Assembly (NCBI GenBank): GCA_963677595.1
Contig: OY782041.1
Span: forward strand, 3,424,001 to 3,488,000
Direction: 5' to 3'
Source of the DNA: Spirochaetia bacterium
GTDB lineage: Bacteria; Spirochaetota; Spirochaetia; CAKZLE01
Length of the DNA: 64,000 nt
Below are positions 1 through 64,000 of this stretch, one piece after another; position 1 is the stretch's first letter; the number at the start of each line of letters is the position of its first letter. The translations under genes were made by a program, and so were the position numbers. The notes beneath the pieces were generated by a model. The model saw only the letters and a list, made by a program, of their open reading frames with translations. It ran no database searches and was not told the DNA's origin.

Positions 1-881
1 AGGTCTACCCCGGGAAGTACGAGCCTGCCATGATCCTCAAGCTCCTGATCTCCCAGCGGGTCTCCTACAGCCACTGCGTACCGACGATCTTACACCTCAT
101 CCTGAACTCACCGGCCGCAGCCGAGTTCGACCTCTCGCACTGGACCGTGATCATCGGGGGCGCCGCCCTGCCGAAGGCGACAGCCCTGCAGGCACTGAAG
201 CGCGGGATCGATGTATCGAGCGGCTACGGTATGTCAGAGACCGCACCGGTCCTCTCAGTCACCCAGCTCTCGAGCAAGGAGCTCGAGCTCGACTTGGAGG
301 AGCAGGCAGCTATCAGGACACGTACCGGGAAGCCAGTAGGCTTGACCCAGATACGGGTCGTCGACGCAGAGGGGAATGAGGTGCCTGCAGATGACCGGAC
401 ACCCGGCGAGATCCTCGTCAGGAATCCCTACCTCTCCATGGGCTACCTTAAGGACCATGTCCACTCGGAGAAGCTCTGGGAGGGCGGCTGGCTCCATACC
501 CATGACGTGGCCTGCGTGAACCGTGAGGGCAGCCTGAGGATCATAGACCGTACGAAGGACGTGATCAAGGTAGGCGGGGAGTGGGTTGGCTCCCTCGATA
601 TCGAGGATGTCATCACCAAGCATGAGAAGGTAGCGGAGTCGGCGGTCATCGCCTATCCCGATACCCAGTGGGGCGAGGTCCCCCTGGCGATCGTGGTGCC
701 TGTTACAGGGGCCGAGATCACCGAGCGGGAGGTCAGGGCGATCGTCATGAACTCCGTCGAGGCCGGCATCCTGCCGCGTGAAGTGGTGACGCTGAAGGTC
801 CGCTTCACCGACATGATCGACAAGACGAGTGTCGGCAAGATCAACAAGATCGCCCTGAGGGAGCGGTTCCTGGAATCATGA
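1..881 (+). CDS. Acyl-CoA synthetase / fatty-acid--CoA ligase (AMP-forming), 5' end lies outside the window
   Basis: The frame is open from base 3 (VYPGKYEP...). ANL-family motifs GYGMSET, GWLHTHD, DRTKDVIKVGGEW and the C-terminal KTSVGKINK. Confidence 0.9.
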   Translation, partial: VYPGKYEPAMILKLLISQRVSYSHCVPTILHLILNSPAAAEFDLSHWTVIIGGAALPKATALQALKRGIDVSSGYGMSETAPVLSVTQLSSKELELDLEEQAAIRTRTGKPVGLTQIRVVDAEGNEVPADDRTPGEILVRNPYLSMGYLKDHVHSEKLWEGGWLHTHDVACVNREGSLRIIDRTKDVIKVGGEWVGSLDIEDVITKHEKVAESAVIAYPDTQWGEVPLAIVVPVTGAEITEREVRAIVMNSVEAGILPREVVTLKVRFTDMIDKTSVGKINKIALRERFLES

Positions 882-912
882 TCACAGGATGCGTGAACAC
901 TGTGTGACATGA

Positions 913-940
913 AGAGAGACCGGCAGCAGCCGGTCTCTCT
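913..940. terminator. Bidirectional hairpin between convergent genes
   Basis: Perfect 12-bp stem AGAGAGACCGGC-agca-GCCGGTCTCTCT. Confidence 0.75.
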
Positions 941-965
941 CTAGTGATTACGTCGTTGTTCGTGT

Positions 966-2018
966 TCAGCCGTTCGGGTGGATGACGATCTTCATCGCCT
1001 CTGCATCGTTCAGGGCCTCGTCGAGGGCTTCGAAGTACTCTTCGAGGGGGTAGATCTTCGAGATGACCGGGGCTGAGTCGATTCGTTTTTGCTCCAGGAT
1101 GTCGAGACAGTCCTGGAAGTGGTACATCTGCAGCGGTGCGCTCAGGATCTTCAGTCCCTTCCTGATCAACAGGCCCGGGGAGACTGCTACCGTCTTCGGC
1201 TCGAAGTAGAAGAAGGAGTAGAGGACATAGCGGCCAAAGGGCGCGAGCAGGTTGATGCAGCTGTCGAACATGGGTCCGTCATCCCCTGCAGCGTCGATGA
1301 TCACGTCGACCCCATGGGGGAAGAGTTCCTTCAGTGCCTCCTCATGCTTGCTGTAGTCATCAGCGTCGACGAGGATGGTCTCTATGCCGCAGGCTGCGAT
1401 GCGATCAAGCTTGGACTGGATGAGGTCGAGTGAGACGACCCTCCCGGCACCGGAACTCTTCGCGAGCTGCGCGATCAGGTTCCCGCTCGAGCCGCAGCCG
1501 ATGACGGCGACACTGTCCCCGGGCTTGATCTCAGCATGGCTCACGCAGCTGTGGGCGCAATTGAGCAGCTCACTCAAGCAGGCGCTGTCGAAGCTGATGC
1601 TCTCAGGGAAGGGATAGACCTTGTCGGCCCTGCAGATGATGTACTGGGCGAACCCTCCCTGCATATTATGACCCTGCGCCTTATAGTTCTCGCACATCGT
1701 CGGCATGCCCATACGGCAGTAGTAGCAGGTACCGCACTGGTAGCCGTTATCGGCAGTGATCCGATCCCCGACCGAGACATGCGTGACATCCTTGCCCACT
1801 GCCGCGACCACGCCGGCGAACTCATGTCCAGGTGTGGCGGGATAGACCCCGAGCAGGGACCCGTTGCGGTCATGGCTGCTCTCCGCAGGCTTGCAGATAC
1901 CGCAGGCCATGACCTTCATCAGGACCTCATTGTCCTTGCAGGTCGGTACGGGTATCTCCTTCACGCTTCCATTCGCCCTTCCGGGCTTCTCATAGACAAC
2001 TGCTTTCATCATTTCCAT
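966..2018 (-). CDS. Zn-dependent medium-chain alcohol/polyol dehydrogenase
   Basis: GHEFAG catalytic-Zn motif, CGTCYYC...C structural Zn site, VIGCGSSG NAD-binding loop. Confidence 0.9.
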   Translation of the reverse strand: MEMMKAVVYEKPGRANGSVKEIPVPTCKDNEVLMKVMACGICKPAESSHDRNGSLLGVYPATPGHEFAGVVAAVGKDVTHVSVGDRITADNGYQCGTCYYCRMGMPTMCENYKAQGHNMQGGFAQYIICRADKVYPFPESISFDSACLSELLNCAHSCVSHAEIKPGDSVAVIGCGSSGNLIAQLAKSSGAGRVVSLDLIQSKLDRIAACGIETILVDADDYSKHEEALKELFPHGVDVIIDAAGDDGPMFDSCINLLAPFGRYVLYSFFYFEPKTVAVSPGLLIRKGLKILSAPLQMYHFQDCLDILEQKRIDSAPVISKIYPLEEYFEALDEALNDAEAMKIVIHPNG

Positions 2019-2045
2019 ATCGTTAGTATACCATCCTTTGTGTTA

Positions 2046-3347
2046 TTATTTCAGGAGACTCGGGAGCCAGGTCGACAGTCCCGGGATGAAGATCATCAGC
2101 AGCAGGACGAACACACAGCATCCCAGGTACGGCCAGATGTAATAGACGACCTTGGTGAACTCCACCCGCTTCATCTTCGTCGTGACGAAGATGTTGACGC
2201 AGAACGGAGGAGAGATGGCTCCGATACAGAGGTTCACGAGGATGAGACCCGCAAGCTGTACCTGGTCGATCGCATAGGCATCGGCGATGGGTGTGAGCAG
2301 CGGGACGAACAGCAGAATAGCCGCATAACTGTCGATGAACATACCGCAGATGATGAAGAGTACCTGCACGATGAGCAGGAAGACGATCGGTGAGTGTATG
2401 TTTGCCGTCATCCATACGACGAGTTCCTCAGAGATGCCTGAGAAGGCGATCGCCTTCTGGGCCAGAGAACCTGCGGTCATGATGAAGAGGATGATACCGG
2501 TGAGGCTGATGGCGAACTTCATCATGTCCCGTACGGTGCCGCTGACGAGGTTCGGGTTCATCCGCTTCCGGATGAGGTAGTACCCCAGGCCGTAGACGGC
2601 AGAGATAGCCCCTGCCTCGGTTGCCGTGAAGACTCCGCCGTAAATACCGCCGAAGATGATGATCGGCATGAGGAGTGCCGGGAACGCCTTGTAGGTGCTC
2701 ACCCCGATGTTCTCCACATACTTGCTCATCACCAGCGGTTCGGTGTTCTTGGGCTCGACCTTGATCCGGTGGAAGTAGTTGACGATCGAGTAGAAGAGCG
2801 CGATGAGCAGGCCGGGGATCAGGGTGGCCATCCAGGCATCGGCGATACTGATGTTCGATGCCATGGCATAGATGATACCGGTCATGCTCGGAGGTATGAG
2901 GACCCCGAGGAAGCCCGCGGCCGCCATCAAGGCTGCCTGGTAGGCAGGCTCGTAGCCTCGCTTGTCCATCTCCGGGAAGACGATCTTGCTGATAGATGCG
3001 ATCGTGGCCTGGGTGGATCCAGTCAAAGCCCCGAATGCGGCACTAGCGAAGATCGCGACCGTACCGACAGATCCCCGCACACGCCCGACGAAGGCATCGA
3101 TGAACTTGAAGATACTCCTGGAGATCCCCGAGTACTCCATGATCGCACCTGCGAAGAGGAAGAAAGGGATAGCAAGGAGGTCGAAGTTGTTCGTTCCGTA
3201 GAACGCCGACTGTGCCAGGCTGTTGGTCGAGTAGCCGAAGATCAGGAAGACCGCGGTTGCCCCGAGCCCGATGGCGAACCCGACAGGGACACGGAACAGC
3301 AGGGCCGTTCCCAAGAAGATCAGGATGAATATAAGTAGGACTTCCAT
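2046..3347 (-). CDS. dctM: TRAP transporter large permease (DctM)
   Basis: 433 aa, hydrophobic; LLAIPFFLFAGAIM, LIPPS and TATEAGA motifs. Confidence 0.93.
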   Translation of the reverse strand: MEVLLIFILIFLGTALLFRVPVGFAIGLGATAVFLIFGYSTNSLAQSAFYGTNNFDLLAIPFFLFAGAIMEYSGISRSIFKFIDAFVGRVRGSVGTVAIFASAAFGALTGSTQATIASISKIVFPEMDKRGYEPAYQAALMAAAGFLGVLIPPSMTGIIYAMASNISIADAWMATLIPGLLIALFYSIVNYFHRIKVEPKNTEPLVMSKYVENIGVSTYKAFPALLMPIIIFGGIYGGVFTATEAGAISAVYGLGYYLIRKRMNPNLVSGTVRDMMKFAISLTGIILFIMTAGSLAQKAIAFSGISEELVVWMTANIHSPIVFLLIVQVLFIICGMFIDSYAAILLFVPLLTPIADAYAIDQVQLAGLILVNLCIGAISPPFCVNIFVTTKMKRVEFTKVVYYIWPYLGCCVFVLLLMIFIPGLSTWLPSLLK

Positions 3348-3350
3348 ATG

Positions 3351-3926
3351 CTATTTCTCCTCCGTTCCTTTCTTCTGGTTCTCTGCGTTGATGACATCAC
3401 TCCAGTGTTCCCTCGGGAGCAGCAGGTTGCAGAGGGTATGTATGAATATGAGCAGACCGCCGATGATGACGAAACTCATGGGTATCCACATCTTGAACGG
3501 GAGGGCGACTGCAGCAGTCCCGATCTTGGCCATCTTGAACACGAACCGTGTATAGTAGAACATGAACACGCCAAGGAAGGACATGGAGAGCAGTTTCGAG
3601 ATCCTGTCAGTGATCGCGAGGATCTTGTCCGGGTTCTTCGTATGTTTCTTGACCAGGGCACCGAGGATGTCGATCTCAAGGTGGTCCCCGTTTGATGCTG
3701 CATAAGCAGCCCCGAGCCAGCCAAGCAGGATGAGCAGGTACCTGGCTGCCTCATCCGACCATGGCATCGAGATCTTGAAGACATACCGTGCCAGGATGAA
3801 GACGATGACCATGACCACCAGCAGCCACATGGTGATCATGGACAATACAGACTCAGCTGTACCGATATTCTTGTTCAGTTTATAGATAAAACGGTGAAAC
3901 TTATTAGTGAACTCTGGTTGTTTCAT
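3351..3926 (-). CDS. dctQ: TRAP transporter small permease (DctQ)
   Basis: Four TM segments, ARYVF...PWSDEAARY, HLEID; lies between dctP and dctM. Confidence 0.9.
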   Translation of the reverse strand: MKQPEFTNKFHRFIYKLNKNIGTAESVLSMITMWLLVVMVIVFILARYVFKISMPWSDEAARYLLILLGWLGAAYAASNGDHLEIDILGALVKKHTKNPDKILAITDRISKLLSMSFLGVFMFYYTRFVFKMAKIGTAAVALPFKMWIPMSFVIIGGLLIFIHTLCNLLLPREHWSDVINAENQKKGTEEK

Positions 3927-3981
3927 TGGTTGTTAACCTTTCTCATTAGGAATGGGAGAGCTGATGCCCCGCCTGCACCAG

Positions 3982-4009
3982 GTACAGGGAAGCCGATGCT
4001 TCCCTGTAC
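3982..4009 (-). terminator. Intercistronic stem-loop after dctP (stabiliser or partial terminator)
   Basis: GTACAGGGAAGC-cgat-GCTTCCCTGTAC. Confidence 0.6.
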
Positions 4010-4028
4010 GTAGTGTGATCATTCGATA

Positions 4029-5054
4029 CTACATATTCTCTTTGAAGATGCGCTCCATAGCTACCGGATCGAAGATGTCACGGTACTCTTCCCAGACATC
4101 GTAGGCAATAGCCTGCATTGCAGCCTGCATCTCTGCGCTCGGTTCGACGACGGTGATCGTCGGGTCGTCTACGCACTTCTGTACCCAGGTATCAGCGATG
4201 CCCCTCCAGGTTGCCCTGAGGTTCGCTGCGGTCTCGAAGCATGCATCGGTGATGATCTCTTTCTGTGCATCGCTCAGCTTGTCAGAGAACTCGCCGTTAG
4301 CTACCCAGTAGGTGGTCCCGTACATATCCCAGGTGAGGAGGATCCAGTCGATGACCTCTTCGAGCTTGAAGATCTGTGAAGCGGGGATGTTGTTGTGGAC
4401 AGCATCCATGGTCCCCTGCTGGAGGCCGGTGTACATGTTCACACCACTGATAGGCAGGGCTCCAAGAGCCTGGAAGTAGCTGTGGTGGAATGGGATGTCC
4501 GGTACGCGGACAGTCAGGCCCTTGAGGTCTTCCATAGAGTTGATCGGGTCACCGGTACCTTCGAGTACCTTCAGACCGAACTCTCCCGGACAGATCAGAT
4601 CTACGCCGTTCTCTGCAGCGACTTCTTTCTGTCGTTCGAACATCCACCCGGTGTTGAACTCGTCAACATCGTCCCAGGAAGTGATCAGGCCAGGCAGACA
4701 AGGCCAGGACATACCGACGTTGGGGACGAGCCAGTCAAGGGCATCGATAGACATGACTGACATGTCGATATCGCCCATGAGCATCAGCTGGCTAGCTTCA
4801 CGCTCGCCGCCGAGGGTCCCGGCCGGGGTGATATTACAGGTGATCGCCCCATTGGAACGTTCCTTCACCAGGTCCGCAAACTGTGATACCGTCTCCATGA
4901 TAAATGGGTCCGCTACCCCGTGATAGATATTTATCTTGAGCGGTGCGATCCCGCCGTCATCTGCAGCTGCAGCCGTCTCGGACTGTCCGCCTGCGAAGAC
5001 CATGGTGAAGCTCATCAGCATGATGAGTGACAACACAAGTACCTTTTTCATCAT
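4029..5054 (-). CDS. dctP: TRAP transporter substrate-binding protein (DctP)
   Basis: Signal peptide; GTLGGERE, DLKGLTVRVP, MYTGLQQGTMD. Confidence 0.9.
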   Translation of the reverse strand: MMKKVLVLSLIMLMSFTMVFAGGQSETAAAADDGGIAPLKINIYHGVADPFIMETVSQFADLVKERSNGAITCNITPAGTLGGEREASQLMLMGDIDMSVMSIDALDWLVPNVGMSWPCLPGLITSWDDVDEFNTGWMFERQKEVAAENGVDLICPGEFGLKVLEGTGDPINSMEDLKGLTVRVPDIPFHHSYFQALGALPISGVNMYTGLQQGTMDAVHNNIPASQIFKLEEVIDWILLTWDMYGTTYWVANGEFSDKLSDAQKEIITDACFETAANLRATWRGIADTWVQKCVDDPTITVVEPSAEMQAAMQAIAYDVWEEYRDIFDPVAMERIFKENM

Positions 5055-5342
5055 CTCCTACACTCCTATGTTTGTTGATTGTTTATTGAACACTAGAAAA
5101 GTGCAAATAAACTATCATTATGTTATCATAAATAATCATAAAGTCAACATGAAAATGTAAAATACCTATATGATACTGATTGTCAGGATGTAATAATTAT
5201 ACGCAACATCTGTGAACATGTGAAGGAAGGAAGATTATTCCTTATCCTGTAGAGTGATCCTATAGTGTCCTGCTATACCATAACAGTGCAGAGTGCAGTT
5301 ATTCGCCGGCATATGTCATGATATGAAGTGAACAAAAATAAA

Positions 5343-5370
5343 GACCCTGGCCAGATCATTGGCCAGGGTC
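5343..5370 (-). terminator. Rho-independent terminator of the 5390-5827 gene
   Basis: GACCCTGGCCA-gatcat-TGGCCAGGGTC, preceded by an A-rich run (a U-tract on the minus strand). Confidence 0.75.
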
Positions 5371-5389
5371 CCTGCGCTGGTATGTGGTG

Positions 5390-5827
5390 TTACGCAGCCC
5401 GTTTTCGTGTATGCCGCGGGAGGTCGTTCCCGGCAGTCTTGCTGAAGAGCCTGACGAACCAGTTGGTGCTTGCCTTGTAGATATAGTCAGCCACTGCATC
5501 CTCTGCAAGGGTGTCCTTGTCTTCCTGCATCATGGAGAACCAGTGCTCTGATACGTTGAGGTAGAGTTCCATCATAGTCCGCTTTCGGAATGCCAGTTTC
5601 ACCATGAGGGTGTCGAGTTCATAGGTCAGGGGAACATAGATGTTCTCATAGTACATGAAGAGCATATCATCGAAGGAGAACTCACAGTTGTATCTCTTCT
5701 GTGTCTCGTTATTGTAGAAGTTGATGTGGTCAAGGAGCGTGTTCCATCCCTCGTCACTGCCCATGACCATGCCGACGTTGGTAAAAGCATTCTCAACATA
5801 TTGTCTCTTGTCAGTTATCTGTGACAT
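5390..5827 (-). CDS. Hypothetical protein resembling the DUF4032-like helical domain
   Basis: AGGAG RBS. The pattern LLDHI...SFDD...YYENIYVP...T..ELYL.VSEHW recalls DUF4032-type C-terminal domains (recognised by eye). Confidence 0.55.
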   Translation of the reverse strand: MSQITDKRQYVENAFTNVGMVMGSDEGWNTLLDHINFYNNETQKRYNCEFSFDDMLFMYYENIYVPLTYELDTLMVKLAFRKRTMMELYLNVSEHWFSMMQEDKDTLAEDAVADYIYKASTNWFVRLFSKTAGNDLPRHTRKRAA

Positions 5828-6001
5828 GCGCCACTCCTTAAAAAGTATTTATTTATCGATACCATACGGTATATCGAAAAATAAATCAATATATTCAAGA
5901 AGAAAATGCTTGACAAATATGACATTTCACCCATATCTAATAAAAGATTCGATAATCCTCAAAAAAACAAAGAGAATACTCATAGATATATAAGTGTGCA
6001 G

Positions 6002-7003
6002 TCAATGCAGGCGCTTGAAGAAATCCTTTCCGTAGGATGCCAGCTCATCCTCGTAGATCGCCTTGACCTCGGGATAGATCGGGATGAAGTTCGGGATGCA
6101 CGGGATGAAGTGCCCTGCCGGGCAGTACTCGTCGATGCAGCGCCGTACCTCAGAACGGATTAGCTCTTCGTGTGCATCGGGTATGTCGATGAGCTGGGCA
6201 TCGATCCCGCCGATCAGCGCCATCCTGCCCTGTAGGGTCTCCTGGATGGCCGGGATATCATTCTGGGGGATGCCCCCCTGCCAGGCGTCCATCCCCATCT
6301 CTGCCATATCCTCCACGATGGGTTCACAGAAGCTGTCTGAGTGGTGGATGTAGATGATCCCCGCTGCCTTGATACAGTCCACGATCCGCTGCTGGTGGGG
6401 TTTGATCAGCTGTCTCCAGAGGTCGGGATGCATGAAGAGGCTCTCTTTGGTACCCCAGTCGTCATGGAAGATGATCACGTCGGGATGGATATGGGATATG
6501 ACCTGCCGCAGGTGTTCGAGCTTCCAGTCCGCGATAGCCCCAAGGAGGTCATACATATGGTCCGGTTCGAGCATATAGTTCACCAGGGCGTCCTGGAAGC
6601 CCATCAGGTAGTGCGTTCGTTCGAACAGCCCCCCGATGAGCATGGCCCCGACGAGGTACTCGCTGCGATCCACCCCAGCAGCACAGGCCTCAGCCTGGGT
6701 CCAGTCCTGGCCAGTGAGGGGTGGGAGGACCAACTGTTCCCGCCACCTCGTGATGTCCTTCACTGCCTTGTTTCCCTCGGTGATGAAGGGATTGGGGAAG
6801 CTGTGCCCATCAGTGGTCTTCCAGGTGACACCCCAGGGGTCGAGGAACTCGCCCGGGACAGCGGGGGCTTCGCTCTCCTGGGTGATGGGGTCGGTGACGA
6901 TATGGCCGTTCATGAAATCCCCCTGGAATGCCTCCCAGGGATCAGCTATCCATCCGGGGCTGTCATGATGCAGCAGGCGAAGCCAGTTCTCTCTCTTCGT
7001 CAT
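6002..7003 (-). CDS. Uroporphyrinogen-decarboxylase/MtaA-CmuA (MT2) family protein
   Basis: Start moved to MTKREN (AGGGAG RBS). DPWGVTW, GLFERTHYLMG, HDDWG, HHSDS and GGIDAQ motifs. Confidence 0.85.
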   Translation of the reverse strand: MTKRENWLRLLHHDSPGWIADPWEAFQGDFMNGHIVTDPITQESEAPAVPGEFLDPWGVTWKTTDGHSFPNPFITEGNKAVKDITRWREQLVLPPLTGQDWTQAEACAAGVDRSEYLVGAMLIGGLFERTHYLMGFQDALVNYMLEPDHMYDLLGAIADWKLEHLRQVISHIHPDVIIFHDDWGTKESLFMHPDLWRQLIKPHQQRIVDCIKAAGIIYIHHSDSFCEPIVEDMAEMGMDAWQGGIPQNDIPAIQETLQGRMALIGGIDAQLIDIPDAHEELIRSEVRRCIDEYCPAGHFIPCIPNFIPIYPEVKAIYEDELASYGKDFFKRLH

Positions 7004-7130
7004 AGATGTATGCTCCCTGTGGTGTTCTGCAATATACAATGATCAGATATCTACACTAATATGATATGTTAGATTCAAAGAGAACGCAATCATAATGTGA
7101 AACCGGACAAGGGGTATGGTCCGGGTCAGG

Positions 7131-7562
7131 TCACTTCTGGATCTGGAGGATGCTCGTCAGCACGATCAGGTGCAGTACCGCCGTCTCGATCCAACCGATC
7201 CAGTCAGAACCGTCGAAGTTGCCGAAATCGATGGTCAGGATATCGAGGATGACGATGAGCGCCAGCCAGAAGACCAGGATGACAGCAGTGGCCGTCTTGC
7301 CGAGCTTTGCAGGGATGGCCTTGACGAAGAGCTTCGCGGCGAGGAAGACTCCGCAGATCAGTTCGAACCCCGATATGATATAGGTCAGCAGTTCCCGGTC
7401 CCCGCCGAACATGTTCGAGACCTCACGTGAGAGATCGCTGCCGATCCCGTCGCCAGATGAGAACCCGGTGATCCCCATCGCGAGGAGGAGGAGGGCGAGA
7501 AGGACCTGCAGTACATTCTTCGACGCGAGTCCCTGGAGCTTGACTGTTGGGTCTTTTGCCAT
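7131..7562 (-). CDS. Hypothetical membrane protein (about 4 TM)
   Basis: AAGGAG RBS, hydrophobic segments, genome-like codon usage. Confidence 0.75.
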   Translation of the reverse strand: MAKDPTVKLQGLASKNVLQVLLALLLLAMGITGFSSGDGIGSDLSREVSNMFGGDRELLTYIISGFELICGVFLAAKLFVKAIPAKLGKTATAVILVFWLALIVILDILTIDFGNFDGSDWIGWIETAVLHLIVLTSILQIQK

Positions 7563-7775
7563 AGTATTCTCTCCTTATGCATTCATACCTGTCGTAAGTA
7601 TACCGTATAATGACCTGGAATAGCATAAATAGCTTATGAATTTAGCACAGCTGGATACCGATTACGGCAGATACAGGCAATCGATAAGAAATGTCTTCAT
7701 ATTATACACTTTCATTTCATCCCTTCTTTGATTTCCACCGGAATCCGTGTATAGTGATAGGGTAAGGAGACCCTG

Positions 7776-8246
7776 ATGCCCGAACGACTCATCGCTGTCA
7801 TACATGGACCGAACCTCAATATGCTTGGATTACGGCAGATCGGTATCTACGGTACCGGGACCATGGAGGACGTCAACCGGGAACTCGCCGCTGAGGCAGA
7901 TTCCCTCGGCTATGAGCTTGAGTTCTTCCAGTCCAACTCGGAAGGGGGGCTGGCAACCTACATCCAGCAGTGCCGGGGTCGTGTATCCGGGATCGTGATC
8001 AATGCAGGGGCCTATACCCACTATTCGGTGGCACTGCGGGATGCCATCAGCTCCTGCGAGGTGAAGACGGTCGAAGTCCATATATCGAACATCCACCAGC
8101 GGGAGAAATTCCGGCACTTCTCGATGATCGCTCCAGTCTGTGTGGGACAGATCTGCGGCTTCGGTCCCTACAGCTATATCCTGGGCCTGCGGGCCCTGGT
8201 CCGCAGGATAGAACGGACAGCCCACAGAAAAGGGGAGAACTCATGA
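7776..8246 (+). CDS. aroQ: Type II 3-dehydroquinate dehydratase, catalytic residues intact
   Basis: HGPNLNMLGLR...IYG, FQSNSEG, INAGAYTHYS, VEVHISNIHQREKFRH; AAGGAG RBS. Confidence 0.95.
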   Translation: MPERLIAVIHGPNLNMLGLRQIGIYGTGTMEDVNRELAAEADSLGYELEFFQSNSEGGLATYIQQCRGRVSGIVINAGAYTHYSVALRDAISSCEVKTVEVHISNIHQREKFRHFSMIAPVCVGQICGFGPYSYILGLRALVRRIERTAHRKGENS

Positions 8247-8683
8247 AGAAATACCTGGTAATATCGGGACCGAACCTGAACCTGCTCGGCCAGCGGAAGA
8301 CCTCCATTTACGGCGGTGTCTCGCTTGCCGAGATCCATGAGGAGCTCGGCAGCCTTGCCGATAAGCTCGGGGTCGAGGTCGAGACCTTCCAGTCGAACTC
8401 GGAGGGGGAGATCATCGACAAGCTGCAGGAATCCCCGGAGACCTGCGACGGCATCATCATCAATGCCGGGGCACTTGCCCACTACAGCTACTCCCTGCGG
8501 AGCGCGCTCGGGGCTACGCTGCTTCCCTGCGTCTCGGTGCAGATGTCCAATGTCTTTGCCCGGGAGGAGGAGTTCCGCCACGAATCTGCCATCGCCTCAG
8601 TCTGTGTGGGGTCGATCGGGGGGTTCGGGATGGACAGTTACCTGCTGGCCCTCGAGGCCCTGGTAAACCTGACGAAAGTATAA
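8243..8683 (+). CDS. aroQ: Second type II dehydroquinase paralogue with a divergent active site
   Basis: True start is MKKYLV at 8243 (ATGA overlap, GGGGAG RBS). GPNLNLLGQR..IYG and FQSNSEG are kept, but EVHISN has become SVQMSN. Confidence 0.88.
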   Translation: MKKYLVISGPNLNLLGQRKTSIYGGVSLAEIHEELGSLADKLGVEVETFQSNSEGEIIDKLQESPETCDGIIINAGALAHYSYSLRSALGATLLPCVSVQMSNVFAREEEFRHESAIASVCVGSIGGFGMDSYLLALEALVNLTKV

Positions 8684-8693
8684 GGGGGCACAG

Positions 8694-9467
8694 ATGGTCG
8701 CAGCATGGGGACGTGTAGCAAACAGTTTCTCAGATCTTACGCAGACAGCACACGATGGGTTCGATTTCTCCCTGCCTCTCCCACGTCTTATCACAGACCT
8801 GGGGGATGATGACTTCGCACGGCTGCAGACCCTTCGTGGGGAGGAGGGAATCTCCCTGGATGTTTGCATGGTCCCGCTCCCTGCATCGATCACAGTCACC
8901 GAACCAGGGTTCAACCTCTATCTCTGGATGGAGAACCTGAAATCCCATATCTCCCGCATCTCAGCACTCGGCTGCCGTACACTCCTGTGGAACAACGGCT
9001 TCGCGAGGATGATCCCGGAGGAGGGATCGATCGCCAGGGCGAAGGACCAGGTGCTCCACTTCCTGAACCTGCTCGGCGGCATCGCCGAGGACTTCGGGAT
9101 GCAGGTGCTCATCGAGCCGCTCAGTCCGGACAGGACGAACTTCCTCAACACCCTCCCCGAGACGGTGGATTTCCTCTCCCAGGTCAACAGGCCCGCCTTT
9201 TCCTGTGCCCTCAGCACCGGGGAGTTGGATATGATCGGGCTCACCCCTGCAGACCTGGCGGGATCCCTTGATATGGTCAGCCTTGTCCTGCTGGGAAAGC
9301 CGCTCTATGCGTATGACGGGACCATCGAGCCAGGCTCCTGGGACCCTGATACGAGCCTGGCTCTCCTGGATACCCTGAAAGCTGCCGGGTATACCGGTAT
9401 GTTCTGTCTTCCTGCCGATGCTGTCGCCTCAGACCTGGTGCAGTGCCGGGAGCACTGGCGCAGCTGA
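8694..9467 (+). CDS. Xylose-isomerase-like TIM-barrel protein (sugar isomerase/epimerase family), divergent
   Basis: IEPLSPDRTNFLNT resembles the EPLNRYE..FINT motif of ketose 3-epimerases. C-terminal LKAAGYTG. Confidence 0.7.
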   Translation: MVAAWGRVANSFSDLTQTAHDGFDFSLPLPRLITDLGDDDFARLQTLRGEEGISLDVCMVPLPASITVTEPGFNLYLWMENLKSHISRISALGCRTLLWNNGFARMIPEEGSIARAKDQVLHFLNLLGGIAEDFGMQVLIEPLSPDRTNFLNTLPETVDFLSQVNRPAFSCALSTGELDMIGLTPADLAGSLDMVSLVLLGKPLYAYDGTIEPGSWDPDTSLALLDTLKAAGYTGMFCLPADAVASDLVQCREHWRS

Positions 9468-9543
9468 CCCTGTCTTAAAAGCAGTAAGATATCGCTTCTT
9501 TTTTACCGATTGAAGAATTTACAATTTCTTTTCTATAAGTAAG

Positions 9544-9571
9544 TTGACATGTGATATATTTGTGTTATTCT
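9544..9571 (+). promoter_or_regulatory. Sigma70-type promoter of the TRAP operon
   Basis: TTGACA at 9544, 16-bp spacer, extended -10 TGnTATTCT. Confidence 0.65.
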
Positions 9572-9572
9572 T

Positions 9573-9584
9573 AGATTATAATCT
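9573..9584. promoter_or_regulatory. Palindromic operator AGATTATAATCT (candidate GntR site 1)
   Basis: Perfect 12-bp palindrome directly after the -10 box. The core recurs at 12630. Confidence 0.6.
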
Positions 9585-9658
9585 GTTTATTTTAACAGGC
9601 ATGGGTGTATTCCTGCAGGTTCTACGGGGCTCATCCATGGGAATTTAAGGAGGAAAGG

Positions 9659-10669
9659 ATGAAAAAAATTCTTATTGCTGTCGTTTTGGTTCTTCTCGTC
9701 GGGACATTCGTCTGGGCTGAAGGAACTCAGGAAGCAACTGGCCCAAAGACCTTCAAGCTGACCTATAACCAGCTCAATCCTGAAGACCAGCCGCAGGGGA
9801 TCACCGAGACCAAGTTCAAACAGAAGATAGAGGAACTCTCAGGCGGTCAGATCACGGTAGATACCTACTACAGTGGATCGCTGTTCACCCAGGAAGGAGA
9901 GGTTACGGCCATGATGACCGGGGACCTGGATATCTCGACCCTGGCCTTCCAGGATATCGCACCATACCTTCCTTCTGCTGCCATGTTCGCAGCACCCTAT
10001 ATCTTCACCAGCTATGACCATGTCAGGAATGTATGGGGACCGGATTCCGAGGTCGCACAGAAATTCTATCAGCAGGTATCGGATGCCTGCGGGTACACCC
10101 CGATCGCTGCCATGCACCAGGGCTCACGGCTCATCAACACCAAGTGGGAGACCCCGATCATGACCCCGGATGACATGAAGGGGATGGTCCTGAGGATGCC
10201 GAATGCACCATCCTGGATCGATGCAGGCGAGTCGATGGGAGGGGATGTCACCCCTATCGCCTATTCTGAGGTCTATACCGCACTCCAGACCGGTGCGATC
10301 GAAGGCCAGGATAACCCGCTGACGAACACCTATGCCATGAAGTTCTATGAGGTCACCAAGCAGATCTCCCTCACCAGGCATATCATCGATGTCAAGCTCC
10401 TCTGCGTGACCAACAGCACCTGGGAAGCCATGACTGCACAGCAGCAGGCCTGGATGAAGCAGGCAGCCCAGTATGCATGTGATGCCGGTACTCAGGCAAC
10501 CGTGAACAGTGAGAACGACCTGCTCGACTTCTACAAGGACTACGGTCTGATGATCACCTATCCTGACGTCGAGGCTTTCCAGGCACACTCATTCAAGTGG
10601 TACCAGGACAACGGCAGGACTGCAGAGTGGGACATGGACCTCTACAATGCCGTCCAGGCACTGAAGTAA
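9659..10669 (+). CDS. dctP: TRAP substrate-binding protein (DctP), carboxylate-binding type
   Basis: Start MKKILI at 9659 (AAGGAGG RBS). LRMP conserved Arg, EVYTALQTGAIEGQDNP, FYEV. Confidence 0.93.
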   Translation: MKKILIAVVLVLLVGTFVWAEGTQEATGPKTFKLTYNQLNPEDQPQGITETKFKQKIEELSGGQITVDTYYSGSLFTQEGEVTAMMTGDLDISTLAFQDIAPYLPSAAMFAAPYIFTSYDHVRNVWGPDSEVAQKFYQQVSDACGYTPIAAMHQGSRLINTKWETPIMTPDDMKGMVLRMPNAPSWIDAGESMGGDVTPIAYSEVYTALQTGAIEGQDNPLTNTYAMKFYEVTKQISLTRHIIDVKLLCVTNSTWEAMTAQQQAWMKQAAQYACDAGTQATVNSENDLLDFYKDYGLMITYPDVEAFQAHSFKWYQDNGRTAEWDMDLYNAVQALK

Positions 10670-10764
10670 GGTCTCCTGATAGATAAATCAACAAGGGTAC
10701 AGGCGCTGCGGTCCTAAGGCGGCGCCTGTCCTGTACAAGGAAGTTACGAGAAAGAGGAGTCTGA

Positions 10765-11292
10765 ATGAATGTGCTAAAGAGGGTCTTTAAGTTTCTTGTG
10801 GATATCATTGAGGTGTGGGTTCCGGCAACGGTCTTCGTCGCGATGTTCCTGGTGTTCCTGGTGAACGTGTTCTTCCGGTATGTGATGAAGAATCCGCAGA
10901 ACTGGACCTATGAGTTCTCGATCAATGCCTTCGTCATCGTCGGGCTCATGGGAGCCTGTACGGCAGCCCGTGCCGAGGACCATGTCGTCTTCGACCTGCT
11001 CTATTCCAATCTCCAGCCGAAGTCCCAGAACATCCTGAGGATCATCAGCTATGCGGTCATCATCATCCTCTTCAGTATATCGCTCCCGGCGACCGTGAAG
11101 TATATCTTCAAGCTCCCGAATGTCACCTCGATCATGAAGATACCGCAGAAGATCATCTTCAGCTCATACCCGATCCTGCTTGTCTCGATGATCATCCGGT
11201 CGGCGCACAGGATGGTCCTCGATATCATCGCATTGAAGAGAAAGACCTACGCCCAAACCTACAACACTGATAAAAAGGAAGTCCTCATATGA
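10765..11292 (+). CDS. dctQ: TRAP small permease (DctQ)
   Basis: NVFFRYVM..P..WTYE, HVVFD; four TM segments. Confidence 0.9.
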   Translation: MNVLKRVFKFLVDIIEVWVPATVFVAMFLVFLVNVFFRYVMKNPQNWTYEFSINAFVIVGLMGACTAARAEDHVVFDLLYSNLQPKSQNILRIISYAVIIILFSISLPATVKYIFKLPNVTSIMKIPQKIIFSSYPILLVSMIIRSAHRMVLDIIALKRKTYAQTYNTDKKEVLI

Positions 11293-12572
11293 GCTGGTAT
11301 ATCCTGATTCCCTTCGTGTTCCTCATCTTCGCCTTTGCCATCCGGATGCCGATCGGCCTTGGCATGATCGCCGGTTCCATCGCCTACTTCCTGATCAAGG
11401 GGATGCGGATCGGGATCCTCGTCAACGCGATCACCTATGGGCTGACCAATGCCTATATCCTGATAGCGATCCCGCTGTTCATCTTCACGGCCAACGTGAT
11501 GAACTCCAGCGAGGTCACGGACAGGATCTTCGATTTCGCACGCTCAGTCATCGGCGGCAAACCCGGTGCCACGGGCTATGTGAACATCATCGCATCCCTG
11601 ATCTTCGCCGGGATGACCGGCAGCGCTGTTGCCGATGCATCAGGGCTGGGGACCCTTGAGATCGCCCAGATGGAGAAGGAGGGCTACGATATGCCGTTCT
11701 CCTGTGCGATCACCTCTGCAACGGCAGTCATCGGCCCGATCTTCCCACCGTCGATACCCTTCGTCATCTATGCCATGATCTCCGGGGCTTCGATCGGGAA
11801 GCTGTTCATCGGCGGTATGGTACCGGCTATCATCCTGGTCATCGTCATGGGCATCTACGTCTATATCGTCTCGAAGAGACGTAATTACCCCAAGGGTGAG
11901 CGGGTAGCGTTCAAGGTCTTCATCGTCAGCACCCTCAAGGCTGTACCGGCACTGCTGACACCGGTCATCCTGCTCGCAGGTATCTATACCGGTATCATGA
12001 CCCCTACCGAGGCAGGAGCCATCGCAGCAGGCTATACCCTGCTGATCTCTTTCTTCATCTACAAATCCCTGAGCTTCAAGTCGCTGGGTACCATCCTGCT
12101 CAACACCATCCGCACGACCGGGGTCATCTTCCTCGTCATCGCCGGTGCCTACGGGTTCTCGTTCATCGTGACCTCAGAGCAGGTCTCCCGCTATGTCGTC
12201 GATGCCCTCGCCGGTGTCGTGAACAGCCCCATCGTCTTTCTCTTCGCCGTGAATATCCTGTTCCTCATCCTCGGGGCCCTCATCGACGTGAATGTCTCGG
12301 AACTCGTGTTCCTGCCGATCATCCTGCCGCTCGTGAAGCACTTCGGGATCGACCTCGTCCATTTCGGGGTCATGATCTGCCTGAACATGATGATTGGCTT
12401 GCTGACGCCGCCGTTCGGCATGCTCCTGTTCGTCACGGCCGGGATCGGGAAGATATCATTGAAACCGCTGATCAAGGAAGTACTGCCCCTGATCGGGGTG
12501 CTGCTGATCGCGCTGTTCATCATCACCTATGTACCAGAATCCGTGCTGTTCCTGACACGGCTCGTGAAATAA
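11289..12572 (+). CDS. dctM: TRAP large permease (DctM)
   Basis: LIAIPLFIF, GSAVADA, GPIFPPSIP, TPTEAGA, LLTPPFG. Confidence 0.95.
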   Translation: MSWYILIPFVFLIFAFAIRMPIGLGMIAGSIAYFLIKGMRIGILVNAITYGLTNAYILIAIPLFIFTANVMNSSEVTDRIFDFARSVIGGKPGATGYVNIIASLIFAGMTGSAVADASGLGTLEIAQMEKEGYDMPFSCAITSATAVIGPIFPPSIPFVIYAMISGASIGKLFIGGMVPAIILVIVMGIYVYIVSKRRNYPKGERVAFKVFIVSTLKAVPALLTPVILLAGIYTGIMTPTEAGAIAAGYTLLISFFIYKSLSFKSLGTILLNTIRTTGVIFLVIAGAYGFSFIVTSEQVSRYVVDALAGVVNSPIVFLFAVNILFLILGALIDVNVSELVFLPIILPLVKHFGIDLVHFGVMICLNMMIGLLTPPFGMLLFVTAGIGKISLKPLIKEVLPLIGVLLIALFIITYVPESVLFLTRLVK

Positions 12573-12624
12573 CACTGCCTGCCGGGTAACCGGCAGCAGG
12601 AGTGTAGGAGAGGTTTTTAGTTAT

Positions 12625-12644
12625 TTTATGATTATAATCTAAAA
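12625..12644. promoter_or_regulatory. Candidate GntR operator 2 (core GATTATAATC) upstream of the catabolic operon
   Basis: Same 10-bp palindromic core as 9574-9583, in the AT-rich gap before the aldolase gene. Confidence 0.55.
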
Positions 12645-12686
12645 GTATTTATATTATTTTTTGAGATTACCTACAGGAGGCAAGCC

Positions 12687-13358
12687 ATGGCCCATGTATA
12701 TACCAAGATCGATAGACCGGAGAGAAGCCTGATTGAGGCATTCGCGGAGTTCTCTTCTGCGACCGTGTACGAGGCATCGGGCAGGAAGGGGTCGGTGAAC
12801 CCGGCGATCAAGCCGATCGCCAAGGGACTGAGACTGCTCGGTCCCGCGGTCACGGTCAGCTGCAAGCCCAATGACAACCTCATGCTCCATAAGGCCATCC
12901 AGATAGCCAAACCGGGCGATGTCATCATCGCCGATACCCAGGGGTTCTATGATGCCGGGTACTGGGGTGACCTGATGGCAGGATCCGCCAAGGCCCGGGG
13001 GATCGCCGGGCTGGCGATCGACGGCGGGGTGCGGGACAGCGAGGAGATCATAAAGATGGGATTCCCGATCTTCTCGAGGGGATTGTGCATCCGGGGAACC
13101 AATAAGGCTGTGCTGGGAAAGGTCAACCACCCGCTGGTCTTCGGGGATGTACTCGTGAATCCCGGCGACCTGGTCCTCGGAGACGATGACGGGATCGTGA
13201 TCGTCGCAAAAGAGGATATGCTATCCGTTCTGGAAGCAACGAAGAAGCGGGTCGCCAAGGAGATCGACAAGGCCGCACAGCTGGCTGAAGGCATCCCTGG
13301 TGTGATCATCAACAAGCTGGATGCCGTCTTCGAGCGGCTGGGGCTGATAGAGGAATAA
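12687..13358 (+). CDS. 4-carboxy-4-hydroxy-2-oxoadipate (CHA)/HMG aldolase, RraA/LigK family
   Basis: SATVYEA, GPAVTV, DNLMLHKA, GYWGDLM, IDGGVRD (catalytic R-D), PGDLVLGDDDG; length typical of LigK/ProA/GalC. Confidence 0.88.
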   Translation: MAHVYTKIDRPERSLIEAFAEFSSATVYEASGRKGSVNPAIKPIAKGLRLLGPAVTVSCKPNDNLMLHKAIQIAKPGDVIIADTQGFYDAGYWGDLMAGSAKARGIAGLAIDGGVRDSEEIIKMGFPIFSRGLCIRGTNKAVLGKVNHPLVFGDVLVNPGDLVLGDDDGIVIVAKEDMLSVLEATKKRVAKEIDKAAQLAEGIPGVIINKLDAVFERLGLIEE

Positions 13359-13359
13359 G

Positions 13360-14406
13360 ATGAGAGTTGATGTAGCTAATCTGAAACAGGCTATCGTCTC
13401 CCTGCTGGGGACGGTGGACCTGGAGCCCGGGGAAGCTGACGCAGTCTCGAGGATCATGGCTGAAGCTGACATGAAGGGGATCTCCACCCACGGGATCTAC
13501 TTCCTGCCGATGCTGCTCAAGCGGATCGATGCAGGGCTGGTGAAGGTGCCCACACAGGTGACGGAAGTCTCCGAGAGCGGTGCGCTCCTCCATCTTGATG
13601 GGGGTAACGGGATCGGGCAGGTCGCCGCCGAGCGTGCGATGGGCGGGGCTATCGAGAAAGCCCGTGATTTCGGGATCGGCATGGCCCTGGTGAGGAATAC
13701 CAACCATATCGGGCTGCTGGCCCATTACAGCCTGATGGCTGCCAAGGAGGGGATGATAGGCATCTGCCTCTCGAACAGTGCCCCAGCCATGGCCCCATGG
13801 GGCGGGGCTCAGGCGCTCTTCGGCACGAATCCCTTCTCCATAGCGGCTCCTGGGAATGGTGAGTTCCCAATCGTCCTCGACATGTCCACCTCCATCGTGG
13901 CTAGGGGAAAGATCAGGAAAGCTGACCGCCTGGGGGAGCGTATCCCGGAAGGCTGGGCCCTTGATGGGAGAGGGGAGCCAACGACTGACCCGTCCGAGGC
14001 CTTGAAGGGCAGCCTGCTGCCGATCGGCGGGCCGAAGGGATACGGGATGGCCCTGTTCATCGATCTCATCGGAGGCATGATCTCGGGATCGAGTTACCTC
14101 AACGATGTGAAGACCTTCCATAAACCCCTGGGCCCGACCGGTGTGGGAATGGCCGCGATCGCTATCGACATCAGTCGGTTCATGGCCCCGGAGACCTATG
14201 AGCCGCTGATCAAGGAGTATATACAGCAGCTGAAAGCTTCTCCCAAGGCACAAGGTGTCGAGCGCATCTTCATGCCCGGGGAGATCGAACTGAGCAGGGA
14301 GCAGGAAGCAGCTTCGGCAGGTGCCGAGATTGATGATGATGTGGTCGCAACGATCAACGGGCTCCTGTCTGATAAGCATATCGATGTTCAATTACGAGGG
14401 AAATGA
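13360..14406 (+). CDS. Type-2 malate/L-lactate dehydrogenase family (Ldh_2) 2-hydroxyacid oxidoreductase
   Basis: GISTHG, DGGNGIG, RNTNHIG, FGTNPFS, LDMSTS, GGPKGYG, MPGE. Confidence 0.92.
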   Translation: MRVDVANLKQAIVSLLGTVDLEPGEADAVSRIMAEADMKGISTHGIYFLPMLLKRIDAGLVKVPTQVTEVSESGALLHLDGGNGIGQVAAERAMGGAIEKARDFGIGMALVRNTNHIGLLAHYSLMAAKEGMIGICLSNSAPAMAPWGGAQALFGTNPFSIAAPGNGEFPIVLDMSTSIVARGKIRKADRLGERIPEGWALDGRGEPTTDPSEALKGSLLPIGGPKGYGMALFIDLIGGMISGSSYLNDVKTFHKPLGPTGVGMAAIAIDISRFMAPETYEPLIKEYIQQLKASPKAQGVERIFMPGEIELSREQEAASAGAEIDDDVVATINGLLSDKHIDVQLRGK

Positions 14407-16137
14407 ATGAATAGGATCTTACGTGTGAACACGCGTACCGGGGAGCTCCGGTACGTTAAGACTACTGAGAAGGAGATGCAGGAGGGCGGTCGTTCGTTCA
14501 TCGTCCATAACCTGCTGCGTGAGGTGGATCCTGCCTGCGATCCCATCGGGGGTGATAACCACTTCATCATCGCCAACGGCCTGCTGGGCGATACCAGCCT
14601 CACGACTGCCGGCCGTCTCTCGATCGGGGCGAAGAGCCCGCTGACCGGGGGCGTGAAGGAGAGCAATGTCGGGGGGAGTGCCGGGAAGGCCCTGGGGAAG
14701 CTGGGGCTCAAGGCAGTCATCCTCGAGGATATACCGGAGAAGGTGAGCTGCAGGGTCCTGGTCGTCAGAAAGGACGGGGCAGAACTCGTGGAGACGCCCG
14801 AACTGCAGGGGGTGGAGTCCAAGAAGACCATAGACGCCCTGCAGGGACGGTACGGGACAGAAGCAGCAGTGCTCTGCATCGGCCCGGCCGGTGAGTACCG
14901 GCTGTCAGCAGCTGTGGTGGCTACCACGGACCATACGGGTGTCCAGGTGCGAGTCGCCGGACGCGGCGGACTGGGGGCAGTCATGGGTTCGAAGGGGATC
15001 AAGGCGGTCGTCCTGGACAGCAAGGGGGCAACAGCCCCGAAACCGGCTGACCCTGAAGCCTTCTCAGACGTGAAGAAGCAGATCGCGAAGATCATCAGGG
15101 ATGACCCCAAGACGGAGAACCGTCACGACTACGGGACCCCGGCGGTGCTCGGGACCTGCAACGCACTCGGTATCCTGCCGACGAGGAGCTTCCGCACCGG
15201 GAGTTTCGAGCAGGCAGACGCGATCTCGGGGGATACCGTTGCCGAGCTGATCGTGAAGAGAGGCGGCGAGGGGAAGCGGGGACTGCCCTGCGTCAGGGGC
15301 TGCATCATAGCCTGCTCCAACATCTTCCCTCATCCGGACGGGAAAGCACATATCGCTTCCCTGCAGTATGAGAACATCGCGCTGCTCGGGTCGAACCTCG
15401 GGATCGGCGACATCGACGAGGTGGCTGAATTGAACGACCTCTGCAATGAGGTTGGGATCGATGCCATAGACGGCGGGGCCGCCATCGGGGTCGCCATGGA
15501 TATGGGGTTGCTTCCCTTCGGCGATGCCGAAGGTGCCAAGGAGCTCGTGCGCCAGGTCGGGCAGGGAACCGCGATGGGCAGGGTCATCGGCTCAGGTGCT
15601 GCGGTCACCGGCAAGGTCTTCGGCTCGACCCGGATCCCGACGGTCAAAGGACAGGCCATGCCGGCTTATGACCCCCGTTCACTCAAAGGCATCGGCGTCA
15701 CCTATGCCATGTCAGCCATGGGTGCGGACCATACCGCAGGGAATGCCCTGGAGACCGCGAAGTACCTCGACCCGCAGGGAACTGAAGGCCAGGTGCAGAT
15801 CTCGCACAAACTGCAGGTACGCGGAGCGATCCTGGACTCTTTCGGGGTCTGCCTCTTCCTGCGGCCAGCCTTCGTCAAGGACCCGGAGCTTGCCGCACAA
15901 CTGCTCAATGCCCGGTACGGCTGGGACTGGACCTATCGCGACGTGCGGGCGATGAGTGATGAGTGCCTCAGGGCTGAACACGAATTCAACCGGGCAGCGG
16001 GGATCGATGAGACCCGCTGTGATATCCCGGAGTTCATGAGGAAGGAGGCGTTGCCCCCTATGAATACGACCTTTGACATACCCCGTGATGAGATGCAGAA
16101 GATCTGGGAGACTGAGGTCGAGGAAGGAGTTTTTTAG
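14407..16137 (+). CDS. Aldehyde:ferredoxin oxidoreductase (W/Mo-bis-pterin, AOR family)
   Basis: KSPLTGGVKESNVGG, IGPAGE, AGRGGLGAVMGSKGIKA, CVRGCIIAC, NEVGIDAID, GADHT, GVCLF. Confidence 0.93.
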   Translation: MNRILRVNTRTGELRYVKTTEKEMQEGGRSFIVHNLLREVDPACDPIGGDNHFIIANGLLGDTSLTTAGRLSIGAKSPLTGGVKESNVGGSAGKALGKLGLKAVILEDIPEKVSCRVLVVRKDGAELVETPELQGVESKKTIDALQGRYGTEAAVLCIGPAGEYRLSAAVVATTDHTGVQVRVAGRGGLGAVMGSKGIKAVVLDSKGATAPKPADPEAFSDVKKQIAKIIRDDPKTENRHDYGTPAVLGTCNALGILPTRSFRTGSFEQADAISGDTVAELIVKRGGEGKRGLPCVRGCIIACSNIFPHPDGKAHIASLQYENIALLGSNLGIGDIDEVAELNDLCNEVGIDAIDGGAAIGVAMDMGLLPFGDAEGAKELVRQVGQGTAMGRVIGSGAAVTGKVFGSTRIPTVKGQAMPAYDPRSLKGIGVTYAMSAMGADHTAGNALETAKYLDPQGTEGQVQISHKLQVRGAILDSFGVCLFLRPAFVKDPELAAQLLNARYGWDWTYRDVRAMSDECLRAEHEFNRAAGIDETRCDIPEFMRKEALPPMNTTFDIPRDEMQKIWETEVEEGVF

Positions 16138-16139
16138 TT

Positions 16140-16898
16140 ATGTCTGATTGTACGTATGATCTGTCCGGGAAACGCTGCCTGGTCACAGGGGCTTCCAGGG
16201 GGCTCGGGGAAGAGGTCGCCAGGCTGCTGATCGCAGCCGGGGCCAGTGTCGCCCTCACTGATATAGACATCAGCGGGGCCGAGAAGATTGCGAAGGAGCT
16301 CGACCCAGGGGCCGAGAGGACCCTCTGCCTTGCGCTGGATGTCTCGAAGGAGGAGCAGGTGAGCTCTGTCGTCAAGGCAGTCGCTGAGTCCTACGGGGGA
16401 CTCGATGTCCTGGTCAATGTGGCGGGAATCCTCAAGCATCTGCCTATTGACGAGATGAGCCTGCAGGACTTCCAGAGTATCCTCGACGTGAACCTCACCG
16501 GCATCTTCCTGATGTGCCGGGAGTCAGTCCGGGTCATGAAGAGGCAGGGAAGGGGTAAGATCGTTAACATCGCCTCCCTCGGCGGGGTGACGGGACGACC
16601 CGGGGTCGGGGTGAACTATGCCGCCTCCAAGTCGGGCGTCATCGGCATGTCCCAGTGCCTGGCACGGGAAGTGGGTAAGTACGGGATCTATGTGAACACG
16701 ATCAATCCCGGGCCCATCCTGACAGAACTGACCAAGGTGTACCCGGAAGAGGTCTTCGCAAAATGGAATGCTGGCAGGGCTGTCGAGAAGAACGGCCTGC
16801 CGGAGGATATAGCAAATGCGGTCCTGTTCCTTGCCTCTGACCAGTCTGACTGGGTCACCGGCGTGTCGTTGAACGTCAACGGCGGAATATTCATGTAA
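16140..16898 (+). CDS. Short-chain dehydrogenase/reductase, probably NAD-dependent
   Basis: TGASRGLG, acidic residue at the end of beta2 (LTDID), NVAG, YAASK, PGPI. Confidence 0.92.
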   Translation: MSDCTYDLSGKRCLVTGASRGLGEEVARLLIAAGASVALTDIDISGAEKIAKELDPGAERTLCLALDVSKEEQVSSVVKAVAESYGGLDVLVNVAGILKHLPIDEMSLQDFQSILDVNLTGIFLMCRESVRVMKRQGRGKIVNIASLGGVTGRPGVGVNYAASKSGVIGMSQCLAREVGKYGIYVNTINPGPILTELTKVYPEEVFAKWNAGRAVEKNGLPEDIANAVLFLASDQSDWVTGVSLNVNGGIFM

Positions 16899-16920
16899 TT
16901 ACACACAGGAGGTTTCATAT

Positions 16921-17286
16921 ATGGCAAAGACTATAGCAGTCAATATCAAGGACGTGACGCCGGTGAAGCGTGAACCGGCCCGTACGTCATGGACGCTCGT
17001 ATCGGAGAAGACCGTCGGGGCACAGAACCTGGCGGTTGGGGTGAATGAGACCCCTGCCGGGAGCCAGGTCCCTGAGCACGAGCATAACGTGGAAGAGGAG
17101 GTCATGTTCTTCGTCGCTGGTCGCGGCCTCTTCGTCACGGAAGACCAGGAGATTCCCCTCGAACCTGGCGTCTGTGTCTACAACCCGCCGGGCGGGAAGC
17201 ACAAGATCCTCAATACCGGGGATGAGGTCCTGAGGTTCATCTGGATCTACTCGCCGCAGCTGCCCAGCCACAGGGTAGAGAAATAA
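16921..17286 (+). CDS. Cupin-domain protein
   Basis: Motif 1 PEHEHNVEEEV and motif 2 NPPGGKHKILN; 3-His-1-Glu metal site intact. Confidence 0.9.
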   Translation: MAKTIAVNIKDVTPVKREPARTSWTLVSEKTVGAQNLAVGVNETPAGSQVPEHEHNVEEEVMFFVAGRGLFVTEDQEIPLEPGVCVYNPPGGKHKILNTGDEVLRFIWIYSPQLPSHRVEK

Positions 17287-17303
17287 TCAGGGAGGAGAAG
17301 ACC

Positions 17304-18272
17304 ATGTCAGATTGGAAATTCCCGCCGAAAGGCGGACATGCAGAGAGTCCTACGAAATTGTATTACCATACCATGACGAAGAGGGAGCTGGAAGAGCGCC
17401 TGAAGGTGAACGATATCATCCTGATCCCCTTTGGTTCTACCGAGAACCATGGAGACTCGCAACCGATGGGAGAGGACGGGTTCATCGCTACCAGGACCTG
17501 CGAGATGATCGCGGAACGGACCGGCTGTACGATAGCTCCTCCTATCTGGTATGCATCGCATCCGTTCTCCCATCTGGGACAGCGGTTCACCGTCCCGGTC
17601 TCGGACCAGGTCAACTCCGACTATGTCAGGGCGATCATATCGGGGTTCTGGAATGCGGGTTTCCGGAAACAGATCCTGATCAGCAGCCACGGGCAGGAGT
17701 ATATCATCCCGTCAGCCATGCAGGAGTGGGCTAAGAAGTACCAGGTACCGGCCATGCTCTTCTTCATCGATGTGTGGAAGACTGCCGGAACGGCCATGAT
17801 GGACCAGGCTCACGGGGGACCGTTCGAGACGCCGTTCCGTCATGGCGATGAGGCTGAGAACTCAGTCTGCCTCGCGCTCTTCCCTGAACTCGTGCAGATG
17901 GAGCATGCCGTGGACACGAAGACCTGGGGGTTCCTCCCCGAGGGCCATGTCGACAAGGGCGGCGACATCTACGGGCTCCCCCTTGCCGGGCAGAACCAGG
18001 TTGGAGCCGGCGGTGTAGAGTTCGCCATCTATCCCGAGGGCGTGTTGGGCAAGCCATCCCTTGCCAAGGCAGAGAAAGCCTACCAGGCGATCTCGAACTA
18101 CATGGACTATGTGGTGAAGCTCCATGACGATGTCCTGGAACGGTTCCCTGCTGGGGTGTTGCCTGAGATGAAGTATGTGACCCAGCGGGACAAGGAGGAG
18201 ATCGAGGCCCTGCTGAAGGGACCGAACGAGGAAGGCGGCAAGCATATCTGGACCGTCGCCTGGCCGTCCTGA
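17304..18272 (+). CDS. Creatininase-family hydrolase resembling 3-dehydro-scyllo-inosose hydrolase (IolN)
   Basis: PFGSTENHG...GED, SSHGQE, PFRHGDEAE. The N-terminal W..PP.GGH extension recalls Thermotoga IolN (from memory, not aligned). Confidence 0.8.
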   Translation: MSDWKFPPKGGHAESPTKLYYHTMTKRELEERLKVNDIILIPFGSTENHGDSQPMGEDGFIATRTCEMIAERTGCTIAPPIWYASHPFSHLGQRFTVPVSDQVNSDYVRAIISGFWNAGFRKQILISSHGQEYIIPSAMQEWAKKYQVPAMLFFIDVWKTAGTAMMDQAHGGPFETPFRHGDEAENSVCLALFPELVQMEHAVDTKTWGFLPEGHVDKGGDIYGLPLAGQNQVGAGGVEFAIYPEGVLGKPSLAKAEKAYQAISNYMDYVVKLHDDVLERFPAGVLPEMKYVTQRDKEEIEALLKGPNEEGGKHIWTVAWPS

Positions 18273-18288
18273 TAGGAAGATCCGGCAG

Positions 18289-18312
18289 TCAGTGAGCCGG
18301 TACCGGCTCACT
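18289..18312 (+). terminator. Intercistronic hairpin
   Basis: CAGTGAGCCGG-ta-CCGGCTCACTG. Confidence 0.55.
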
Positions 18313-18335
18313 GGCCAGTCTTTTCGATTGATACA

Positions 18336-19379
18336 ATGGTTGGACAAATGAAAGCGATAGTAAAACCCAATGCCGAACCCGGCGTGTTCGAAGTAAGAGA
18401 TGTCCCGATACCGAAAGTCACCGATAACCATATCCTCGTCAAGGTGAAGGCTACCGGTCTCTGCTATACGGATGTATCCATCCTCAACGGGACCTATAAA
18501 GGAAGGAAACCGGTTCCTTATCCCCTCATCATGGGCCATGAGGGATCTGGTGTGGTGGCTGAAGTAGGGAAGGGTGCAGGCCACTTCGACCCGGGTGACC
18601 GGGTCGCCTTCGAAGCCCTGAGCGGCTGCGGCACCTGCATCAACTGCCGGAAGGGCGACAAGAACATGTGCCGCAACTGGGACCATATCGGGATCACCTA
18701 CGATGGGACCTTCGCAGAGTATATCCTGCTCCCTGCTGAACTCGTGCATCCTCTGGCCGATTCCGTCTCCTTTGCAGATGCGGCCGTGATGGAGCCGTTG
18801 AGCCTGGTGGTGCGGTCGATCAGCCATGTGCTTCCGCAGATCGGGGAGACAGCGACCATCATCGGTCCCGGATCGGTAGGATTACTGCACCTGCAGGCAC
18901 TCAAAGCCGCAGGCTGCGGCAAGATCATCGTCATCGGCCTCGATATCGACAGCCATCGCTTCGAGCTTGCCAAGAAGCTCGGCGCGACCCATATCGTGAA
19001 TGTGAGTCACGAGGACCCCGTCGAGTCTGTCATGGAGATCACCGACGGCTGGGGTACCGACATCCTCATCGAGACTGCAAGCTCCCCGAAGGTCTGGGAC
19101 TACATGGTTGAACTCCTGGCCCCGAAGGGGAGGATCTCGACCTTCGGGCTCTACCCGCAGTCGAACTTCGAGCCGCTGCAGCTGATACGGAGGGGCGTGA
19201 CCCTCTATGGGGATGTGGCATTCCTGCAGAAGCACTTCCTCCAGGGGCTCAACTGGCTCGAGACGGGAAAGGTCTCTGGGGAGGCACTCATCACCAAACG
19301 GTACTCGCTTGATGATGCGGCACAGGCATTCGAGGACTTCAGGGCAAAAGAGACGGTGAAATGTCTCTTTGAGCTGTAG
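18336..19379 (+). CDS. Zn-dependent medium-chain dehydrogenase, polyol/cyclitol type (start may be 18348)
   Basis: GLCYTD, GHEGSG, CGTCINC...C, GPGSVG. Confidence 0.92.
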   Translation: MVGQMKAIVKPNAEPGVFEVRDVPIPKVTDNHILVKVKATGLCYTDVSILNGTYKGRKPVPYPLIMGHEGSGVVAEVGKGAGHFDPGDRVAFEALSGCGTCINCRKGDKNMCRNWDHIGITYDGTFAEYILLPAELVHPLADSVSFADAAVMEPLSLVVRSISHVLPQIGETATIIGPGSVGLLHLQALKAAGCGKIIVIGLDIDSHRFELAKKLGATHIVNVSHEDPVESVMEITDGWGTDILIETASSPKVWDYMVELLAPKGRISTFGLYPQSNFEPLQLIRRGVTLYGDVAFLQKHFLQGLNWLETGKVSGEALITKRYSLDDAAQAFEDFRAKETVKCLFEL

Positions 19380-19394
19380 AGAGTAGGGGAAGGT

Positions 19395-20534
19395 ATGCTG
19401 AAGAGGGACGAGCTGTTCGACAACGAGCTGCTGGGTCAGCTCCTTGAGGAGGGAAATATCGATCTCCTCCTCGTCTCCTCACGGCATAACGTCCGCTACC
19501 TGACGGGGGGGTACTTCTTCCCCCTCTTCGTCTGGGACACCAATACCCGGGGGACGCAGTACCTGCCGTTCATCGGGATCCCGCAAGGGAGGACTGACGA
19601 GTCGTTCTTCATCGGCAGACCCTGGGAGAAGGGAGTCCTGGAGGATGCGGGGGTCTGGATCTCTGACTGTCAGGAGACCCCGACACTCGGGATCGAACCT
19701 GCGGTGGAACTGCTTGCTGAGACAGTCACGACACGCGGGTTCGCTTTAGCATGCATCGGGGTCGAGATGACGGTCCTCCCTGCGGAGGCCTACCTCCTCC
19801 TCAAGAGACTCCTCCCGCATGCACAGTTCGTGGACTGCACCCCGGTCATGGACAGCCTGCGGGCTGTCAAGCACGAGCGGGAGATCGACATCATCCGGCG
19901 CGGGACGCTCAAGAACCTCACTACCGTGAATGATGTACTCACCTCCGTGGTCCCAGGGATGACCACCAAGGAGGTGGCTGATGCCGTAGCTCAGGGCTAC
20001 CGGGAGAAGGCCATCCACTTCCTCTATGCACTCGTCTGTGCAGGCCCCTCGTTCTACCGGGCGGCCTCCGAGCATATACAGCTGAAAGAGGGACATATCC
20101 TCCAGATCGATACGGGGGCCTTGGAAGAGGGGTATACCGTCGAGACCTGTCGGACCGGACATCTGGGAGAGCCTACGGAAGAGGCACAAACCATGCTCGG
20201 GCTCTGCAGGGAGCTCGAACACCACATGCTGCCTTGGTTCACCCCCGGTATGATGGCCTCTGCCATCCAGCAGGAGGCTGACAGGTTCCTGGGAGAACGG
20301 GCTTCCCCATTCAGGGGGAACTTCATCGCCCACGGTATCGGCATGATCCATCATGAGAAGCCCGTGATCAATGCGACTTCCAACGAACGCCTGCAGGAAG
20401 GCATGGTCCTCTCCCTGGAGATGGAGCATTTCTCCAAGTCTACCGGGCACGTGAAGATCGAGGACATGGTCGTGATCAGGGGTGACGGGGTGGAGATCCT
20501 GAGCCCAGGCGGCAAGAGATGGAACCATGGATAA
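19395..20534 (+). CDS. M24 (Xaa-Pro peptidase/creatinase fold) hydrolase
   Basis: HNVRYLTGG N-domain, LRAVK..E, IDTG...GY.VE.CRT, AHGIG..HE.P, LEME, KIEDMV. Confidence 0.85.
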   Translation: MLKRDELFDNELLGQLLEEGNIDLLLVSSRHNVRYLTGGYFFPLFVWDTNTRGTQYLPFIGIPQGRTDESFFIGRPWEKGVLEDAGVWISDCQETPTLGIEPAVELLAETVTTRGFALACIGVEMTVLPAEAYLLLKRLLPHAQFVDCTPVMDSLRAVKHEREIDIIRRGTLKNLTTVNDVLTSVVPGMTTKEVADAVAQGYREKAIHFLYALVCAGPSFYRAASEHIQLKEGHILQIDTGALEEGYTVETCRTGHLGEPTEEAQTMLGLCRELEHHMLPWFTPGMMASAIQQEADRFLGERASPFRGNFIAHGIGMIHHEKPVINATSNERLQEGMVLSLEMEHFSKSTGHVKIEDMVVIRGDGVEILSPGGKRWNHG

Positions 20535-20760
20535 GGGGACTGGTATCACGATAGAGCTCAAGGCCCCGATGAACAAACAGGTACGATCCGGTACCTATAC
20601 TGCAGCTGAAGGCAGTACGGTAAGCGGATTCTTGAGCTCTCTTGGTATCGGTGATTTGTTAGATTACCTGGTCCTGATTAACGGCAGGCCGGCTGAAGGA
20701 TCATCAACCCTCAAGGACGGGGACGAGCTGCAGCTCCTGCTGCTGCTCAGCGGCGGGTAA
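20527..20760 (+). CDS. MoaD/ThiS family sulfur-carrier protein (AOR-associated)
   Basis: 77 aa, VLING...LKDGDEL, C-terminal GG. Confidence 0.9.
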   Translation: MDKGTGITIELKAPMNKQVRSGTYTAAEGSTVSGFLSSLGIGDLLDYLVLINGRPAEGSSTLKDGDELQLLLLLSGG

Positions 20761-20766
20761 GGTCTG

Positions 20767-21423
20767 TCACCAGAGCCTGTTCACGAACTTGCTTGCCTGG
20801 GTGAGGTGCTGCACCATCTTCTCGGAAGCCTGCTGCTGGTCCCCTGAAAGGATCGCATTGAGCAGTTCAAGGTGTTCTCTCAAGACATCGTGGTAGCGTC
20901 TCTTCGTGAATCGTTCGCCGATGAAGTTGCGGATACGCAGGGTCCGGTCCATGAGCTGGCTGTATATCTTGTTCAGGGACTCGTTCTCCAGGGAACTGAC
21001 GATCGCCATATGGGTGGTCTCTCGGGTACCCCACTCGATGGACTGCTCATCAAGGTCCTCGGAGGTGGCAAGCATCACCTGCAGTTCATCACGCAGTGCC
21101 TGCAGTTCCTCATTCCCGCCTCTCGCAGCAGCCCTGGCCGCTACGCTGGACTCGATGATCTCCCTGATCTCGTAGATATCACGGATCTCGTTCTGCGTGA
21201 TGTTGGAGATGATGGAACCGCGTCCCGGGAAGTTCTCGACGAAGCCGTTCTGTTCCAGTTCACGAAGTGCTTCCCTGATGGGGGTCTTGCTCACACCCAG
21301 GTTCTCGGCCAGGATGGCTTCGTTGATGGGCATCCCGGGCTTGAGCTCATTGCTGATGATCTTCTGCTTCAGGGTCTCATAGACTTGTATCTTCTTGTTC
21401 TTCGTCTTATTATAGATATCCAA
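20767..21423 (-). CDS. GntR (FCD/VanR subfamily) transcriptional regulator
   Basis: Probable TTG start at 21423. wHTH LAENLGVSKTPIREAL and an FCD domain (IREIIE...EH..LL.AI..GD). Confidence 0.9.
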   Translation of the reverse strand: MDIYNKTKNKKIQVYETLKQKIISNELKPGMPINEAILAENLGVSKTPIREALRELEQNGFVENFPGRGSIISNITQNEIRDIYEIREIIESSVAARAAARGGNEELQALRDELQVMLATSEDLDEQSIEWGTRETTHMAIVSSLENESLNKIYSQLMDRTLRIRNFIGERFTKRRYHDVLREHLELLNAILSGDQQQASEKMVQHLTQASKFVNRLW

Positions 21424-21601
21424 TTCAGCAACCTTGGCAATAAAAAATAATGAAAAAATAATCGTATTATTATTATATCCTGTTAATGGTGAGACGTCTA
21501 TTACTGTTTTACTCTTTTTTGTGGAAACTTCCTGTAACTGGTAGCATGGAAAAGTTTTAGTTGATACCAATGGTTGGTACTCTGCTGGAGAAGCATAGAT
21601 G

Positions 21602-21632
21602 AGCCCTCCAGGATCTGTTGTCCCGGAGGGCT
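21602..21632 (-). terminator. Hairpin downstream of the TraF-like gene
   Basis: AGCCCTCC(A)GGA...TCC(C)GGAGGGCT inverted repeat. Confidence 0.55.
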
Positions 21633-21663
21633 GTAGAGTTTGGATCATTCAGGTAGATGCCTG

Positions 21664-22914
21664 TCAGCCGTCAAGCCCAAGGCTGACTCTCACGGAGAGT
21701 GCATCGATCGGCCTGTCGCCGATGTTGAGGCCGTACTCCCTCCAGTAGTAGCTTGCATCCACATGGAAGATGAGCAGGTCAGCCCCGACCCCTGCTGAGA
21801 GGTAGCCCTTGTTCATGCCGGCCCTTACATCGAGGAGGGAGAGCAGCTTCACCTCAGCACCTGCTGAGAGGTGCTTCCAGAGGGCATTGGGGTCACTCTC
21901 ATAGGTCTCTGCCAGTCCCAGCACGTCATCCAATCCGACTGCGATCCTCGGGTTGAGTATGGATGCGAGGCCGCCCCTGACAGGTGCCCAGCCAAGGCCG
22001 AGGTCCACACTCCAGGGGACTGCCGCGGTGAACGTCGAACTCGTCGCTGCCTCGTCGGTATCGATATAGACCGCGTCTGTCCCGGCAAGGGCTGCCAGTT
22101 CGTTCAGCCATGCGCCAGCCTCGCTGTAGCGGGTGATCGTGTAATCCCCGTTGAGGTTGCGCAGGACACCGCTGAGCCGAAGCCCGACAGGTCCGTTCAC
22201 GTTGACCCCGACATCGATAGGAAGCGCGTAGCCTGCTGCCAGTTCGTAGTTCGCGAGCAGGTCACTGGTGATGTCTTCTGACCCGCTCATGACGGTGGTG
22301 AGGATGCCTGAAGCGCCGATGGAATCAGAATAGGCTGTATAGGTCGGCCGTGCCGTGACGCCGGCATCGATCGAGAGAAGATTGTCTACCAGGGGCAGCG
22401 AGAACCCGATACCAAGGGCCGCGGAAGCGTTGAGCTCAGCGACCAGGTTGAGGCCGGCTCCCGTCCCGACGGTGTGCAGCTTCTCCTGCAGGTTGACGCC
22501 GAAACCGAAGCCGCCGCCGGCAAAGCCGACAGAGAGATCCGTGGTCAGCAGTTCACCGCGGGATGCGGTGATGGTATCGAGGAAACTGAGGGCGACCGTC
22601 TCATCGACGGTCCCCGCGAGCACCTCCTCGATCAGCCCGGAGTCCACGATGTTCTTGACATTGTAGGCAGTGAGCGTGAGGCTCGGGAGGTAGAGAGAGA
22701 AGGGCTGCCCGGCAAGATTCGCCGGATTCTCATAGAGTGAGTCTAGGCCTGTGGAGGAGGAGACTCCAGCCCCTCCCATGGCCTCGACACGGGCGCTTGT
22801 GGGTGAGAATGAGGTCCCTGAGTAGAACGGTTCAGGGAAGTCCGACTCTGCAGCAAGGTTGAATGCAGAGATGCCAATAAAACTTATAAGCAGCAGTATG
22901 GTAATTCTTTTCAT
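21664..22914 (-). CDS. Predicted outer-membrane beta-barrel protein (TraF_2/FadL-like)
   Basis: Signal peptide; SARVEAMGGAG...LYENPANL N-terminal motif; amphipathic strands; C-terminal VRAGMNKGYLSAGVG. Confidence 0.7.
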   Translation of the reverse strand: MKRITILLLISFIGISAFNLAAESDFPEPFYSGTSFSPTSARVEAMGGAGVSSSTGLDSLYENPANLAGQPFSLYLPSLTLTAYNVKNIVDSGLIEEVLAGTVDETVALSFLDTITASRGELLTTDLSVGFAGGGFGFGVNLQEKLHTVGTGAGLNLVAELNASAALGIGFSLPLVDNLLSIDAGVTARPTYTAYSDSIGASGILTTVMSGSEDITSDLLANYELAAGYALPIDVGVNVNGPVGLRLSGVLRNLNGDYTITRYSEAGAWLNELAALAGTDAVYIDTDEAATSSTFTAAVPWSVDLGLGWAPVRGGLASILNPRIAVGLDDVLGLAETYESDPNALWKHLSAGAEVKLLSLLDVRAGMNKGYLSAGVGADLLIFHVDASYYWREYGLNIGDRPIDALSVRVSLGLDG

Positions 22915-24023
22915 GATTCTTCCTCCGGCAGGTTAAGTTCAAGCTCTACAAGATATGTCTGGAGCATATCGGTGATGAAGTAGTTGTTCGGAACAAAGTT
23001 GGAAATGAAGACAAGCAGCTCTGCATAGGTCCCCGTTGCAGGGAGTGTGTTCAAGCCATCTGATACCTGGAAAGTGACTTCCCTCCTGAACGAGGTCTTG
23101 AGGTTCTCCATGATGGGAGTCAGGTACTCTGTGCTTAAAGTATCCCAGTCTGGATCTGAGGACTCTATCGTATTCAAGGCTTCATATAAAAGTTCTCCCA
23201 TGGTGAATGAAGCGCCGGTCATGATGGCATCCCGGTCACTGACGATGATGTTGAAGGCCGCCAATAAGATGTCATTCAGAGACATTTCAAGATTTTCGAA
23301 AGAGGTCGTAGCCAGTTTTGTGTACACCTCAAGAAGCAGCTCTGAGTTGGCATCAAATGCCGCAAGTTCCTCTTCGCTGATGACTGAATCACCGTTTGTG
23401 TTGAGACCGTCAACCAATTTGCTCAGCTCACTGGCAGCGATTGATATATACTGCTCGAACCCGCTAGTCGAGACTTCCCGTGAAGCTGGACCTGATCGTT
23501 CAATATCTGCGCCTCCAAAGGGGGACATCGCGATCAGGAAGTCATAGAGGGTCTCGGCCTGCTGCTGCAGGATTTCCTCCTCCTCTGCGGTGAGGGTCTG
23601 TCCCTCTGCTTCGATCAGGTCAGTAATGAGGATAGCCGCGATCAGGTCTCCCTGGTTCTTGATCTCGATCCCGAGATCGTTCATCTTCGTCCCGACATTC
23701 TGCGGTACCTGTTCAGGGGAGACGGGTACACTCCGGAAGGTCTCTACCGCATTGGCGGTCTCGCCCTCGCTCTCGAGCAGTAAGCTCACGGAACCCCGTA
23801 TCTCAGCCACCTGATCCTCTGTCGTGGGATTATCGCTGCTGGTCCCTTCAAGGGAGCTGCTTATTGCCTCGGTGTTCTGTGTCACCGGTGTGACAAAGCC
23901 CTGGTCGACCAGTACGTTCCCCCCGAACTGTCCCAGCACGGAACTGATGTCGGTCAGCTCACACGAGCCGAGCAGCAGTATCACGACGAGGGCAGCGGGT
24001 ATCAGTCTGTATAGTTTCTTCAT
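22911..24023 (-). CDS. Acidic lipoprotein, hypothetical, with one EF-hand-like loop
   Basis: Lipobox LLLGSC, GGAGG RBS, NTNGDSVISEEE loop; ATGA-coupled to the barrel gene. Confidence 0.8.
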   Translation of the reverse strand: MKKLYRLIPAALVVILLLGSCELTDISSVLGQFGGNVLVDQGFVTPVTQNTEAISSSLEGTSSDNPTTEDQVAEIRGSVSLLLESEGETANAVETFRSVPVSPEQVPQNVGTKMNDLGIEIKNQGDLIAAILITDLIEAEGQTLTAEEEEILQQQAETLYDFLIAMSPFGGADIERSGPASREVSTSGFEQYISIAASELSKLVDGLNTNGDSVISEEELAAFDANSELLLEVYTKLATTSFENLEMSLNDILLAAFNIIVSDRDAIMTGASFTMGELLYEALNTIESSDPDWDTLSTEYLTPIMENLKTSFRREVTFQVSDGLNTLPATGTYAELLVFISNFVPNNYFITDMLQTYLVELELNLPEEES

Positions 24024-24258
24024 ACCATTCCTCCATAGCTATGAAATCTGCACGTCGTAGTAAATCTACAAGTATTCTCTATGCACTTATACAATGAATA
24101 TAATAAAGTTCATAGAAGTTGTGAACTATAAAGTTATTTTTCTTTACCAGGGGGTAGACAGCCCCTCTATGCAGCAGGGGAGGTTGAGAAAGAGAGAGAT
24201 GACTAATCCACTGATTGCATGTCAGTCAGAGGAATTCATAGGGTATGAGGCTGAGCAC

Positions 24259-25734
24259 TCAGTCGTACCAGCCGGGAAGCTCCTCGGAGAGCGAGACATA
24301 GATGTTCTTCGTCTGGGAATAGCTCTCCATGGCCATCAGGTGGGCATCACGCCCATAGCCTGACTGCTTGTAGCCGCCGAAGGGACTGTGGGACGGGACG
24401 AGGTTGTACTCGTTGACCCACATGGTCCCGGTCCGTACTGCCTTCGCTACTCTCATGGCCCGGTTCAGGTTACGTGTCCATACAGCGCCTGCGAGGCCGA
24501 AGTCCGAGTCATTCGCTATCCTGATGGCTTCCTCTTCGTCAGAGAAGGGGATCGCTACCAGGACCGGACCGAAGATCTCCTCCTGGGCTATCCTCATGGA
24601 GTTGTCCACATCGGCAAAGAGGGTTGGTGCGACATACGCCCCGCCTTCATACTTCGGGGTAGTGAGCCTGATACCCCCGGTGACAAGACGTGCCCCCTCC
24701 TCGATGCCGGCCTGTACATATCCCAGCACGGAGGATGCCTGGGACTCGTCGATCATCGGCCCCATGCGGACTGATTCGTCGAGCGGGTCGCCGATCCGTA
24801 CCGCTTCGAAGCGAGTCTTCAGCTCCTTTACTGTCTCCTCGTAGATATCCCGGTGGACCAGCAGTCGTGAGCCGGCATTACACATCTGTCCCTGGGCGTA
24901 GAGAACCGCGAGGAGGGCAGTATCAAGGGCCTTCCCCATCGGGGCATCGGGGAAGATGATGTTCGCCGATTTGCCCCCGAGTTCCAGGGTGGCAGGGATG
25001 ACGTTCTGCGCTGCGGCAGCAGCGATGGACCGGCCTACCTCGGTTGAGCCGGTGAACGCGATCTTATCGATACCCGGATGAGAGATCAGGTGATGCCCGG
25101 CAGTCGACCCCGGCCCCACGATGACGTTCAGGACACCGGGAGGCAGGAGGTCCGCTGTCACCTGGGCGAGCAGGAGCAGGCTCAGGGGTGTGGCCGATGC
25201 AGGCTTCGCCACGATGGTGTTCCCCGCAGCAAGGGCCGGGCACAGTTTCCACCCGGCTATGAGGAAGGGGAAATTCCAGGGGACCACTGCTGCGACGACA
25301 CCGATGGGCTCCCTGGTGATCATGCTGTAGGAGTGCTCATCGTGCCATACCAGCTTGTCCTCATGGGTCCGAATTGCCCCTGCGTAGTAGCGGAACTGGT
25401 CAATGACGGCAAGGACGTCCTCGCGCGTCTCCACGATCGCACGGCCGGTATCCATGGTCTCGGCCCGGGCGAACAGCTCAAGCTGCCCTTCGAGCCTGTC
25501 CGCGACAGCGAGCATCAGGTCCGACCGCTCCACGGCTGATACCGCGGCCCAGGAGGCGAAGGCTCCTCGGGCGCTCTCCACAGCCTGGTCCACCATGCTC
25601 GCATCTGCCTGGCAGATCTGGGCTAGGGTATCCCCGGTCGTAGGGTTTCGGTCAGGACGGTTCTCCCCGGCAGGAGAGACGAACTCCCCTGCGATGAATG
25701 AGGAGTAGTGCTCGTTAAGTTCAAATGTACTCAT
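24259..25734 (-). CDS. NAD-dependent aldehyde dehydrogenase
   Basis: VPWNFP, FTGSTEVG, LELGGKS, GQMC (catalytic Cys), EEIFGPV. Confidence 0.95.
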   Translation of the reverse strand: MSTFELNEHYSSFIAGEFVSPAGENRPDRNPTTGDTLAQICQADASMVDQAVESARGAFASWAAVSAVERSDLMLAVADRLEGQLELFARAETMDTGRAIVETREDVLAVIDQFRYYAGAIRTHEDKLVWHDEHSYSMITREPIGVVAAVVPWNFPFLIAGWKLCPALAAGNTIVAKPASATPLSLLLLAQVTADLLPPGVLNVIVGPGSTAGHHLISHPGIDKIAFTGSTEVGRSIAAAAAQNVIPATLELGGKSANIIFPDAPMGKALDTALLAVLYAQGQMCNAGSRLLVHRDIYEETVKELKTRFEAVRIGDPLDESVRMGPMIDESQASSVLGYVQAGIEEGARLVTGGIRLTTPKYEGGAYVAPTLFADVDNSMRIAQEEIFGPVLVAIPFSDEEEAIRIANDSDFGLAGAVWTRNLNRAMRVAKAVRTGTMWVNEYNLVPSHSPFGGYKQSGYGRDAHLMAMESYSQTKNIYVSLSEELPGWYD

Positions 25735-25758
25735 ATTTCCAATCCTTTTTATCTATGA

Positions 25759-27321
25759 TCAGTCCCGCACGACCTCGATCAGGGTAGGCCCCTGCTCATT
25801 GAGTGCGCCGGTGAGTGCCTCAGCCAGCTCTGTCGGGCTGGTGACCCTTCGGCTGGGGATGGCATAGGCATCAGCCAGCTTGAGGAAATCGGGATTCTTC
25901 AGGTCCACGGCGATGCGTTCACCCGGGTGTCTGGCATCCTCGGTGCGTCGTATCTCCCCGTAGCCGTCATTGTTGAACATGACCAGCGGTAGGCAGAGTC
26001 CCTGCTCGCAGGCAACGGCAAGCTCCTGCATGGTGAACTGGAACCCACCGTCCCCAGTGAGGATGCATACAGCCCTCTGCGGGTTTGCAGTCTTGGCCCC
26101 GATGGCGGCAGGCAGGGCAAAGCCCAGTGTCCCGAACCCCACGGGATGGAGGAAGCTGCGGGGCACATAGGCCGGGTATTCGCTTAACCCCAGGTAGGCC
26201 GGGGAGGTCATGTCAGAGACCAGGAGCCCGTCCCGGGGGAGGACGCTCCTGATCGCCCCAAAGATCTCCCGGTAGAAGTCGATATCAGCCTGGGGGACTC
26301 CAAGGGTAGGGGCAAGCTCTTTTGCAGCTCCCTCAAGGATCGGTGCTTTATCGAAGGAGGGTTCCATGAAGTTGAGTTTCCACACCATCTCGGAAAGGAC
26401 GGCAGCAGCATCACCGCAGACACCCACCTCACACCGGAGTTCGTTGTCAAAGTCAGCAGGGTTGATGTTCACCTGGATCAGTTTCCCCCCGAATGTGAAC
26501 GGGACTTCCCAGAGATCGGTCGGAGATAGTTCCGTTCCCACAGCCAGCACGACATCCGCGCTGTCGATCAGCTTCCTGATGCTGGGAAGGTGGATCCGGG
26601 TCCCCAAAGCCAGGGGATGGTCCTCAGGCAGCACTCCCTTCCCGCCGAGGGTAGTGATGACCGGTGCCCCGAGTCTCTGGGCAACTCCCTTCAGCTCGTT
26701 GGCCGCACCCACACTCCCTCCGCCTGCGATGATCACCGGGGAGGAGGCTTCATTCAGGATCCTGCAGGCTTCGATGAATTCCCTATTGTCGAGGATATCC
26801 TCCCCCGGGACCTCCTCGAGGACATCGAGGGGGATCTCCACATGTACCGGGCCGGGTTTTCCCTTCGAGGCGATGGCGAAAGCCTCGGTTACGGTCTTCT
26901 CGATCATATCGGCTGACATGACGATGCGGCTCTCCTTGGCTACCGAGGAGCTCAGGATAGTGGAATTCTTCAGCTCATGGAGGAAGCCGCTGTCGCGCAG
27001 CCTGGTACGGCGGGAGAGCTGGCTGGAGATCACGAGCATGGGGATAGAGTCATGCAGGGCTTCCCCCATGGCTGTCGATATGTTGGTCAGACCGGGTCCG
27101 GTGATCACCAGGGCGACCCCGGTCTTCCCGGTGCTCCTGCCGTACCCGTCAGCCATGAAACCGGCCCCTGCCTCGTTGCGTGAGGTGATGTGTTTCAGGG
27201 AACTGTGTATGAGCTCATCATAGATCCTCAGGTTATGGATTCCCGGGATCCCGAAGATATGTTCACATCCCAGGGACTCCAGGGTCTGTACCAGTATGGC
27301 TGCACCGTTCTTCTGTTTCAT
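25759..27321 (-). CDS. ThDP-dependent 2-oxoacid decarboxylase (acetolactate-synthase-like; AruI type)
   Basis: FGIPGIHN, RNEAGAGFMADGYGR, ITGPGLTN, GFGTLG, and the GDGG...NN ThDP motif. Confidence 0.88.
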   Translation of the reverse strand: MKQKNGAAILVQTLESLGCEHIFGIPGIHNLRIYDELIHSSLKHITSRNEAGAGFMADGYGRSTGKTGVALVITGPGLTNISTAMGEALHDSIPMLVISSQLSRRTRLRDSGFLHELKNSTILSSSVAKESRIVMSADMIEKTVTEAFAIASKGKPGPVHVEIPLDVLEEVPGEDILDNREFIEACRILNEASSPVIIAGGGSVGAANELKGVAQRLGAPVITTLGGKGVLPEDHPLALGTRIHLPSIRKLIDSADVVLAVGTELSPTDLWEVPFTFGGKLIQVNINPADFDNELRCEVGVCGDAAAVLSEMVWKLNFMEPSFDKAPILEGAAKELAPTLGVPQADIDFYREIFGAIRSVLPRDGLLVSDMTSPAYLGLSEYPAYVPRSFLHPVGFGTLGFALPAAIGAKTANPQRAVCILTGDGGFQFTMQELAVACEQGLCLPLVMFNNDGYGEIRRTEDARHPGERIAVDLKNPDFLKLADAYAIPSRRVTSPTELAEALTGALNEQGPTLIEVVRD

Positions 27322-27415
27322 GTATTCCCTCTTGTCTGCCGTAGTACGGCAACTGTAATTCTTAGTGTATAACGTAAAAAGCTTGATGAATAAGGAGCTG
27401 TATGGTGTCTTGGGA

Positions 27416-28411
27416 TCACCCTGACACCTCCGGGTTGATGACCCGCTGTATCAGCTCGTTCCTGCCGTGTATGAAATGAATGATATTCCAGGCAGCTCTC
27501 TCCTGTACTTCCCTGAGAGAGCGCTCGGAGTAGAACGCGGAGTGGGGTGTGATGATAACATTGCTGCGTCCCACCAGGGGATGTCCGGCAAGGACCGGGT
27601 TCTCGGTTGCCAGCACATCGAGTCCTGCCCCTGAGATGGTCCCTTCATCGAGGGCGGTTATGAGGTCCTCCTCGCAGATGAGGCCCCCACGGGCGACATT
27701 GATGATATAGGGGGCTCTCTCCATCTTCCTGAACGCCTCTTTATTGAGGAATCCCTCGTTCTCCGGTGTCAGGAGCATGTTGAGGCTGATGAAATCGGCA
27801 CGGCTGTAGATCCCTTCCGGACTGACACGCTCAACATTCGCATTCTTGAACACCTCATCAGGCATGTAGGGGTCATAGGCGATCACGGTAAGGCCGAAAG
27901 CCTGGGCTCGTGCTGCCAGAGCCCTCCCTATCTTGCCGAACCCGAGGATACCCAGGACGGAGTCTGCAAGACGGAGGCATCCCTGTGCTGCGAGGTAGTC
28001 CCAGACACCCCTATTCTCGATATTCCTCTGGTGGACCTTGATCTTCTTGTTCAGGTCCAACAGCAGGGTCATTGCATGGTTGGCGACCTCCCCGCTGCAG
28101 TAATCGCTGACGTGTGAGACGAGGACCTTCTGCCCGGTCGCAGCTTCGATGTCGACGAAGTTGAAGCCGGTGGCAGCTACCGATACCATCTTCAGACGTT
28201 TCGCTTCGCTGATGACATCGGCCGTTACCGGAGCGAAGGCGGTCAGGAGGTAATCAGCATCCCGGACATTGCCGGCAAGGTCCTCTTCACCTGAGATTGC
28301 CTCGACGATTATCTCGGTATCACGGGACAGCTCCCGTCTCAGCAGGTCGTAGGAGAAGGATATGTTGTCTCCCAGTCCTTCTTCGTAATCACTGATCAGA
28401 ATCTTCATCAC
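27416..28411 (-). CDS. D-isomer-specific 2-hydroxyacid dehydrogenase (CtBP-like)
   Basis: DYCSGEVANHA, LGFGKIG, INVARGG, GLDVL..E, TPHSAFYS. Confidence 0.92.
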   Translation of the reverse strand: MMKILISDYEEGLGDNISFSYDLLRRELSRDTEIIVEAISGEEDLAGNVRDADYLLTAFAPVTADVISEAKRLKMVSVAATGFNFVDIEAATGQKVLVSHVSDYCSGEVANHAMTLLLDLNKKIKVHQRNIENRGVWDYLAAQGCLRLADSVLGILGFGKIGRALAARAQAFGLTVIAYDPYMPDEVFKNANVERVSPEGIYSRADFISLNMLLTPENEGFLNKEAFRKMERAPYIINVARGGLICEEDLITALDEGTISGAGLDVLATENPVLAGHPLVGRSNVIITPHSAFYSERSLREVQERAAWNIIHFIHGRNELIQRVINPEVSG

Positions 28412-28654
28412 TCACTCTCTTTGTATGAATCTTCGCTACTCGGCATCGAATGATTCCTGATGGAATATTAAGTAAACGAAGTATTATGTCAGCATACTGA
28501 AACAGAGAGGAAAAGACAACCTCCGTATTATGCAGGTGATATGGTTAATTAAGGTTCTTGGAATGCTCATGGCTTTGTATAAATGAACCACAGTCTTGAC
28601 GTATTTCCATAAAAAAAGTTAGTATTCTAAATAAAATTACATATTGGAGTACTT

Positions 28655-29608
28655 ATGAAAAAGATCAGTATTTTTCTAGTCATACTGTTCCTGCTGTCGT
28701 TCTCCGCCATCACGGCAGAAGGTCAGAAAGAGGATGCACCACAGACGATCGTCTTTGGGGACATGTCCTGGGACAGTGTACAGGTCCATAACCGGATCAT
28801 GGGATTCATTATCGAGAATGGGCTTGACGGCTATGTGGCGGAGTATGTCGTAGGCGACACCGCTCCCATCCTCAATGGTATCGTCAATGGTGATATCGAT
28901 GTCGACATGGAGTCATGGCACTCAAACTACATGGACCTCTATGAGAAGTCCATGGCAAGCGGTGAGATGCTGAACCTCGGCGATAACTATCCAGATGGTC
29001 CCCAGGGCTGGTATGTACCGAGCTTCCTCGTGGAAGGCCCAGATGCCCCTGCACCGGACCTGAAGGGTATCTCGGACCTGCCGAAGTATGCCCACCTGTT
29101 CGAGGACCCGGAAGATCCTGGCAAGGGTGCGGTCTACGGCGGGGTCGCCGGCTGGATGCTGGTGAAGATCTCACAGGAGATGTTCGACGAGTATGGTCTG
29201 GAAGACACCTATAACTTCACCGTCGCTGGTTCCAGTACGGCACTTGCCGCTACCATGGCAGGGGCCTACCAGAAGGGAGAAGGCTGGTGCGGGTATTACT
29301 GGGAACCTTCGGCCATCCTCGGACGATTCGACATGGTACGGCTTGAAGGAAGTGAGTTCGAGCCTGCATTCGTTGACATCCTGATCAACAAGACGATGGA
29401 AGAGAAGGCTCCTGAGGTTGTCGACATCCTCAAGAAGTACTCGACCACAGTAGCTGACAACAACGAGTTCCTGGCTAAACTGTCGGAGAACGAATGGGAC
29501 AGCGAGCAGACAGCGATCTGGTTCCTCGAGAACAAGGAAGATGTCTGGACCCAGTGGGTCACCCCCGAGACGGAGAGTCGGGTGAAAGCAGCCCTCGCAG
29601 CTCTTTGA
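28655..29608 (+). CDS. Glycine-betaine/quaternary-amine ABC transporter substrate-binding protein (ProX-like), no permease nearby
   Basis: Signal peptide; SWDSVQVHN, GDIDVDMESW, GWYVP, YYWEP. Confidence 0.88.
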   Translation: MKKISIFLVILFLLSFSAITAEGQKEDAPQTIVFGDMSWDSVQVHNRIMGFIIENGLDGYVAEYVVGDTAPILNGIVNGDIDVDMESWHSNYMDLYEKSMASGEMLNLGDNYPDGPQGWYVPSFLVEGPDAPAPDLKGISDLPKYAHLFEDPEDPGKGAVYGGVAGWMLVKISQEMFDEYGLEDTYNFTVAGSSTALAATMAGAYQKGEGWCGYYWEPSAILGRFDMVRLEGSEFEPAFVDILINKTMEEKAPEVVDILKKYSTTVADNNEFLAKLSENEWDSEQTAIWFLENKEDVWTQWVTPETESRVKAALAAL

Positions 29609-29657
29609 TCGGAATAACCAATAACGTCCGGAGAGGATGCCTCTCCGGACTGTATCA
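29552..29657 (+). repeat. Left copy of a ~105-bp direct repeat (3' end of the ProX-like gene plus its terminator)
   Basis: CAGTGGGTCACCCCCGAGACGGAGAGTCGGGTGAAAGCAGCCCTCGCAGCTCTTTGA...GTCCGGAGAGGATGCCTCTCCGGA; near-identical to 37425-37530. Confidence 0.92.
29626..29650 (+). terminator. Hairpin after the ProX-like gene
   Basis: GTCCGGAGAGG-atg-CCTCTCCGGAC. Confidence 0.7.
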
Positions 29658-29957
29658 ACGATATAATTCGGAAAGAGTTCCTCTCATCTGAAATGATTCA
29701 CAGGAAGAGGTTTTAATCTAAACCCATAAATATAGGCCAAATAGAAGCTAAGCTTCTGGAGTGATAGGGTGTCTACAATATTGAGGGAATTCCACTATCT
29801 GAGTATTCAAGTATGTTAAGAATTGGCGATGAAGTCAAATATATCAGCTGACTCAATATGTTGAATACTAGGGCTTTCTCATGTGGACCTCTAACTGAAG
29901 CAAAAAACAAGCAAATCTTTTTCTTATTATTCATGACAAAATATGATTTCTCTGTTT

Positions 29958-31022
29958 TCATTCTATAGCAGAATGGATCATTGCTTCGAAGTTCTCTATT
30001 GGAGTATCAAGTTGAACATGGTGAGTAGGACCAAGGATAAGACCCCCATTATAACCGCAGAACTCTATTCGATCTTTGACTTCATGCCAGACATCTTTTG
30101 GAGTTTTAAACGGTAACGTTTCCTGTTCATCAATGGTTCCCCACAAGGTGAGGTTCTCCCCATATTTCTTTTTGATTTCAGCTGCATTCATACATTTGGG
30201 TTGTATGGGGTTTAGTACATCTAAACCGATTTCAATGAGATCCGGTATAATGGGTTCGATATTTCCGTCGGAATGATAACCAACATACACATTTGGATTA
30301 ATGTGCTTAAGATCTGAGATCAAGGATGCCATCCTCGGTTTTAAGTGTTTTCTCCATGTTTCAGGTGACATGATCATATGTTCTTGCCCGCCAACATCAT
30401 CACCTAACCGAATCATATCATATCCCATCCGAGTCAACTGTTTTGCAACTTCGGCATGGTACTGATATGGTATATCAAGGATTGATTCAGCTAGATCAGA
30501 GTCTAACAAGAAATCCATGAGAAGCTGCTCCATACCACGCAATGCACATCCAGTCTCAAAGATTGTTGTTACTGCACAACCAACCATAAACCAGTCATCT
30601 TTATAGAGATCAAGCAATTGAAAAGCCTTGTGATATAGTTCTGGCCTTGTTGGATCCGGGCTCCGATAAGATGAGATATCACTATCCTGTTGTAGCGGAT
30701 GCGACATGACTTCGGCATAAGAACCAGTCCCAAATTTAGTAGTATATGGGATCCTTTCATAGGCGACTCCCCATTCATCAGTAAAGTGAGGTTCCTCAGA
30801 TGAGAAATATCCATTTACCCAACCTACAGCATGCAGCAGCATATCCTGGTAAGACAACTCTTCTAAAGAGATGGAATTCCCAGCCATAGGAGTGTGATTG
30901 TCGTATACCCCATAATGGGCTGATAAACGTTCTCCGAACTCCTTGGTGAAAGAAATCTGCAGTGGTGGGCGATCTGGTTTTTCTTTAGATAGGGCTGTGT
31001 GGACTCTCTCTCTTCTATTCAT
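29958..31022 (-). CDS. UroD/MtaA-CmuA family protein
   Basis: Start MNRRERV at 31022. TDEWGV, IFE...LRGMEQ, GDDVGGQ, YHSDGN, LNPIQP, WGTIDEQ. Confidence 0.88.
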   Translation of the reverse strand: MNRRERVHTALSKEKPDRPPLQISFTKEFGERLSAHYGVYDNHTPMAGNSISLEELSYQDMLLHAVGWVNGYFSSEEPHFTDEWGVAYERIPYTTKFGTGSYAEVMSHPLQQDSDISSYRSPDPTRPELYHKAFQLLDLYKDDWFMVGCAVTTIFETGCALRGMEQLLMDFLLDSDLAESILDIPYQYHAEVAKQLTRMGYDMIRLGDDVGGQEHMIMSPETWRKHLKPRMASLISDLKHINPNVYVGYHSDGNIEPIIPDLIEIGLDVLNPIQPKCMNAAEIKKKYGENLTLWGTIDEQETLPFKTPKDVWHEVKDRIEFCGYNGGLILGPTHHVQLDTPIENFEAMIHSAIE

Positions 31023-32466
31023 GGTGTTTTCCTTCTGTCTCATATCCCCAATTTGACAGGTAGAGTTCCAGCTCATTGGGATTAAGAGCCGTTGCGAATT
31101 TCCGAGTATACCCATAGTCTTCAAGAAGCTCGAAACCGCTTTTAAATTGATCATTCCTTTCCTGTAACAAAGTATTTAATCGAATCTGTAGCTGATGCAT
31201 GATCTCAAAAGCTTCTGCTTTTCCTACAAGATTATGGAGTTGTTTGGGATCTTTTTCTAAATCATAACATAACCAGGGTCCCTGCTTGTCTATCACATAG
31301 AGAAATTGGTTTGTTCTAATACCTCTATATTCCCTGCCTGTATATCCAAGTTCCCCACCGTCAGAATCTCTTGTCCATTGTCCCCCTGTTTGGTATACAC
31401 TTATTAGAGCACAATCCTCTTCCAGTGTTTCTTCTTTCTTCAAATATCCGGAGTAATCGGTACCTTCCAATATGTTTGGTATATCTGCTGATAACAATCC
31501 AAGCAGGGTAGGGAGTATATCCTGTGGTTCTATCATCGCATCAGGATATACTCCTGGTTCTACACCAAGATATGCTGGAGTCTGTATAAGGAAGGGGACC
31601 AGAATCGATTCCTCAAAGGGGACCTGTTTTTTCCACAATCCATGAGACCCGAGCATGTCTCCATGATCTGAAGTAAAGATCAGTATCGTATTCTCATCAA
31701 GACCAGACTTTTTTAGGAAAGCCCTGATCTTGCCAAAACTGTTATCCAAGGCTGTACAGTGGGCATAATAACCTTCGAGCATATTGGATGACTGAAGCCT
31801 GCAGGAAGCTGGCACGTTCTCAGATATCTCCAAGTCCTCAGCCTGGTATAGCCCCGCTACATCCTCAGGATATTGATCATAAGGAGAGTCTCTCATATAT
31901 GGCGGCGGAGCATGGGGTGGTCCCCATGAGAGAAACAAGCAAAACGGGTTACTGTTATGTTTCTTTTGCTTGGCCATATATGAAATAGCATCATCAGTTT
32001 GCGCATATGCATCATATCCTTCCCAGTACGACAAACTTGTATGATTATGATCATAATATGGAGAGTTGCAGTAATTGTGACTGCATTCCAAGACTTTCCA
32101 ATAATCAAAACCAAAGCGCCTGGATTCTGGTATAACAGATTCCCGCCCCTGACCATTTATGTGCCATTTGCCGATGTAAGCTGTATCGTACCCTATGTTT
32201 TTAAAGATATTCCCAATACCTGGACTGCTTAGCTTAATAGGAACATCATTGATAAATACCCCATGGGTTAGAGGCAGTTGTCCGGTTATAAGACTTGCAC
32301 GATATGGTGAACATAGCGGGCAAGGACTAATTGCTTGTGAAAGGTTGGCACTTTCATGTGCAAACTGGTCTATATTCGGTGTCTGAACATCAGGATTGCC
32401 AGTATACCCGAAGGCTTGTGCTCTCCACTGATCAGCGAAGATAAACAGAATATTTGGTTTCTTCAT
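31015..32466 (-). CDS. Cys-type sulfatase
   Basis: Start MKKPNILFIFADQWR at 32466. CSPYRASLITG (CxPxR), GKWH, PPH, SDHGDMLG. Confidence 0.93.
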   Translation of the reverse strand: MKKPNILFIFADQWRAQAFGYTGNPDVQTPNIDQFAHESANLSQAISPCPLCSPYRASLITGQLPLTHGVFINDVPIKLSSPGIGNIFKNIGYDTAYIGKWHINGQGRESVIPESRRFGFDYWKVLECSHNYCNSPYYDHNHTSLSYWEGYDAYAQTDDAISYMAKQKKHNSNPFCLFLSWGPPHAPPPYMRDSPYDQYPEDVAGLYQAEDLEISENVPASCRLQSSNMLEGYYAHCTALDNSFGKIRAFLKKSGLDENTILIFTSDHGDMLGSHGLWKKQVPFEESILVPFLIQTPAYLGVEPGVYPDAMIEPQDILPTLLGLLSADIPNILEGTDYSGYLKKEETLEEDCALISVYQTGGQWTRDSDGGELGYTGREYRGIRTNQFLYVIDKQGPWLCYDLEKDPKQLHNLVGKAEAFEIMHQLQIRLNTLLQERNDQFKSGFELLEDYGYTRKFATALNPNELELYLSNWGYETEGKHHE

Positions 32467-33317
32467 TTTATTGCTCCTGCCATCATCCCCTGAACAAAAT
32501 ACCGTTGGGTAAATATCAAGATAATCAGAATAGGTAATCCAATAATGATTGATGCTGCAGCCATCTGATTCCAATACACATTGAATGCAGTAATGAAACG
32601 TGCAAGACCGATGGAGATGTTCAAGTTTCGTTGATTCTCCAATAATGCAACAGAATATGGGTATTCACTCCAAGTCAATAATAGTGACATCAAACCGATG
32701 GTTGCTACACTGATTTTACTGAGAGGAAATGTGATTTTCAGAAAAGCTCCAAGAGGCGAACACCCATCCAGGAACGCAGCCTGTTCCAGTTCGCGAGGAA
32801 GATTCTGGAAATTGCTATAGGACATCCAAGCCGCAAACGGTGTCTGAAATATCAAATAGGTAATGATCAATCCCGTATGGGTATCATATAATCCAATTTT
32901 CGCTATTACTACATATACAGGAATCATGAGAGCTGGACCAGAAAAAAGCTGAGCAATCAGCAGGAAATTGAGGATTAGTGAGGATCCTCTCAACCGATAT
33001 CTTGCTAATCCATATCCAATCATTGTGCCCAAACAGATCACTATTGATGTGGTAAATACGGCTATCTTCAACGTATTAAAGAAATATCTGAACCACATAG
33101 CCCCATTTCCGGTTTTGTCCAGCCATACATCCAAGAATGGTTGTATGGTAACAGTACTTGGCAGGATTTTTATAGGAATTCTCTGAATGTCAGCCTGGGT
33201 TTTAAATCCTGCTGAAATCAGCCATAATAAGGGTATTAAGACTATTAAAAGCATCAGAATCCCAAAAAGATTTCTTAGAGTTTTCAGTACAAGGTTCTTA
33301 GAAGTAACCACACTCAT
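32463..33317 (-). CDS. Carbohydrate ABC transporter permease (MalG-like)
   Basis: EAA loop LPRELEQAAFLDG; about 6 TM segments. Confidence 0.92.
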   Translation of the reverse strand: MSVVTSKNLVLKTLRNLFGILMLLIVLIPLLWLISAGFKTQADIQRIPIKILPSTVTIQPFLDVWLDKTGNGAMWFRYFFNTLKIAVFTTSIVICLGTMIGYGLARYRLRGSSLILNFLLIAQLFSGPALMIPVYVVIAKIGLYDTHTGLIITYLIFQTPFAAWMSYSNFQNLPRELEQAAFLDGCSPLGAFLKITFPLSKISVATIGLMSLLLTWSEYPYSVALLENQRNLNISIGLARFITAFNVYWNQMAAASIIIGLPILIILIFTQRYFVQGMMAGAIK

Positions 33318-34240
33318 GCTGCACCTCCCTGATCTGCTTTTTGACTCTGTCTGTACAGAATAAAATAAATTACACAGAAGACACCGAGAATTAGTAGATT
33401 CAAGACGGTGACCACTCCGGCTTGGCTGAGTTTCCCATATTGGAATCCAAGTTTATACATATATACGGGTATCGTTTCGCTGTAATAAAGGGGCCCCCCT
33501 TTTGTCATGACATTCACAAAAACAAGATTATTCATGATCCAAATGAGATTAGTTATGCCCATGGTCATGATCTGGTATTTAATATGGGGAATGATGATAT
33601 ACTGAAATTCTTGTATGGTATTCATCCCATCGACTCTACCTGCTTCATATAGTGATGTATCTATTGACTGTATGCTTGCAGATATTACCAGTGCATACAT
33701 AGGAAATAATCTCCAGATAATTACAGCTGAACAGGCTAATAGTGCTGTTTCAGGGGTCCCGAGAAACGGGACCCCACTATCCAAAATCCCAATTTTAACA
33801 AATAGTGAATTGATTAAACCATTCTGGGTGTTATACATCCATTTCCATAATCCCGCAACTACAACTCCTGGCATTACCCAAGGTACGAGCATAAAAGCTC
33901 TACTTAACTTCGAGACCCTATTGGAGTTGTCAGAGAGTAAATATCCAAGAATAACACCAAGAGTTACTACAAAGGCAGTCCCAGTAACTACCCAGATTAT
34001 AGAATTGCGAATCGCTATAAATGTTTCATCTTTACTCAGCACCTCTTTAAATGTTTCGAAGCCAACAAATTGAGAACTGGATCTTCCGCTCAACAATTCC
34101 ACATTCCTGAAAGATAAATTAAAACTGTATAGAGCAACCCCCACCATTACAAAGGCAATAAGGAGAAATCCCGGCATAACAAACCATAGGGAAAGACGCT
34201 TCTGCTGCTGCTCATAGGTCATGATTTTTTGCTTTTTCAT
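33314..34240 (-). CDS. Carbohydrate ABC transporter permease (MalF-like)
   Basis: Start MKKQKI at 34240 (ATGA overlap). SLYEAGRVDG, MTKGGP. Confidence 0.92.
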   Translation of the reverse strand: MKKQKIMTYEQQQKRLSLWFVMPGFLLIAFVMVGVALYSFNLSFRNVELLSGRSSSQFVGFETFKEVLSKDETFIAIRNSIIWVVTGTAFVVTLGVILGYLLSDNSNRVSKLSRAFMLVPWVMPGVVVAGLWKWMYNTQNGLINSLFVKIGILDSGVPFLGTPETALLACSAVIIWRLFPMYALVISASIQSIDTSLYEAGRVDGMNTIQEFQYIIIPHIKYQIMTMGITNLIWIMNNLVFVNVMTKGGPLYYSETIPVYMYKLGFQYGKLSQAGVVTVLNLLILGVFCVIYFILYRQSQKADQGGAA

Positions 34241-35397
34241 ATCATCCCCATCTCTTCCCATACATCAATGAGTGTATGGATATTGTTTCCAAACTGCTCA
34301 GAAAAATCTGGTATATTTGTAGGTGCAGATATAGCTAAAACCATATTATCTTTTCGACCATCCAGGGCAATTGCCGCCGCTTCTCGAACCTGTTCAGGGG
34401 AACCCTGCTCAATCAATGATAATTCTATATTGCCACCGAGAGTAAGATTCTCTCCCGCAATTTCCTTTGCATGAATGAATTCTATATTACCATCTGGAGG
34501 GGGTTCTACTGGTTCAAAGTAATCAGCTTCTCTCTCCATGACATGATTAATAATTGGAGACCCAACATTCCCATGAGAATGCACATGAGCAAAGCCTTCG
34601 TGATCGTGGATTTTTCTAATTAACTCCCGTTCCGGTTCGACTACCAATTTTTTATACAGACTTGGGGAACTCATAGGAGGTGTCAGCCATTCACTGCCAC
34701 CAGTCCAGACTATATCTATACAGTTGTGCTTCATAACAGCCTCTGTAATCTGTAAAGCACGTTCTAGAGCGATTGAAACAAATTGCGTTATTGCCGGTAG
34801 ATCTACTGCGCAGTGGTACAGGAACTCTTCATAACTCATTGTTCCTCCCACACAAACAAATGGTGAAGATATATATGTATAGAGGAGGGACCGTCCATCT
34901 GCTGTGATACTCTCGGCTGTTGATCGATCGATCACTTCTAAATTATCAGGTAATTCAAATGGGATACTAGCCAGTTTTTCCAGATCATCAAAGGATTTCA
35001 CTGGATATTCAATTGTCCATATATTATCTACACTGCCAGCTCTTCGTTCCAATAGTGCTTGGAGGGTCCCCTTGGGGGTATCTATCGTTTGCTTGAATAC
35101 CACCTTGTCAGGACTCCTATGGATCACCTCTTCTTTGATTCGCTGATTAGGAGTAATCATATATCTGTTAACTCCTGCTGAGATGCCATGTTGTATAGTC
35201 GTCTTATCGACTAATCTAGTTGTAATACTTTCTCGAATTGGATCGTTATCTGAGGCGTATATCTCATCGAACGATTCAAATCCTTTCAAGCCCAAAGCAT
35301 TGGGGGTCCTATATCCATTAAAAGGGAATATATCTAAGGGTACCCGGTCGTGAGTTTTATGCGTAAATGTAGCTAACAGCCGTTCTCTCGGTGTCAT
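34237..35397 (-). CDS. UroD/MtaA-CmuA family protein, divergent
   Basis: MTPRERLL...DRVP, TPKGTL, GGSEWLTPP, HVHSHGN, EPVEPPPDG, GGNIE. Confidence 0.8.
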   Translation of the reverse strand: MTPRERLLATFTHKTHDRVPLDIFPFNGYRTPNALGLKGFESFDEIYASDNDPIRESITTRLVDKTTIQHGISAGVNRYMITPNQRIKEEVIHRSPDKVVFKQTIDTPKGTLQALLERRAGSVDNIWTIEYPVKSFDDLEKLASIPFELPDNLEVIDRSTAESITADGRSLLYTYISSPFVCVGGTMSYEEFLYHCAVDLPAITQFVSIALERALQITEAVMKHNCIDIVWTGGSEWLTPPMSSPSLYKKLVVEPERELIRKIHDHEGFAHVHSHGNVGSPIINHVMEREADYFEPVEPPPDGNIEFIHAKEIAGENLTLGGNIELSLIEQGSPEQVREAAAIALDGRKDNMVLAISAPTNIPDFSEQFGNNIHTLIDVWEEMGMI

Positions 35398-35428
35398 TGT
35401 ATCCTCGTGTCAGTATTGCTAGTAAGGA

Positions 35429-35461
35429 CTCACACGATCACCTGAATAGGGATCGTGTGAG
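35429..35461 (-). terminator. Intercistronic stem-loop after the solute-binding protein gene
   Basis: CTCACACGATC...GATCGTGTGAG. Confidence 0.6.
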
Positions 35462-35471
35462 ATAAAGTCTA

Positions 35472-36803
35472 TTATTTTGCTTTGTTATAAATTGATTGAA
35501 TTTGTGGCTGGATTTCATCAAGCGCATCTTGTGCGTCAATCATTCCCATGAGAACTTTCTGATAGGCTTGGATAATTAACTGCTCGGATTCTGCAAGTCC
35601 CGGGAATCCTGGCATAGATAATGCGCCATCAAACAAAGTACCATTATTATATGAAGCTGCTAGGTCCGGATATACTCGTGCAAAATCTGGACTTTCAAGG
35701 TTTGATTTCATGATAGGGACTCTACCTTCGATCACAGATCCTGACCACCCGGATTGTGCTTCAGGAGACATCCAGAAATCAATAAACTTCATAGCTGCAT
35801 CAAGTTTTTCCCCTTCAACACTTTCTGGAACCATAAAACAGGTAGTAGGAGTCATGATAAAACTGGCTGAATCAAACTTACCGCTTGTTGATGAATTCTT
35901 TGGGAACGGTGCAATATTATAAGGATAATCTGCAGGAGCTCCCAGCGATTGCCTAAGAATCGGTGCATAAGACATAGTCATAGCCATAGCTGCCTGGTCC
36001 TGGAAAAAGAGTTCCATCGCCTGTCTGAAGTTCGTATCAGTAAAACCTGGCTGAGCATATGGTACCAAAGAGTGGTAGAATTTCATCGTATCAACAAAAC
36101 CTGGTCCATTGATTGTTACCGTATCACCGTCAATGATTCTGCCACCATTCCTGTATGCAATTCCTTCCATGATTAGTGTATCATTGGGGGCATTACTACC
36201 AGGAAGAGCAATTCCAGCTATTCCAGTGCTTTTAAAATACTTTGCTATCTCGACTACCTCAGCCCAATCTTTTGGCGGTCTGGCATTCCCTTTGGAATCC
36301 ACGAAACCAGCTTCCTTGAACATGTCAGTATTATAGGCTATCATTGCAGATGCGTCGACATAGGTTGAAACTCCGAAGAGCGTTCCTTCATATTTGCCTG
36401 TATCCCAAGCTTCAGGAACAAAACGTGATTCCCATTGGGAAACGAGGGTAGGGTCGATGGCTTTTAGATCTTTTATAATACCAAGTGTGGCAAATTCTGG
36501 AATGCTCTGTCCATCACTTAGAATTATTTCAGGGAGATTCCCGGCTGAATTTGCGGTTATGATTTTTGTCCTCCGTTCTTCGTAGTTCTGGTAGACCCAA
36601 TCAATCGTAATTCCCGGGTTTCTCTCTTCAAAATCTTTGATCTTTTCCAACATATACTCGCGTTCATGTTGGGGTCCCCCGAATTTCCATACTCGGAGTA
36701 CAACCGATCCTTCATCAACTGCTGAAGGTTCTTCTTGCTGCCCACCTGCTACTAGTGGGAACATACAAACAATCAGCAATACTACCAATGCAATCCTTCT
36801 CAT
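35472..36803 (-). CDS. Carbohydrate ABC transporter substrate-binding protein (family 1)
   Basis: Signal peptide ...AGGQQE; FEERNPGITI, YNTDMFKEAG, PPKDW; GGAGG RBS. Confidence 0.92.
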   Translation of the reverse strand: MRRIALVVLLIVCMFPLVAGGQQEEPSAVDEGSVVLRVWKFGGPQHEREYMLEKIKDFEERNPGITIDWVYQNYEERRTKIITANSAGNLPEIILSDGQSIPEFATLGIIKDLKAIDPTLVSQWESRFVPEAWDTGKYEGTLFGVSTYVDASAMIAYNTDMFKEAGFVDSKGNARPPKDWAEVVEIAKYFKSTGIAGIALPGSNAPNDTLIMEGIAYRNGGRIIDGDTVTINGPGFVDTMKFYHSLVPYAQPGFTDTNFRQAMELFFQDQAAMAMTMSYAPILRQSLGAPADYPYNIAPFPKNSSTSGKFDSASFIMTPTTCFMVPESVEGEKLDAAMKFIDFWMSPEAQSGWSGSVIEGRVPIMKSNLESPDFARVYPDLAASYNNGTLFDGALSMPGFPGLAESEQLIIQAYQKVLMGMIDAQDALDEIQPQIQSIYNKAK

Positions 36804-36834
36804 ATGTATTCCTCCATTTTTTATTTATGCAGCC

Positions 36835-37284
36835 TTATACCAGGTCTGCAATGTTCTCACATATACGTTTTAAACATTTTTTCATGATGACCAGATCTTC
36901 TTTACTTATACCTTCAAGGGCTTCTGTAAGGTGTTCTTCAACAATTGGTGGTAAAACATCCCCCATTGCTCTGCCTTTCTCAGTAAGGCAAACGATATTG
37001 GATCTGCGATCAGTCTTACTAGATTCTCGAATGATTAATCCATGCTTTTCGAGCCCATCAACAACACGAGTCATTGATGGATAATCTTTGAATGTTTTTG
37101 AGGATAATTCTGCTTGAGTCTGGCGATCCTGTTGCCACAGCCGGTAGAGAACAACCCATTGAAAGGGTGTCACATTAATATTGTGGTTTTTGAATTTTTC
37201 AATTAACCGTTTTTTAAGTGATTGCTCAGCGAGCTCAATTAAATACCCACCAGCATTATCAATCGTAAATGGATCCATTATCAT
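36835..37284 (-). CDS. MarR family transcriptional regulator
   Basis: QWVVLYRLW..D..TQAEL, TRVVDGLEKHGLI, DRRS, LTEKG. Confidence 0.92.
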   Translation of the reverse strand: MIMDPFTIDNAGGYLIELAEQSLKKRLIEKFKNHNINVTPFQWVVLYRLWQQDRQTQAELSSKTFKDYPSMTRVVDGLEKHGLIIRESSKTDRRSNIVCLTEKGRAMGDVLPPIVEEHLTEALEGISKEDLVIMKKCLKRICENIADLV

Positions 37285-37309
37285 TCCTCATTCGTATTAA
37301 TAAGTACAA

Positions 37310-37342
37310 TAGTTGCAAATGAAATAATTACAAATGCAACTA
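37310..37342. promoter_or_regulatory. Two overlapping MarR-type operator boxes
   Basis: TAGTTGCAAATGAAATAA and TAATTACAAATGCAACTA; the outer arms TAGTTGCA/TGCAACTA form a perfect inverted repeat just upstream of marR. Confidence 0.65.
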
Positions 37343-37424
37343 AATAATAACATGAGATATAGGTGTTTGCAAGAAAAAAGTTTTTAGTATCAGCATTATT
37401 CACAGGAAACTAACGACAGTTAGA

Positions 37425-37530
37425 CAGTGGGTCACCCCCCGAGACGGAGAGCCGGGTGAAAGCAGCCCTCACAGCTCTTTGAGCTGAATAATCAACAACG
37501 TCCGGAGAAATTCCTCTCCGGATGTGATCA
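37425..37530 (+). repeat. Right copy of the direct repeat (non-coding duplicate of the ProX-like 3' end plus terminator)
   Basis: Matches 29552-29657 with one extra C and scattered substitutions; hairpin TCCGGAGA...TCTCCGGA retained. Confidence 0.92.
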
Positions 37531-37616
37531 TCCTACCAGGCAAGCGTGCTATTTATCAGATCGATTCCGTTAGTCCAGTCCTTGTATAGTGTGTACTATC
37601 TGCTGGTATGTTCGAT

Positions 37617-37793
37617 TTATTGGCTGCTCCGTAGAGATACTCGATGGTTGTTCCTGGCCAATGTATTCTTTGCATCTGCCTGAGCTTTCGCTTTTTCTGC
37701 CACATGATCCTGCGGAGTCCACGCAACTTTCCCGATTGAGTCCATCAACTCCTTCTCTTCCTGATCTATTGGGTTATATGCTCGTTCTTTCAA
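37617..37793 (-). pseudogene. Truncated CopG/BrnA-like antitoxin (58 aa, absent from the ORF track)
   Basis: GAGG RBS and TTG start. MKERAYNPIDQEEKELMDSIGKVAW...AKNTLARNNHRVSLR* resembles the 'DxEExELxxSIExxEW...A+NTL.K..RINLR' antitoxins but stops before the RHH helices. Confidence 0.6.
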
Positions 37794-37831
37794 CTTTCCT
37801 CTACCTCCACCTGAACTTCGAACAGGATGGA

Positions 37832-38218
37832 TCAGATAAAGAGGTTAGGTGAGGTCCCGTATTTCTCAGCCAGTTTCCTGATATGTCTCAGATTCAGAGA
37901 CCTCTTCCCATTAAGGATCTCATTGATCACCGAACGGGGTGCCACATCAGTAAGATCCCCCTGTGTATGGCCATGATTCTCCATAAGGTGTTTGAGAATC
38001 TCGACCGGGGAGACATCCTGGATGGGGTAGTGTGCATCCTCGAATGCTGAGATCAGAGAGGTGATGTAATCGATGACAGGTTCCAACTCATGTTCCCCTG
38101 TCTCAAACCTGTCAGTCAGACCCAGAAGATGTTCAACAGCTTTGTCATGCTCTTCTTCAGAATGGATCTGCAGGCTCAGCATATATTTCCCTAATTCATG
38201 TTCCATGGCATAGCTCAT
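37832..38218 (-). CDS. higA: HigA-family antitoxin (HTH), no cognate toxin
   Basis: AAGGAG RBS. LISAFED.HYP...P.EILKHLME.HG.TQ.DL...RS.INEILNGKR.L...HIRKL...Y..SP.LFI. Confidence 0.85.
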   Translation of the reverse strand: MSYAMEHELGKYMLSLQIHSEEEHDKAVEHLLGLTDRFETGEHELEPVIDYITSLISAFEDAHYPIQDVSPVEILKHLMENHGHTQGDLTDVAPRSVINEILNGKRSLNLRHIRKLAEKYGTSPNLFI

Positions 38219-38404
38219 GTGATTTCTCCTTAGCAATACTTCTTTGTATATCCTTCAGGAGGGGGAAAATCAATAGTGAACCCCCACCTCCTTTGGGAAT
38301 GTTTGTTCTCTGCTATTCATTACCTGTGGGCTTGTTGAATAAAGTCTCAGAACCTGCTACTGTGCACGGACTAAAACATTTCTAAAAAGGTCATCTATAG
38401 TAAC

Positions 38405-40060
38405 ATGAAACAACACAACAATTTTCTCTTCTCCATACAGATTTCAAAACCAAGGAATCTGAAGAACGATATCCTCTCAGGGCTTACAGTAGCCCTGGCT
38501 TTGGTTCCTGAAGCCATCGCCTTTGCCTTCATTCTCGGGATCGATCCGATCATCGGGCTGTATGCTGCATTCATCATGGGACTTGTAACGTCCCTCATCG
38601 GTGGACGTCCAGGTATGATCTCCGGTGCGACCGGGGCTGTTGCCGTGATCCTTGCTCCACTGGTTAGAGAGCAGGTTGCCCTTGGAGGTATGGCATCTGC
38701 GTTAGGCTATCTGTTTGCCGCAGTCGTACTGATGGGTGTGTTCCAGATCCTTTTCGGCATTCTCAAACTGGGGAAATTCATCCGTCTGGTGCCGCATTCG
38801 GTTATGTTGGGATTTGTGAATGGATTGGCCATCGTCATATTCCGCTCGCAGTTCGAGATGTTCGAACTGAGCCATCACATCCCGGCACAGGAGAAAACAC
38901 TGATTTGGACCGTGATGGGTATCCTGATCCTGGTTACCATGGCGATCAGTTTCTTTATGCCCAAGATAACCAAGGCTGTGCCTGCAACCCTGACGGCTCT
39001 GGTGGTTGTAAGCCTGATAAGCCTCCTGCTGAACCATCTGGAGATCGTGGAAGTTGCTACCGTGCTGGACTTTGTCCAGAGTAAGGATCCCGCGAAGCTG
39101 ACTCTGGCTGCGACGCTCCCGCATTTCGCGATCCCGCAGATCCCCTTTACCTTTGAAGCCTTCAGGACCATCCTCCCATATTCGATCCTGGCAGCTTCTG
39201 TCGGGCTGATCGAGTCCCTGATGACGCTGACGCTGCTCGATGAGCTGACTGAGACACGTGGATTCGGCAATCAGGAATGTGTCGGCCAGGGAATCGCCAA
39301 TATCGTGAACGGCTTCTTCGGCGGCATGGGTGGCTGTGCTATGATTGGCCAGAGTGTCATCAACATCAGGGCTGGTGGGCGGGGGAGAACCTCAGGAATC
39401 GTCGCAGCAGTGGCACTGCTGGGATTCATCCTCTTCGGTGCGCCCATGATCGAACAGATCCCGCTAGCCGCCTTGGTAGGGGTGATGTTCATGGTCGTCA
39501 TCGGGACGTTCGAATGGTCCAGTTTTCGTGTGATGAAGAGCATCCCCCGTTCAGATGCCCTGGTCATCGTGGTCGTATCAATCATCACGGTGGTAACCAA
39601 CCTCGCCATCGCTGTGGCGGTAGGCGTGGTATTCTCTGCACTGGTCTTTGCCTGGGAAAAGGGCAAGAAGATGGAAGCCTCTCCGAATATCGATCAGTTT
39701 GGTTCCAGGATCTATCCATTGGAAGGAGCACTGTTCTTTGGGTCTGTCCAATCTTTCAAAGATCTCTTTGATTATGAGCACGACCCCCTCGATATTATCA
39801 TCGATTTTGATCAAGCCCATGTGCATGATCACTCAGGGCTGGAAGCTATCAACTTCGTCACTGAGAAATACGGACAGCAGGGGAAGAAGCTTCATCTTCT
39901 GAACCTGAGTGATGAATGTCGGAAGCTGTTGAGAAAGGCAGAGCATATCGTGGAGGTGACCATCATCGAAGGGGCACATTACCAATTAGCCGATGACCAG
40001 CTAGCCTGGCAGGGACTGCGTCTGAAAGAGAGACTGAAGAGGGCTAAGGCCGCCCTCTAG
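38405..40060 (+). CDS. SulP/SLC26 family anion transporter with STAS domain
   Basis: GLTVALALVPEAIAF, GGRPGMISGATG, GMGGCAMIGQS, STAS motif GALFFGS...DHSGLEAI. Confidence 0.93.
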   Translation: MKQHNNFLFSIQISKPRNLKNDILSGLTVALALVPEAIAFAFILGIDPIIGLYAAFIMGLVTSLIGGRPGMISGATGAVAVILAPLVREQVALGGMASALGYLFAAVVLMGVFQILFGILKLGKFIRLVPHSVMLGFVNGLAIVIFRSQFEMFELSHHIPAQEKTLIWTVMGILILVTMAISFFMPKITKAVPATLTALVVVSLISLLLNHLEIVEVATVLDFVQSKDPAKLTLAATLPHFAIPQIPFTFEAFRTILPYSILAASVGLIESLMTLTLLDELTETRGFGNQECVGQGIANIVNGFFGGMGGCAMIGQSVINIRAGGRGRTSGIVAAVALLGFILFGAPMIEQIPLAALVGVMFMVVIGTFEWSSFRVMKSIPRSDALVIVVVSIITVVTNLAIAVAVGVVFSALVFAWEKGKKMEASPNIDQFGSRIYPLEGALFFGSVQSFKDLFDYEHDPLDIIIDFDQAHVHDHSGLEAINFVTEKYGQQGKKLHLLNLSDECRKLLRKAEHIVEVTIIEGAHYQLADDQLAWQGLRLKERLKRAKAAL

Positions 40061-40105
40061 TCTTGGGACTGATCGGTTGATCGGTTCGATGTCTCAGAGC
40101 CAAAT

Positions 40106-40136
40106 AAAAAGCAACGGGTAAGACCGTTGCTTTTTT
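40106..40136. terminator. Bidirectional rho-independent terminator (intron target)
   Basis: AAAAA-GCAACGG-gtaaga-CCGTTGC-TTTTTT. Confidence 0.9.
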
Positions 40137-40140
40137 CATA

Positions 40141-42058
40141 GTGCGCTCGGTATGAACATTTTCTAAAGGGTGAAAGTCCCAAGTACGGGTGATAGCGCCA
40201 AGTACATAGCCAAGGGCAAGGGTGTCCTCCGTGAGGGGGAATCTGAAGAAAGCTGGAGGCAAACTTCTGGCCTGACGAACAGAAATCCCATAAGGCATTT
40301 CCCGGTGGATAAGGTTGCTGTACAAACCGAAGTCCAAAGGCTATACGGAACCGGGAGTGTAGATGGGGCAGGTGGATGGAAGGAAAGAGGATGTTCTTAC
40401 CCGAGGAGGTCTTGCAGATGAGCCTAGGCTATCAACGCCAAAGATGGCAAAAGCCCTGAATATACAAGAATAGGGGCCAGTCACTGCAAGAAGTCAGATG
40501 AAAGCATAGTAGGGGGAAACCCTGAAGGCCGGAACGTCAGGAGGGACGTAGTAAATGAAAGATACCTTGCCTGTCAAGGACGGCAGAACCTGTACACGTA
40601 GTGGTGGCAGACCCGGGACACTGGAAGCACGGAATGTGGAAGGTGGACAGGGGGAGCCGAGAGGGTGTGGGATGTCTGAAAACAACACGACCGACGCAAA
40701 ACGAACGGATTTGCTGGAAAGGATACTGGACAGCCGGAATCTCCAAAGGGCATACGACAGAGTATGCTCAAACAAGGGGAGCGCAGGGGTGGACGGTATC
40801 GGGACGGATGGGCTGCTCAGCCAGATAACGGCGATGGGGCTCGAAAATCTCAAGGGGCAGATCCGGGAGGGGAAGTACCGTCCCAAACCAGTCCTAAGGG
40901 TAGAGATACCTAAGGAAGGGGGCAAGACGAGAAACCTTGGAATCCCAAGGGTCATGGACAGGATGGTGCAACAAGCCATCGCCCAGGTGCTGTCCGAAAT
41001 CTATGAACCCGAATTCAGTGAACACAGCTATGGATTCCGACCCGCAAGGGGTGCCCATGATGCACTGAGGCAATGCCTCAAGCATGCGAACGAGGGGTAC
41101 TACTGGGTGGTAGACATGGACTTGGAGAGGTTCTTCGACACGGTAAACCATTCGAAGCTCATCCAAGTGCTCAGCGAGAAGGTGAAGGATGGAAGGGTGG
41201 TATCACTCATCCACCGGTTCCTGAGGGCTGGGGTTGTCGTGAACGGAATGTACCAGAAAACCGAGGAGGGTTGTCCACAAGGAGGCAATTTGAGCCCAAT
41301 CCTTGCGAACATCCTGCTGAGTGAATGCGACCATGAGCTTGAGCGGAGAGGGCACAAGTTTGTCCGTTACGCCGATGACATGGTCATCTCATGTACCAGC
41401 CGGAAGGGAGCGGAAAGGACACTCGAAAGCACTGCCAGATATCTTGAGAACAAGCTCAAGCTGAAAGTGAACCGCGATAAGACCTGCATCTCCAAAATCG
41501 GGGGCATCAAGTTCCTTGGCTATGGATTCTTCTTTGACTGCAAAGGCAAGAAGTGGGACTTTCGGCTCCATGAGAAGACGGAAGCAAAGCTAAAGGCCAA
41601 GGTGAAGGAGATTACACAGCGAAGCAATGGATGGTCGGTGGCATACCGGCAGACCAAGCTGAACCATCTTATCAGAGGATGGATAGGGTACTTCAAGCTA
41701 GCCAGATGCAAATCGAAGCTGGCAGAACTGGACCAATGGCTGAGGAAACGTGTGAGGATGCTGTACTGGAAGATGTGGAAGCGGGTTAGGACTCGGTATC
41801 GGAGACTTCTGAAACTTGGTGTCGACAAACAGAAAGCCTACGAATGGGCTAACTCCAGATTAGGATATTGGAGGGTGGCCGGCTCGTGGATACTTTCTAC
41901 GACGCTGAACAACAAGAAACTCTATTCCATGGGATGGCGATGGTTCTCTGGCATATATGCCCGAGAGTGCGTAAAATGACGAGGAGCCGTATACTGAACA
42001 GTACGTACGGTTCTGTGGGAGGTCGGATGAGCCATTAAGGCTCATCCTCCTACCCGAT
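40141..42058 (+). mobile_element. Group II intron, class C (IIC) type, apparently full length
   Basis: 5' GTGCG lies 4 nt after the terminator U-tract. Short domain V GAGCCGTATACTGAACAGTACGTACGGTTC, domain VI hairpin, 3' end CTACCCGAT. Confidence 0.93.
40555..41979 (+). CDS. ltrA: Group II intron reverse transcriptase/maturase without an endonuclease domain
   Basis: NKGSAGVDG, RVEIPK, LGIP...DR, SYGFRP, DMDLERFFD, PQGGNLSP, RYADD, FLGY, X domain GWIGYF. Alternative start at 40672. Confidence 0.95.
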   Translation: MKDTLPVKDGRTCTRSGGRPGTLEARNVEGGQGEPRGCGMSENNTTDAKRTDLLERILDSRNLQRAYDRVCSNKGSAGVDGIGTDGLLSQITAMGLENLKGQIREGKYRPKPVLRVEIPKEGGKTRNLGIPRVMDRMVQQAIAQVLSEIYEPEFSEHSYGFRPARGAHDALRQCLKHANEGYYWVVDMDLERFFDTVNHSKLIQVLSEKVKDGRVVSLIHRFLRAGVVVNGMYQKTEEGCPQGGNLSPILANILLSECDHELERRGHKFVRYADDMVISCTSRKGAERTLESTARYLENKLKLKVNRDKTCISKIGGIKFLGYGFFFDCKGKKWDFRLHEKTEAKLKAKVKEITQRSNGWSVAYRQTKLNHLIRGWIGYFKLARCKSKLAELDQWLRKRVRMLYWKMWKRVRTRYRRLLKLGVDKQKAYEWANSRLGYWRVAGSWILSTTLNNKKLYSMGWRWFSGIYARECVK

Positions 42059-42070
42059 CTATTGGCAATT

Positions 42071-42144
42071 TCGGGCTGGGCGGATTTGAACCGCCGACCC
42101 CATGTCCCCCAGACATGTACGCTAAACCCCTGCGCTACAGCCCG
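42071..42144 (-). tRNA. tRNA-Pro(GGG), CCA not encoded
   Basis: Reverse complement CGGGCTGTAGCGCAGGGGTTTAGCGTACATGTCTGGGGGACATGGGGTCGGCGGTTCAAATCCGCCCAGCCCGA: acceptor stem, anticodon arm CATGT-CTGGGGG-ACATG, T-loop GTTCAAATC. Confidence 0.95.
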
Positions 42145-42187
42145 CTTTTTATCGCTTGGAAAACGTACCATGAATCAATGGTCTCTG

Positions 42188-43570
42188 TCAACGAGGTTGG
42201 CTGGAAAAACCAGCGGGGAAAACAAGCCGTTCGACCTCTTCGACCAGATAGAGGGGCAGCGTATACAGGGTATAGCGGTAATCCGATCCAGGCAGGGAAG
42301 ATGAGACCTGTTCTATGATGGGTGTATGGGTGGAGAACCTGACAGCTGTCTCGAGTCGTTTCTGTTCCATGAAGAGGTGCAGGGACCGCAGCCGCCCAGT
42401 CGGTCCAGATTTGACCTCGATGGGCAGGAGTGTGTTCCCTGACTGGATGATATAATCCAGTTCGGCACTCGATCGAGCCTTTTCCCGGGCCCAATAATAG
42501 AGCTGAGGCCGTATATACGGGGGCTGGAGCATGAGCAGATGCTGCCCGATGAACTGTTCTGCAAGAACTCCCTGGTTTGAAAACAGGAGATCCTCATTGA
42601 TTCGCAGCGCAGCAAGCGATAACCCGTTCAGGGCCTGCAGCAATCCTATATCAAGTAAGAGTCCCTTAGCCCGTTTACGGTTCATCTCGGCTGCCAGGGG
42701 TATCCCTTTCGCGCTGCTGTGATAGACTGGAGAGAACACCTGGGCCTGAGTCATCATAGTAAGGATCTTCTTAGTCCTCTCGATCTTCGCCCCAGGCAAG
42801 AGGGAAGTGTAGACGACCTTCTTCCCTACAGTCCCTCCCAGCCTGCCGAAAACCTCCTGTATCATCTTGATTGCAACTCTTCCATGGTACTTATGGAAAT
42901 CCTCCCTGAAGGTTTGAATGATGGAGTACTTGACTGCATCAGCTTCCTTCAGGGAGTTCTCGGCAAGGTATGTCTGGATGACTTGAGGCATGCCCCCAAG
43001 CAGCATATAGGTCCTTACGTACTCCATGGCTTTCAGGTGGACAGCTTCCGGTATCGGCCCATCTGAGAGCTTATACTGCTGCAGGAAGGCCAGTAGCTGG
43101 TGGCGTCCCATAGCTGATAGGAACTCCTCGAAGGACAACGGACCCATATAGCAGAACTCGATACGGCCGACCGGGACAGCATGGGTGAACTCCTCCAATG
43201 CGAATTCCAGCAGGGACCCCGCAGCAATGACCGGGATCTCAGGTAAGCGTTCAAAGAAGTATCTCAGAAGGGAGATCACCTGTGGGGCAGCCTGTATCTC
43301 ATCAAGGAACAGCAGGGTGTTTGCCGTGATCTTCAAGTCGTGTACCAGTTCAAGTGTCTGGATGACAGACTTGACATCAGGTGAAGAAAAGATTTCATGG
43401 ATGGCATGATCTTCCTCAAAGTTCAGTTCCAGGAGGTCAAGCCCCTGGTTTTCAGCGAACTGCCTGACAAGCGTCGTCTTCCCGACCTGTCTTGCCCCGC
43501 GAAGGATCAAGGGTTTCCTGTTTACGCGATTGTACCACTCTTCCAGATACGACTCATACGTTCTTTTCAT
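42188..43570 (-). CDS. AAA_14 ATPase with DUF4143 / PD-(D/E)xK C-terminal domain
   Basis: Walker A GARQVGKT, Walker B LFLDEIQ, AAGSLL, GGMP, ELDYI...PIEVKSG. Confidence 0.92.
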   Translation of the reverse strand: MKRTYESYLEEWYNRVNRKPLILRGARQVGKTTLVRQFAENQGLDLLELNFEEDHAIHEIFSSPDVKSVIQTLELVHDLKITANTLLFLDEIQAAPQVISLLRYFFERLPEIPVIAAGSLLEFALEEFTHAVPVGRIEFCYMGPLSFEEFLSAMGRHQLLAFLQQYKLSDGPIPEAVHLKAMEYVRTYMLLGGMPQVIQTYLAENSLKEADAVKYSIIQTFREDFHKYHGRVAIKMIQEVFGRLGGTVGKKVVYTSLLPGAKIERTKKILTMMTQAQVFSPVYHSSAKGIPLAAEMNRKRAKGLLLDIGLLQALNGLSLAALRINEDLLFSNQGVLAEQFIGQHLLMLQPPYIRPQLYYWAREKARSSAELDYIIQSGNTLLPIEVKSGPTGRLRSLHLFMEQKRLETAVRFSTHTPIIEQVSSSLPGSDYRYTLYTLPLYLVEEVERLVFPAGFSSQPR

Positions 43571-43590
43571 AGAATCAGTATATCATAAAA

Positions 43591-43700
43591 AGGTATAAAA
43601 ATAAGGGTAACTTTCTTACTAGATGGTATAAAAGTATGGGTAACTTTTACCTGTAACAGGTGAAAAGTAGGGGTTATTACACTTCTGCGGTGAAAAGTGC
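43591..43700. repeat. Degenerate tandem repeats with a ~30-34 bp period upstream of the AAA/DUF4143 gene
   Basis: GGT(AT/G)AAAA...GGGT(A/T)A units start at 43592, 43625, 43659 and 43689 (last one partial). Confidence 0.7.
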
Positions 43701-43727
43701 AGGAGCCGGGAGTGTTCCGGCTCCTGC
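43699..43727 (-). terminator. Hairpin after the hydrogenase operon
   Basis: GCAGGAGCCGG...CCGGCTCCTGC. Confidence 0.7.
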
Positions 43728-43742
43728 GGGAGAGAGATACTG

Positions 43743-45521
43743 TCAACCTGAGACTTTCTCGCGCTCCCTGTATTCTGTATGGAGCAGTTCGTGCGAGAGG
43801 TGGCTCAGGGGGGCTTTGAGGAACTCCTGGTAGATCGTCTCCACTGCCGGGTTCTCGTGGGACTGGCGCAGTGCCTTTCCCTCATCCTCGGCGTAGATCG
43901 CGGCGATCCTCGATTCCCGGATGCTGTTGTCAGTGAAGCGCGGCTGTCCGCCGCCCCCGATGCAGCCGCCTGGGCAGGTCATGACCTCGACGAAGAGGAA
44001 CTCGTCAGGGTTTTCCCTGATCCGATCCATGAGTTTCGAGGCATTCCCCAACCCATGGGAGACTGCCACCTTCACTTCAGCACCTTCTAAGAACTTCCAA
44101 TCCTCCACCAGGCCCTCAAGTACCACCGAAGCAGTCTTGATACCTTCGAGTCCTGCTAACGGCTGGATGTGAAGGTCTGCCATGGGGAGGTTTCGCCCCG
44201 TGGTGACGGCATAGACCGTCCTCAAGGCAGCTTCCATGACACCGCCGGTATTGGCGAAGATATCTGCCGCCCCGGTCGAGATGCCGAGCGGGTTGTCCAT
44301 CACGCCGTCTGTAAGGGTGAGGAAGTCGAGGCCAGACATCTTGATCAGCCTGCCGAGCTCCCGGGTCGTAAGGACGTAGTCCACGTCCCGGACCCCGCTT
44401 GCGTTCATCTCATCCCGCTGTGCCTCGAACTTCTTGGCTGTGCACGGCATGACCGAGACGACCGTCATGTCTTCCGGCCTAATGCCCATCTTCTGGGCAT
44501 AATAGGTCTTGGCTACCGCTCCGAACATCTGCTGCGGTGACTTGCAACTCGAGATGTTGGGCAGCATGTCCGGGTAGTTATATTCAGCGAACTTGATCCA
44601 GCCTGGTGAGCAGCTGGTGAACTGGGGCAGGGCGACCTCCTGACCATTCACGAACTTGTTCCGTAACCTGGTCAGCAGTTCTGTCCCCTCCTCCATGATC
44701 GTGAGGTCAGCGGTGAAGTTGGTGTCGAACACCCCGTCGAAGCCAAGCTCCCTCAAAGCCGTGACCATTTTCCCGGTCACGAGGGTGCCCGGGGGCATGC
44801 CGAAGCTCTCCCCGAGTGCTGCCCTGATCGCCGGGGCGGTCTGGACGACCACATGTTTACCCGGGTCATCAAGGGCTGTAAGGACATTGTCGATGTGTGA
44901 ACGTTCGACGATGGCGCCGACCGGGCAGACAGCGGCACACTGGCCGCACTGGACGCAGGCTACCGTGTCGAGCGGTGAGGTGAATGCCGGGCCTATGGTT
45001 GTTTCGTAGCCGCGGAATTGCGGGAAGAGCGCGCCTACGTTCTGTACCTCGTTGCAGATCTGCACGCACCTGCGGCACTTGATGCACTTCCCAGCATTCC
45101 GGTAGAGCGCCGGGGTGGAGTAGTCCATGTAATGGAGAGTCTTCTCACCCTCGTACCGTATGGTTGTGATCCCGAGTTCCTGGGCAAGTGCCCGAAGCTC
45201 GCAGTCATCGGAACGGTCGCAGGTGATGCAGTCCCCATCGTGCTCACTCAGCAGGAGCTCGACGACCGTCCTTCTCGCCTCACGGACCCTCCGGTTGTTC
45301 GTATGGATGACCATCCCGTCCCGGATCGGGGTCGAGCAGGAGGCGGCCAGGTTCGCCTGGCCCTCGATCTCCACCACACAGACCCTGCAGGCCCCTGTCG
45401 GTTTCAGGCTCTCGAGGAAGCAGAGGGTAGGTATATGGATGCCGAGTTCCTTGGCTGCAGTCAGGATCATCGTACCTGCCGGCAGGGTGGCTTGTTTTCC
45501 GTTGATGGTAACACTATGCAT
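43743..45521 (-). CDS. hydA: [FeFe]-hydrogenase catalytic subunit, group A (M3 architecture)
   Basis: H-cluster motifs TSCSPGW, MPCTAKKFE and EVMTCPGGCIGGGGQP; N-terminal 2Fe-2S, HxxxCxxC and two 4Fe-4S motifs. Confidence 0.97.
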   Translation of the reverse strand: MHSVTINGKQATLPAGTMILTAAKELGIHIPTLCFLESLKPTGACRVCVVEIEGQANLAASCSTPIRDGMVIHTNNRRVREARRTVVELLLSEHDGDCITCDRSDDCELRALAQELGITTIRYEGEKTLHYMDYSTPALYRNAGKCIKCRRCVQICNEVQNVGALFPQFRGYETTIGPAFTSPLDTVACVQCGQCAAVCPVGAIVERSHIDNVLTALDDPGKHVVVQTAPAIRAALGESFGMPPGTLVTGKMVTALRELGFDGVFDTNFTADLTIMEEGTELLTRLRNKFVNGQEVALPQFTSCSPGWIKFAEYNYPDMLPNISSCKSPQQMFGAVAKTYYAQKMGIRPEDMTVVSVMPCTAKKFEAQRDEMNASGVRDVDYVLTTRELGRLIKMSGLDFLTLTDGVMDNPLGISTGAADIFANTGGVMEAALRTVYAVTTGRNLPMADLHIQPLAGLEGIKTASVVLEGLVEDWKFLEGAEVKVAVSHGLGNASKLMDRIRENPDEFLFVEVMTCPGGCIGGGGQPRFTDNSIRESRIAAIYAEDEGKALRQSHENPAVETIYQEFLKAPLSHLSHELLHTEYREREKVSG

Positions 45522-48500
45522 GAGCGTCCTCCTTCTTCTCTTCTCGAATGTGCTTCCCGTAGTCGCAGCGCAGGCAGCGATGTGCCTGCCTCCTGGCTAC
45601 CGGTTCGCTCCAGGGGAGTTCCACCTCCTCGAAGTTGTTCCTCCTCCTCTCTATGGAGATCTGGTTGACCTGCTCCCGCATCTCGGGGCTCGGGTCTGCA
45701 TCGGGGTCATAGGAGGTCTCAGTAGCCTTCTCATACCGCCAGAAGGCATGGTTCTCACCGGTTAGGTATGCATCGATCCCTGCTGCGCACCGTTCACCTG
45801 CGGCAACCGCATCGATGACGGAAGCGGGACCTGAGCTGCAGTCCCCGCCGCAGAAGACCTTGTCGATCGAGGTCGCCCCGGTCGCCAGGTCGGTATAGAT
45901 GAACCTGCGGTCATTCATGGTGAGCTCCACATTCCCAAGCTGTCCCGAGAGATCGAGTCGCTGCCCGATCGCCATGATCACCTGGTCCGCCTTGATGGTG
46001 AACCGTTCCTGCTTCTCAGCCTGGGGCCGTCTTCGTCCTGAGGCATCGAAACCACCAAGGTGCATCCTCAGGCACGTGACTCCTGAGACTGCCCCGTCCT
46101 CATCCTTCTCGATCGCTACCGGCTGGATGAGGCAGGAGATGGAGACACCCTCCTGGAGTGCCTCGGAGATCTCCTCCTCATAGGCGGGCATCTCCTCCCT
46201 GGTCCTCCGGTAGATGATCTCCACCTTCTCAGCACCGAGCCGCAGGGCGGTTCGTGCGGCGTCCACTGCGGCGTTCCCGCCGCCGATGACTGCCACATGC
46301 TTCCCCACCTGGACCGAACCGCGGATGTTGTACCGCTGGAGGAAGGGGACTGCCTGGATCACACCTTCAGCATCCTCTCCAGGCAGGCCGATGGAGAGTG
46401 AGTCAGGAGCACCGACTGCGATGCAGACTGCCTCGTTTCCCTCCTCAAGCAGGGACTCGAGGGTGAAGTCACGCCCCATACGCTTCTCGGTGATGATCTG
46501 CACGCCCATGTTCTCGATCATACGAATCTCACGGGCGATGGTCTCGCGCGGCAGTCGGTAAGCCGGGATAGTCTGTACGAGCATACCCCCGGGCCTTGAG
46601 GCGGCTTCGAGTACGGTCGGCCGGTAGCCGAGCCTGGCAAGGAAATAGGCGCAGGAGAGACCGGCAGGTCCTGCTCCGACGATGGTGACCTTCTTCTTGG
46701 CGTTGACCGCATTCTCCCTGACCTCAGGAATCTGGACGGTCACCTCCTGGTCTACCATGAACCTCTTGATCGAGCGGATAGCGACAGAATCATCCGTGCT
46801 GCAGCGCCTGCACATCTCCTCGCAGGTATGGAAGCAGACCCGTGCGCAGATGGCGGCAAAGGGGTTGCGTTCTCGATGGAGTTTGAGTGCTTCCGCATAC
46901 CGTCCCTCCCCGACGAGGGCCACAAATCCCGGGATGTCCACCGATGCGGGGCATGCGCTCTGGCAGGGGGCTCTGACCAGACCCGGGCAGACACCGGCCT
47001 CGCAGTGCTTGTCCCTGATGTGTGCCTCGTACTCGTGGCGGAAGTGGCGGATGGTCGAGAGCACCGGATTGGGAGCAGTCTGCCCGAGACCGCAGAGAGC
47101 GGTCTGCTTGATCTGGGTGCCGAGCTCGATGAGCTTCTCGATGTCACCGGGGACGCCTTCCCCGCCGCAGATGCGGGTGAGGATCTCGAGCATCCGCTTC
47201 GTCCCGACTCGACAGGGGACACACTTGCCGCATGACTCCTCCTGGACGAACTCCAGGAAGTAGCGTGCGACATCTACCATGCAGGAGGTATCATCGAGGA
47301 TGATCATCCCGCCAGATCCCATGATCGCGCCGAGCTCCTTGAGGTCGTCGTAATCGAGGGGGACTGACAGGTACTCCTTAGGGATGCAGCCGCCTGACGG
47401 GCCGCCGATCTGGGCGGCCTTGAAAGCCCTGTTCCCCTTGATGCCGCCCCCGATATCGAAGATGACGTCCCCGAGCGGGGTCCCGATGGGGATCTCGACA
47501 AGGCCGGTCGTGTTCACTGCGCCTGCAAGGGCGAAGACCTTCGTCCCCTTGCTCTTCTCGGAGCCGAACGAGCTGTACCAGTCAGCGGAATTGAGGATGA
47601 TCGCGGCGACATTGGCATAGGTCTCCACATTGTTGAGCAGGGTCGGCTTGCCCCAGAGCCCCTGGTGGGCGGGGAAGGGCGGCCGTGGTCTTGGTTCGCC
47701 CCGCTTCCCCTCGATGGAGTGGATCAGTGCTGTCTCCTCGCCGCAGACGAAGGCGCCTGAACCCATCCTGATCTCGAGGTCGAAGGAGAACTCCGTCCCC
47801 CCGATCGACTCCCCGAGCAGATTCATCTGTCGTGCCTCTTCTATGGCATGCTGGAGCCGTGCCACTGCCAACGGGTACTCGGCCCGTACGTAGACATAGC
47901 CCTGGTCTGCCCCGATGGTATAGGCGGCGATCGCCATCCCCTCGATGATGCTGTGGGGATCCCCCTCGAGGACGCTCCGGTCCATGAATGCACCCGGGTC
48001 ACCCTCATCGGCATTGCAGAGGACGTATTTATGATCGTCATGGACCTCCTGGGTGAACTTCCATTTCAGCCAGGTCGGGAAGCCGGCGCCGCCCCGTCCG
48101 CGGAGGCCGGAGAGCCTCATATCTTCGATGATCATCTGGCTGTCCATCTCGGTGAGTGCTTTTGCCAGGGCGCGGTAACCGCCCTTCGCTATATACGCCC
48201 TGATATCCATGGGGTCGATCTTCCCGCAGTTTCGCAGGACGATCCGCTGCTGCGGGGAGAGGAACTCAGAATCGGACTCATCAAGGAGGGGAAGGTCCGA
48301 CCCCTCATTGGTGATGAGCAGGGATAGTACCGGTTCATCGCCGATGAGGTGGCTCGAGACGATCCGCTCGACCTTGTCTGGGGTGATGTCCTGGTAGATC
48401 GTGCCTTCCGGCATGACCCGTACGACCGGCCCGAGGGAACAGGGACCCATGCATCCCGTGCCGATGACGGGGATGGCGAGGTTGTGCATGTCGATCGACT

Positions 48501-48657
48501 CCTCGAAAGCCTTTACGACATCGAGGGAGCCGGAAGCGATGCATCCGCCGCCGGTGCAGATGAGGACTGCACGCTCAGTTCTCGTCTCTTCATACTGATT
48601 TGTGATCTCACTGAATGATTCCAGCAGTGCTTCGGATATGCGTATCTTCGTCATCAC
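45514..48657 (-). CDS. HydB/NuoF-like flavin subunit fused to a GltD-like FAD/NADPH oxidoreductase domain
   Basis: N-terminal thioredoxin-like 2Fe-2S, GRGGAGFP, NADEGDPGAFMDR, CGEETAL, GGPSGG, ESCGKCVPC; then PCQSACP, GAGPAG, GGGNAA...YRR and a terminal RCLRC. Confidence 0.93.
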   Translation of the reverse strand: MMTKIRISEALLESFSEITNQYEETRTERAVLICTGGGCIASGSLDVVKAFEESIDMHNLAIPVIGTGCMGPCSLGPVVRVMPEGTIYQDITPDKVERIVSSHLIGDEPVLSLLITNEGSDLPLLDESDSEFLSPQQRIVLRNCGKIDPMDIRAYIAKGGYRALAKALTEMDSQMIIEDMRLSGLRGRGGAGFPTWLKWKFTQEVHDDHKYVLCNADEGDPGAFMDRSVLEGDPHSIIEGMAIAAYTIGADQGYVYVRAEYPLAVARLQHAIEEARQMNLLGESIGGTEFSFDLEIRMGSGAFVCGEETALIHSIEGKRGEPRPRPPFPAHQGLWGKPTLLNNVETYANVAAIILNSADWYSSFGSEKSKGTKVFALAGAVNTTGLVEIPIGTPLGDVIFDIGGGIKGNRAFKAAQIGGPSGGCIPKEYLSVPLDYDDLKELGAIMGSGGMIILDDTSCMVDVARYFLEFVQEESCGKCVPCRVGTKRMLEILTRICGGEGVPGDIEKLIELGTQIKQTALCGLGQTAPNPVLSTIRHFRHEYEAHIRDKHCEAGVCPGLVRAPCQSACPASVDIPGFVALVGEGRYAEALKLHRERNPFAAICARVCFHTCEEMCRRCSTDDSVAIRSIKRFMVDQEVTVQIPEVRENAVNAKKKVTIVGAGPAGLSCAYFLARLGYRPTVLEAASRPGGMLVQTIPAYRLPRETIAREIRMIENMGVQIITEKRMGRDFTLESLLEEGNEAVCIAVGAPDSLSIGLPGEDAEGVIQAVPFLQRYNIRGSVQVGKHVAVIGGGNAAVDAARTALRLGAEKVEIIYRRTREEMPAYEEEISEALQEGVSISCLIQPVAIEKDEDGAVSGVTCLRMHLGGFDASGRRRPQAEKQERFTIKADQVIMAIGQRLDLSGQLGNVELTMNDRRFIYTDLATGATSIDKVFCGGDCSSGPASVIDAVAAGERCAAGIDAYLTGENHAFWRYEKATETSYDPDADPSPEMREQVNQISIERRRNNFEEVELPWSEPVARRQAHRCLRCDYGKHIREEKKEDAHA

Positions 48658-49160
48658 TTGGCCTCCTGTGCTGCATAGGGTGCGAGGAGTTCCTTGATCC
48701 TGCAGGGTTTCACCCGCTGGTGGACATCATCATCGATCATGACGACCGGAGCGAGGCCGCAGGCCCCGAAGCACCGTCCGATCTCGAGCGAGAAGTTCCG
48801 GTCCTCGGTAGTCTCGCCGACCTTGATCTTGAGTTCCCTCGTGAGAGTCTCGAGGACCTCCTTGCCGCCGCGGACATAGCAGGCAGTCCCGAGGCAGACG
48901 CGTATCACATGCTTCCCGCGCGGGACGGTGGAGAAGAAGGAGTAGAAGGTGACGACCCCCGTGACTTCACTGTAGGGGATCTTGAGCTTCTCGCTGATAT
49001 ACTGCAGGGATTCCTTCGGGAGGTAGCCCAAGAGGTTCTGCGTGGACTGCAGGACCGGGATGAGGGCGCCCCCGGTATCGCGGTACTGCTCGACGATCGT
49101 ATCGATCATCGGGAAGGTATCCTCAGGTCTCAGTTCGTGGATTTCTGCCGTGACTGCCAT
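48654..49160 (-). CDS. HydC/NuoE-like [2Fe-2S] subunit
   Basis: Start MAVTAE at 49160 (AGGAG RBS). GVVTFYSFF, VCLGTAC, CFGACGLAP. Confidence 0.93.
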   Translation of the reverse strand: MAVTAEIHELRPEDTFPMIDTIVEQYRDTGGALIPVLQSTQNLLGYLPKESLQYISEKLKIPYSEVTGVVTFYSFFSTVPRGKHVIRVCLGTACYVRGGKEVLETLTRELKIKVGETTEDRNFSLEIGRCFGACGLAPVVMIDDDVHQRVKPCRIKELLAPYAAQEAK

Positions 49161-49480
49161 ATGTACTCCTTCGTGTAGTTTGACAATCTGCAGGAGGATG
49201 CGGGGTGGAGACTCGTCTGTAGGTACCATATAGCAACTGCATCTGCAGGTTGTCTATTGTTCTAACGAGTTCGGCGGCTTGTTTGCAAGAAGTACCAATA
49301 TGTGCGAATAACATGAAGTACGACTGACTCTATAGAGAAGTATAGCATGTATAATGCACAAATCAACGGTTTAATGTGAAATTGAATAACATTAAAGCCA
49401 TAAAAAGGAAGTTTAATGTTCTTATTGGAATATAAATAGCATATGTCGAATAATCGCAGGGCATCATGCCCAAAGACAGA

Positions 49481-49507
49481 AAAAGCGGCATCTGCATGCC
49501 GCTTTCT
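49481..49507 (-). terminator. Terminator after the amino-acid ABC operon
   Basis: AAAGCGGCAT-ctgc-ATGCCGCTTT with a flanking A-run. Confidence 0.75.
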
Positions 49508-49516
49508 CATCGTCTG

Positions 49517-50254
49517 TTAGAGGATATGCTTGAGGAACTTCTTCGTCCTCTCCTCTTTCGGGTGCTCGAAGAGCTCTTCCGGGGTCCCAACCTCGATGAC
49601 CTCACCGCTGTCCATGAAGACGACCTTGTCAGCTGCCTTGCGGGCGAAGCCCATCTCATGGGAGACGACGAGCATCGTCATCCCTTCCTTGGCAAGGTCG
49701 AGCATGACGTCGAGGACCTCCTTGATCATCTCGGGGTCCAGGGCGCTCGTTGGTTCATCGAAGAGCATGACCTTCGGGGACATGGCAAGGGCGCGGGCGA
49801 TCGCGACCCGCTGCTGCTGCCCGCCCGAAAGCTGTTCGGGATAGGCTGTCTCCTTGTCTGCGAGGCCGACCTTCTTCAGCAACTGCCGTGCAAGCGCCTG
49901 GGCTTCCTTCTTGGGCATCTTCTTCACCGTGCAGGGTGCCACCGTGATGTTGTCGATGACCCTCAGGTGGGGGAAGAGGTTGAAGCTCTGGAAGACCATG
50001 CCTGCCTCCTCCCTGATGAGCCTGATGTCGCTGTCAGGTGAGGTGACCTCATCGTCATCGATCCAGATCCTGCCTGAGGTCGCGACCTCGAGCCGGTTGA
50101 CCGACCGCAGCAGGGTACTCTTTCCTGACCCTGACGGGCCGATGATCAGCACGACCTCTCCCTTCTTCACGTTGAGGGAGGCATTGTTGACCGCCTGGAT
50201 CGTATGCTTGAACGTCTTGCTCAGGTTCTCTATGCGGATTCTATACTCACTCAT
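49517..50254 (-). CDS. Polar amino-acid ABC transporter ATPase (GlnQ-like)
   Basis: [36 protein letters not shown]. Confidence 0.96.
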
Positions 50255-51056
50255 TACGCAGTTTCTCCTCCATCAAGGCTACAAGCTTGGAGAGAATGAG
50301 CGTGATCACAAGATAGACCAGAGCCACGATCATCATCGTCTCTAATGACAGGAACGTACGTGAGATATACTCACGCCCGCGCCTGAGGATATCGCGGAGG
50401 GCGAGGACCGACACGAGGGAAGAGTCCTTGAGCATCGCGATGAACTCATTGCCGATAGCCGGCAGGATGATCTTCATCGTCTGCGGGAGGATGATCTTGC
50501 GCATCGCCTGCCCGCGGGACATCCCGAGGGCGATGGCTGCCTCCATCTGTCCCTTGGGGACAGCCTGGAGCCCGGCGCGGAAGATCTCGCCCATGTAGGC
50601 GCCGTAACAGATGGACAGCGCGATGATCGCGGCGATCACCCCCTCGATCTTCAGGAACTTGCCCAGGGCGAAGTAGATGAAGATCAGCTGTACGAGCAGC
50701 GGGATCCCCCTGATCAGCTCGACGTAGACGCCTGCGATCGTGTTGATGACCCGCGACCTCGACACCTGCCCGAGCCCGCAGAAGAGCCCGAAGAAGAGGG
50801 AACCGAGGATGGCGAAGACCGTCACCTGGAAGGTGACCGGGATCCCCTTGATCGAGATCATGAAGATGGTCCGGTAGGGGGTCGGCGCGGCGATCACCAG
50901 GACCGCGAGCAGGATGACTGCCAGCGCGAAGGTGATCCGCCACGAGCTGAAGATCAGGGAATTATCCCGTGAAGGGATCAGGGCGCCGTCCGACACATCG
51001 ATATGGGTCTGGACGGCTATGTCCTTTTTGTTCTTGTCGTTATTTACTGCAGCCAT
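50247..51056 (-). CDS. Polar amino-acid ABC transporter permease
   Basis: [35 protein letters not shown]. Confidence 0.95.
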
Positions 51057-51808
51057 TTTTTATACAGGTCATCCAGGGTCCCGTTCTCCTTGAGAATGGC
51101 CAGTGCTGCATTGATCTTCTCGACCAGTTCGGTGTTGCCTTTCTGTATGGCAATCCCGTAGGGATCCTCGTTGAAGTAGTCACCTACTCGTTTCAGCTTG
51201 CCGCTGTAGGCATCATTGTCGATGATGAAGTCATTCGCGACGATGGCGTCACAGACGACTGCATCGAGGTTCCCGTTCATCATGTCAGCGACGGCATAGG
51301 GAGTGGTGTCGAACTCCTTGATCTGGCTCTCGTCGAAGTCATAGTCGTCAAGCGCGAGGGCTCCGGTGGTACCGATCTGGACACCGACCTTCAGGTTCTG
51401 GTCGACGAGGTCCTGGAGCGTAGTGACGCTGGTGGTCTCGGTCTTCACGATCAGTGCCTGTGCGGTGTTGAAGTAGACATCGGAGAAGTCCATGGTCTTC
51501 TTCCTCTCATCGGTGATCGAAACGGCTGAACAGATCGCGTCATACTGACCGTTCAGGAGACCGGCGAAGATGCCGTCCCAAGCGGTGTTCCTGATCTCGA
51601 TCTCGAGATCGCTTACAGCCTCGATGGCTCTCAGCATGTCGATGTCGAACCCGACCTCGTCCCCGTTCTCATCGATGAACTCCATCGGCGGGTAGGCGAT
51701 ATCACTGGCGACAACGATCTTGTTCGTGTTCTCTTCTGCTGCGCCCTGTGCAAAACAGGGGGTAAAGACAACAGCCAGAAGCATTAGGGCTACTAGGATT
51801 TTTTTCAT
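51044..51808 (-). CDS. Basic amino-acid ABC transporter substrate-binding protein
   Basis: DIAYPPMEF, GFDID, AWDGIFAGL, ITDERKK, VQIGTTG, YGIA. Confidence 0.93.
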   Translation of the reverse strand: MKKILVALMLLAVVFTPCFAQGAAEENTNKIVVASDIAYPPMEFIDENGDEVGFDIDMLRAIEAVSDLEIEIRNTAWDGIFAGLLNGQYDAICSAVSITDERKKTMDFSDVYFNTAQALIVKTETTSVTTLQDLVDQNLKVGVQIGTTGALALDDYDFDESQIKEFDTTPYAVADMMNGNLDAVVCDAIVANDFIIDNDAYSGKLKRVGDYFNEDPYGIAIQKGNTELVEKINAALAILKENGTLDDLYKKWLQ

Positions 51809-51833
51809 GCACTCACTCCTCTACGTAAAATAA

Positions 51834-51889
51834 TGTATAATCATACATAAATATGCAAAGTGTAGTCAATAGAGCTGTATAATTATACA
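51834..51889. promoter_or_regulatory. ARG-box-like (ArgR) sites
   Basis: TGTATAATCATACA, overlapping TACATAAATATGCA, and TGTATAATTATACA upstream of a basic amino-acid transporter. Confidence 0.7.
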
Positions 51890-51949
51890 GCTAACTGAAT
51901 GAGAAAATTGAGACATGCTGTAAAGACTGGTTCGTCTGTTGTCTCACTG

Positions 51950-52399
51950 CTACAGGAGGTTCGTCACGAGGAAGCCGATGAGGATGCCGAGCCCCGATCC
52001 TGCGAGGACCTGGGGGTAGTTGTGGCCGAGCAGGGTCTTCAGGTTCGCGGGCTGGATCCCGTGCTCGTAGATCTCGGAGAGGATCTTGCTCCACTCGTTG
52101 AGCATCTCGGCATGCTTGCCCGCTGCCTGGCGTATCCCCACTGCATCGTAGATGACGATGACCGAGAAGACGAGGGCTATGGCGAAGTAGGGCGAGCCTA
52201 CTCCCTGGCCGATCCCGATGCTCGTCGAGAGGGCGGCTACGGTAGCCGCGTGGGAAGAGGGCATGCCCCCGGTACTGGCGGCTCGCCGGAGGTTGAACTC
52301 ACCATCGAGGATGAGGTTGAATATCGTCTTCAGCAGCTGTGCGGTAACAACCGCGATGAGTGCAGAGAGGAATGCTTTGTTCGCAAGAAGATTTTCCAT
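51950..52399 (-). CDS. Divergent PAP2 family membrane protein (DUF212)
   Basis: TGGMPSSH, YDAVGIRQAAG, LLGH...V..G. Confidence 0.9.
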   Translation of the reverse strand: MENLLANKAFLSALIAVVTAQLLKTIFNLILDGEFNLRRAASTGGMPSSHAATVAALSTSIGIGQGVGSPYFAIALVFSVIVIYDAVGIRQAAGKHAEMLNEWSKILSEIYEHGIQPANLKTLLGHNYPQVLAGSGLGILIGFLVTNLL

Positions 52400-52453
52400 A
52401 AAAGCAATTATATATTATTGTCAATTACCATGTAAACGACTATAACAAGAATC

Positions 52454-53647
52454 ATGAATGCAAAGAACCGAATACAGACGTTTATGCTCCTCTCGATCTC
52501 CGTTCTGGGGCAGTTTTCCATTGCCGTGATGAATTTCGGGATCATCTTCTTCCTCAGGGAGCACTTCAGCCTCTCCGCAGGCATGATCGGCACCTTCGCT
52601 GCAGTCATGACCTTCTGCTACTTCTTCGGCTGTCTCGTCCTCAAGCGGGTCACCTCGCACCTGAGGCCCCGTCACTCAGTCGAGATCGCCGCCGGGGGCA
52701 TGATGCTATTCGGTCTGCTCATCCTCTATGTACCCCATTCATGGATGGCACTCGTCTCTTTCGCCTGCTACGGGGTTGCCATGTCCTTCTTCTGGCCGCC
52801 CATCATGGGGTGGCTCACCCGGGGCGTGGAAGGCCGTGAACTCTCGCGAACAGTATCGATGTTCAACCTCTCCTGGTCGAGCGGACTCATCCTCGCCCCC
52901 TATATAGCAGGCCTCATGACCGAGGTGCAGGTGACCGTGCCCCTCTATGCTGCAGCCGTGACGATGTTCATCATCCTCACGATCGTCTTCGCGGCGACTG
53001 CCGCGGCTCCCTCCCTGAGGGCGGTCTCCTCGAGCACTGCTCATATGAAGGAAGAGCAGGCACAAGACAACAGCACCCCCCTCCGCTATGTTACCTGGGC
53101 AGGGATCCTTGCTGGTTACTTCCTCTTCGGGATCACGATGAACATCTTCCCCATCTATGCGAAGGAGGTGCTGCTCTACAGCGAGTCCTCCATCGGGCTC
53201 CTGCTGCTGATCAGGGCCCTGGTCACTACCATAAGCTTCGTCCTGCTGGGCAGGATGGTCTTCTGGCACTTCAACACGAAGGTCATGCTCGGGATCCAGG
53301 TCTTCCTCGCTGGGGTGTGCCTCTTCGGTATCATCGCGAAGAGCACGGGGATGCTCGTCATCTTCTTCATCCTCTACGGGATCGCCTTCGCGGTGATCTA
53401 CACCAACAGCATCTTCCACGGGGTGGCAGGTGCTCCCGACCGGGAATCACGGATGGCGATACATGAGGCGACCCTTACCATGGGGACGATCCTCGGCTCC
53501 ATCTTCGGCGGGACCATCTACCAGTATGGGGGGTATCCCCTGGTACTGGGTGTCGGTATCGGCGTGTCTCTTGCCGTATTCCTCGTGCAGGCGGTGATCA
53601 TCCGGAAATACCGGCCAGTTCTCCGGGAGAATCCTGCACAGACTTGA
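52454..53647 (+). CDS. MFS transporter
   Basis: 397 aa, about 12 TM segments in a 6+6 arrangement with a central hydrophilic loop. Confidence 0.88.
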   Translation: MNAKNRIQTFMLLSISVLGQFSIAVMNFGIIFFLREHFSLSAGMIGTFAAVMTFCYFFGCLVLKRVTSHLRPRHSVEIAAGGMMLFGLLILYVPHSWMALVSFACYGVAMSFFWPPIMGWLTRGVEGRELSRTVSMFNLSWSSGLILAPYIAGLMTEVQVTVPLYAAAVTMFIILTIVFAATAAAPSLRAVSSSTAHMKEEQAQDNSTPLRYVTWAGILAGYFLFGITMNIFPIYAKEVLLYSESSIGLLLLIRALVTTISFVLLGRMVFWHFNTKVMLGIQVFLAGVCLFGIIAKSTGMLVIFFILYGIAFAVIYTNSIFHGVAGAPDRESRMAIHEATLTMGTILGSIFGGTIYQYGGYPLVLGVGIGVSLAVFLVQAVIIRKYRPVLRENPAQT

Positions 53648-53699
53648 TAATTATGCATAAAATAGGCTAAAATCTGCATAAATCATGTATAAATATCTA
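53644..53699. promoter_or_regulatory. ARG-box-like sites upstream of acn-icd
   Basis: TTGATAATTATGCA, TGCATAAAAT, TGCATAAATCATG and TGTATAAATATCTA share half-sites with 51834-51889. Confidence 0.5.
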
Positions 53700-53811
53700 A
53701 CTTCGATAGATACGGATGAACGAAGTTGGATCGGGTAGTCTTTGATTCGGATTCAATACCCTAAAATTGGCTTGAAACCACTCACCTCAAAGACTTCTTC
53801 AAACAATACCA

Positions 53812-55794
53812 ATGAATAAGGAAATGACTATGGGACAGAACATACCAGAGAAGATCCTGTCGGCACACCTGGTAGAGGGTGAGCTGAAAGCAGGGAACGA
53901 GATCGCGGTGAAGATCGACCAGACACTGACGCAGGACGCGACGGGAACGATGGCGTACCTGCAGTTCGAGGCGATGGGGATCGACCATATACAGAACGAG
54001 TTGGCGGTGAGCTACGTGGACCACAACACAGTGCAGGTGGGGTTCGAGAACGCGGACGACCACCGGTACCTGCAGTCAGTGGCGCAGAAGTACGGGATCG
54101 TGTTCTCCCGGCCGGGGAACGGGATCTGCCACCAGGTACACCTGGAGCGGTTCGGTATCCCGGGGAAGACACTCTTGGGATCTGACTCGCACACGCCGAC
54201 CGGCGGCGGGATCGGGATGCTGGCGATGGGCGCCGGCGGGATTGACGTGGCCGTGGCCATGGGCGGGGGAGCCTTCTACATGAGCGCACCAAAGGTCGTG
54301 CGCATCGAGCTGGAAGGGAAGCTCCGGCCATGGGTCTCGGCGAAAGACGTGATCCTGAAGGTCTTGAGCATCTTCTCGACGAAAGGGAACGTGGGGACCG
54401 TGCTGGAGTACGGCGGACCCGGGGTCGATACGCTCGACGTACCGGACCGTGCGACGATCACGAACATGGGAGCCGAACTCGGGGTGACGACCTCGATCTT
54501 CCCGAGTGACGAGAAGACGAAGGCGTTCATGGAAGCCCAGGGGCGGGGAGCCGACTGGGTAGAGCTGAAAGCGGATGCCGATGCGTCCTATGCCCGGACC
54601 GTGACGATCGACCTGAGTGAGCTGGAGCCGCTGACAGCGGCACCGCACTCACCGGGGAACATCGAGACGGTGAAGGGACTTGCAGGGAAGCGTGTAGACC
54701 AGGTGCTCATCGGGTCATGCACGAACTCCTCCTACCGGGATCTGGTGACCGTCGCGGAGATCCTCGACGGGAAGCGGGTGGCCCCGGGCGTGAGCCTGGG
54801 TATCGCGCCGGGTTCAAGGGAAGTACTCACGATGCTCGCGCGGGACGGATACCTGACGAAGCTGATCGAGTCGGGGGCACGGATCCTGGAGAGTGCGTGC
54901 GGGTTCTGTATCGGCAACCACATGTCACCGAACAGCGAAGCGGTCTCCTTGCGGACGTCGAACCGGAACTTCGAGGGGCGATCAGGGACGAAGTCGGCCC
55001 AGGTCTACCTGGTGAGCCCGGAAGTGGCAGCCTTGGCAGCGATCACGGGAGCGTTCACCGACCCGCTGGCAGACAACGGGATAGCCTATCCTGCGGTGGG
55101 GATGCCGAAGGAGTTCATCATCGATGACAGCATGTTCATCTTCCCGACGGAAGACGGGGGCGATACCGAGATCCTGCGGGGACCGAACATCGGGGCACCG
55201 CCGGTGAACACCGGACTGCCGGAAGCACTGAAGGGCGTGGCGACACTGAAGGTAGGGGAGAAGATCACGACCGACCACATCATGCCGGCAGGGGCTCGGC
55301 TGAAGTACCGGTCGAACGTGCCGACCTACTCACAGTATGTGTTCGAGCCGGTAGATCCGCAGTTCGCCACGCGAGCGGCAGCGAACCGGGATGCGGGGAT
55401 CGACAACATCATCATCGCCGCAGACTCCTACGGGCAGGGCTCGAGCCGGGAACATGCGGCATTATGCCCGATGTACCTGGGGGTGAAGGCGGTGGTGGCG
55501 ACCTCGATCGAGCGGATCCACATGGCGAACCTGTTCAACTTCGGGATCGTGCCGTTCATCTTCGCAGACCGGGATGATTACGACCGGATCGACGAGGGTG
55601 ATGAGCTGGAGATCGCGGGACTGTCCGAGGCGATCAGGAGTGCTGGTGAGCATGGGGGCATCGTGACGATGGCCAACAAGACGAAAGGGACCGAGATCCC
55701 GCTGAGAGCGGAGTTCACGGCCCGGCAGATCGGGCTGCTGGAAGCAGGCGGACTGCTGAACTACACGAGCGCACAGCAGGGGGAACAGGCATGA
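53812..55794 (+). CDS. Aconitate hydratase, short Aquifex/clostridial type (start may be 53830)
   Basis: [58 protein letters not shown]. Confidence 0.95.
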
Positions 55795-58013
55795 CGATAG
55801 CGCAGACAGAACCGAAGATCATCTACACGATCACCGATGAGGCGCCGGCACTGGCGACGGCATCACTGCTGCCGATCATCCGGGCCTACACGGCAGCGGC
55901 AGGGGTGACGGTGGAGACACGTGACATCTCGCTCTCGGGGCGGATCCTGGCGCACTTTCCGGAGTACGCAGGCACTCCCAATGACCTGGCAGAGCTCGGG
56001 GAGCTGGTGAAGGCGCCTGAGGCGAACATCATCAAGCTGCCGAACATCAGCGCATCGGTACCGCAGTTGAAGGCTGCGATCGCCGAACTGCAGGGGAGGG
56101 GGTACGCGGTACCCGACTACCCGGAGAGTCCTGCGAGTGAGGACGAGCAGGAGGTGCGGAAGCGGTATGATGCGGTGAAGGGGTCAGCGGTGAACCCGGT
56201 GCTGCGGGAAGGGAACTCGGACCGGCGGGCACCGCAGGCAGTGAAGGCCTATGCGCAGAAGCACCCGCACAGCATGGGGGCCTGGGAAGCAGGCTCGAAG
56301 AGCCATGTGGCAAGCATGGAGGACGGGGACTTCTACGGGAGCGAGCAGTCGGTGGTGACCGACGGCCCGACGAGCGTGGACGTGGTACTCAAAGGCGCAG
56401 ACGGCACGCAGACAGTCCTGAAGGCGGGACTGAAGCTGCAGGCAGGGGAGATCCTCGACTCAGCGGTGATGAGCGCAGGGAAGCTGCGGAGCTTCCTGAA
56501 GAGAGAGATCGCCGATGCGAAGCAGAACGATGTACTCTTCTCAGTACACCTGAAGGCGACGATGATGAAGGTATCGGACCCGATCATCTTCGGGCATGTG
56601 GTCTCGGTCTACTATGAGGAGCTGTTCGACACCTACGGTGAGCAGCTCGCATCGGTGGGTGCAGACCCGCGGATGGGGATGGCAGACCTGGAGAAGCGGA
56701 TCGAGGGCCTCGATCCTAAAGAGCGGGAAGCGATCGAGGAAAAGATCGCAGCGATCTACCGTAGCCAGCCGGAGCTTGCGATGGTGAACTCCGAGCGGGG
56801 GATCACGAACCTGCACGTATCGAGCGACATCATCATCGATGCGTCGATGCCGGCAGCGATCCGGAACTCCGGGAAGATGTGGGGAGCCGACGGGAAGCTG
56901 AAGGACATGAAGGCCGTGATCCCTGACCGGAGCTATGCGGGGGTGTATGCCGAGACGATCGCGTACTGCAAGGCGAACGGGGCGTTCGACCCGAGAACGA
57001 TGGGCGACGTGTCGAACGTGGGGCTGATGGCGCAGAAGGCCGAGGAGTACGGGTCGCATGACAAGACCTTCGAGATGCCGGGAAGCGGCGTGGTGGAAGT
57101 AGTCGATGCAGCAGGCACCGTACTGATGGCGCAGGCCGTGGAAGGCGGGGACATCTTCCGGATGTGCCAGGTGAAGGATGCTCCGGTACGTGACTGGGTG
57201 AAGCTTGCCGTGAGGCGTGCGAAGGCGACGGGGAACCCGGCGGTCTTCTGGCTGGATGAGGCGAGAGCCCATGATGCGCAGCTGATCAGGAAGGTGCGAA
57301 CCTACCTGGCCGAGGAGGAGACAGAGGGGCTGGAGCTGACGATCGCCTCCCCTGAGGAGGCGACGAAGTGGACGCTCGAGCGGCTGAAGCGGGGAGAGGA
57401 TACGATCTCGGTGACGGGGAACGTGCTGCGAGACTACCTGACTGACCTGTTCCCGATCCTGGAACTGGGGACGAGTGCGAAGATGCTGTCGATCGTGCCG
57501 CTGATGGGCGGGGGCGGACTCTTCGAGACGGGAGCCGGCGGGTCTGCGCCGAAGCATGTGCAGCAGCTGCAGGAGGAGGGCCACCTGAGGTGGGACTCGC
57601 TCGGCGAGTTCCTTGCTCTGGCGGCCTCGCTCGAGCACCTGGGGACGGTGTACGGGAACCCGAAGGCGCTGGTACTGGCGAAGGCGCTGGACCGGGGGAC
57701 GGAAGTATTGCTGGAGGAAGGCAAGTCGCCGTCACGTAAGGTCGGGGAGATCGACACGCGGGGCAGCCACTACTACCTGGCGCGATACTGGGCGCAGGCG
57801 CTCAGTGAGCAGGATGAGGATGAGGAGCTCTCTGAGCTCTTCCGGCCGCTGGCGAAGGAGTTCACGGTGAAGGAAGAAGCCATCACCTCCGAACTGCTGG
57901 CAGTCCAGGGGAACCCGACGGACATCGGGGGGTACTACTGCCCCGATGAGGCGGTCAAGGCACAGGCTATGCGCCCGAGCAAGACGCTCAATGCCGTAAT
58001 AAGTAAGCTCTAA
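55791..58013 (+). CDS. icd: Monomeric NADP-dependent isocitrate dehydrogenase
   Basis: [48 protein letters not shown]; 740 aa. Confidence 0.97.
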
Positions 58014-58045
58014 CACAGCCATACCACTACCCGTTCTGCGGGATA

Positions 58046-58073
58046 TGGAGCTCACGGTTCACCGTGGGCTCCA
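58046..58073 (+). terminator. Hairpin after icd
   Basis: TGGAGCTCACGG-ttca-CCGTGGGCTCCA. Confidence 0.65.
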
Positions 58074-58168
58074 CGTGCATTCGGGTACCGCTCATGCACT
58101 TTATGGTGGACAGTATGCGTTCCAGTCGCTATGATGGAGAAAAGAGTTGAATGAGGGAGTTCCTTAGC

Positions 58169-59350
58169 ATGAACCAGCCGATATCGTATGTACTGATCTC
58201 ACCATATACCGTGGCGAAGAGCCGGACCGGGGGGGTGCTTTCACGGCTCTTCTCCCGCCTTGACCTCGAACTCGTAGGGGCACAGATGATCGCCCCTGAC
58301 GAGGAGCTCACCAATGCCTATGCCGATTCCCTGCTCAAGCAGCAGGACCATACCAACCCATGGGCTGCGAAGCTGCTCTCCGATTACATCAGGAAGAACT
58401 TAGGGCCTTCTGGCGGCAGACCGCATAGGTCCCTGCTGCTGCTGTTCCAGGGGGATGACCCCTGCCGCAAGCTCTCCGACATCTGCGGGGCACTCTATGC
58501 GAAGAACCGGAGCGACGAGTCGGTCACCGGCGAGACCATCCGGGACACCTATGCCGATATGATCCTTGACCCGGATGACCCGTTTCGGGTCATCTATTTC
58601 GAGCCGGCAGTCCTCACGCCGAGGATCCAGGAGGTCGCTGATGAGGACCTGCGACTCTTCGCTGCCTGGCTCAAGCCCCAGAAGAACATCGTCGAGAACA
58701 TGGTCTACCCCCATCCTGACAAGATCGAGCGGACGCTCGTGATCATCAAGCCTGATATATGGGCCCATGCCTCCTCGAAGCCGGGGACCATCATCGACAT
58801 CTTCGCCCGTACCGGGTCGAGGATCATCGGGATCAAGGTACACCGGATGTCCGTTGCGGAAGCGAAGGAGTTCTACAAGTCCCTGAGGGGTAACCTGAAG
58901 GCGAAGTATGCCCAAGCGATCGGGGAACAGGCGAAGGATATCCTGGAGAAGGAGTTCGGTGTGCCTCTGAGCCCTGCCGTACCGGCAGCCCTGGCAGAGT
59001 CCTTCGGGAACGTCTACGCGGAGGACCAGTTCCAGCAGGTGATCGAGTTCATGACCGGCATAAACGCGAAAGACTGTCCAGTCGATGAACTGCAGAGCCC
59101 GGGGAAGGTGAAGTGCATGATCCTGATCTACGAGGGTGAGCATGCCGTGGAGAACATCAGGAAGGTCCTTGGACCGACGAACCCCGAGGAGGCCCCGGGA
59201 GGGACCGTCAGGTGCGAGTTCGGCTCGAACATCATGATCAACTCTGCCCATGCCTCGCATGACCTCGAGAACGCGGTACGGGAGATGGAGATCGTTCAGA
59301 TCGAGAAGAACAACTGCACCGACCTGCTCGAAATCTATCTGAACAGCTAA
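58169..59350 (+). CDS. ndk: Two-domain nucleoside-diphosphate kinase family protein
   Basis: C-terminal domain ERTLVIIKPD...IRKVLGPTNP..A.GGTVR.EFG.N.M.NSAHAS; degenerate N-terminal NDK-like domain (GETIRDTY). Start 58169 or 58151. Confidence 0.85.
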   Translation: MNQPISYVLISPYTVAKSRTGGVLSRLFSRLDLELVGAQMIAPDEELTNAYADSLLKQQDHTNPWAAKLLSDYIRKNLGPSGGRPHRSLLLLFQGDDPCRKLSDICGALYAKNRSDESVTGETIRDTYADMILDPDDPFRVIYFEPAVLTPRIQEVADEDLRLFAAWLKPQKNIVENMVYPHPDKIERTLVIIKPDIWAHASSKPGTIIDIFARTGSRIIGIKVHRMSVAEAKEFYKSLRGNLKAKYAQAIGEQAKDILEKEFGVPLSPAVPAALAESFGNVYAEDQFQQVIEFMTGINAKDCPVDELQSPGKVKCMILIYEGEHAVENIRKVLGPTNPEEAPGGTVRCEFGSNIMINSAHASHDLENAVREMEIVQIEKNNCTDLLEIYLNS

Positions 59351-59370
59351 GTATTCCGTGCTGTGAGACG

Positions 59371-59399
59371 AAAAAAAGAGGGGAGCATCAGCTCCCCTT
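59371..59399. terminator. Terminator between convergent ndk and gltA
   Basis: AAAAAAAGAGGGGAGC-atca-GCTCCCCTT. Confidence 0.75.
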
Positions 59400-59407
59400 C
59401 GTTGTTT

Positions 59408-60697
59408 CTAGCGCTCCTCGATGGGAACGACGACCTTCTGCTCCGGCCCGATATAGTGCTGTCTCGGTCTCCCGATCCGCTCGTAGGGGTCATGGTGCCA
59501 CTCGAGGAAGTGGGCGATCCAGCCCGGCAGCCGGCCGAGGGCGAACATGACGGTGTACATGTTCAGGGGGATCCCCATGGCCCGGAAGATGATCCCGGTA
59601 TAGAAGTCTACATTGGGGTAGAGGTTCCGCTCGATGAAGTAGTCATTGTTCAATGCCTCATGCTCCAGTTCCTTGGCGATGTCAAGCAGCGGGTCGCTCT
59701 TGCCGAGGTCATCGAGGACCTCCTCGCAGAGTTTCCGGGCTATCTTCGCCCTCGGGTCGTAGGTCTTGTAGACCCGGTGGCCGAAGCCCATGAGCCTGAA
59801 GGGGTCATTCTTGTCCTGGGCCTTCGCGACGACCTGTTTGACGGTGAGTCCCTCGTCCCTGATCTGCTCGAGCATCTCGATGACTGCCTGGTTAGCACCG
59901 CCGTGCCTCGGTCCCCACAGCGCGCAGATACCTGCTGAGACTGCGGCATAGAGGTTGGCCTCGGATGAGCCGATGAGCCGTACGGCTGTGGTGGAGCAGT
60001 TCTGCTCATGGTCCGCGTGGATGATCAGGAGCTTGTTCAGCGCCCTGATATGGACCGGGTTCGGGACATACTCCCGCACCGGTGTGTTGAACATCATGTT
60101 GAGGAAGTTCGCACAGTAGGAGTACTTATAGCTCGGGTTGACGAAATCAAGCCCGTGCAGCTTCCGGTAGGTGAAGGCGGCGATCGTCCTCATCTTGGAG
60201 AGGAGCCTCGTCACGGTCAGGTCCATCATGGTCTCAGGATCCGCATCGAGGTCTATCTCAGGATAGAAGGAGGAGAGCGAGACGACCATGGCGGCAAGGA
60301 CCGACATGGGGTGGGCATGGTCAGGGTAGCCCTTGAAGAAGTCGACCATGTCGACATGCAGCAGGGAGTGGTGGTTGAGCAGTTCCTGGTATTTGTGCCG
60401 CTCCTTCAGGTTCGGGAGTGTCCCGTGGACGAGGAGGTAGGCGACTTCTACGAAGTCGCACTTCTCGACCAGGTCTTCGATCGGGTACCCGCGGTACTGC
60501 AGGATCCCCTTCTCCCCGTCGAGGTAGGTGATCGCACTCTGGCAGGAGCCGGTGTTGCCGAAACCGGGATCGTAGGTGATCATGCCGGTATCCTTGCGAA
60601 GACTCCTGATATCGAGGGAAGATCCGTTCCTGTTATCCTTCAGGACCGGGAACTCATAGACCTGCTTGTCGTCAATGAAGAGTTTTGCTTTATCCAT
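59408..60697 (-). CDS. gltA: Si-citrate synthase
   Basis: Start MDKAKL at 60697 (AAGGAGG RBS). HADHEQNCST, GPRHGGAN, GFGHRVYK, YPNVDF. Confidence 0.97.
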   Translation of the reverse strand: MDKAKLFIDDKQVYEFPVLKDNRNGSSLDIRSLRKDTGMITYDPGFGNTGSCQSAITYLDGEKGILQYRGYPIEDLVEKCDFVEVAYLLVHGTLPNLKERHKYQELLNHHSLLHVDMVDFFKGYPDHAHPMSVLAAMVVSLSSFYPEIDLDADPETMMDLTVTRLLSKMRTIAAFTYRKLHGLDFVNPSYKYSYCANFLNMMFNTPVREYVPNPVHIRALNKLLIIHADHEQNCSTTAVRLIGSSEANLYAAVSAGICALWGPRHGGANQAVIEMLEQIRDEGLTVKQVVAKAQDKNDPFRLMGFGHRVYKTYDPRAKIARKLCEEVLDDLGKSDPLLDIAKELEHEALNNDYFIERNLYPNVDFYTGIIFRAMGIPLNMYTVMFALGRLPGWIAHFLEWHHDPYERIGRPRQHYIGPEQKVVVPIEER

Positions 60698-61019
60698 TGG
60701 CTGGTGTTCCTCCTTAAGCAGTATTGCCAGTGAGATACAGTTCACCCGGAATCCCGGATGAGGTCTAACATATCATATCCTGTACCGGCGTATCGCCGTG
60801 ACAGGAGCTGTTTTGTAACGTTCTTGGAAGCTGCTCCTCAGGAATATCCTCTTTCAGAATCTTCCTGGAGATGGTATTCTATCATTCGCCTTATCAGTAT
60901 AATCCAGCAGTAGTGACTTTACTACATCTTTTGTTGTATTGTATAAAAATTTAAGAGTTTTGGCAAGATGGGGTGTTTTCTGTATATTTATGCAAAAAAC
61001 ATACTCTTAAGGAGGGTGT

Positions 61020-61841
61020 ATGGGGAAGATTCACTGGGGAACGGTCTACATCACGGGTGGATCGAGCGGGATCGGGTTCGCTATCGCCCGACGGGTCATC
61101 TCAGAGGGCGGGAACGTCGTGCTCTTCGCCCGGAACCAGGCAAGGCTGGAGCAAGCCCGTAGTGAACTCGGTGAGCAGTGCAGTATTCTTCCCCTCGATA
61201 TTTCCTCCACCGATGAGATCACGAAGGTGATCGATGATGCCGTGACTCAGATAGGTCCCCCTGATACCCTCATCAACTGTGCCGGGATGTCATACCCGGA
61301 CCACTTCCACCAGATGGACCTTTCAGTCATGCTCAAGACGATCCAAACGAACCTCGTCGGGACTATCGCAGTCACGAGGTCGGTCCTCCCATCCATGCAA
61401 GAGGGAGGCTGCATCGTGAATGTCTCTTCTATCGCCGGATTCGTCGGTACCTACGGGTATACAGCCTACAGCGCCTCGAAGTTCGGCATCATCGGGTTCT
61501 CACAGGCTCTGCGGAATGAACTGCGGCCTGAGGGGATACGGGTCTCCGTGCTCTGTCCTCCGGACACGGATACCCCGCAGCTCACGCAGGAGAACAAGAC
61601 GAAACCCCCAGAGACCTTTGCGATCTCCGGGAATGCCAAGCTGATGAGTGCTGATGCGGTCGCTGCCGCGATGGTGCATGGGGTGAAGAGGAATCGGTTC
61701 CTGATCATACCGGGGATATCAGGGAAGCTGATCTACCTGGTGAACCAGCTGGCTCCCGGGATCGTCCGCATGGTGATGGACTCGACCGTGCGGGCGACTC
61801 GGAAGAAAGAAGGGATTACGCGAAGATTCCTGAAGCGCTGA
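61020..61841 (+). CDS. SDR, 3-ketodihydrosphingosine-reductase (KDSR)-like subfamily
   Basis: TGGSSGIG, NCAG, YTAYSASKF, PPDTDTP...ENKTKP.ET. Confidence 0.85.
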   Translation: MGKIHWGTVYITGGSSGIGFAIARRVISEGGNVVLFARNQARLEQARSELGEQCSILPLDISSTDEITKVIDDAVTQIGPPDTLINCAGMSYPDHFHQMDLSVMLKTIQTNLVGTIAVTRSVLPSMQEGGCIVNVSSIAGFVGTYGYTAYSASKFGIIGFSQALRNELRPEGIRVSVLCPPDTDTPQLTQENKTKPPETFAISGNAKLMSADAVAAAMVHGVKRNRFLIIPGISGKLIYLVNQLAPGIVRMVMDSTVRATRKKEGITRRFLKR

Positions 61842-62715
61842 GACGGTCGATCGCCTGGATCAACGCCTGTGTCCCGTCAGTCCCATGCCCGGAAGCCTGG
61901 ACTGCCAGGTAGAGCTGGTGCACCAGGGCAAGGCCGGGAAGGGATAGTCCCATGTTCTGGGCCTCTTCGAGTGCGATCCCCATATCCTTGATGAAGTGGT
62001 CTACGAAGAATCCCGGTGCGAAATCCTTTTTGATGACCCTTGGGGCCAGGTTATCAAGGGTCCAGCAGCCTGCAGCACCCTTGCTGATCGTGGAGACCAT
62101 GGTCGCCACGTCAAGGCCTGCCTTGTAGCCGTAGAGCAGCGCCTCGCTGACCCCGATCATGGTGCCCGCGATGGTGATCTGGTTGCACATCTTGGTGTGC
62201 TGTCCGGCTCCGGCTTTCCCTTCGAAGACGATGTTCTTTCCCATGAGCTCGAAGAGCGGGAGCACATCATCGAAGATCTCCTTCTCCCCGCCGGCCATGA
62301 TCGCAAGCCGGGCTTCCCGTGCACCGACATCCCCCCCTGATACCGGGGCATCGATGAAGTGCGCGCCTGCCTCAGCAGCCTTCACGGCGATGCTCTCGGC
62401 GAGGGACGGTTTGGTCGTGGTCATGTCGATCAGGATAGTTCCTGCCTTCACGGCAGAGGTGAGCTCGTTATAGACGTCCTCGACATCTTTCGGGTACCCG
62501 ATGATGGTGAAGATGACATCAGCCTGCTCGGCTACTGCCGCAGGGGAGTCTGCCCAGACGGCTCCCGCATCAAGCAGGGGCTGCGCCTTGGCCGCAGTCC
62601 GGTTGTGGACGACAGCCTTGTAGCCTGCATCCATAAGGTGCTGGCACATCCATCGTCCCATGACTCCGGTACCGATCCAGCCGATCGTATGTGTTGAAGG
62701 GGTGATTGTTCCCAT
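61816..62715 (-). CDS. Beta-hydroxyacid dehydrogenase (3-hydroxyisobutyrate/tartronate-semialdehyde reductase family)
   Basis: IGWIGTGVMG, FIDAPVSGG, TKMCNQ, F.PGF..DHF.KD; start 62715 after GGAGG. Confidence 0.93.
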   Translation of the reverse strand: MGTITPSTHTIGWIGTGVMGRWMCQHLMDAGYKAVVHNRTAAKAQPLLDAGAVWADSPAAVAEQADVIFTIIGYPKDVEDVYNELTSAVKAGTILIDMTTTKPSLAESIAVKAAEAGAHFIDAPVSGGDVGAREARLAIMAGGEKEIFDDVLPLFELMGKNIVFEGKAGAGQHTKMCNQITIAGTMIGVSEALLYGYKAGLDVATMVSTISKGAAGCWTLDNLAPRVIKKDFAPGFFVDHFIKDMGIALEEAQNMGLSLPGLALVHQLYLAVQASGHGTDGTQALIQAIDRLSASGIFA

Positions 62716-62825
62716 TGGTTCCTCCATGTTCAATATGAATCTTTATATATGATATATAATATACAAAAACCAAGGTTGTGGCAAAAGGCAGAAAGCCGTT
62801 TGGTGTGAATCTTTGGTAAAAACAA

Positions 62826-62875
62826 GGGGATTGCCTTTTGGCAATCCCCCGGGGACTGCCTACCAAGCAGTCCCC
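62826..62875 (-). terminator. Tandem hairpins downstream of argG
   Basis: GGGGATTGCC-tttt-GGCAATCCCC immediately followed by GGGGACTGC...GCAGTCCCC. Confidence 0.7.
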
Positions 62876-62910
62876 TCACATCAAATGCTACGCATGTAAG
62901 CTTTCTTGAA

Positions 62911-64000
62911 TTATGCCTTTCTCCAGTTGTAGGGACCGGTCTTCCTCAGGACCACGTTGTGGGCCTGGAGTCTCATACCGTTGATGTTGATGAATCCCTT
63001 GCAGTCGATCGGGTTGTATCCGCCCTCGACCTCCATGCTGGAGAGGTCCTGGTTGTAGAGGGAGGTAGGGGAGGTCCTTCCGATAGTCATGATGTTCCCC
63101 TTGTAGAGGGCGAGCTTCACTTCACCGGTGATGTCCTCCTGGCTCTTGTAGATCGCGCTGAGGATGAAGTCCATCTCAGGGGAGAACCACAGGCCGTTGT
63201 AGATGAGCTCAGCGAACTTCGGGATGAACATGTCCCTGAGGTGCATGACCTCCTTGTCCATGGCAACGCCTTCCAAGTCCCTGTGAGCTTCCCAGAGGAT
63301 CGTACCTCCCGGAGTCTCGTATACACCCCTCGACTTCAGGCCGACGTACCGGTTCTCAACCATGTCGATCCTACCGATGGCGTTCTCGCCGCCTACCTTG
63401 TTGAGGTAGAGGAAGAGCTCGAGGGGATCGGTCATGACCGTACCGTCATTCTCGTTGACGAGCTTGACCGGGAGTCCGTCCTTGAAGGTGATGCTTAAGA
63501 TCGTCTCCTCATCAGGGGCGTCCTTGGGGGACTTCGTCAGGGAGAACACGTCCTCAGGACACCTCATGGCGGGGTCTTCCAGGATACCGGCCTCGTGGCT
63601 GATATGCAGGAGGTTCTCATCCTCGCTGTAGGGTTTTGACTTGGAAGCCTTGATCGGGATGTTGTACTTGTCGGCATAGGCGATCAGGTCGGTCCTTCCC
63701 TTGAACTGCTCGAGGAACTCCTCGTCCTTCCAGGGTGCGATGATCTGCACGTCCGGCATCAGGGCATAGAACCCGAACTCGAACCGTACCTGGTCGTTAC
63801 CCTTTCCGGTAGCACCGTGTGAGACGTATTTCGTTCCCTCTTTCTTAGCGATTTCTATATGGCGTTTGGCGATGAGCGGCCGTGCGATAGAGGTCCCGAG
63901 CAGGTACCTGCCTTCGTAGATCGCATTTCCCTGCATTGCCGGGAAGATGTAATCGGTAACCAGTTCCTCTTTGAGGTCTTCGACATATACCTTGGATGCA
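62911..64000 (-). CDS. argG: Argininosuccinate synthase, 5' end lies outside the window
   Basis: [50 protein letters not shown]. Confidence 0.97.

Follow-up and report, generated by a model that had tools for sequence, protein, structure and literature searches.

A candidate gene cluster for anaerobic, non-aromatic quinate degradation through hydrolytic ring opening in a Spirochaetia bacterium

Ilyobacter insuetus and Propionivibrio limicola reportedly ferment quinate and shikimate by a non-aromatic route. In the aerobic qui/qut pathway, quinate dehydrogenase, dehydroquinase and dehydroshikimate dehydratase lead to protocatechuate. The inositol pathway of Thermotoga maritima, said to have been described by Rodionova et al. 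in 2013, comprises IolG, IolM, IolN and IolO, and the E. coli proteins YcjS, YcjR and YcjQ form a 3-keto-glucoside epimerisation module. In the literature that we searched, no genetic description of anaerobic quinate fermentation was found. The fermentation carried out by I. insuetus and P. limicola is the physiology that the cluster described here would explain, although their route may differ from the cluster's. The first-pass annotation had listed Propionivibrio pelophilus as a quinate fermenter; going by a reference title in PMC2822220, the hydroaromatic specialist is P. limicola.

The locus lies in a window of 64,000 nucleotides, the whole stretch of contig OY782041.1 that was analysed; features are on its plus strand unless stated. 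Profile matches for each gene recovered all of the previously named genes at their positions and in their families. Judging from these families and their neighborhoods, we consider it fairly probable that the cluster takes up quinate and breaks it down to pyruvate and oxaloacetate by hydrolytic ring opening, using no oxygen and passing through no aromatic intermediate. The core of GntR, aldolase, Ldh_2, AOR, SDR, cupin, IolN-like hydrolase and Zn-dehydrogenase occurs in Spirochaetota, NC10 and Syntrophales-related genomes, and the arrangement is far beyond chance, since the core order is repeated in dozens of loci. Among the 36 long loci (14 kb or more, from a wider set of 100), Ldh_2 and the cupin are each present in 35, the AOR in 31, the aldolase in 30, the Zn-dehydrogenase in 29 and the SDR in 28; eight further clusters were found in the phylum of genome G450.

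There are likely three transcription units. The 191-bp gap upstream of dctP contains a sigma-70-like site (9544-9571), a 114-bp gap precedes the aldolase gene, and each gap carries an exact copy of the palindrome GATTATAATC, at 9574 (promoter-like site and palindrome together, 9544-9583) and at 12630 (12630-12639). From its sequence, the palindrome is a candidate operator for the GntR/FCD regulator (20767-21423, minus strand, TTG start). From the aldolase gene to moaD, intergenic gaps run from -8 to 63 bp. The regulator gene heads the operon in most relatives and is convergent here; upstream of it, 28 of 43 relatives carry an ATAT array with 11-bp spacing (shuffle mean, 0.7).

In the proposed route, the SDR (16140-16898; PF13561) would oxidise quinate at C3 to 3-dehydroquinate, a quinate 3-dehydrogenase activity to which we give an even chance if the substrate is right; elsewhere a Gfo/Idh/MocA or AroE enzyme would take this step, and clusters without an SDR usually contain IolG-like Gfo/Idh/MocA enzymes instead. 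The Zn-dependent dehydrogenase (18336-19379) would then oxidise C5 to give 3,5-didehydroquinate, a 2-hydroxy-1,3-diketone. Its score of 203 with the IolM model, below the threshold of 450, suggests an analogue of IolM rather than an orthologue, and on the same proviso the balance tilts modestly toward its being the 3-dehydroquinate 5-dehydrogenase. It is present in 62 of 100 loci; in 13 others its place is taken by an intact TIM epimerase, TIM16, with another Zn-dehydrogenase, and no locus has both. The IolN-like creatininase-fold C-C hydrolase (17304-18272; NF041098, 468.4 bits, cut-off 245) would, very probably given that substrate, open 3,5-didehydroquinate by retro-Claisen hydrolysis to HOOC-CH2-C(OH)(COOH)-CH2-CO-CH2OH. 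The proposed route would resemble the T. maritima inositol pathway in oxidising its substrate twice to reach a cyclic 2-hydroxy-1,3-diketone and in then cleaving a C-C bond hydrolytically with a creatininase-fold enzyme, and the hydrolase passes the IolN model. Unlike that pathway, the cluster has its own hydrolase clade (99/95 support, distinct from the hydrolase of a full iolG/M/N/O cluster), no orthologue of IolG, IolM or IolO, a lower route of cupin, AOR, Ldh_2 and CHA aldolase, and a linkage to AroQ, AroE and AroD. Phloroglucinol degradation in Clostridium scatologenes likewise involves an anaerobe, a metal hydrolase and a retro-Claisen reaction on a six-membered 1,3-diketone, but it uses a "cyclase"-family hydrolase and CoA chemistry, genes for which were not seen in the cluster (PMC10470551).

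The ketol would next be converted to a 2-hydroxy-aldehyde by the metal-binding monocupin (16921-17286; PF07883), for which, given the substrate, a ketol-aldose isomerase role is slightly better than an even bet. Residues H53, H55 and E59 are invariant (36/36), and the gene is present in 86 of 100 loci, always adjoining the hydrolase; TM1459, DddK, KdgF and a phosphomannose isomerase are among its fold neighbors, none of them diagnostic. Oxidation of the aldehyde to the acid is predicted for the AOR-family aldehyde:ferredoxin oxidoreductase (14407-16137; PF01314 and PF02730), whose FeS cysteines line up with those of 9mqx, and is quite likely if the substrate is correct. An NAD-aldehyde dehydrogenase, which would act in a few genomes, replaces the AOR in 3 of 100 loci; the AOR is in 70, and none has both. 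The ThiS/MoaD sulfur carrier (20527-20760; PF02597, 23.1 bits, cut-off 22.5), with a C-terminal GG, likely serves the AOR pterin cofactor. The Ldh_2-family NAD(P) 2-hydroxyacid dehydrogenase (13360-14406; PF02615), nearest among solved structures to L-sulfolactate and malate dehydrogenases, would probably, given its substrate, oxidise the 2-hydroxy triacid to CHA. Finally, the RraA-like HMG/CHA-type class II aldolase (12687-13358) is predicted to cleave CHA to pyruvate and oxaloacetate, an assignment that we hold with high confidence on the same premise. It scores 226.2 with NF006731 (threshold 179) and 215.8 with TIGR02798 (below 304.5), its best PDB match is 3noj (E 1.6e-48), and N71, H75, R123, D124, G144, T145, K147, R195 and E199 are kept in all 52 cluster aldolases. 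N71 and K147, proposed binders of the CHA C5 carboxylate (PMC5065237), are also present in two of four unrelated RraA paralogues of the same genome. The cluster shares with the dioxygenase route the active-site residues of the final aldolase and, by prediction, CHA itself, but it lacks a dioxygenase, a tautomerase and a 4-oxalomesaconate hydratase, and CHA would arise by hydrolysis and two oxidations. As previously stated, no ring-cleaving dioxygenase family was matched among the cluster proteins, and the computed atom balance of the route holds.

With the qui/qut pathway the cluster would have in common the quinate/3-dehydroquinate/3-dehydroshikimate pool and catabolic AroQ and AroE; it differs in having no dehydroshikimate dehydratase and no aromatisation, and AroQ would run towards 3-dehydroquinate. 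AroQ1 (7776-8246; type II 3-dehydroquinase, TIGR01088, 187.4 bits against 169.85) has a complete active site by alignment (R19, Y24, N75, H81, D88, E99, H101, S103, R108, R112) and is likely a supernumerary feeder from shikimate and 3-dehydroshikimate to 3-dehydroquinate; with AroE activity it would form an optional side branch. Both AroQ proteins had been read as ordinary dehydroquinases, which stands for AroQ1 but not for AroQ2 (8243-8683), an AroQ subfamily member that lacks Asp88 and His101 (D88S, H101Q and also E99S), residues whose roles have been described (PMC6011038). Tandem second copies in relatives have D88S in all those aligned, and H101F, and for the copy in locus L011, all 120 of its nearest homologues show the D88S/H101F pair. 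By its sequence, AroQ2 likely represents a conserved subfamily that is not a dehydroquinase. Downstream lies TIM14 (8694-9467; PF01261, AP_endonuc_2 TIM barrel of ketose-epimerase fold), whose nearest fold neighbors are D-tagatose/psicose 3-epimerases and YcjR (6wn6). Its metal ligands are lost, with the strand-6 Asp replaced by S, G or A and the strand-8 Glu by P (72/72 each). In related loci, the 13 TIM epimerase and Zn-dehydrogenase pairs resemble the Ycj module; such a pair is absent from the window. TIM14 occurs in just 16 of 100 loci, in all 16 together with AroQ2 and always downstream of it, and a predicted complex of the two (0.60 versus 0.02 for the best control, weak support) points to a possible partnership. 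The two are likely a conserved pair of pseudoenzymes, probably non-catalytic or altered partners of the shikimate feeder, so that the TIM barrel, earlier offered as the isomerase, is unlikely in that role. The M24 metallopeptidase-fold protein (19395-20534; PF00557 and PF01321), found in 13 of 36 long loci and closest among solved structures to prolidases (E 4e-21), is an accessory and, at a guess, a lactonase or esterase. That nearly every gene has a role was an overstatement: no function in the route is assigned to M24, AroQ2 or the TIM barrel.

The cluster itself contains no other aro genes, as first claimed, but the genome does: aroB, aroC, an EPSP-synthase-family gene and a fusion of type I AroD with AroE lie elsewhere, and this fusion makes both cluster AroQ proteins surplus. 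The cluster AroQ is likewise surplus in all five other genomes tested for both types. With the present genome included, the fusion is found in G000, G451, G452 and G454; G447 and G448 each carry a second aroQ. Within the clade of the cluster-type hydrolase, aroQ, aroD or aroE is present in 22 of 36 long loci, and in 10 of the 16 that are left once loci are merged by a hydrolase identity of 90%, compared with none of 18 control loci from other IolN clades (0/9 and 0/9); the loci are related to each other, so these counts are not independent. In a blind sample of 400 Spirochaetota genomes, only G133 had the cluster-type hydrolase, and it was the only multi-copy carrier among 190 aroQ-bearing genomes, with one pair about 5 kb from the hydrolase and one aroQ triad about 400 kb away. 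Recruitment takes three forms: a spirochaete-type AroQ, an NC10-type AroQ with AroE, and, in L120, type I AroD, whose fold is unrelated to that of AroQ, with AroE. The linkage is not a fixed part of the cluster. Of the 36 long loci, 14 have no aro genes. Among the eight clusters from the G450 phylum, only one has aroQ nearby, and it has neither aroE nor aroD, within the 13-40 kb that were retrieved; four of five cluster-bearing genomes there have no aroQ match anywhere. In L097 and L101, aroQ belongs to an adjoining biosynthetic operon, biosynthetic aro genes are also near the cluster in G133 and G449, and G008 has a lone AroQ, 66-67% like AroQ1, without a surrounding cluster.

This uneven linkage leaves some room for a core whose substrate is not quinate but a different cyclitol or sugar acid, carboxylated or branched, with the aro genes as accessories or hitch-hikers. 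The carboxylate-type TRAP transporter (dctPQM, 9659-12572) is compatible with such a substrate, as the best PDB matches of DctP are 4pf6, whose ligand we take to be Kdo, and then the sialic-acid-binding SiaP proteins, with no quinate binder among the nearest structures compared. This DctP type is in nine related clusters and another in 40, and TRAP, TTT and ABC transporters are all in use. We nevertheless consider a different cyclitol unlikely, a little more so than the different lower route below: shikimate enzymes were recruited in three forms and are absent from the controls, and a CHA-type aldolase requires a tertiary carbinol carboxylate, which quinate has. The Thermotoga-type myo-inositol pathway implied by the IolN annotation is very improbable despite the NF041098 score. 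The IolO model is missed (28 against 300) along with IolM, the cluster has no IolG, the genome lacks any gene closely orthologous to the cluster-type Gfo, and aldolase, AOR and Ldh_2 fit nowhere in that route. In G043 a complete IolG/IolM/IolN cluster with an IolO-like gene stands separately, so in that genome the inositol pathway is a different cluster from the type described here.

A different lower route from the same substrate and ring opening is also unlikely. Here the SDR would oxidise the terminal CH2OH of the ketol to a 2-oxo-aldehyde and the AOR would yield CHA directly, with Ldh_2 as a malate dehydrogenase disposing of NADH and the cupin acting on a ring intermediate, for instance as a tautomerase. 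The malate dehydrogenases near Ldh_2, the constant position of the cupin beside the hydrolase and glyoxalase-fold genes in L003, L016, L049 and L065 fit this scheme; yet several intact clusters lack the SDR and have IolG-like Gfo enzymes, and the sister cluster L056 keeps Ldh_2, cupin and AOR with an HpcH/GarL-type aldolase, which would yield no oxaloacetate. Gallate as an additional or main substrate, reduced to 3-dehydroshikimate or hydrated as the 3,5-didehydroshikimate tautomer and joining at 3,5-didehydroquinate, is improbable. Its de-aromatisation by reduction or hydration is uphill, many clusters lack AroQ and AroQ2, and the cyclase-family hydrolase of the phloroglucinol pathway was not seen in the cluster. 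AroQ2 with H101F could, however, suit a substrate without the C1-OH, and carbon skeleton and end product match aerobic gallate catabolism (PMC5065237) and an anaerobe SDR dearomatises phloroglucinol (PMC10470551). If true, this would be an oxygen-free counterpart of the route by which gallate dioxygenase leads to CHA.

Among related loci, PEP carboxykinase adjoins six (GTP type in L011, L014, L017, L080 and L081, mostly close kin; ATP type in L107), and carboxylesterases adjoin the clusters of two genomes. For quinate breakdown through CHA, the comparative support consists of aro recruitment in three forms, the surplus AroQ, the AOR swap and aldolase residues N71 and K147. Of the original interpretation, the quinate/shikimate class and hydrolytic opening to CHA followed by aldol cleavage are thereby supported; the TIM isomerase, two ordinary AroQ enzymes and aroQ as a constant component are not. 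If this reading is true, the cluster would provide the genes for the long-known anaerobic fermentation of quinate.

The ORF list and family scans recovered every gene that the first-pass annotation had named between 7776 and 21423, each where it had been placed. From the aldolase gene through moaD, neighboring genes lie close together (gaps of -8 to 63 bp), and a 191-bp gap with a promoter-like site separates aroQ1, aroQ2 and the TIM-barrel gene from dctP. The gntR gene is convergent to the cluster, and an ATAT-N7-ATAT array precedes gntR in 28 of 43 upstream regions, against a shuffle mean of 0.7. The exact palindrome GATTATAATC occurs upstream of both dctP and the aldolase gene, each copy being intergenic within the cluster; allowing up to one mismatch, it has three matches, a number within chance. 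A search for a shared operator before aroQ1 placed 4 of 19 aroQ upstream regions above the 95th shuffle percentile, the window's region not among them. The GC content of the cluster is unremarkable for the genome. Elsewhere in the window, 28000-38000 has a GC content of 0.40-0.49 versus 0.55 for the genome and is a possible acquired island. Upstream of the cluster lies a divergent unit (966-7039, minus strand) with a UroD/MtaA-like gene (6002-7039), a second TRAP system (2046-5054) and a Zn-dehydrogenase gene (966-2018), which is not conserved alongside the cluster. Genes at 24259-28411 (minus strand) for an aldehyde dehydrogenase, a ThDP enzyme and a D-2-hydroxyacid dehydrogenase resemble a separate amino-acid catabolic unit; the ThDP enzyme scores 499.7 against a cut-off of 500 with the 5-guanidino-2-oxopentanoate decarboxylase model.

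The cluster is a real, conserved catabolic unit. Among the loci annotated (20 from genomes, the best 80 of 436 metagenome matches and three further loci, with one duplicate dropped), 100 encode a hydrolase with 57% or more identity to that of the window. These hydrolases form a single clade (support 99/95) in a 49-row tree, separate from the groups at about 50% and about 34% identity. A hydrolase with 63% identity is encoded by Thermovenabulum gondwanense (WP_068747553.1). The 36 loci of at least 14 kb contain Ldh_2 (35), the cupin (35), AOR (31), the aldolase (30), the Zn-dehydrogenase (29), the SDR (28), Gfo/Idh/MocA (16) and M24 (13). Operation in the biosynthetic (reverse) direction was dismissed, by inference from the importer, GntR and the irreversible hydrolysis.

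The hydrolase (17304) passes the IolN model NF041098 (468.4, cut-off 245), and its creatininase metal ligands E47, H49, D58, H129 and E185 are invariant in 24 of 24 hydrolases. Every clade tested passes NF041098; the clades differ in gene context. A search of clade-specific hydrolase residues revealed no clear carboxylate-binding residue. The ring-opening logic resembles that of the Thermotoga inositol pathway, but the window cluster is not a member: IolM (203, cut-off 450) and IolO (28, cut-off 300) fall short and IolG is missing. In contrast, the control locus L058 (G043:C9:101000-120999), where a spirochaete carries a complete inositol cluster of the Thermotoga type (iolG, iolM, iolN and iolO-like), scores 456 for IolG (cut-off 355) and 544 for IolM (cut-off 450), has IolN, and has an IolO-like protein at 253 (cut-off 300). 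Genome G043 carries both a window-type cluster and this separate iol locus. Another locus, L057, contains IolN-type, IolO-like and UxaE genes. The window's own genome has three more IolN/creatininase-like paralogues (G000:C1, 1819241-1820164, 2215008-2215808 and 2746862-2747662), the first adjoining an enolase-superfamily dehydratase and an SDR and the other two near Ldh_2 paralogues. A sister cluster without an aro gene, L056 (G008:C23:12000-31999, at 6725-17697), encodes an IolN-type hydrolase (50%), an IolO-like TIM protein, two Zn-dehydrogenases, a transaldolase, a cupin (46%), an HpcH/GarL aldolase, AOR, Ldh_2 and a second creatininase-like protein; it possibly applies the same logic to a cyclitol without a carboxyl group, possibly a deoxy-inositol (quercitol). 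In a third variant (L019, L021 and L169), the cupin, an IolN-type hydrolase (43-55%), AOR and Ldh_2 are present and the CHA aldolase is missing; L019 adds CoA-transferase subunits, malic enzyme, fumarase and a BD-FAE esterase, the last also being found in L021.

In the proposed route, the quinate ring would be opened by hydrolysis and the product carried on to CHA, with pyruvate and oxaloacetate as end products; AroQ would be an optional feeder bringing in shikimate. The atom balance holds, since quinate (C7H12O6) is converted to CHA (C7H8O8) by four two-electron oxidations and two waters. Calculated [M-H]- values for the route from quinate to the ring-opened product are 191.056, 189.041, 187.025 and 205.035, and 221.030 is expected for the product of AOR. 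We consider it likely that quinate and shikimate are degraded to CHA in this way. The end step resembles that of the LigK route, of which the window cluster is otherwise not a member. The aldolase (12687) passes NF006731 (226.2, cut-off 179), falls below TIGR02798 (215.8, cut-off 304.5) and is closest to the HMG/CHA aldolase of P. putida. N71, H75, R123, D124, G144, T145, K147, R195 and E199 are kept in 52 of 52 cluster aldolases, the window's included, and each of four unrelated paralogues in the window's genome lacks several of these residues. D102 is present in the window and variable in other clusters. N71 and K147 are the proposed binders of the C5 carboxylate of CHA (PMC5065237). That the same substrate takes a different lower route is, in our judgment, quite unlikely.

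The intermediate steps are supported to different degrees. AOR has AFOR_N and AFOR_C domains and the 4Fe-4S cysteines, with MoaD encoded close by. It occurs in 70 of the 100 loci and an alpha-ketoglutaric-semialdehyde-dehydrogenase-like enzyme in 3, never together, neither being in view in 27; this mutual exclusion supports an aldehyde oxidation step. The main Zn-dehydrogenase is found in 62 loci and the pair of an intact TIM epimerase (TIM16) and a different Zn-dehydrogenase in 13, again with no overlap. Replacement of AOR by this pair was therefore ruled out; it is exclusive with the main Zn-dehydrogenase instead. An IolG-like Gfo is encoded in six of the seven long loci that lack the SDR (L102, L115, L135, L154, L161 and, by Pfam, L120), with none in view in L123; L003, L016, L017 and L081 do not belong to this group because tblastn places SDRs in them. 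This distribution suggests that the first oxidation is a role common to SDR and Gfo; both are encoded in several loci. Some SDR-less clusters (L098:14154-15434, L114:5006-6699, L123 and L154) contain an aconitase X, cis-3-hydroxyproline dehydratase-like, and some of these add a hydroxypyruvate-isomerase-like TIM protein. The cupin retains its His-His-Glu(-His) site. Its fold neighbors include phosphomannose isomerase, KdgF and unrelated cupins, and neither the fold search nor an ESM Atlas search was diagnostic, so that the cupin may be an isomerase by analogy only. Gallate can be formed from dehydroshikimate, and it would be a side product of the route if the diketone dehydrates. The aerobic hydroaromatic (qui) pathway uses a dehydroshikimate dehydratase and a ring-cleaving dioxygenase, whereas model scans matched neither among the cluster proteins. 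M24 or the cupin as a phloroglucinol-type ring hydrolase was also rejected, because the known enzyme belongs to the cyclase family (PMC10470551). Carboxylesterases and extra TRAP systems directly adjoin the cluster in two loci (L005:12130-13053 and 16199-17668; L052:6927-7964), and these esterases are candidates for quinate release from chlorogenate esters.

The first-pass annotation had found no other aro biosynthesis genes, which holds for the cluster but not for the genome: aroB, aroC, an EPSP-synthase-family gene and an AroD-AroE fusion (type I AroD, 486 aa) lie elsewhere, and the two window genes are the only type II dehydroquinase genes. A housekeeping role for the AroQ pair is ruled out by this fusion and by the absence of aroQ from all five same-family genomes. 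Among 60 relatives, aroQ is found in 8 and a tandem pair in 4. In two of these genomes, G043 and G035, the pair adjoins a full cluster; in G028 its neighbors are TRAP, Zn-dehydrogenase, Gfo and M24 genes on a 12-kb contig, and in G045 an aroE-like gene and TRAP at a contig end. Other cluster carriers tested for both dehydroquinase types have the fusion (G451, G452 and G454) or a second aroQ elsewhere (G447 and G448).

Co-occurrence of aroQ with the cluster in other genomes was borne out in part. An aroQ, aroD or aroE gene is present in 22 of the 36 long loci, a count that includes related genomes and is hence non-independent; after collapse by hydrolase identity it is 19 of 31 at 97% and 10 of 16 at 90%. 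Two control sets of nine loci each, 5-21 kb long and taken from other IolN clades, had no aro gene. In two of the 22, L097 and L101, the aro gene is part of an adjacent biosynthetic operon; L005 and L018 were scored as lacking aro, yet each has aroQ shortly beyond its boundary, at 18-19 kb from the hydrolase, that of L018 among aroK-aroB. Three sets of shikimate enzymes are linked to the cluster: a spirochaete-type AroQ, accompanied or not by AroE; an NC10-type AroQ alongside a different AroE; and, in L120, a type I AroD together with AroE. Of 400 Spirochaetota genomes sampled blind, G133 alone had the cluster-type hydrolase; aroQ was found in 190 genomes of the sample, and G133 was also alone in having multiple copies. 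On the other side stands a second blind sample, 400 genomes from the phylum represented by a Syntrophales record (G450). It added eight complete cores and a fragment, and aroQ was near only one of the eight (13-40 kb fetched); no aroQ match was found in four of five carrier genomes tested. This scarcity fits an optional shikimate feeder, because quinate itself needs no AroQ, and is also compatible with a different substrate. The recurring flanks in that phylum (Lon, hrcA-grpE-dnaK, maf and dap) are housekeeping genes and thus uninformative on substrate. We consider some other substrate or pathway unlikely overall. Biosynthetic aro genes (aroB, aroK, aroE, tyrA) adjoin the cluster in L097, L100, L101, L148 (15002-17804) and L149 (6019-11483), the last having two aroB and two aroQ genes.

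AroQ1 (7776) passes TIGR01088 (187.4, cut-off 169.85) and retains catalytic Arg19, Tyr24, Asp88' and His101, together with binding residues Asn75, His81, Ser103 and Arg112. AroQ2 (8243) also passes (171.5, same cut-off), but closer inspection argues against the ordinary dehydroquinase that it had been taken for, a loss the first-pass annotation had not noticed: in the window, Asp88 is replaced by Ser, His101 by Gln and Glu99 by Ser. In type II dehydroquinases, Asp88' activates the catalytic tyrosine and His101 is the proton donor to the leaving hydroxyl (PMC6011038). In relatives, every aligned tandem second copy combines D88S with H101F, and so does each of the 120 nearest homologues of the L011 copy; the type keeps Arg19, Tyr24, His81, Arg108 and Arg112.

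The TIM barrel (TIM14, 8694) has a predicted fold (pLDDT 91) like that of ketose 3-epimerases (TM 0.75-0.77 to DTE and YcjR). In those enzymes the metal and catalytic set is Glu-Asp-His-Glu. With these positions taken from the IolO-like and TIM16 alignment rows, the strand-6 Asp and strand-8 Glu are absent from 72 of 72 TIM14 rows, and the window copy additionally lacks the metal-site His. The role of ketol isomerase first considered for the barrel was rejected on its lost metal ligands and its distribution across loci, and so was that of dehydroshikimate dehydratase. In 16 of 16 loci AroQ2 and TIM14 are both present, each time with an intact AroQ1. A second aroQ1-aroQ2-TIM14 triad (L145:14550-16263, in G133) lies about 400 kb from the cluster, flanked by FeS aldo-keto reductase and MTHFR-module genes. 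A predicted complex of three AroQ2 and one TIM14 scored 0.60, versus 0.02 for the best of three controls, a range (0.60 or below) in which only 18 solved complexes and both mismatches reach our mark; over all scores, 116 of 157 solved complexes and 2 of 215 mismatches reach it. The runs agreed in at least 93% of contacts, with a partner pLDDT of at least 86. The modeling weakly suggests that the two proteins form a physical complex. Our best guess is that it would serve the shikimate feeder branch in regulation or as a scaffold; alternatively, the pair may have an altered catalytic role, e.g., enolization without elimination.

Plants contain abundant quinate and shikimate, both as free acids and as chlorogenate esters, and Brune and colleagues reportedly described in 2002 anaerobes specialized in their fermentation. 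Among the matches listed from the open literature, we found no account of an anaerobic non-aromatic quinate route, of quinate with aldehyde ferredoxin oxidoreductase or of quinate with CHA; most subscription papers lie outside that scope. For the genes of this fermentation, the cluster supplies a short list of enzymes with defined intermediates and masses, which makes the question directly testable. It is possible, though doubtful as a whole, that anaerobic quinate ring hydrolysis is widespread, with a tungsten-type aldehyde oxidoreductase taking low-potential electrons and a shikimate feeder governed by an AroQ2/metal-less-barrel pseudoenzyme complex beside an active dehydroquinase. If true, AOR-family enzymes would gain a fixed place in a catabolic chain, and database labels would be wrong for a large hydrolase clade (IolN) and for a non-canonical AroQ subfamily (dehydroquinase).
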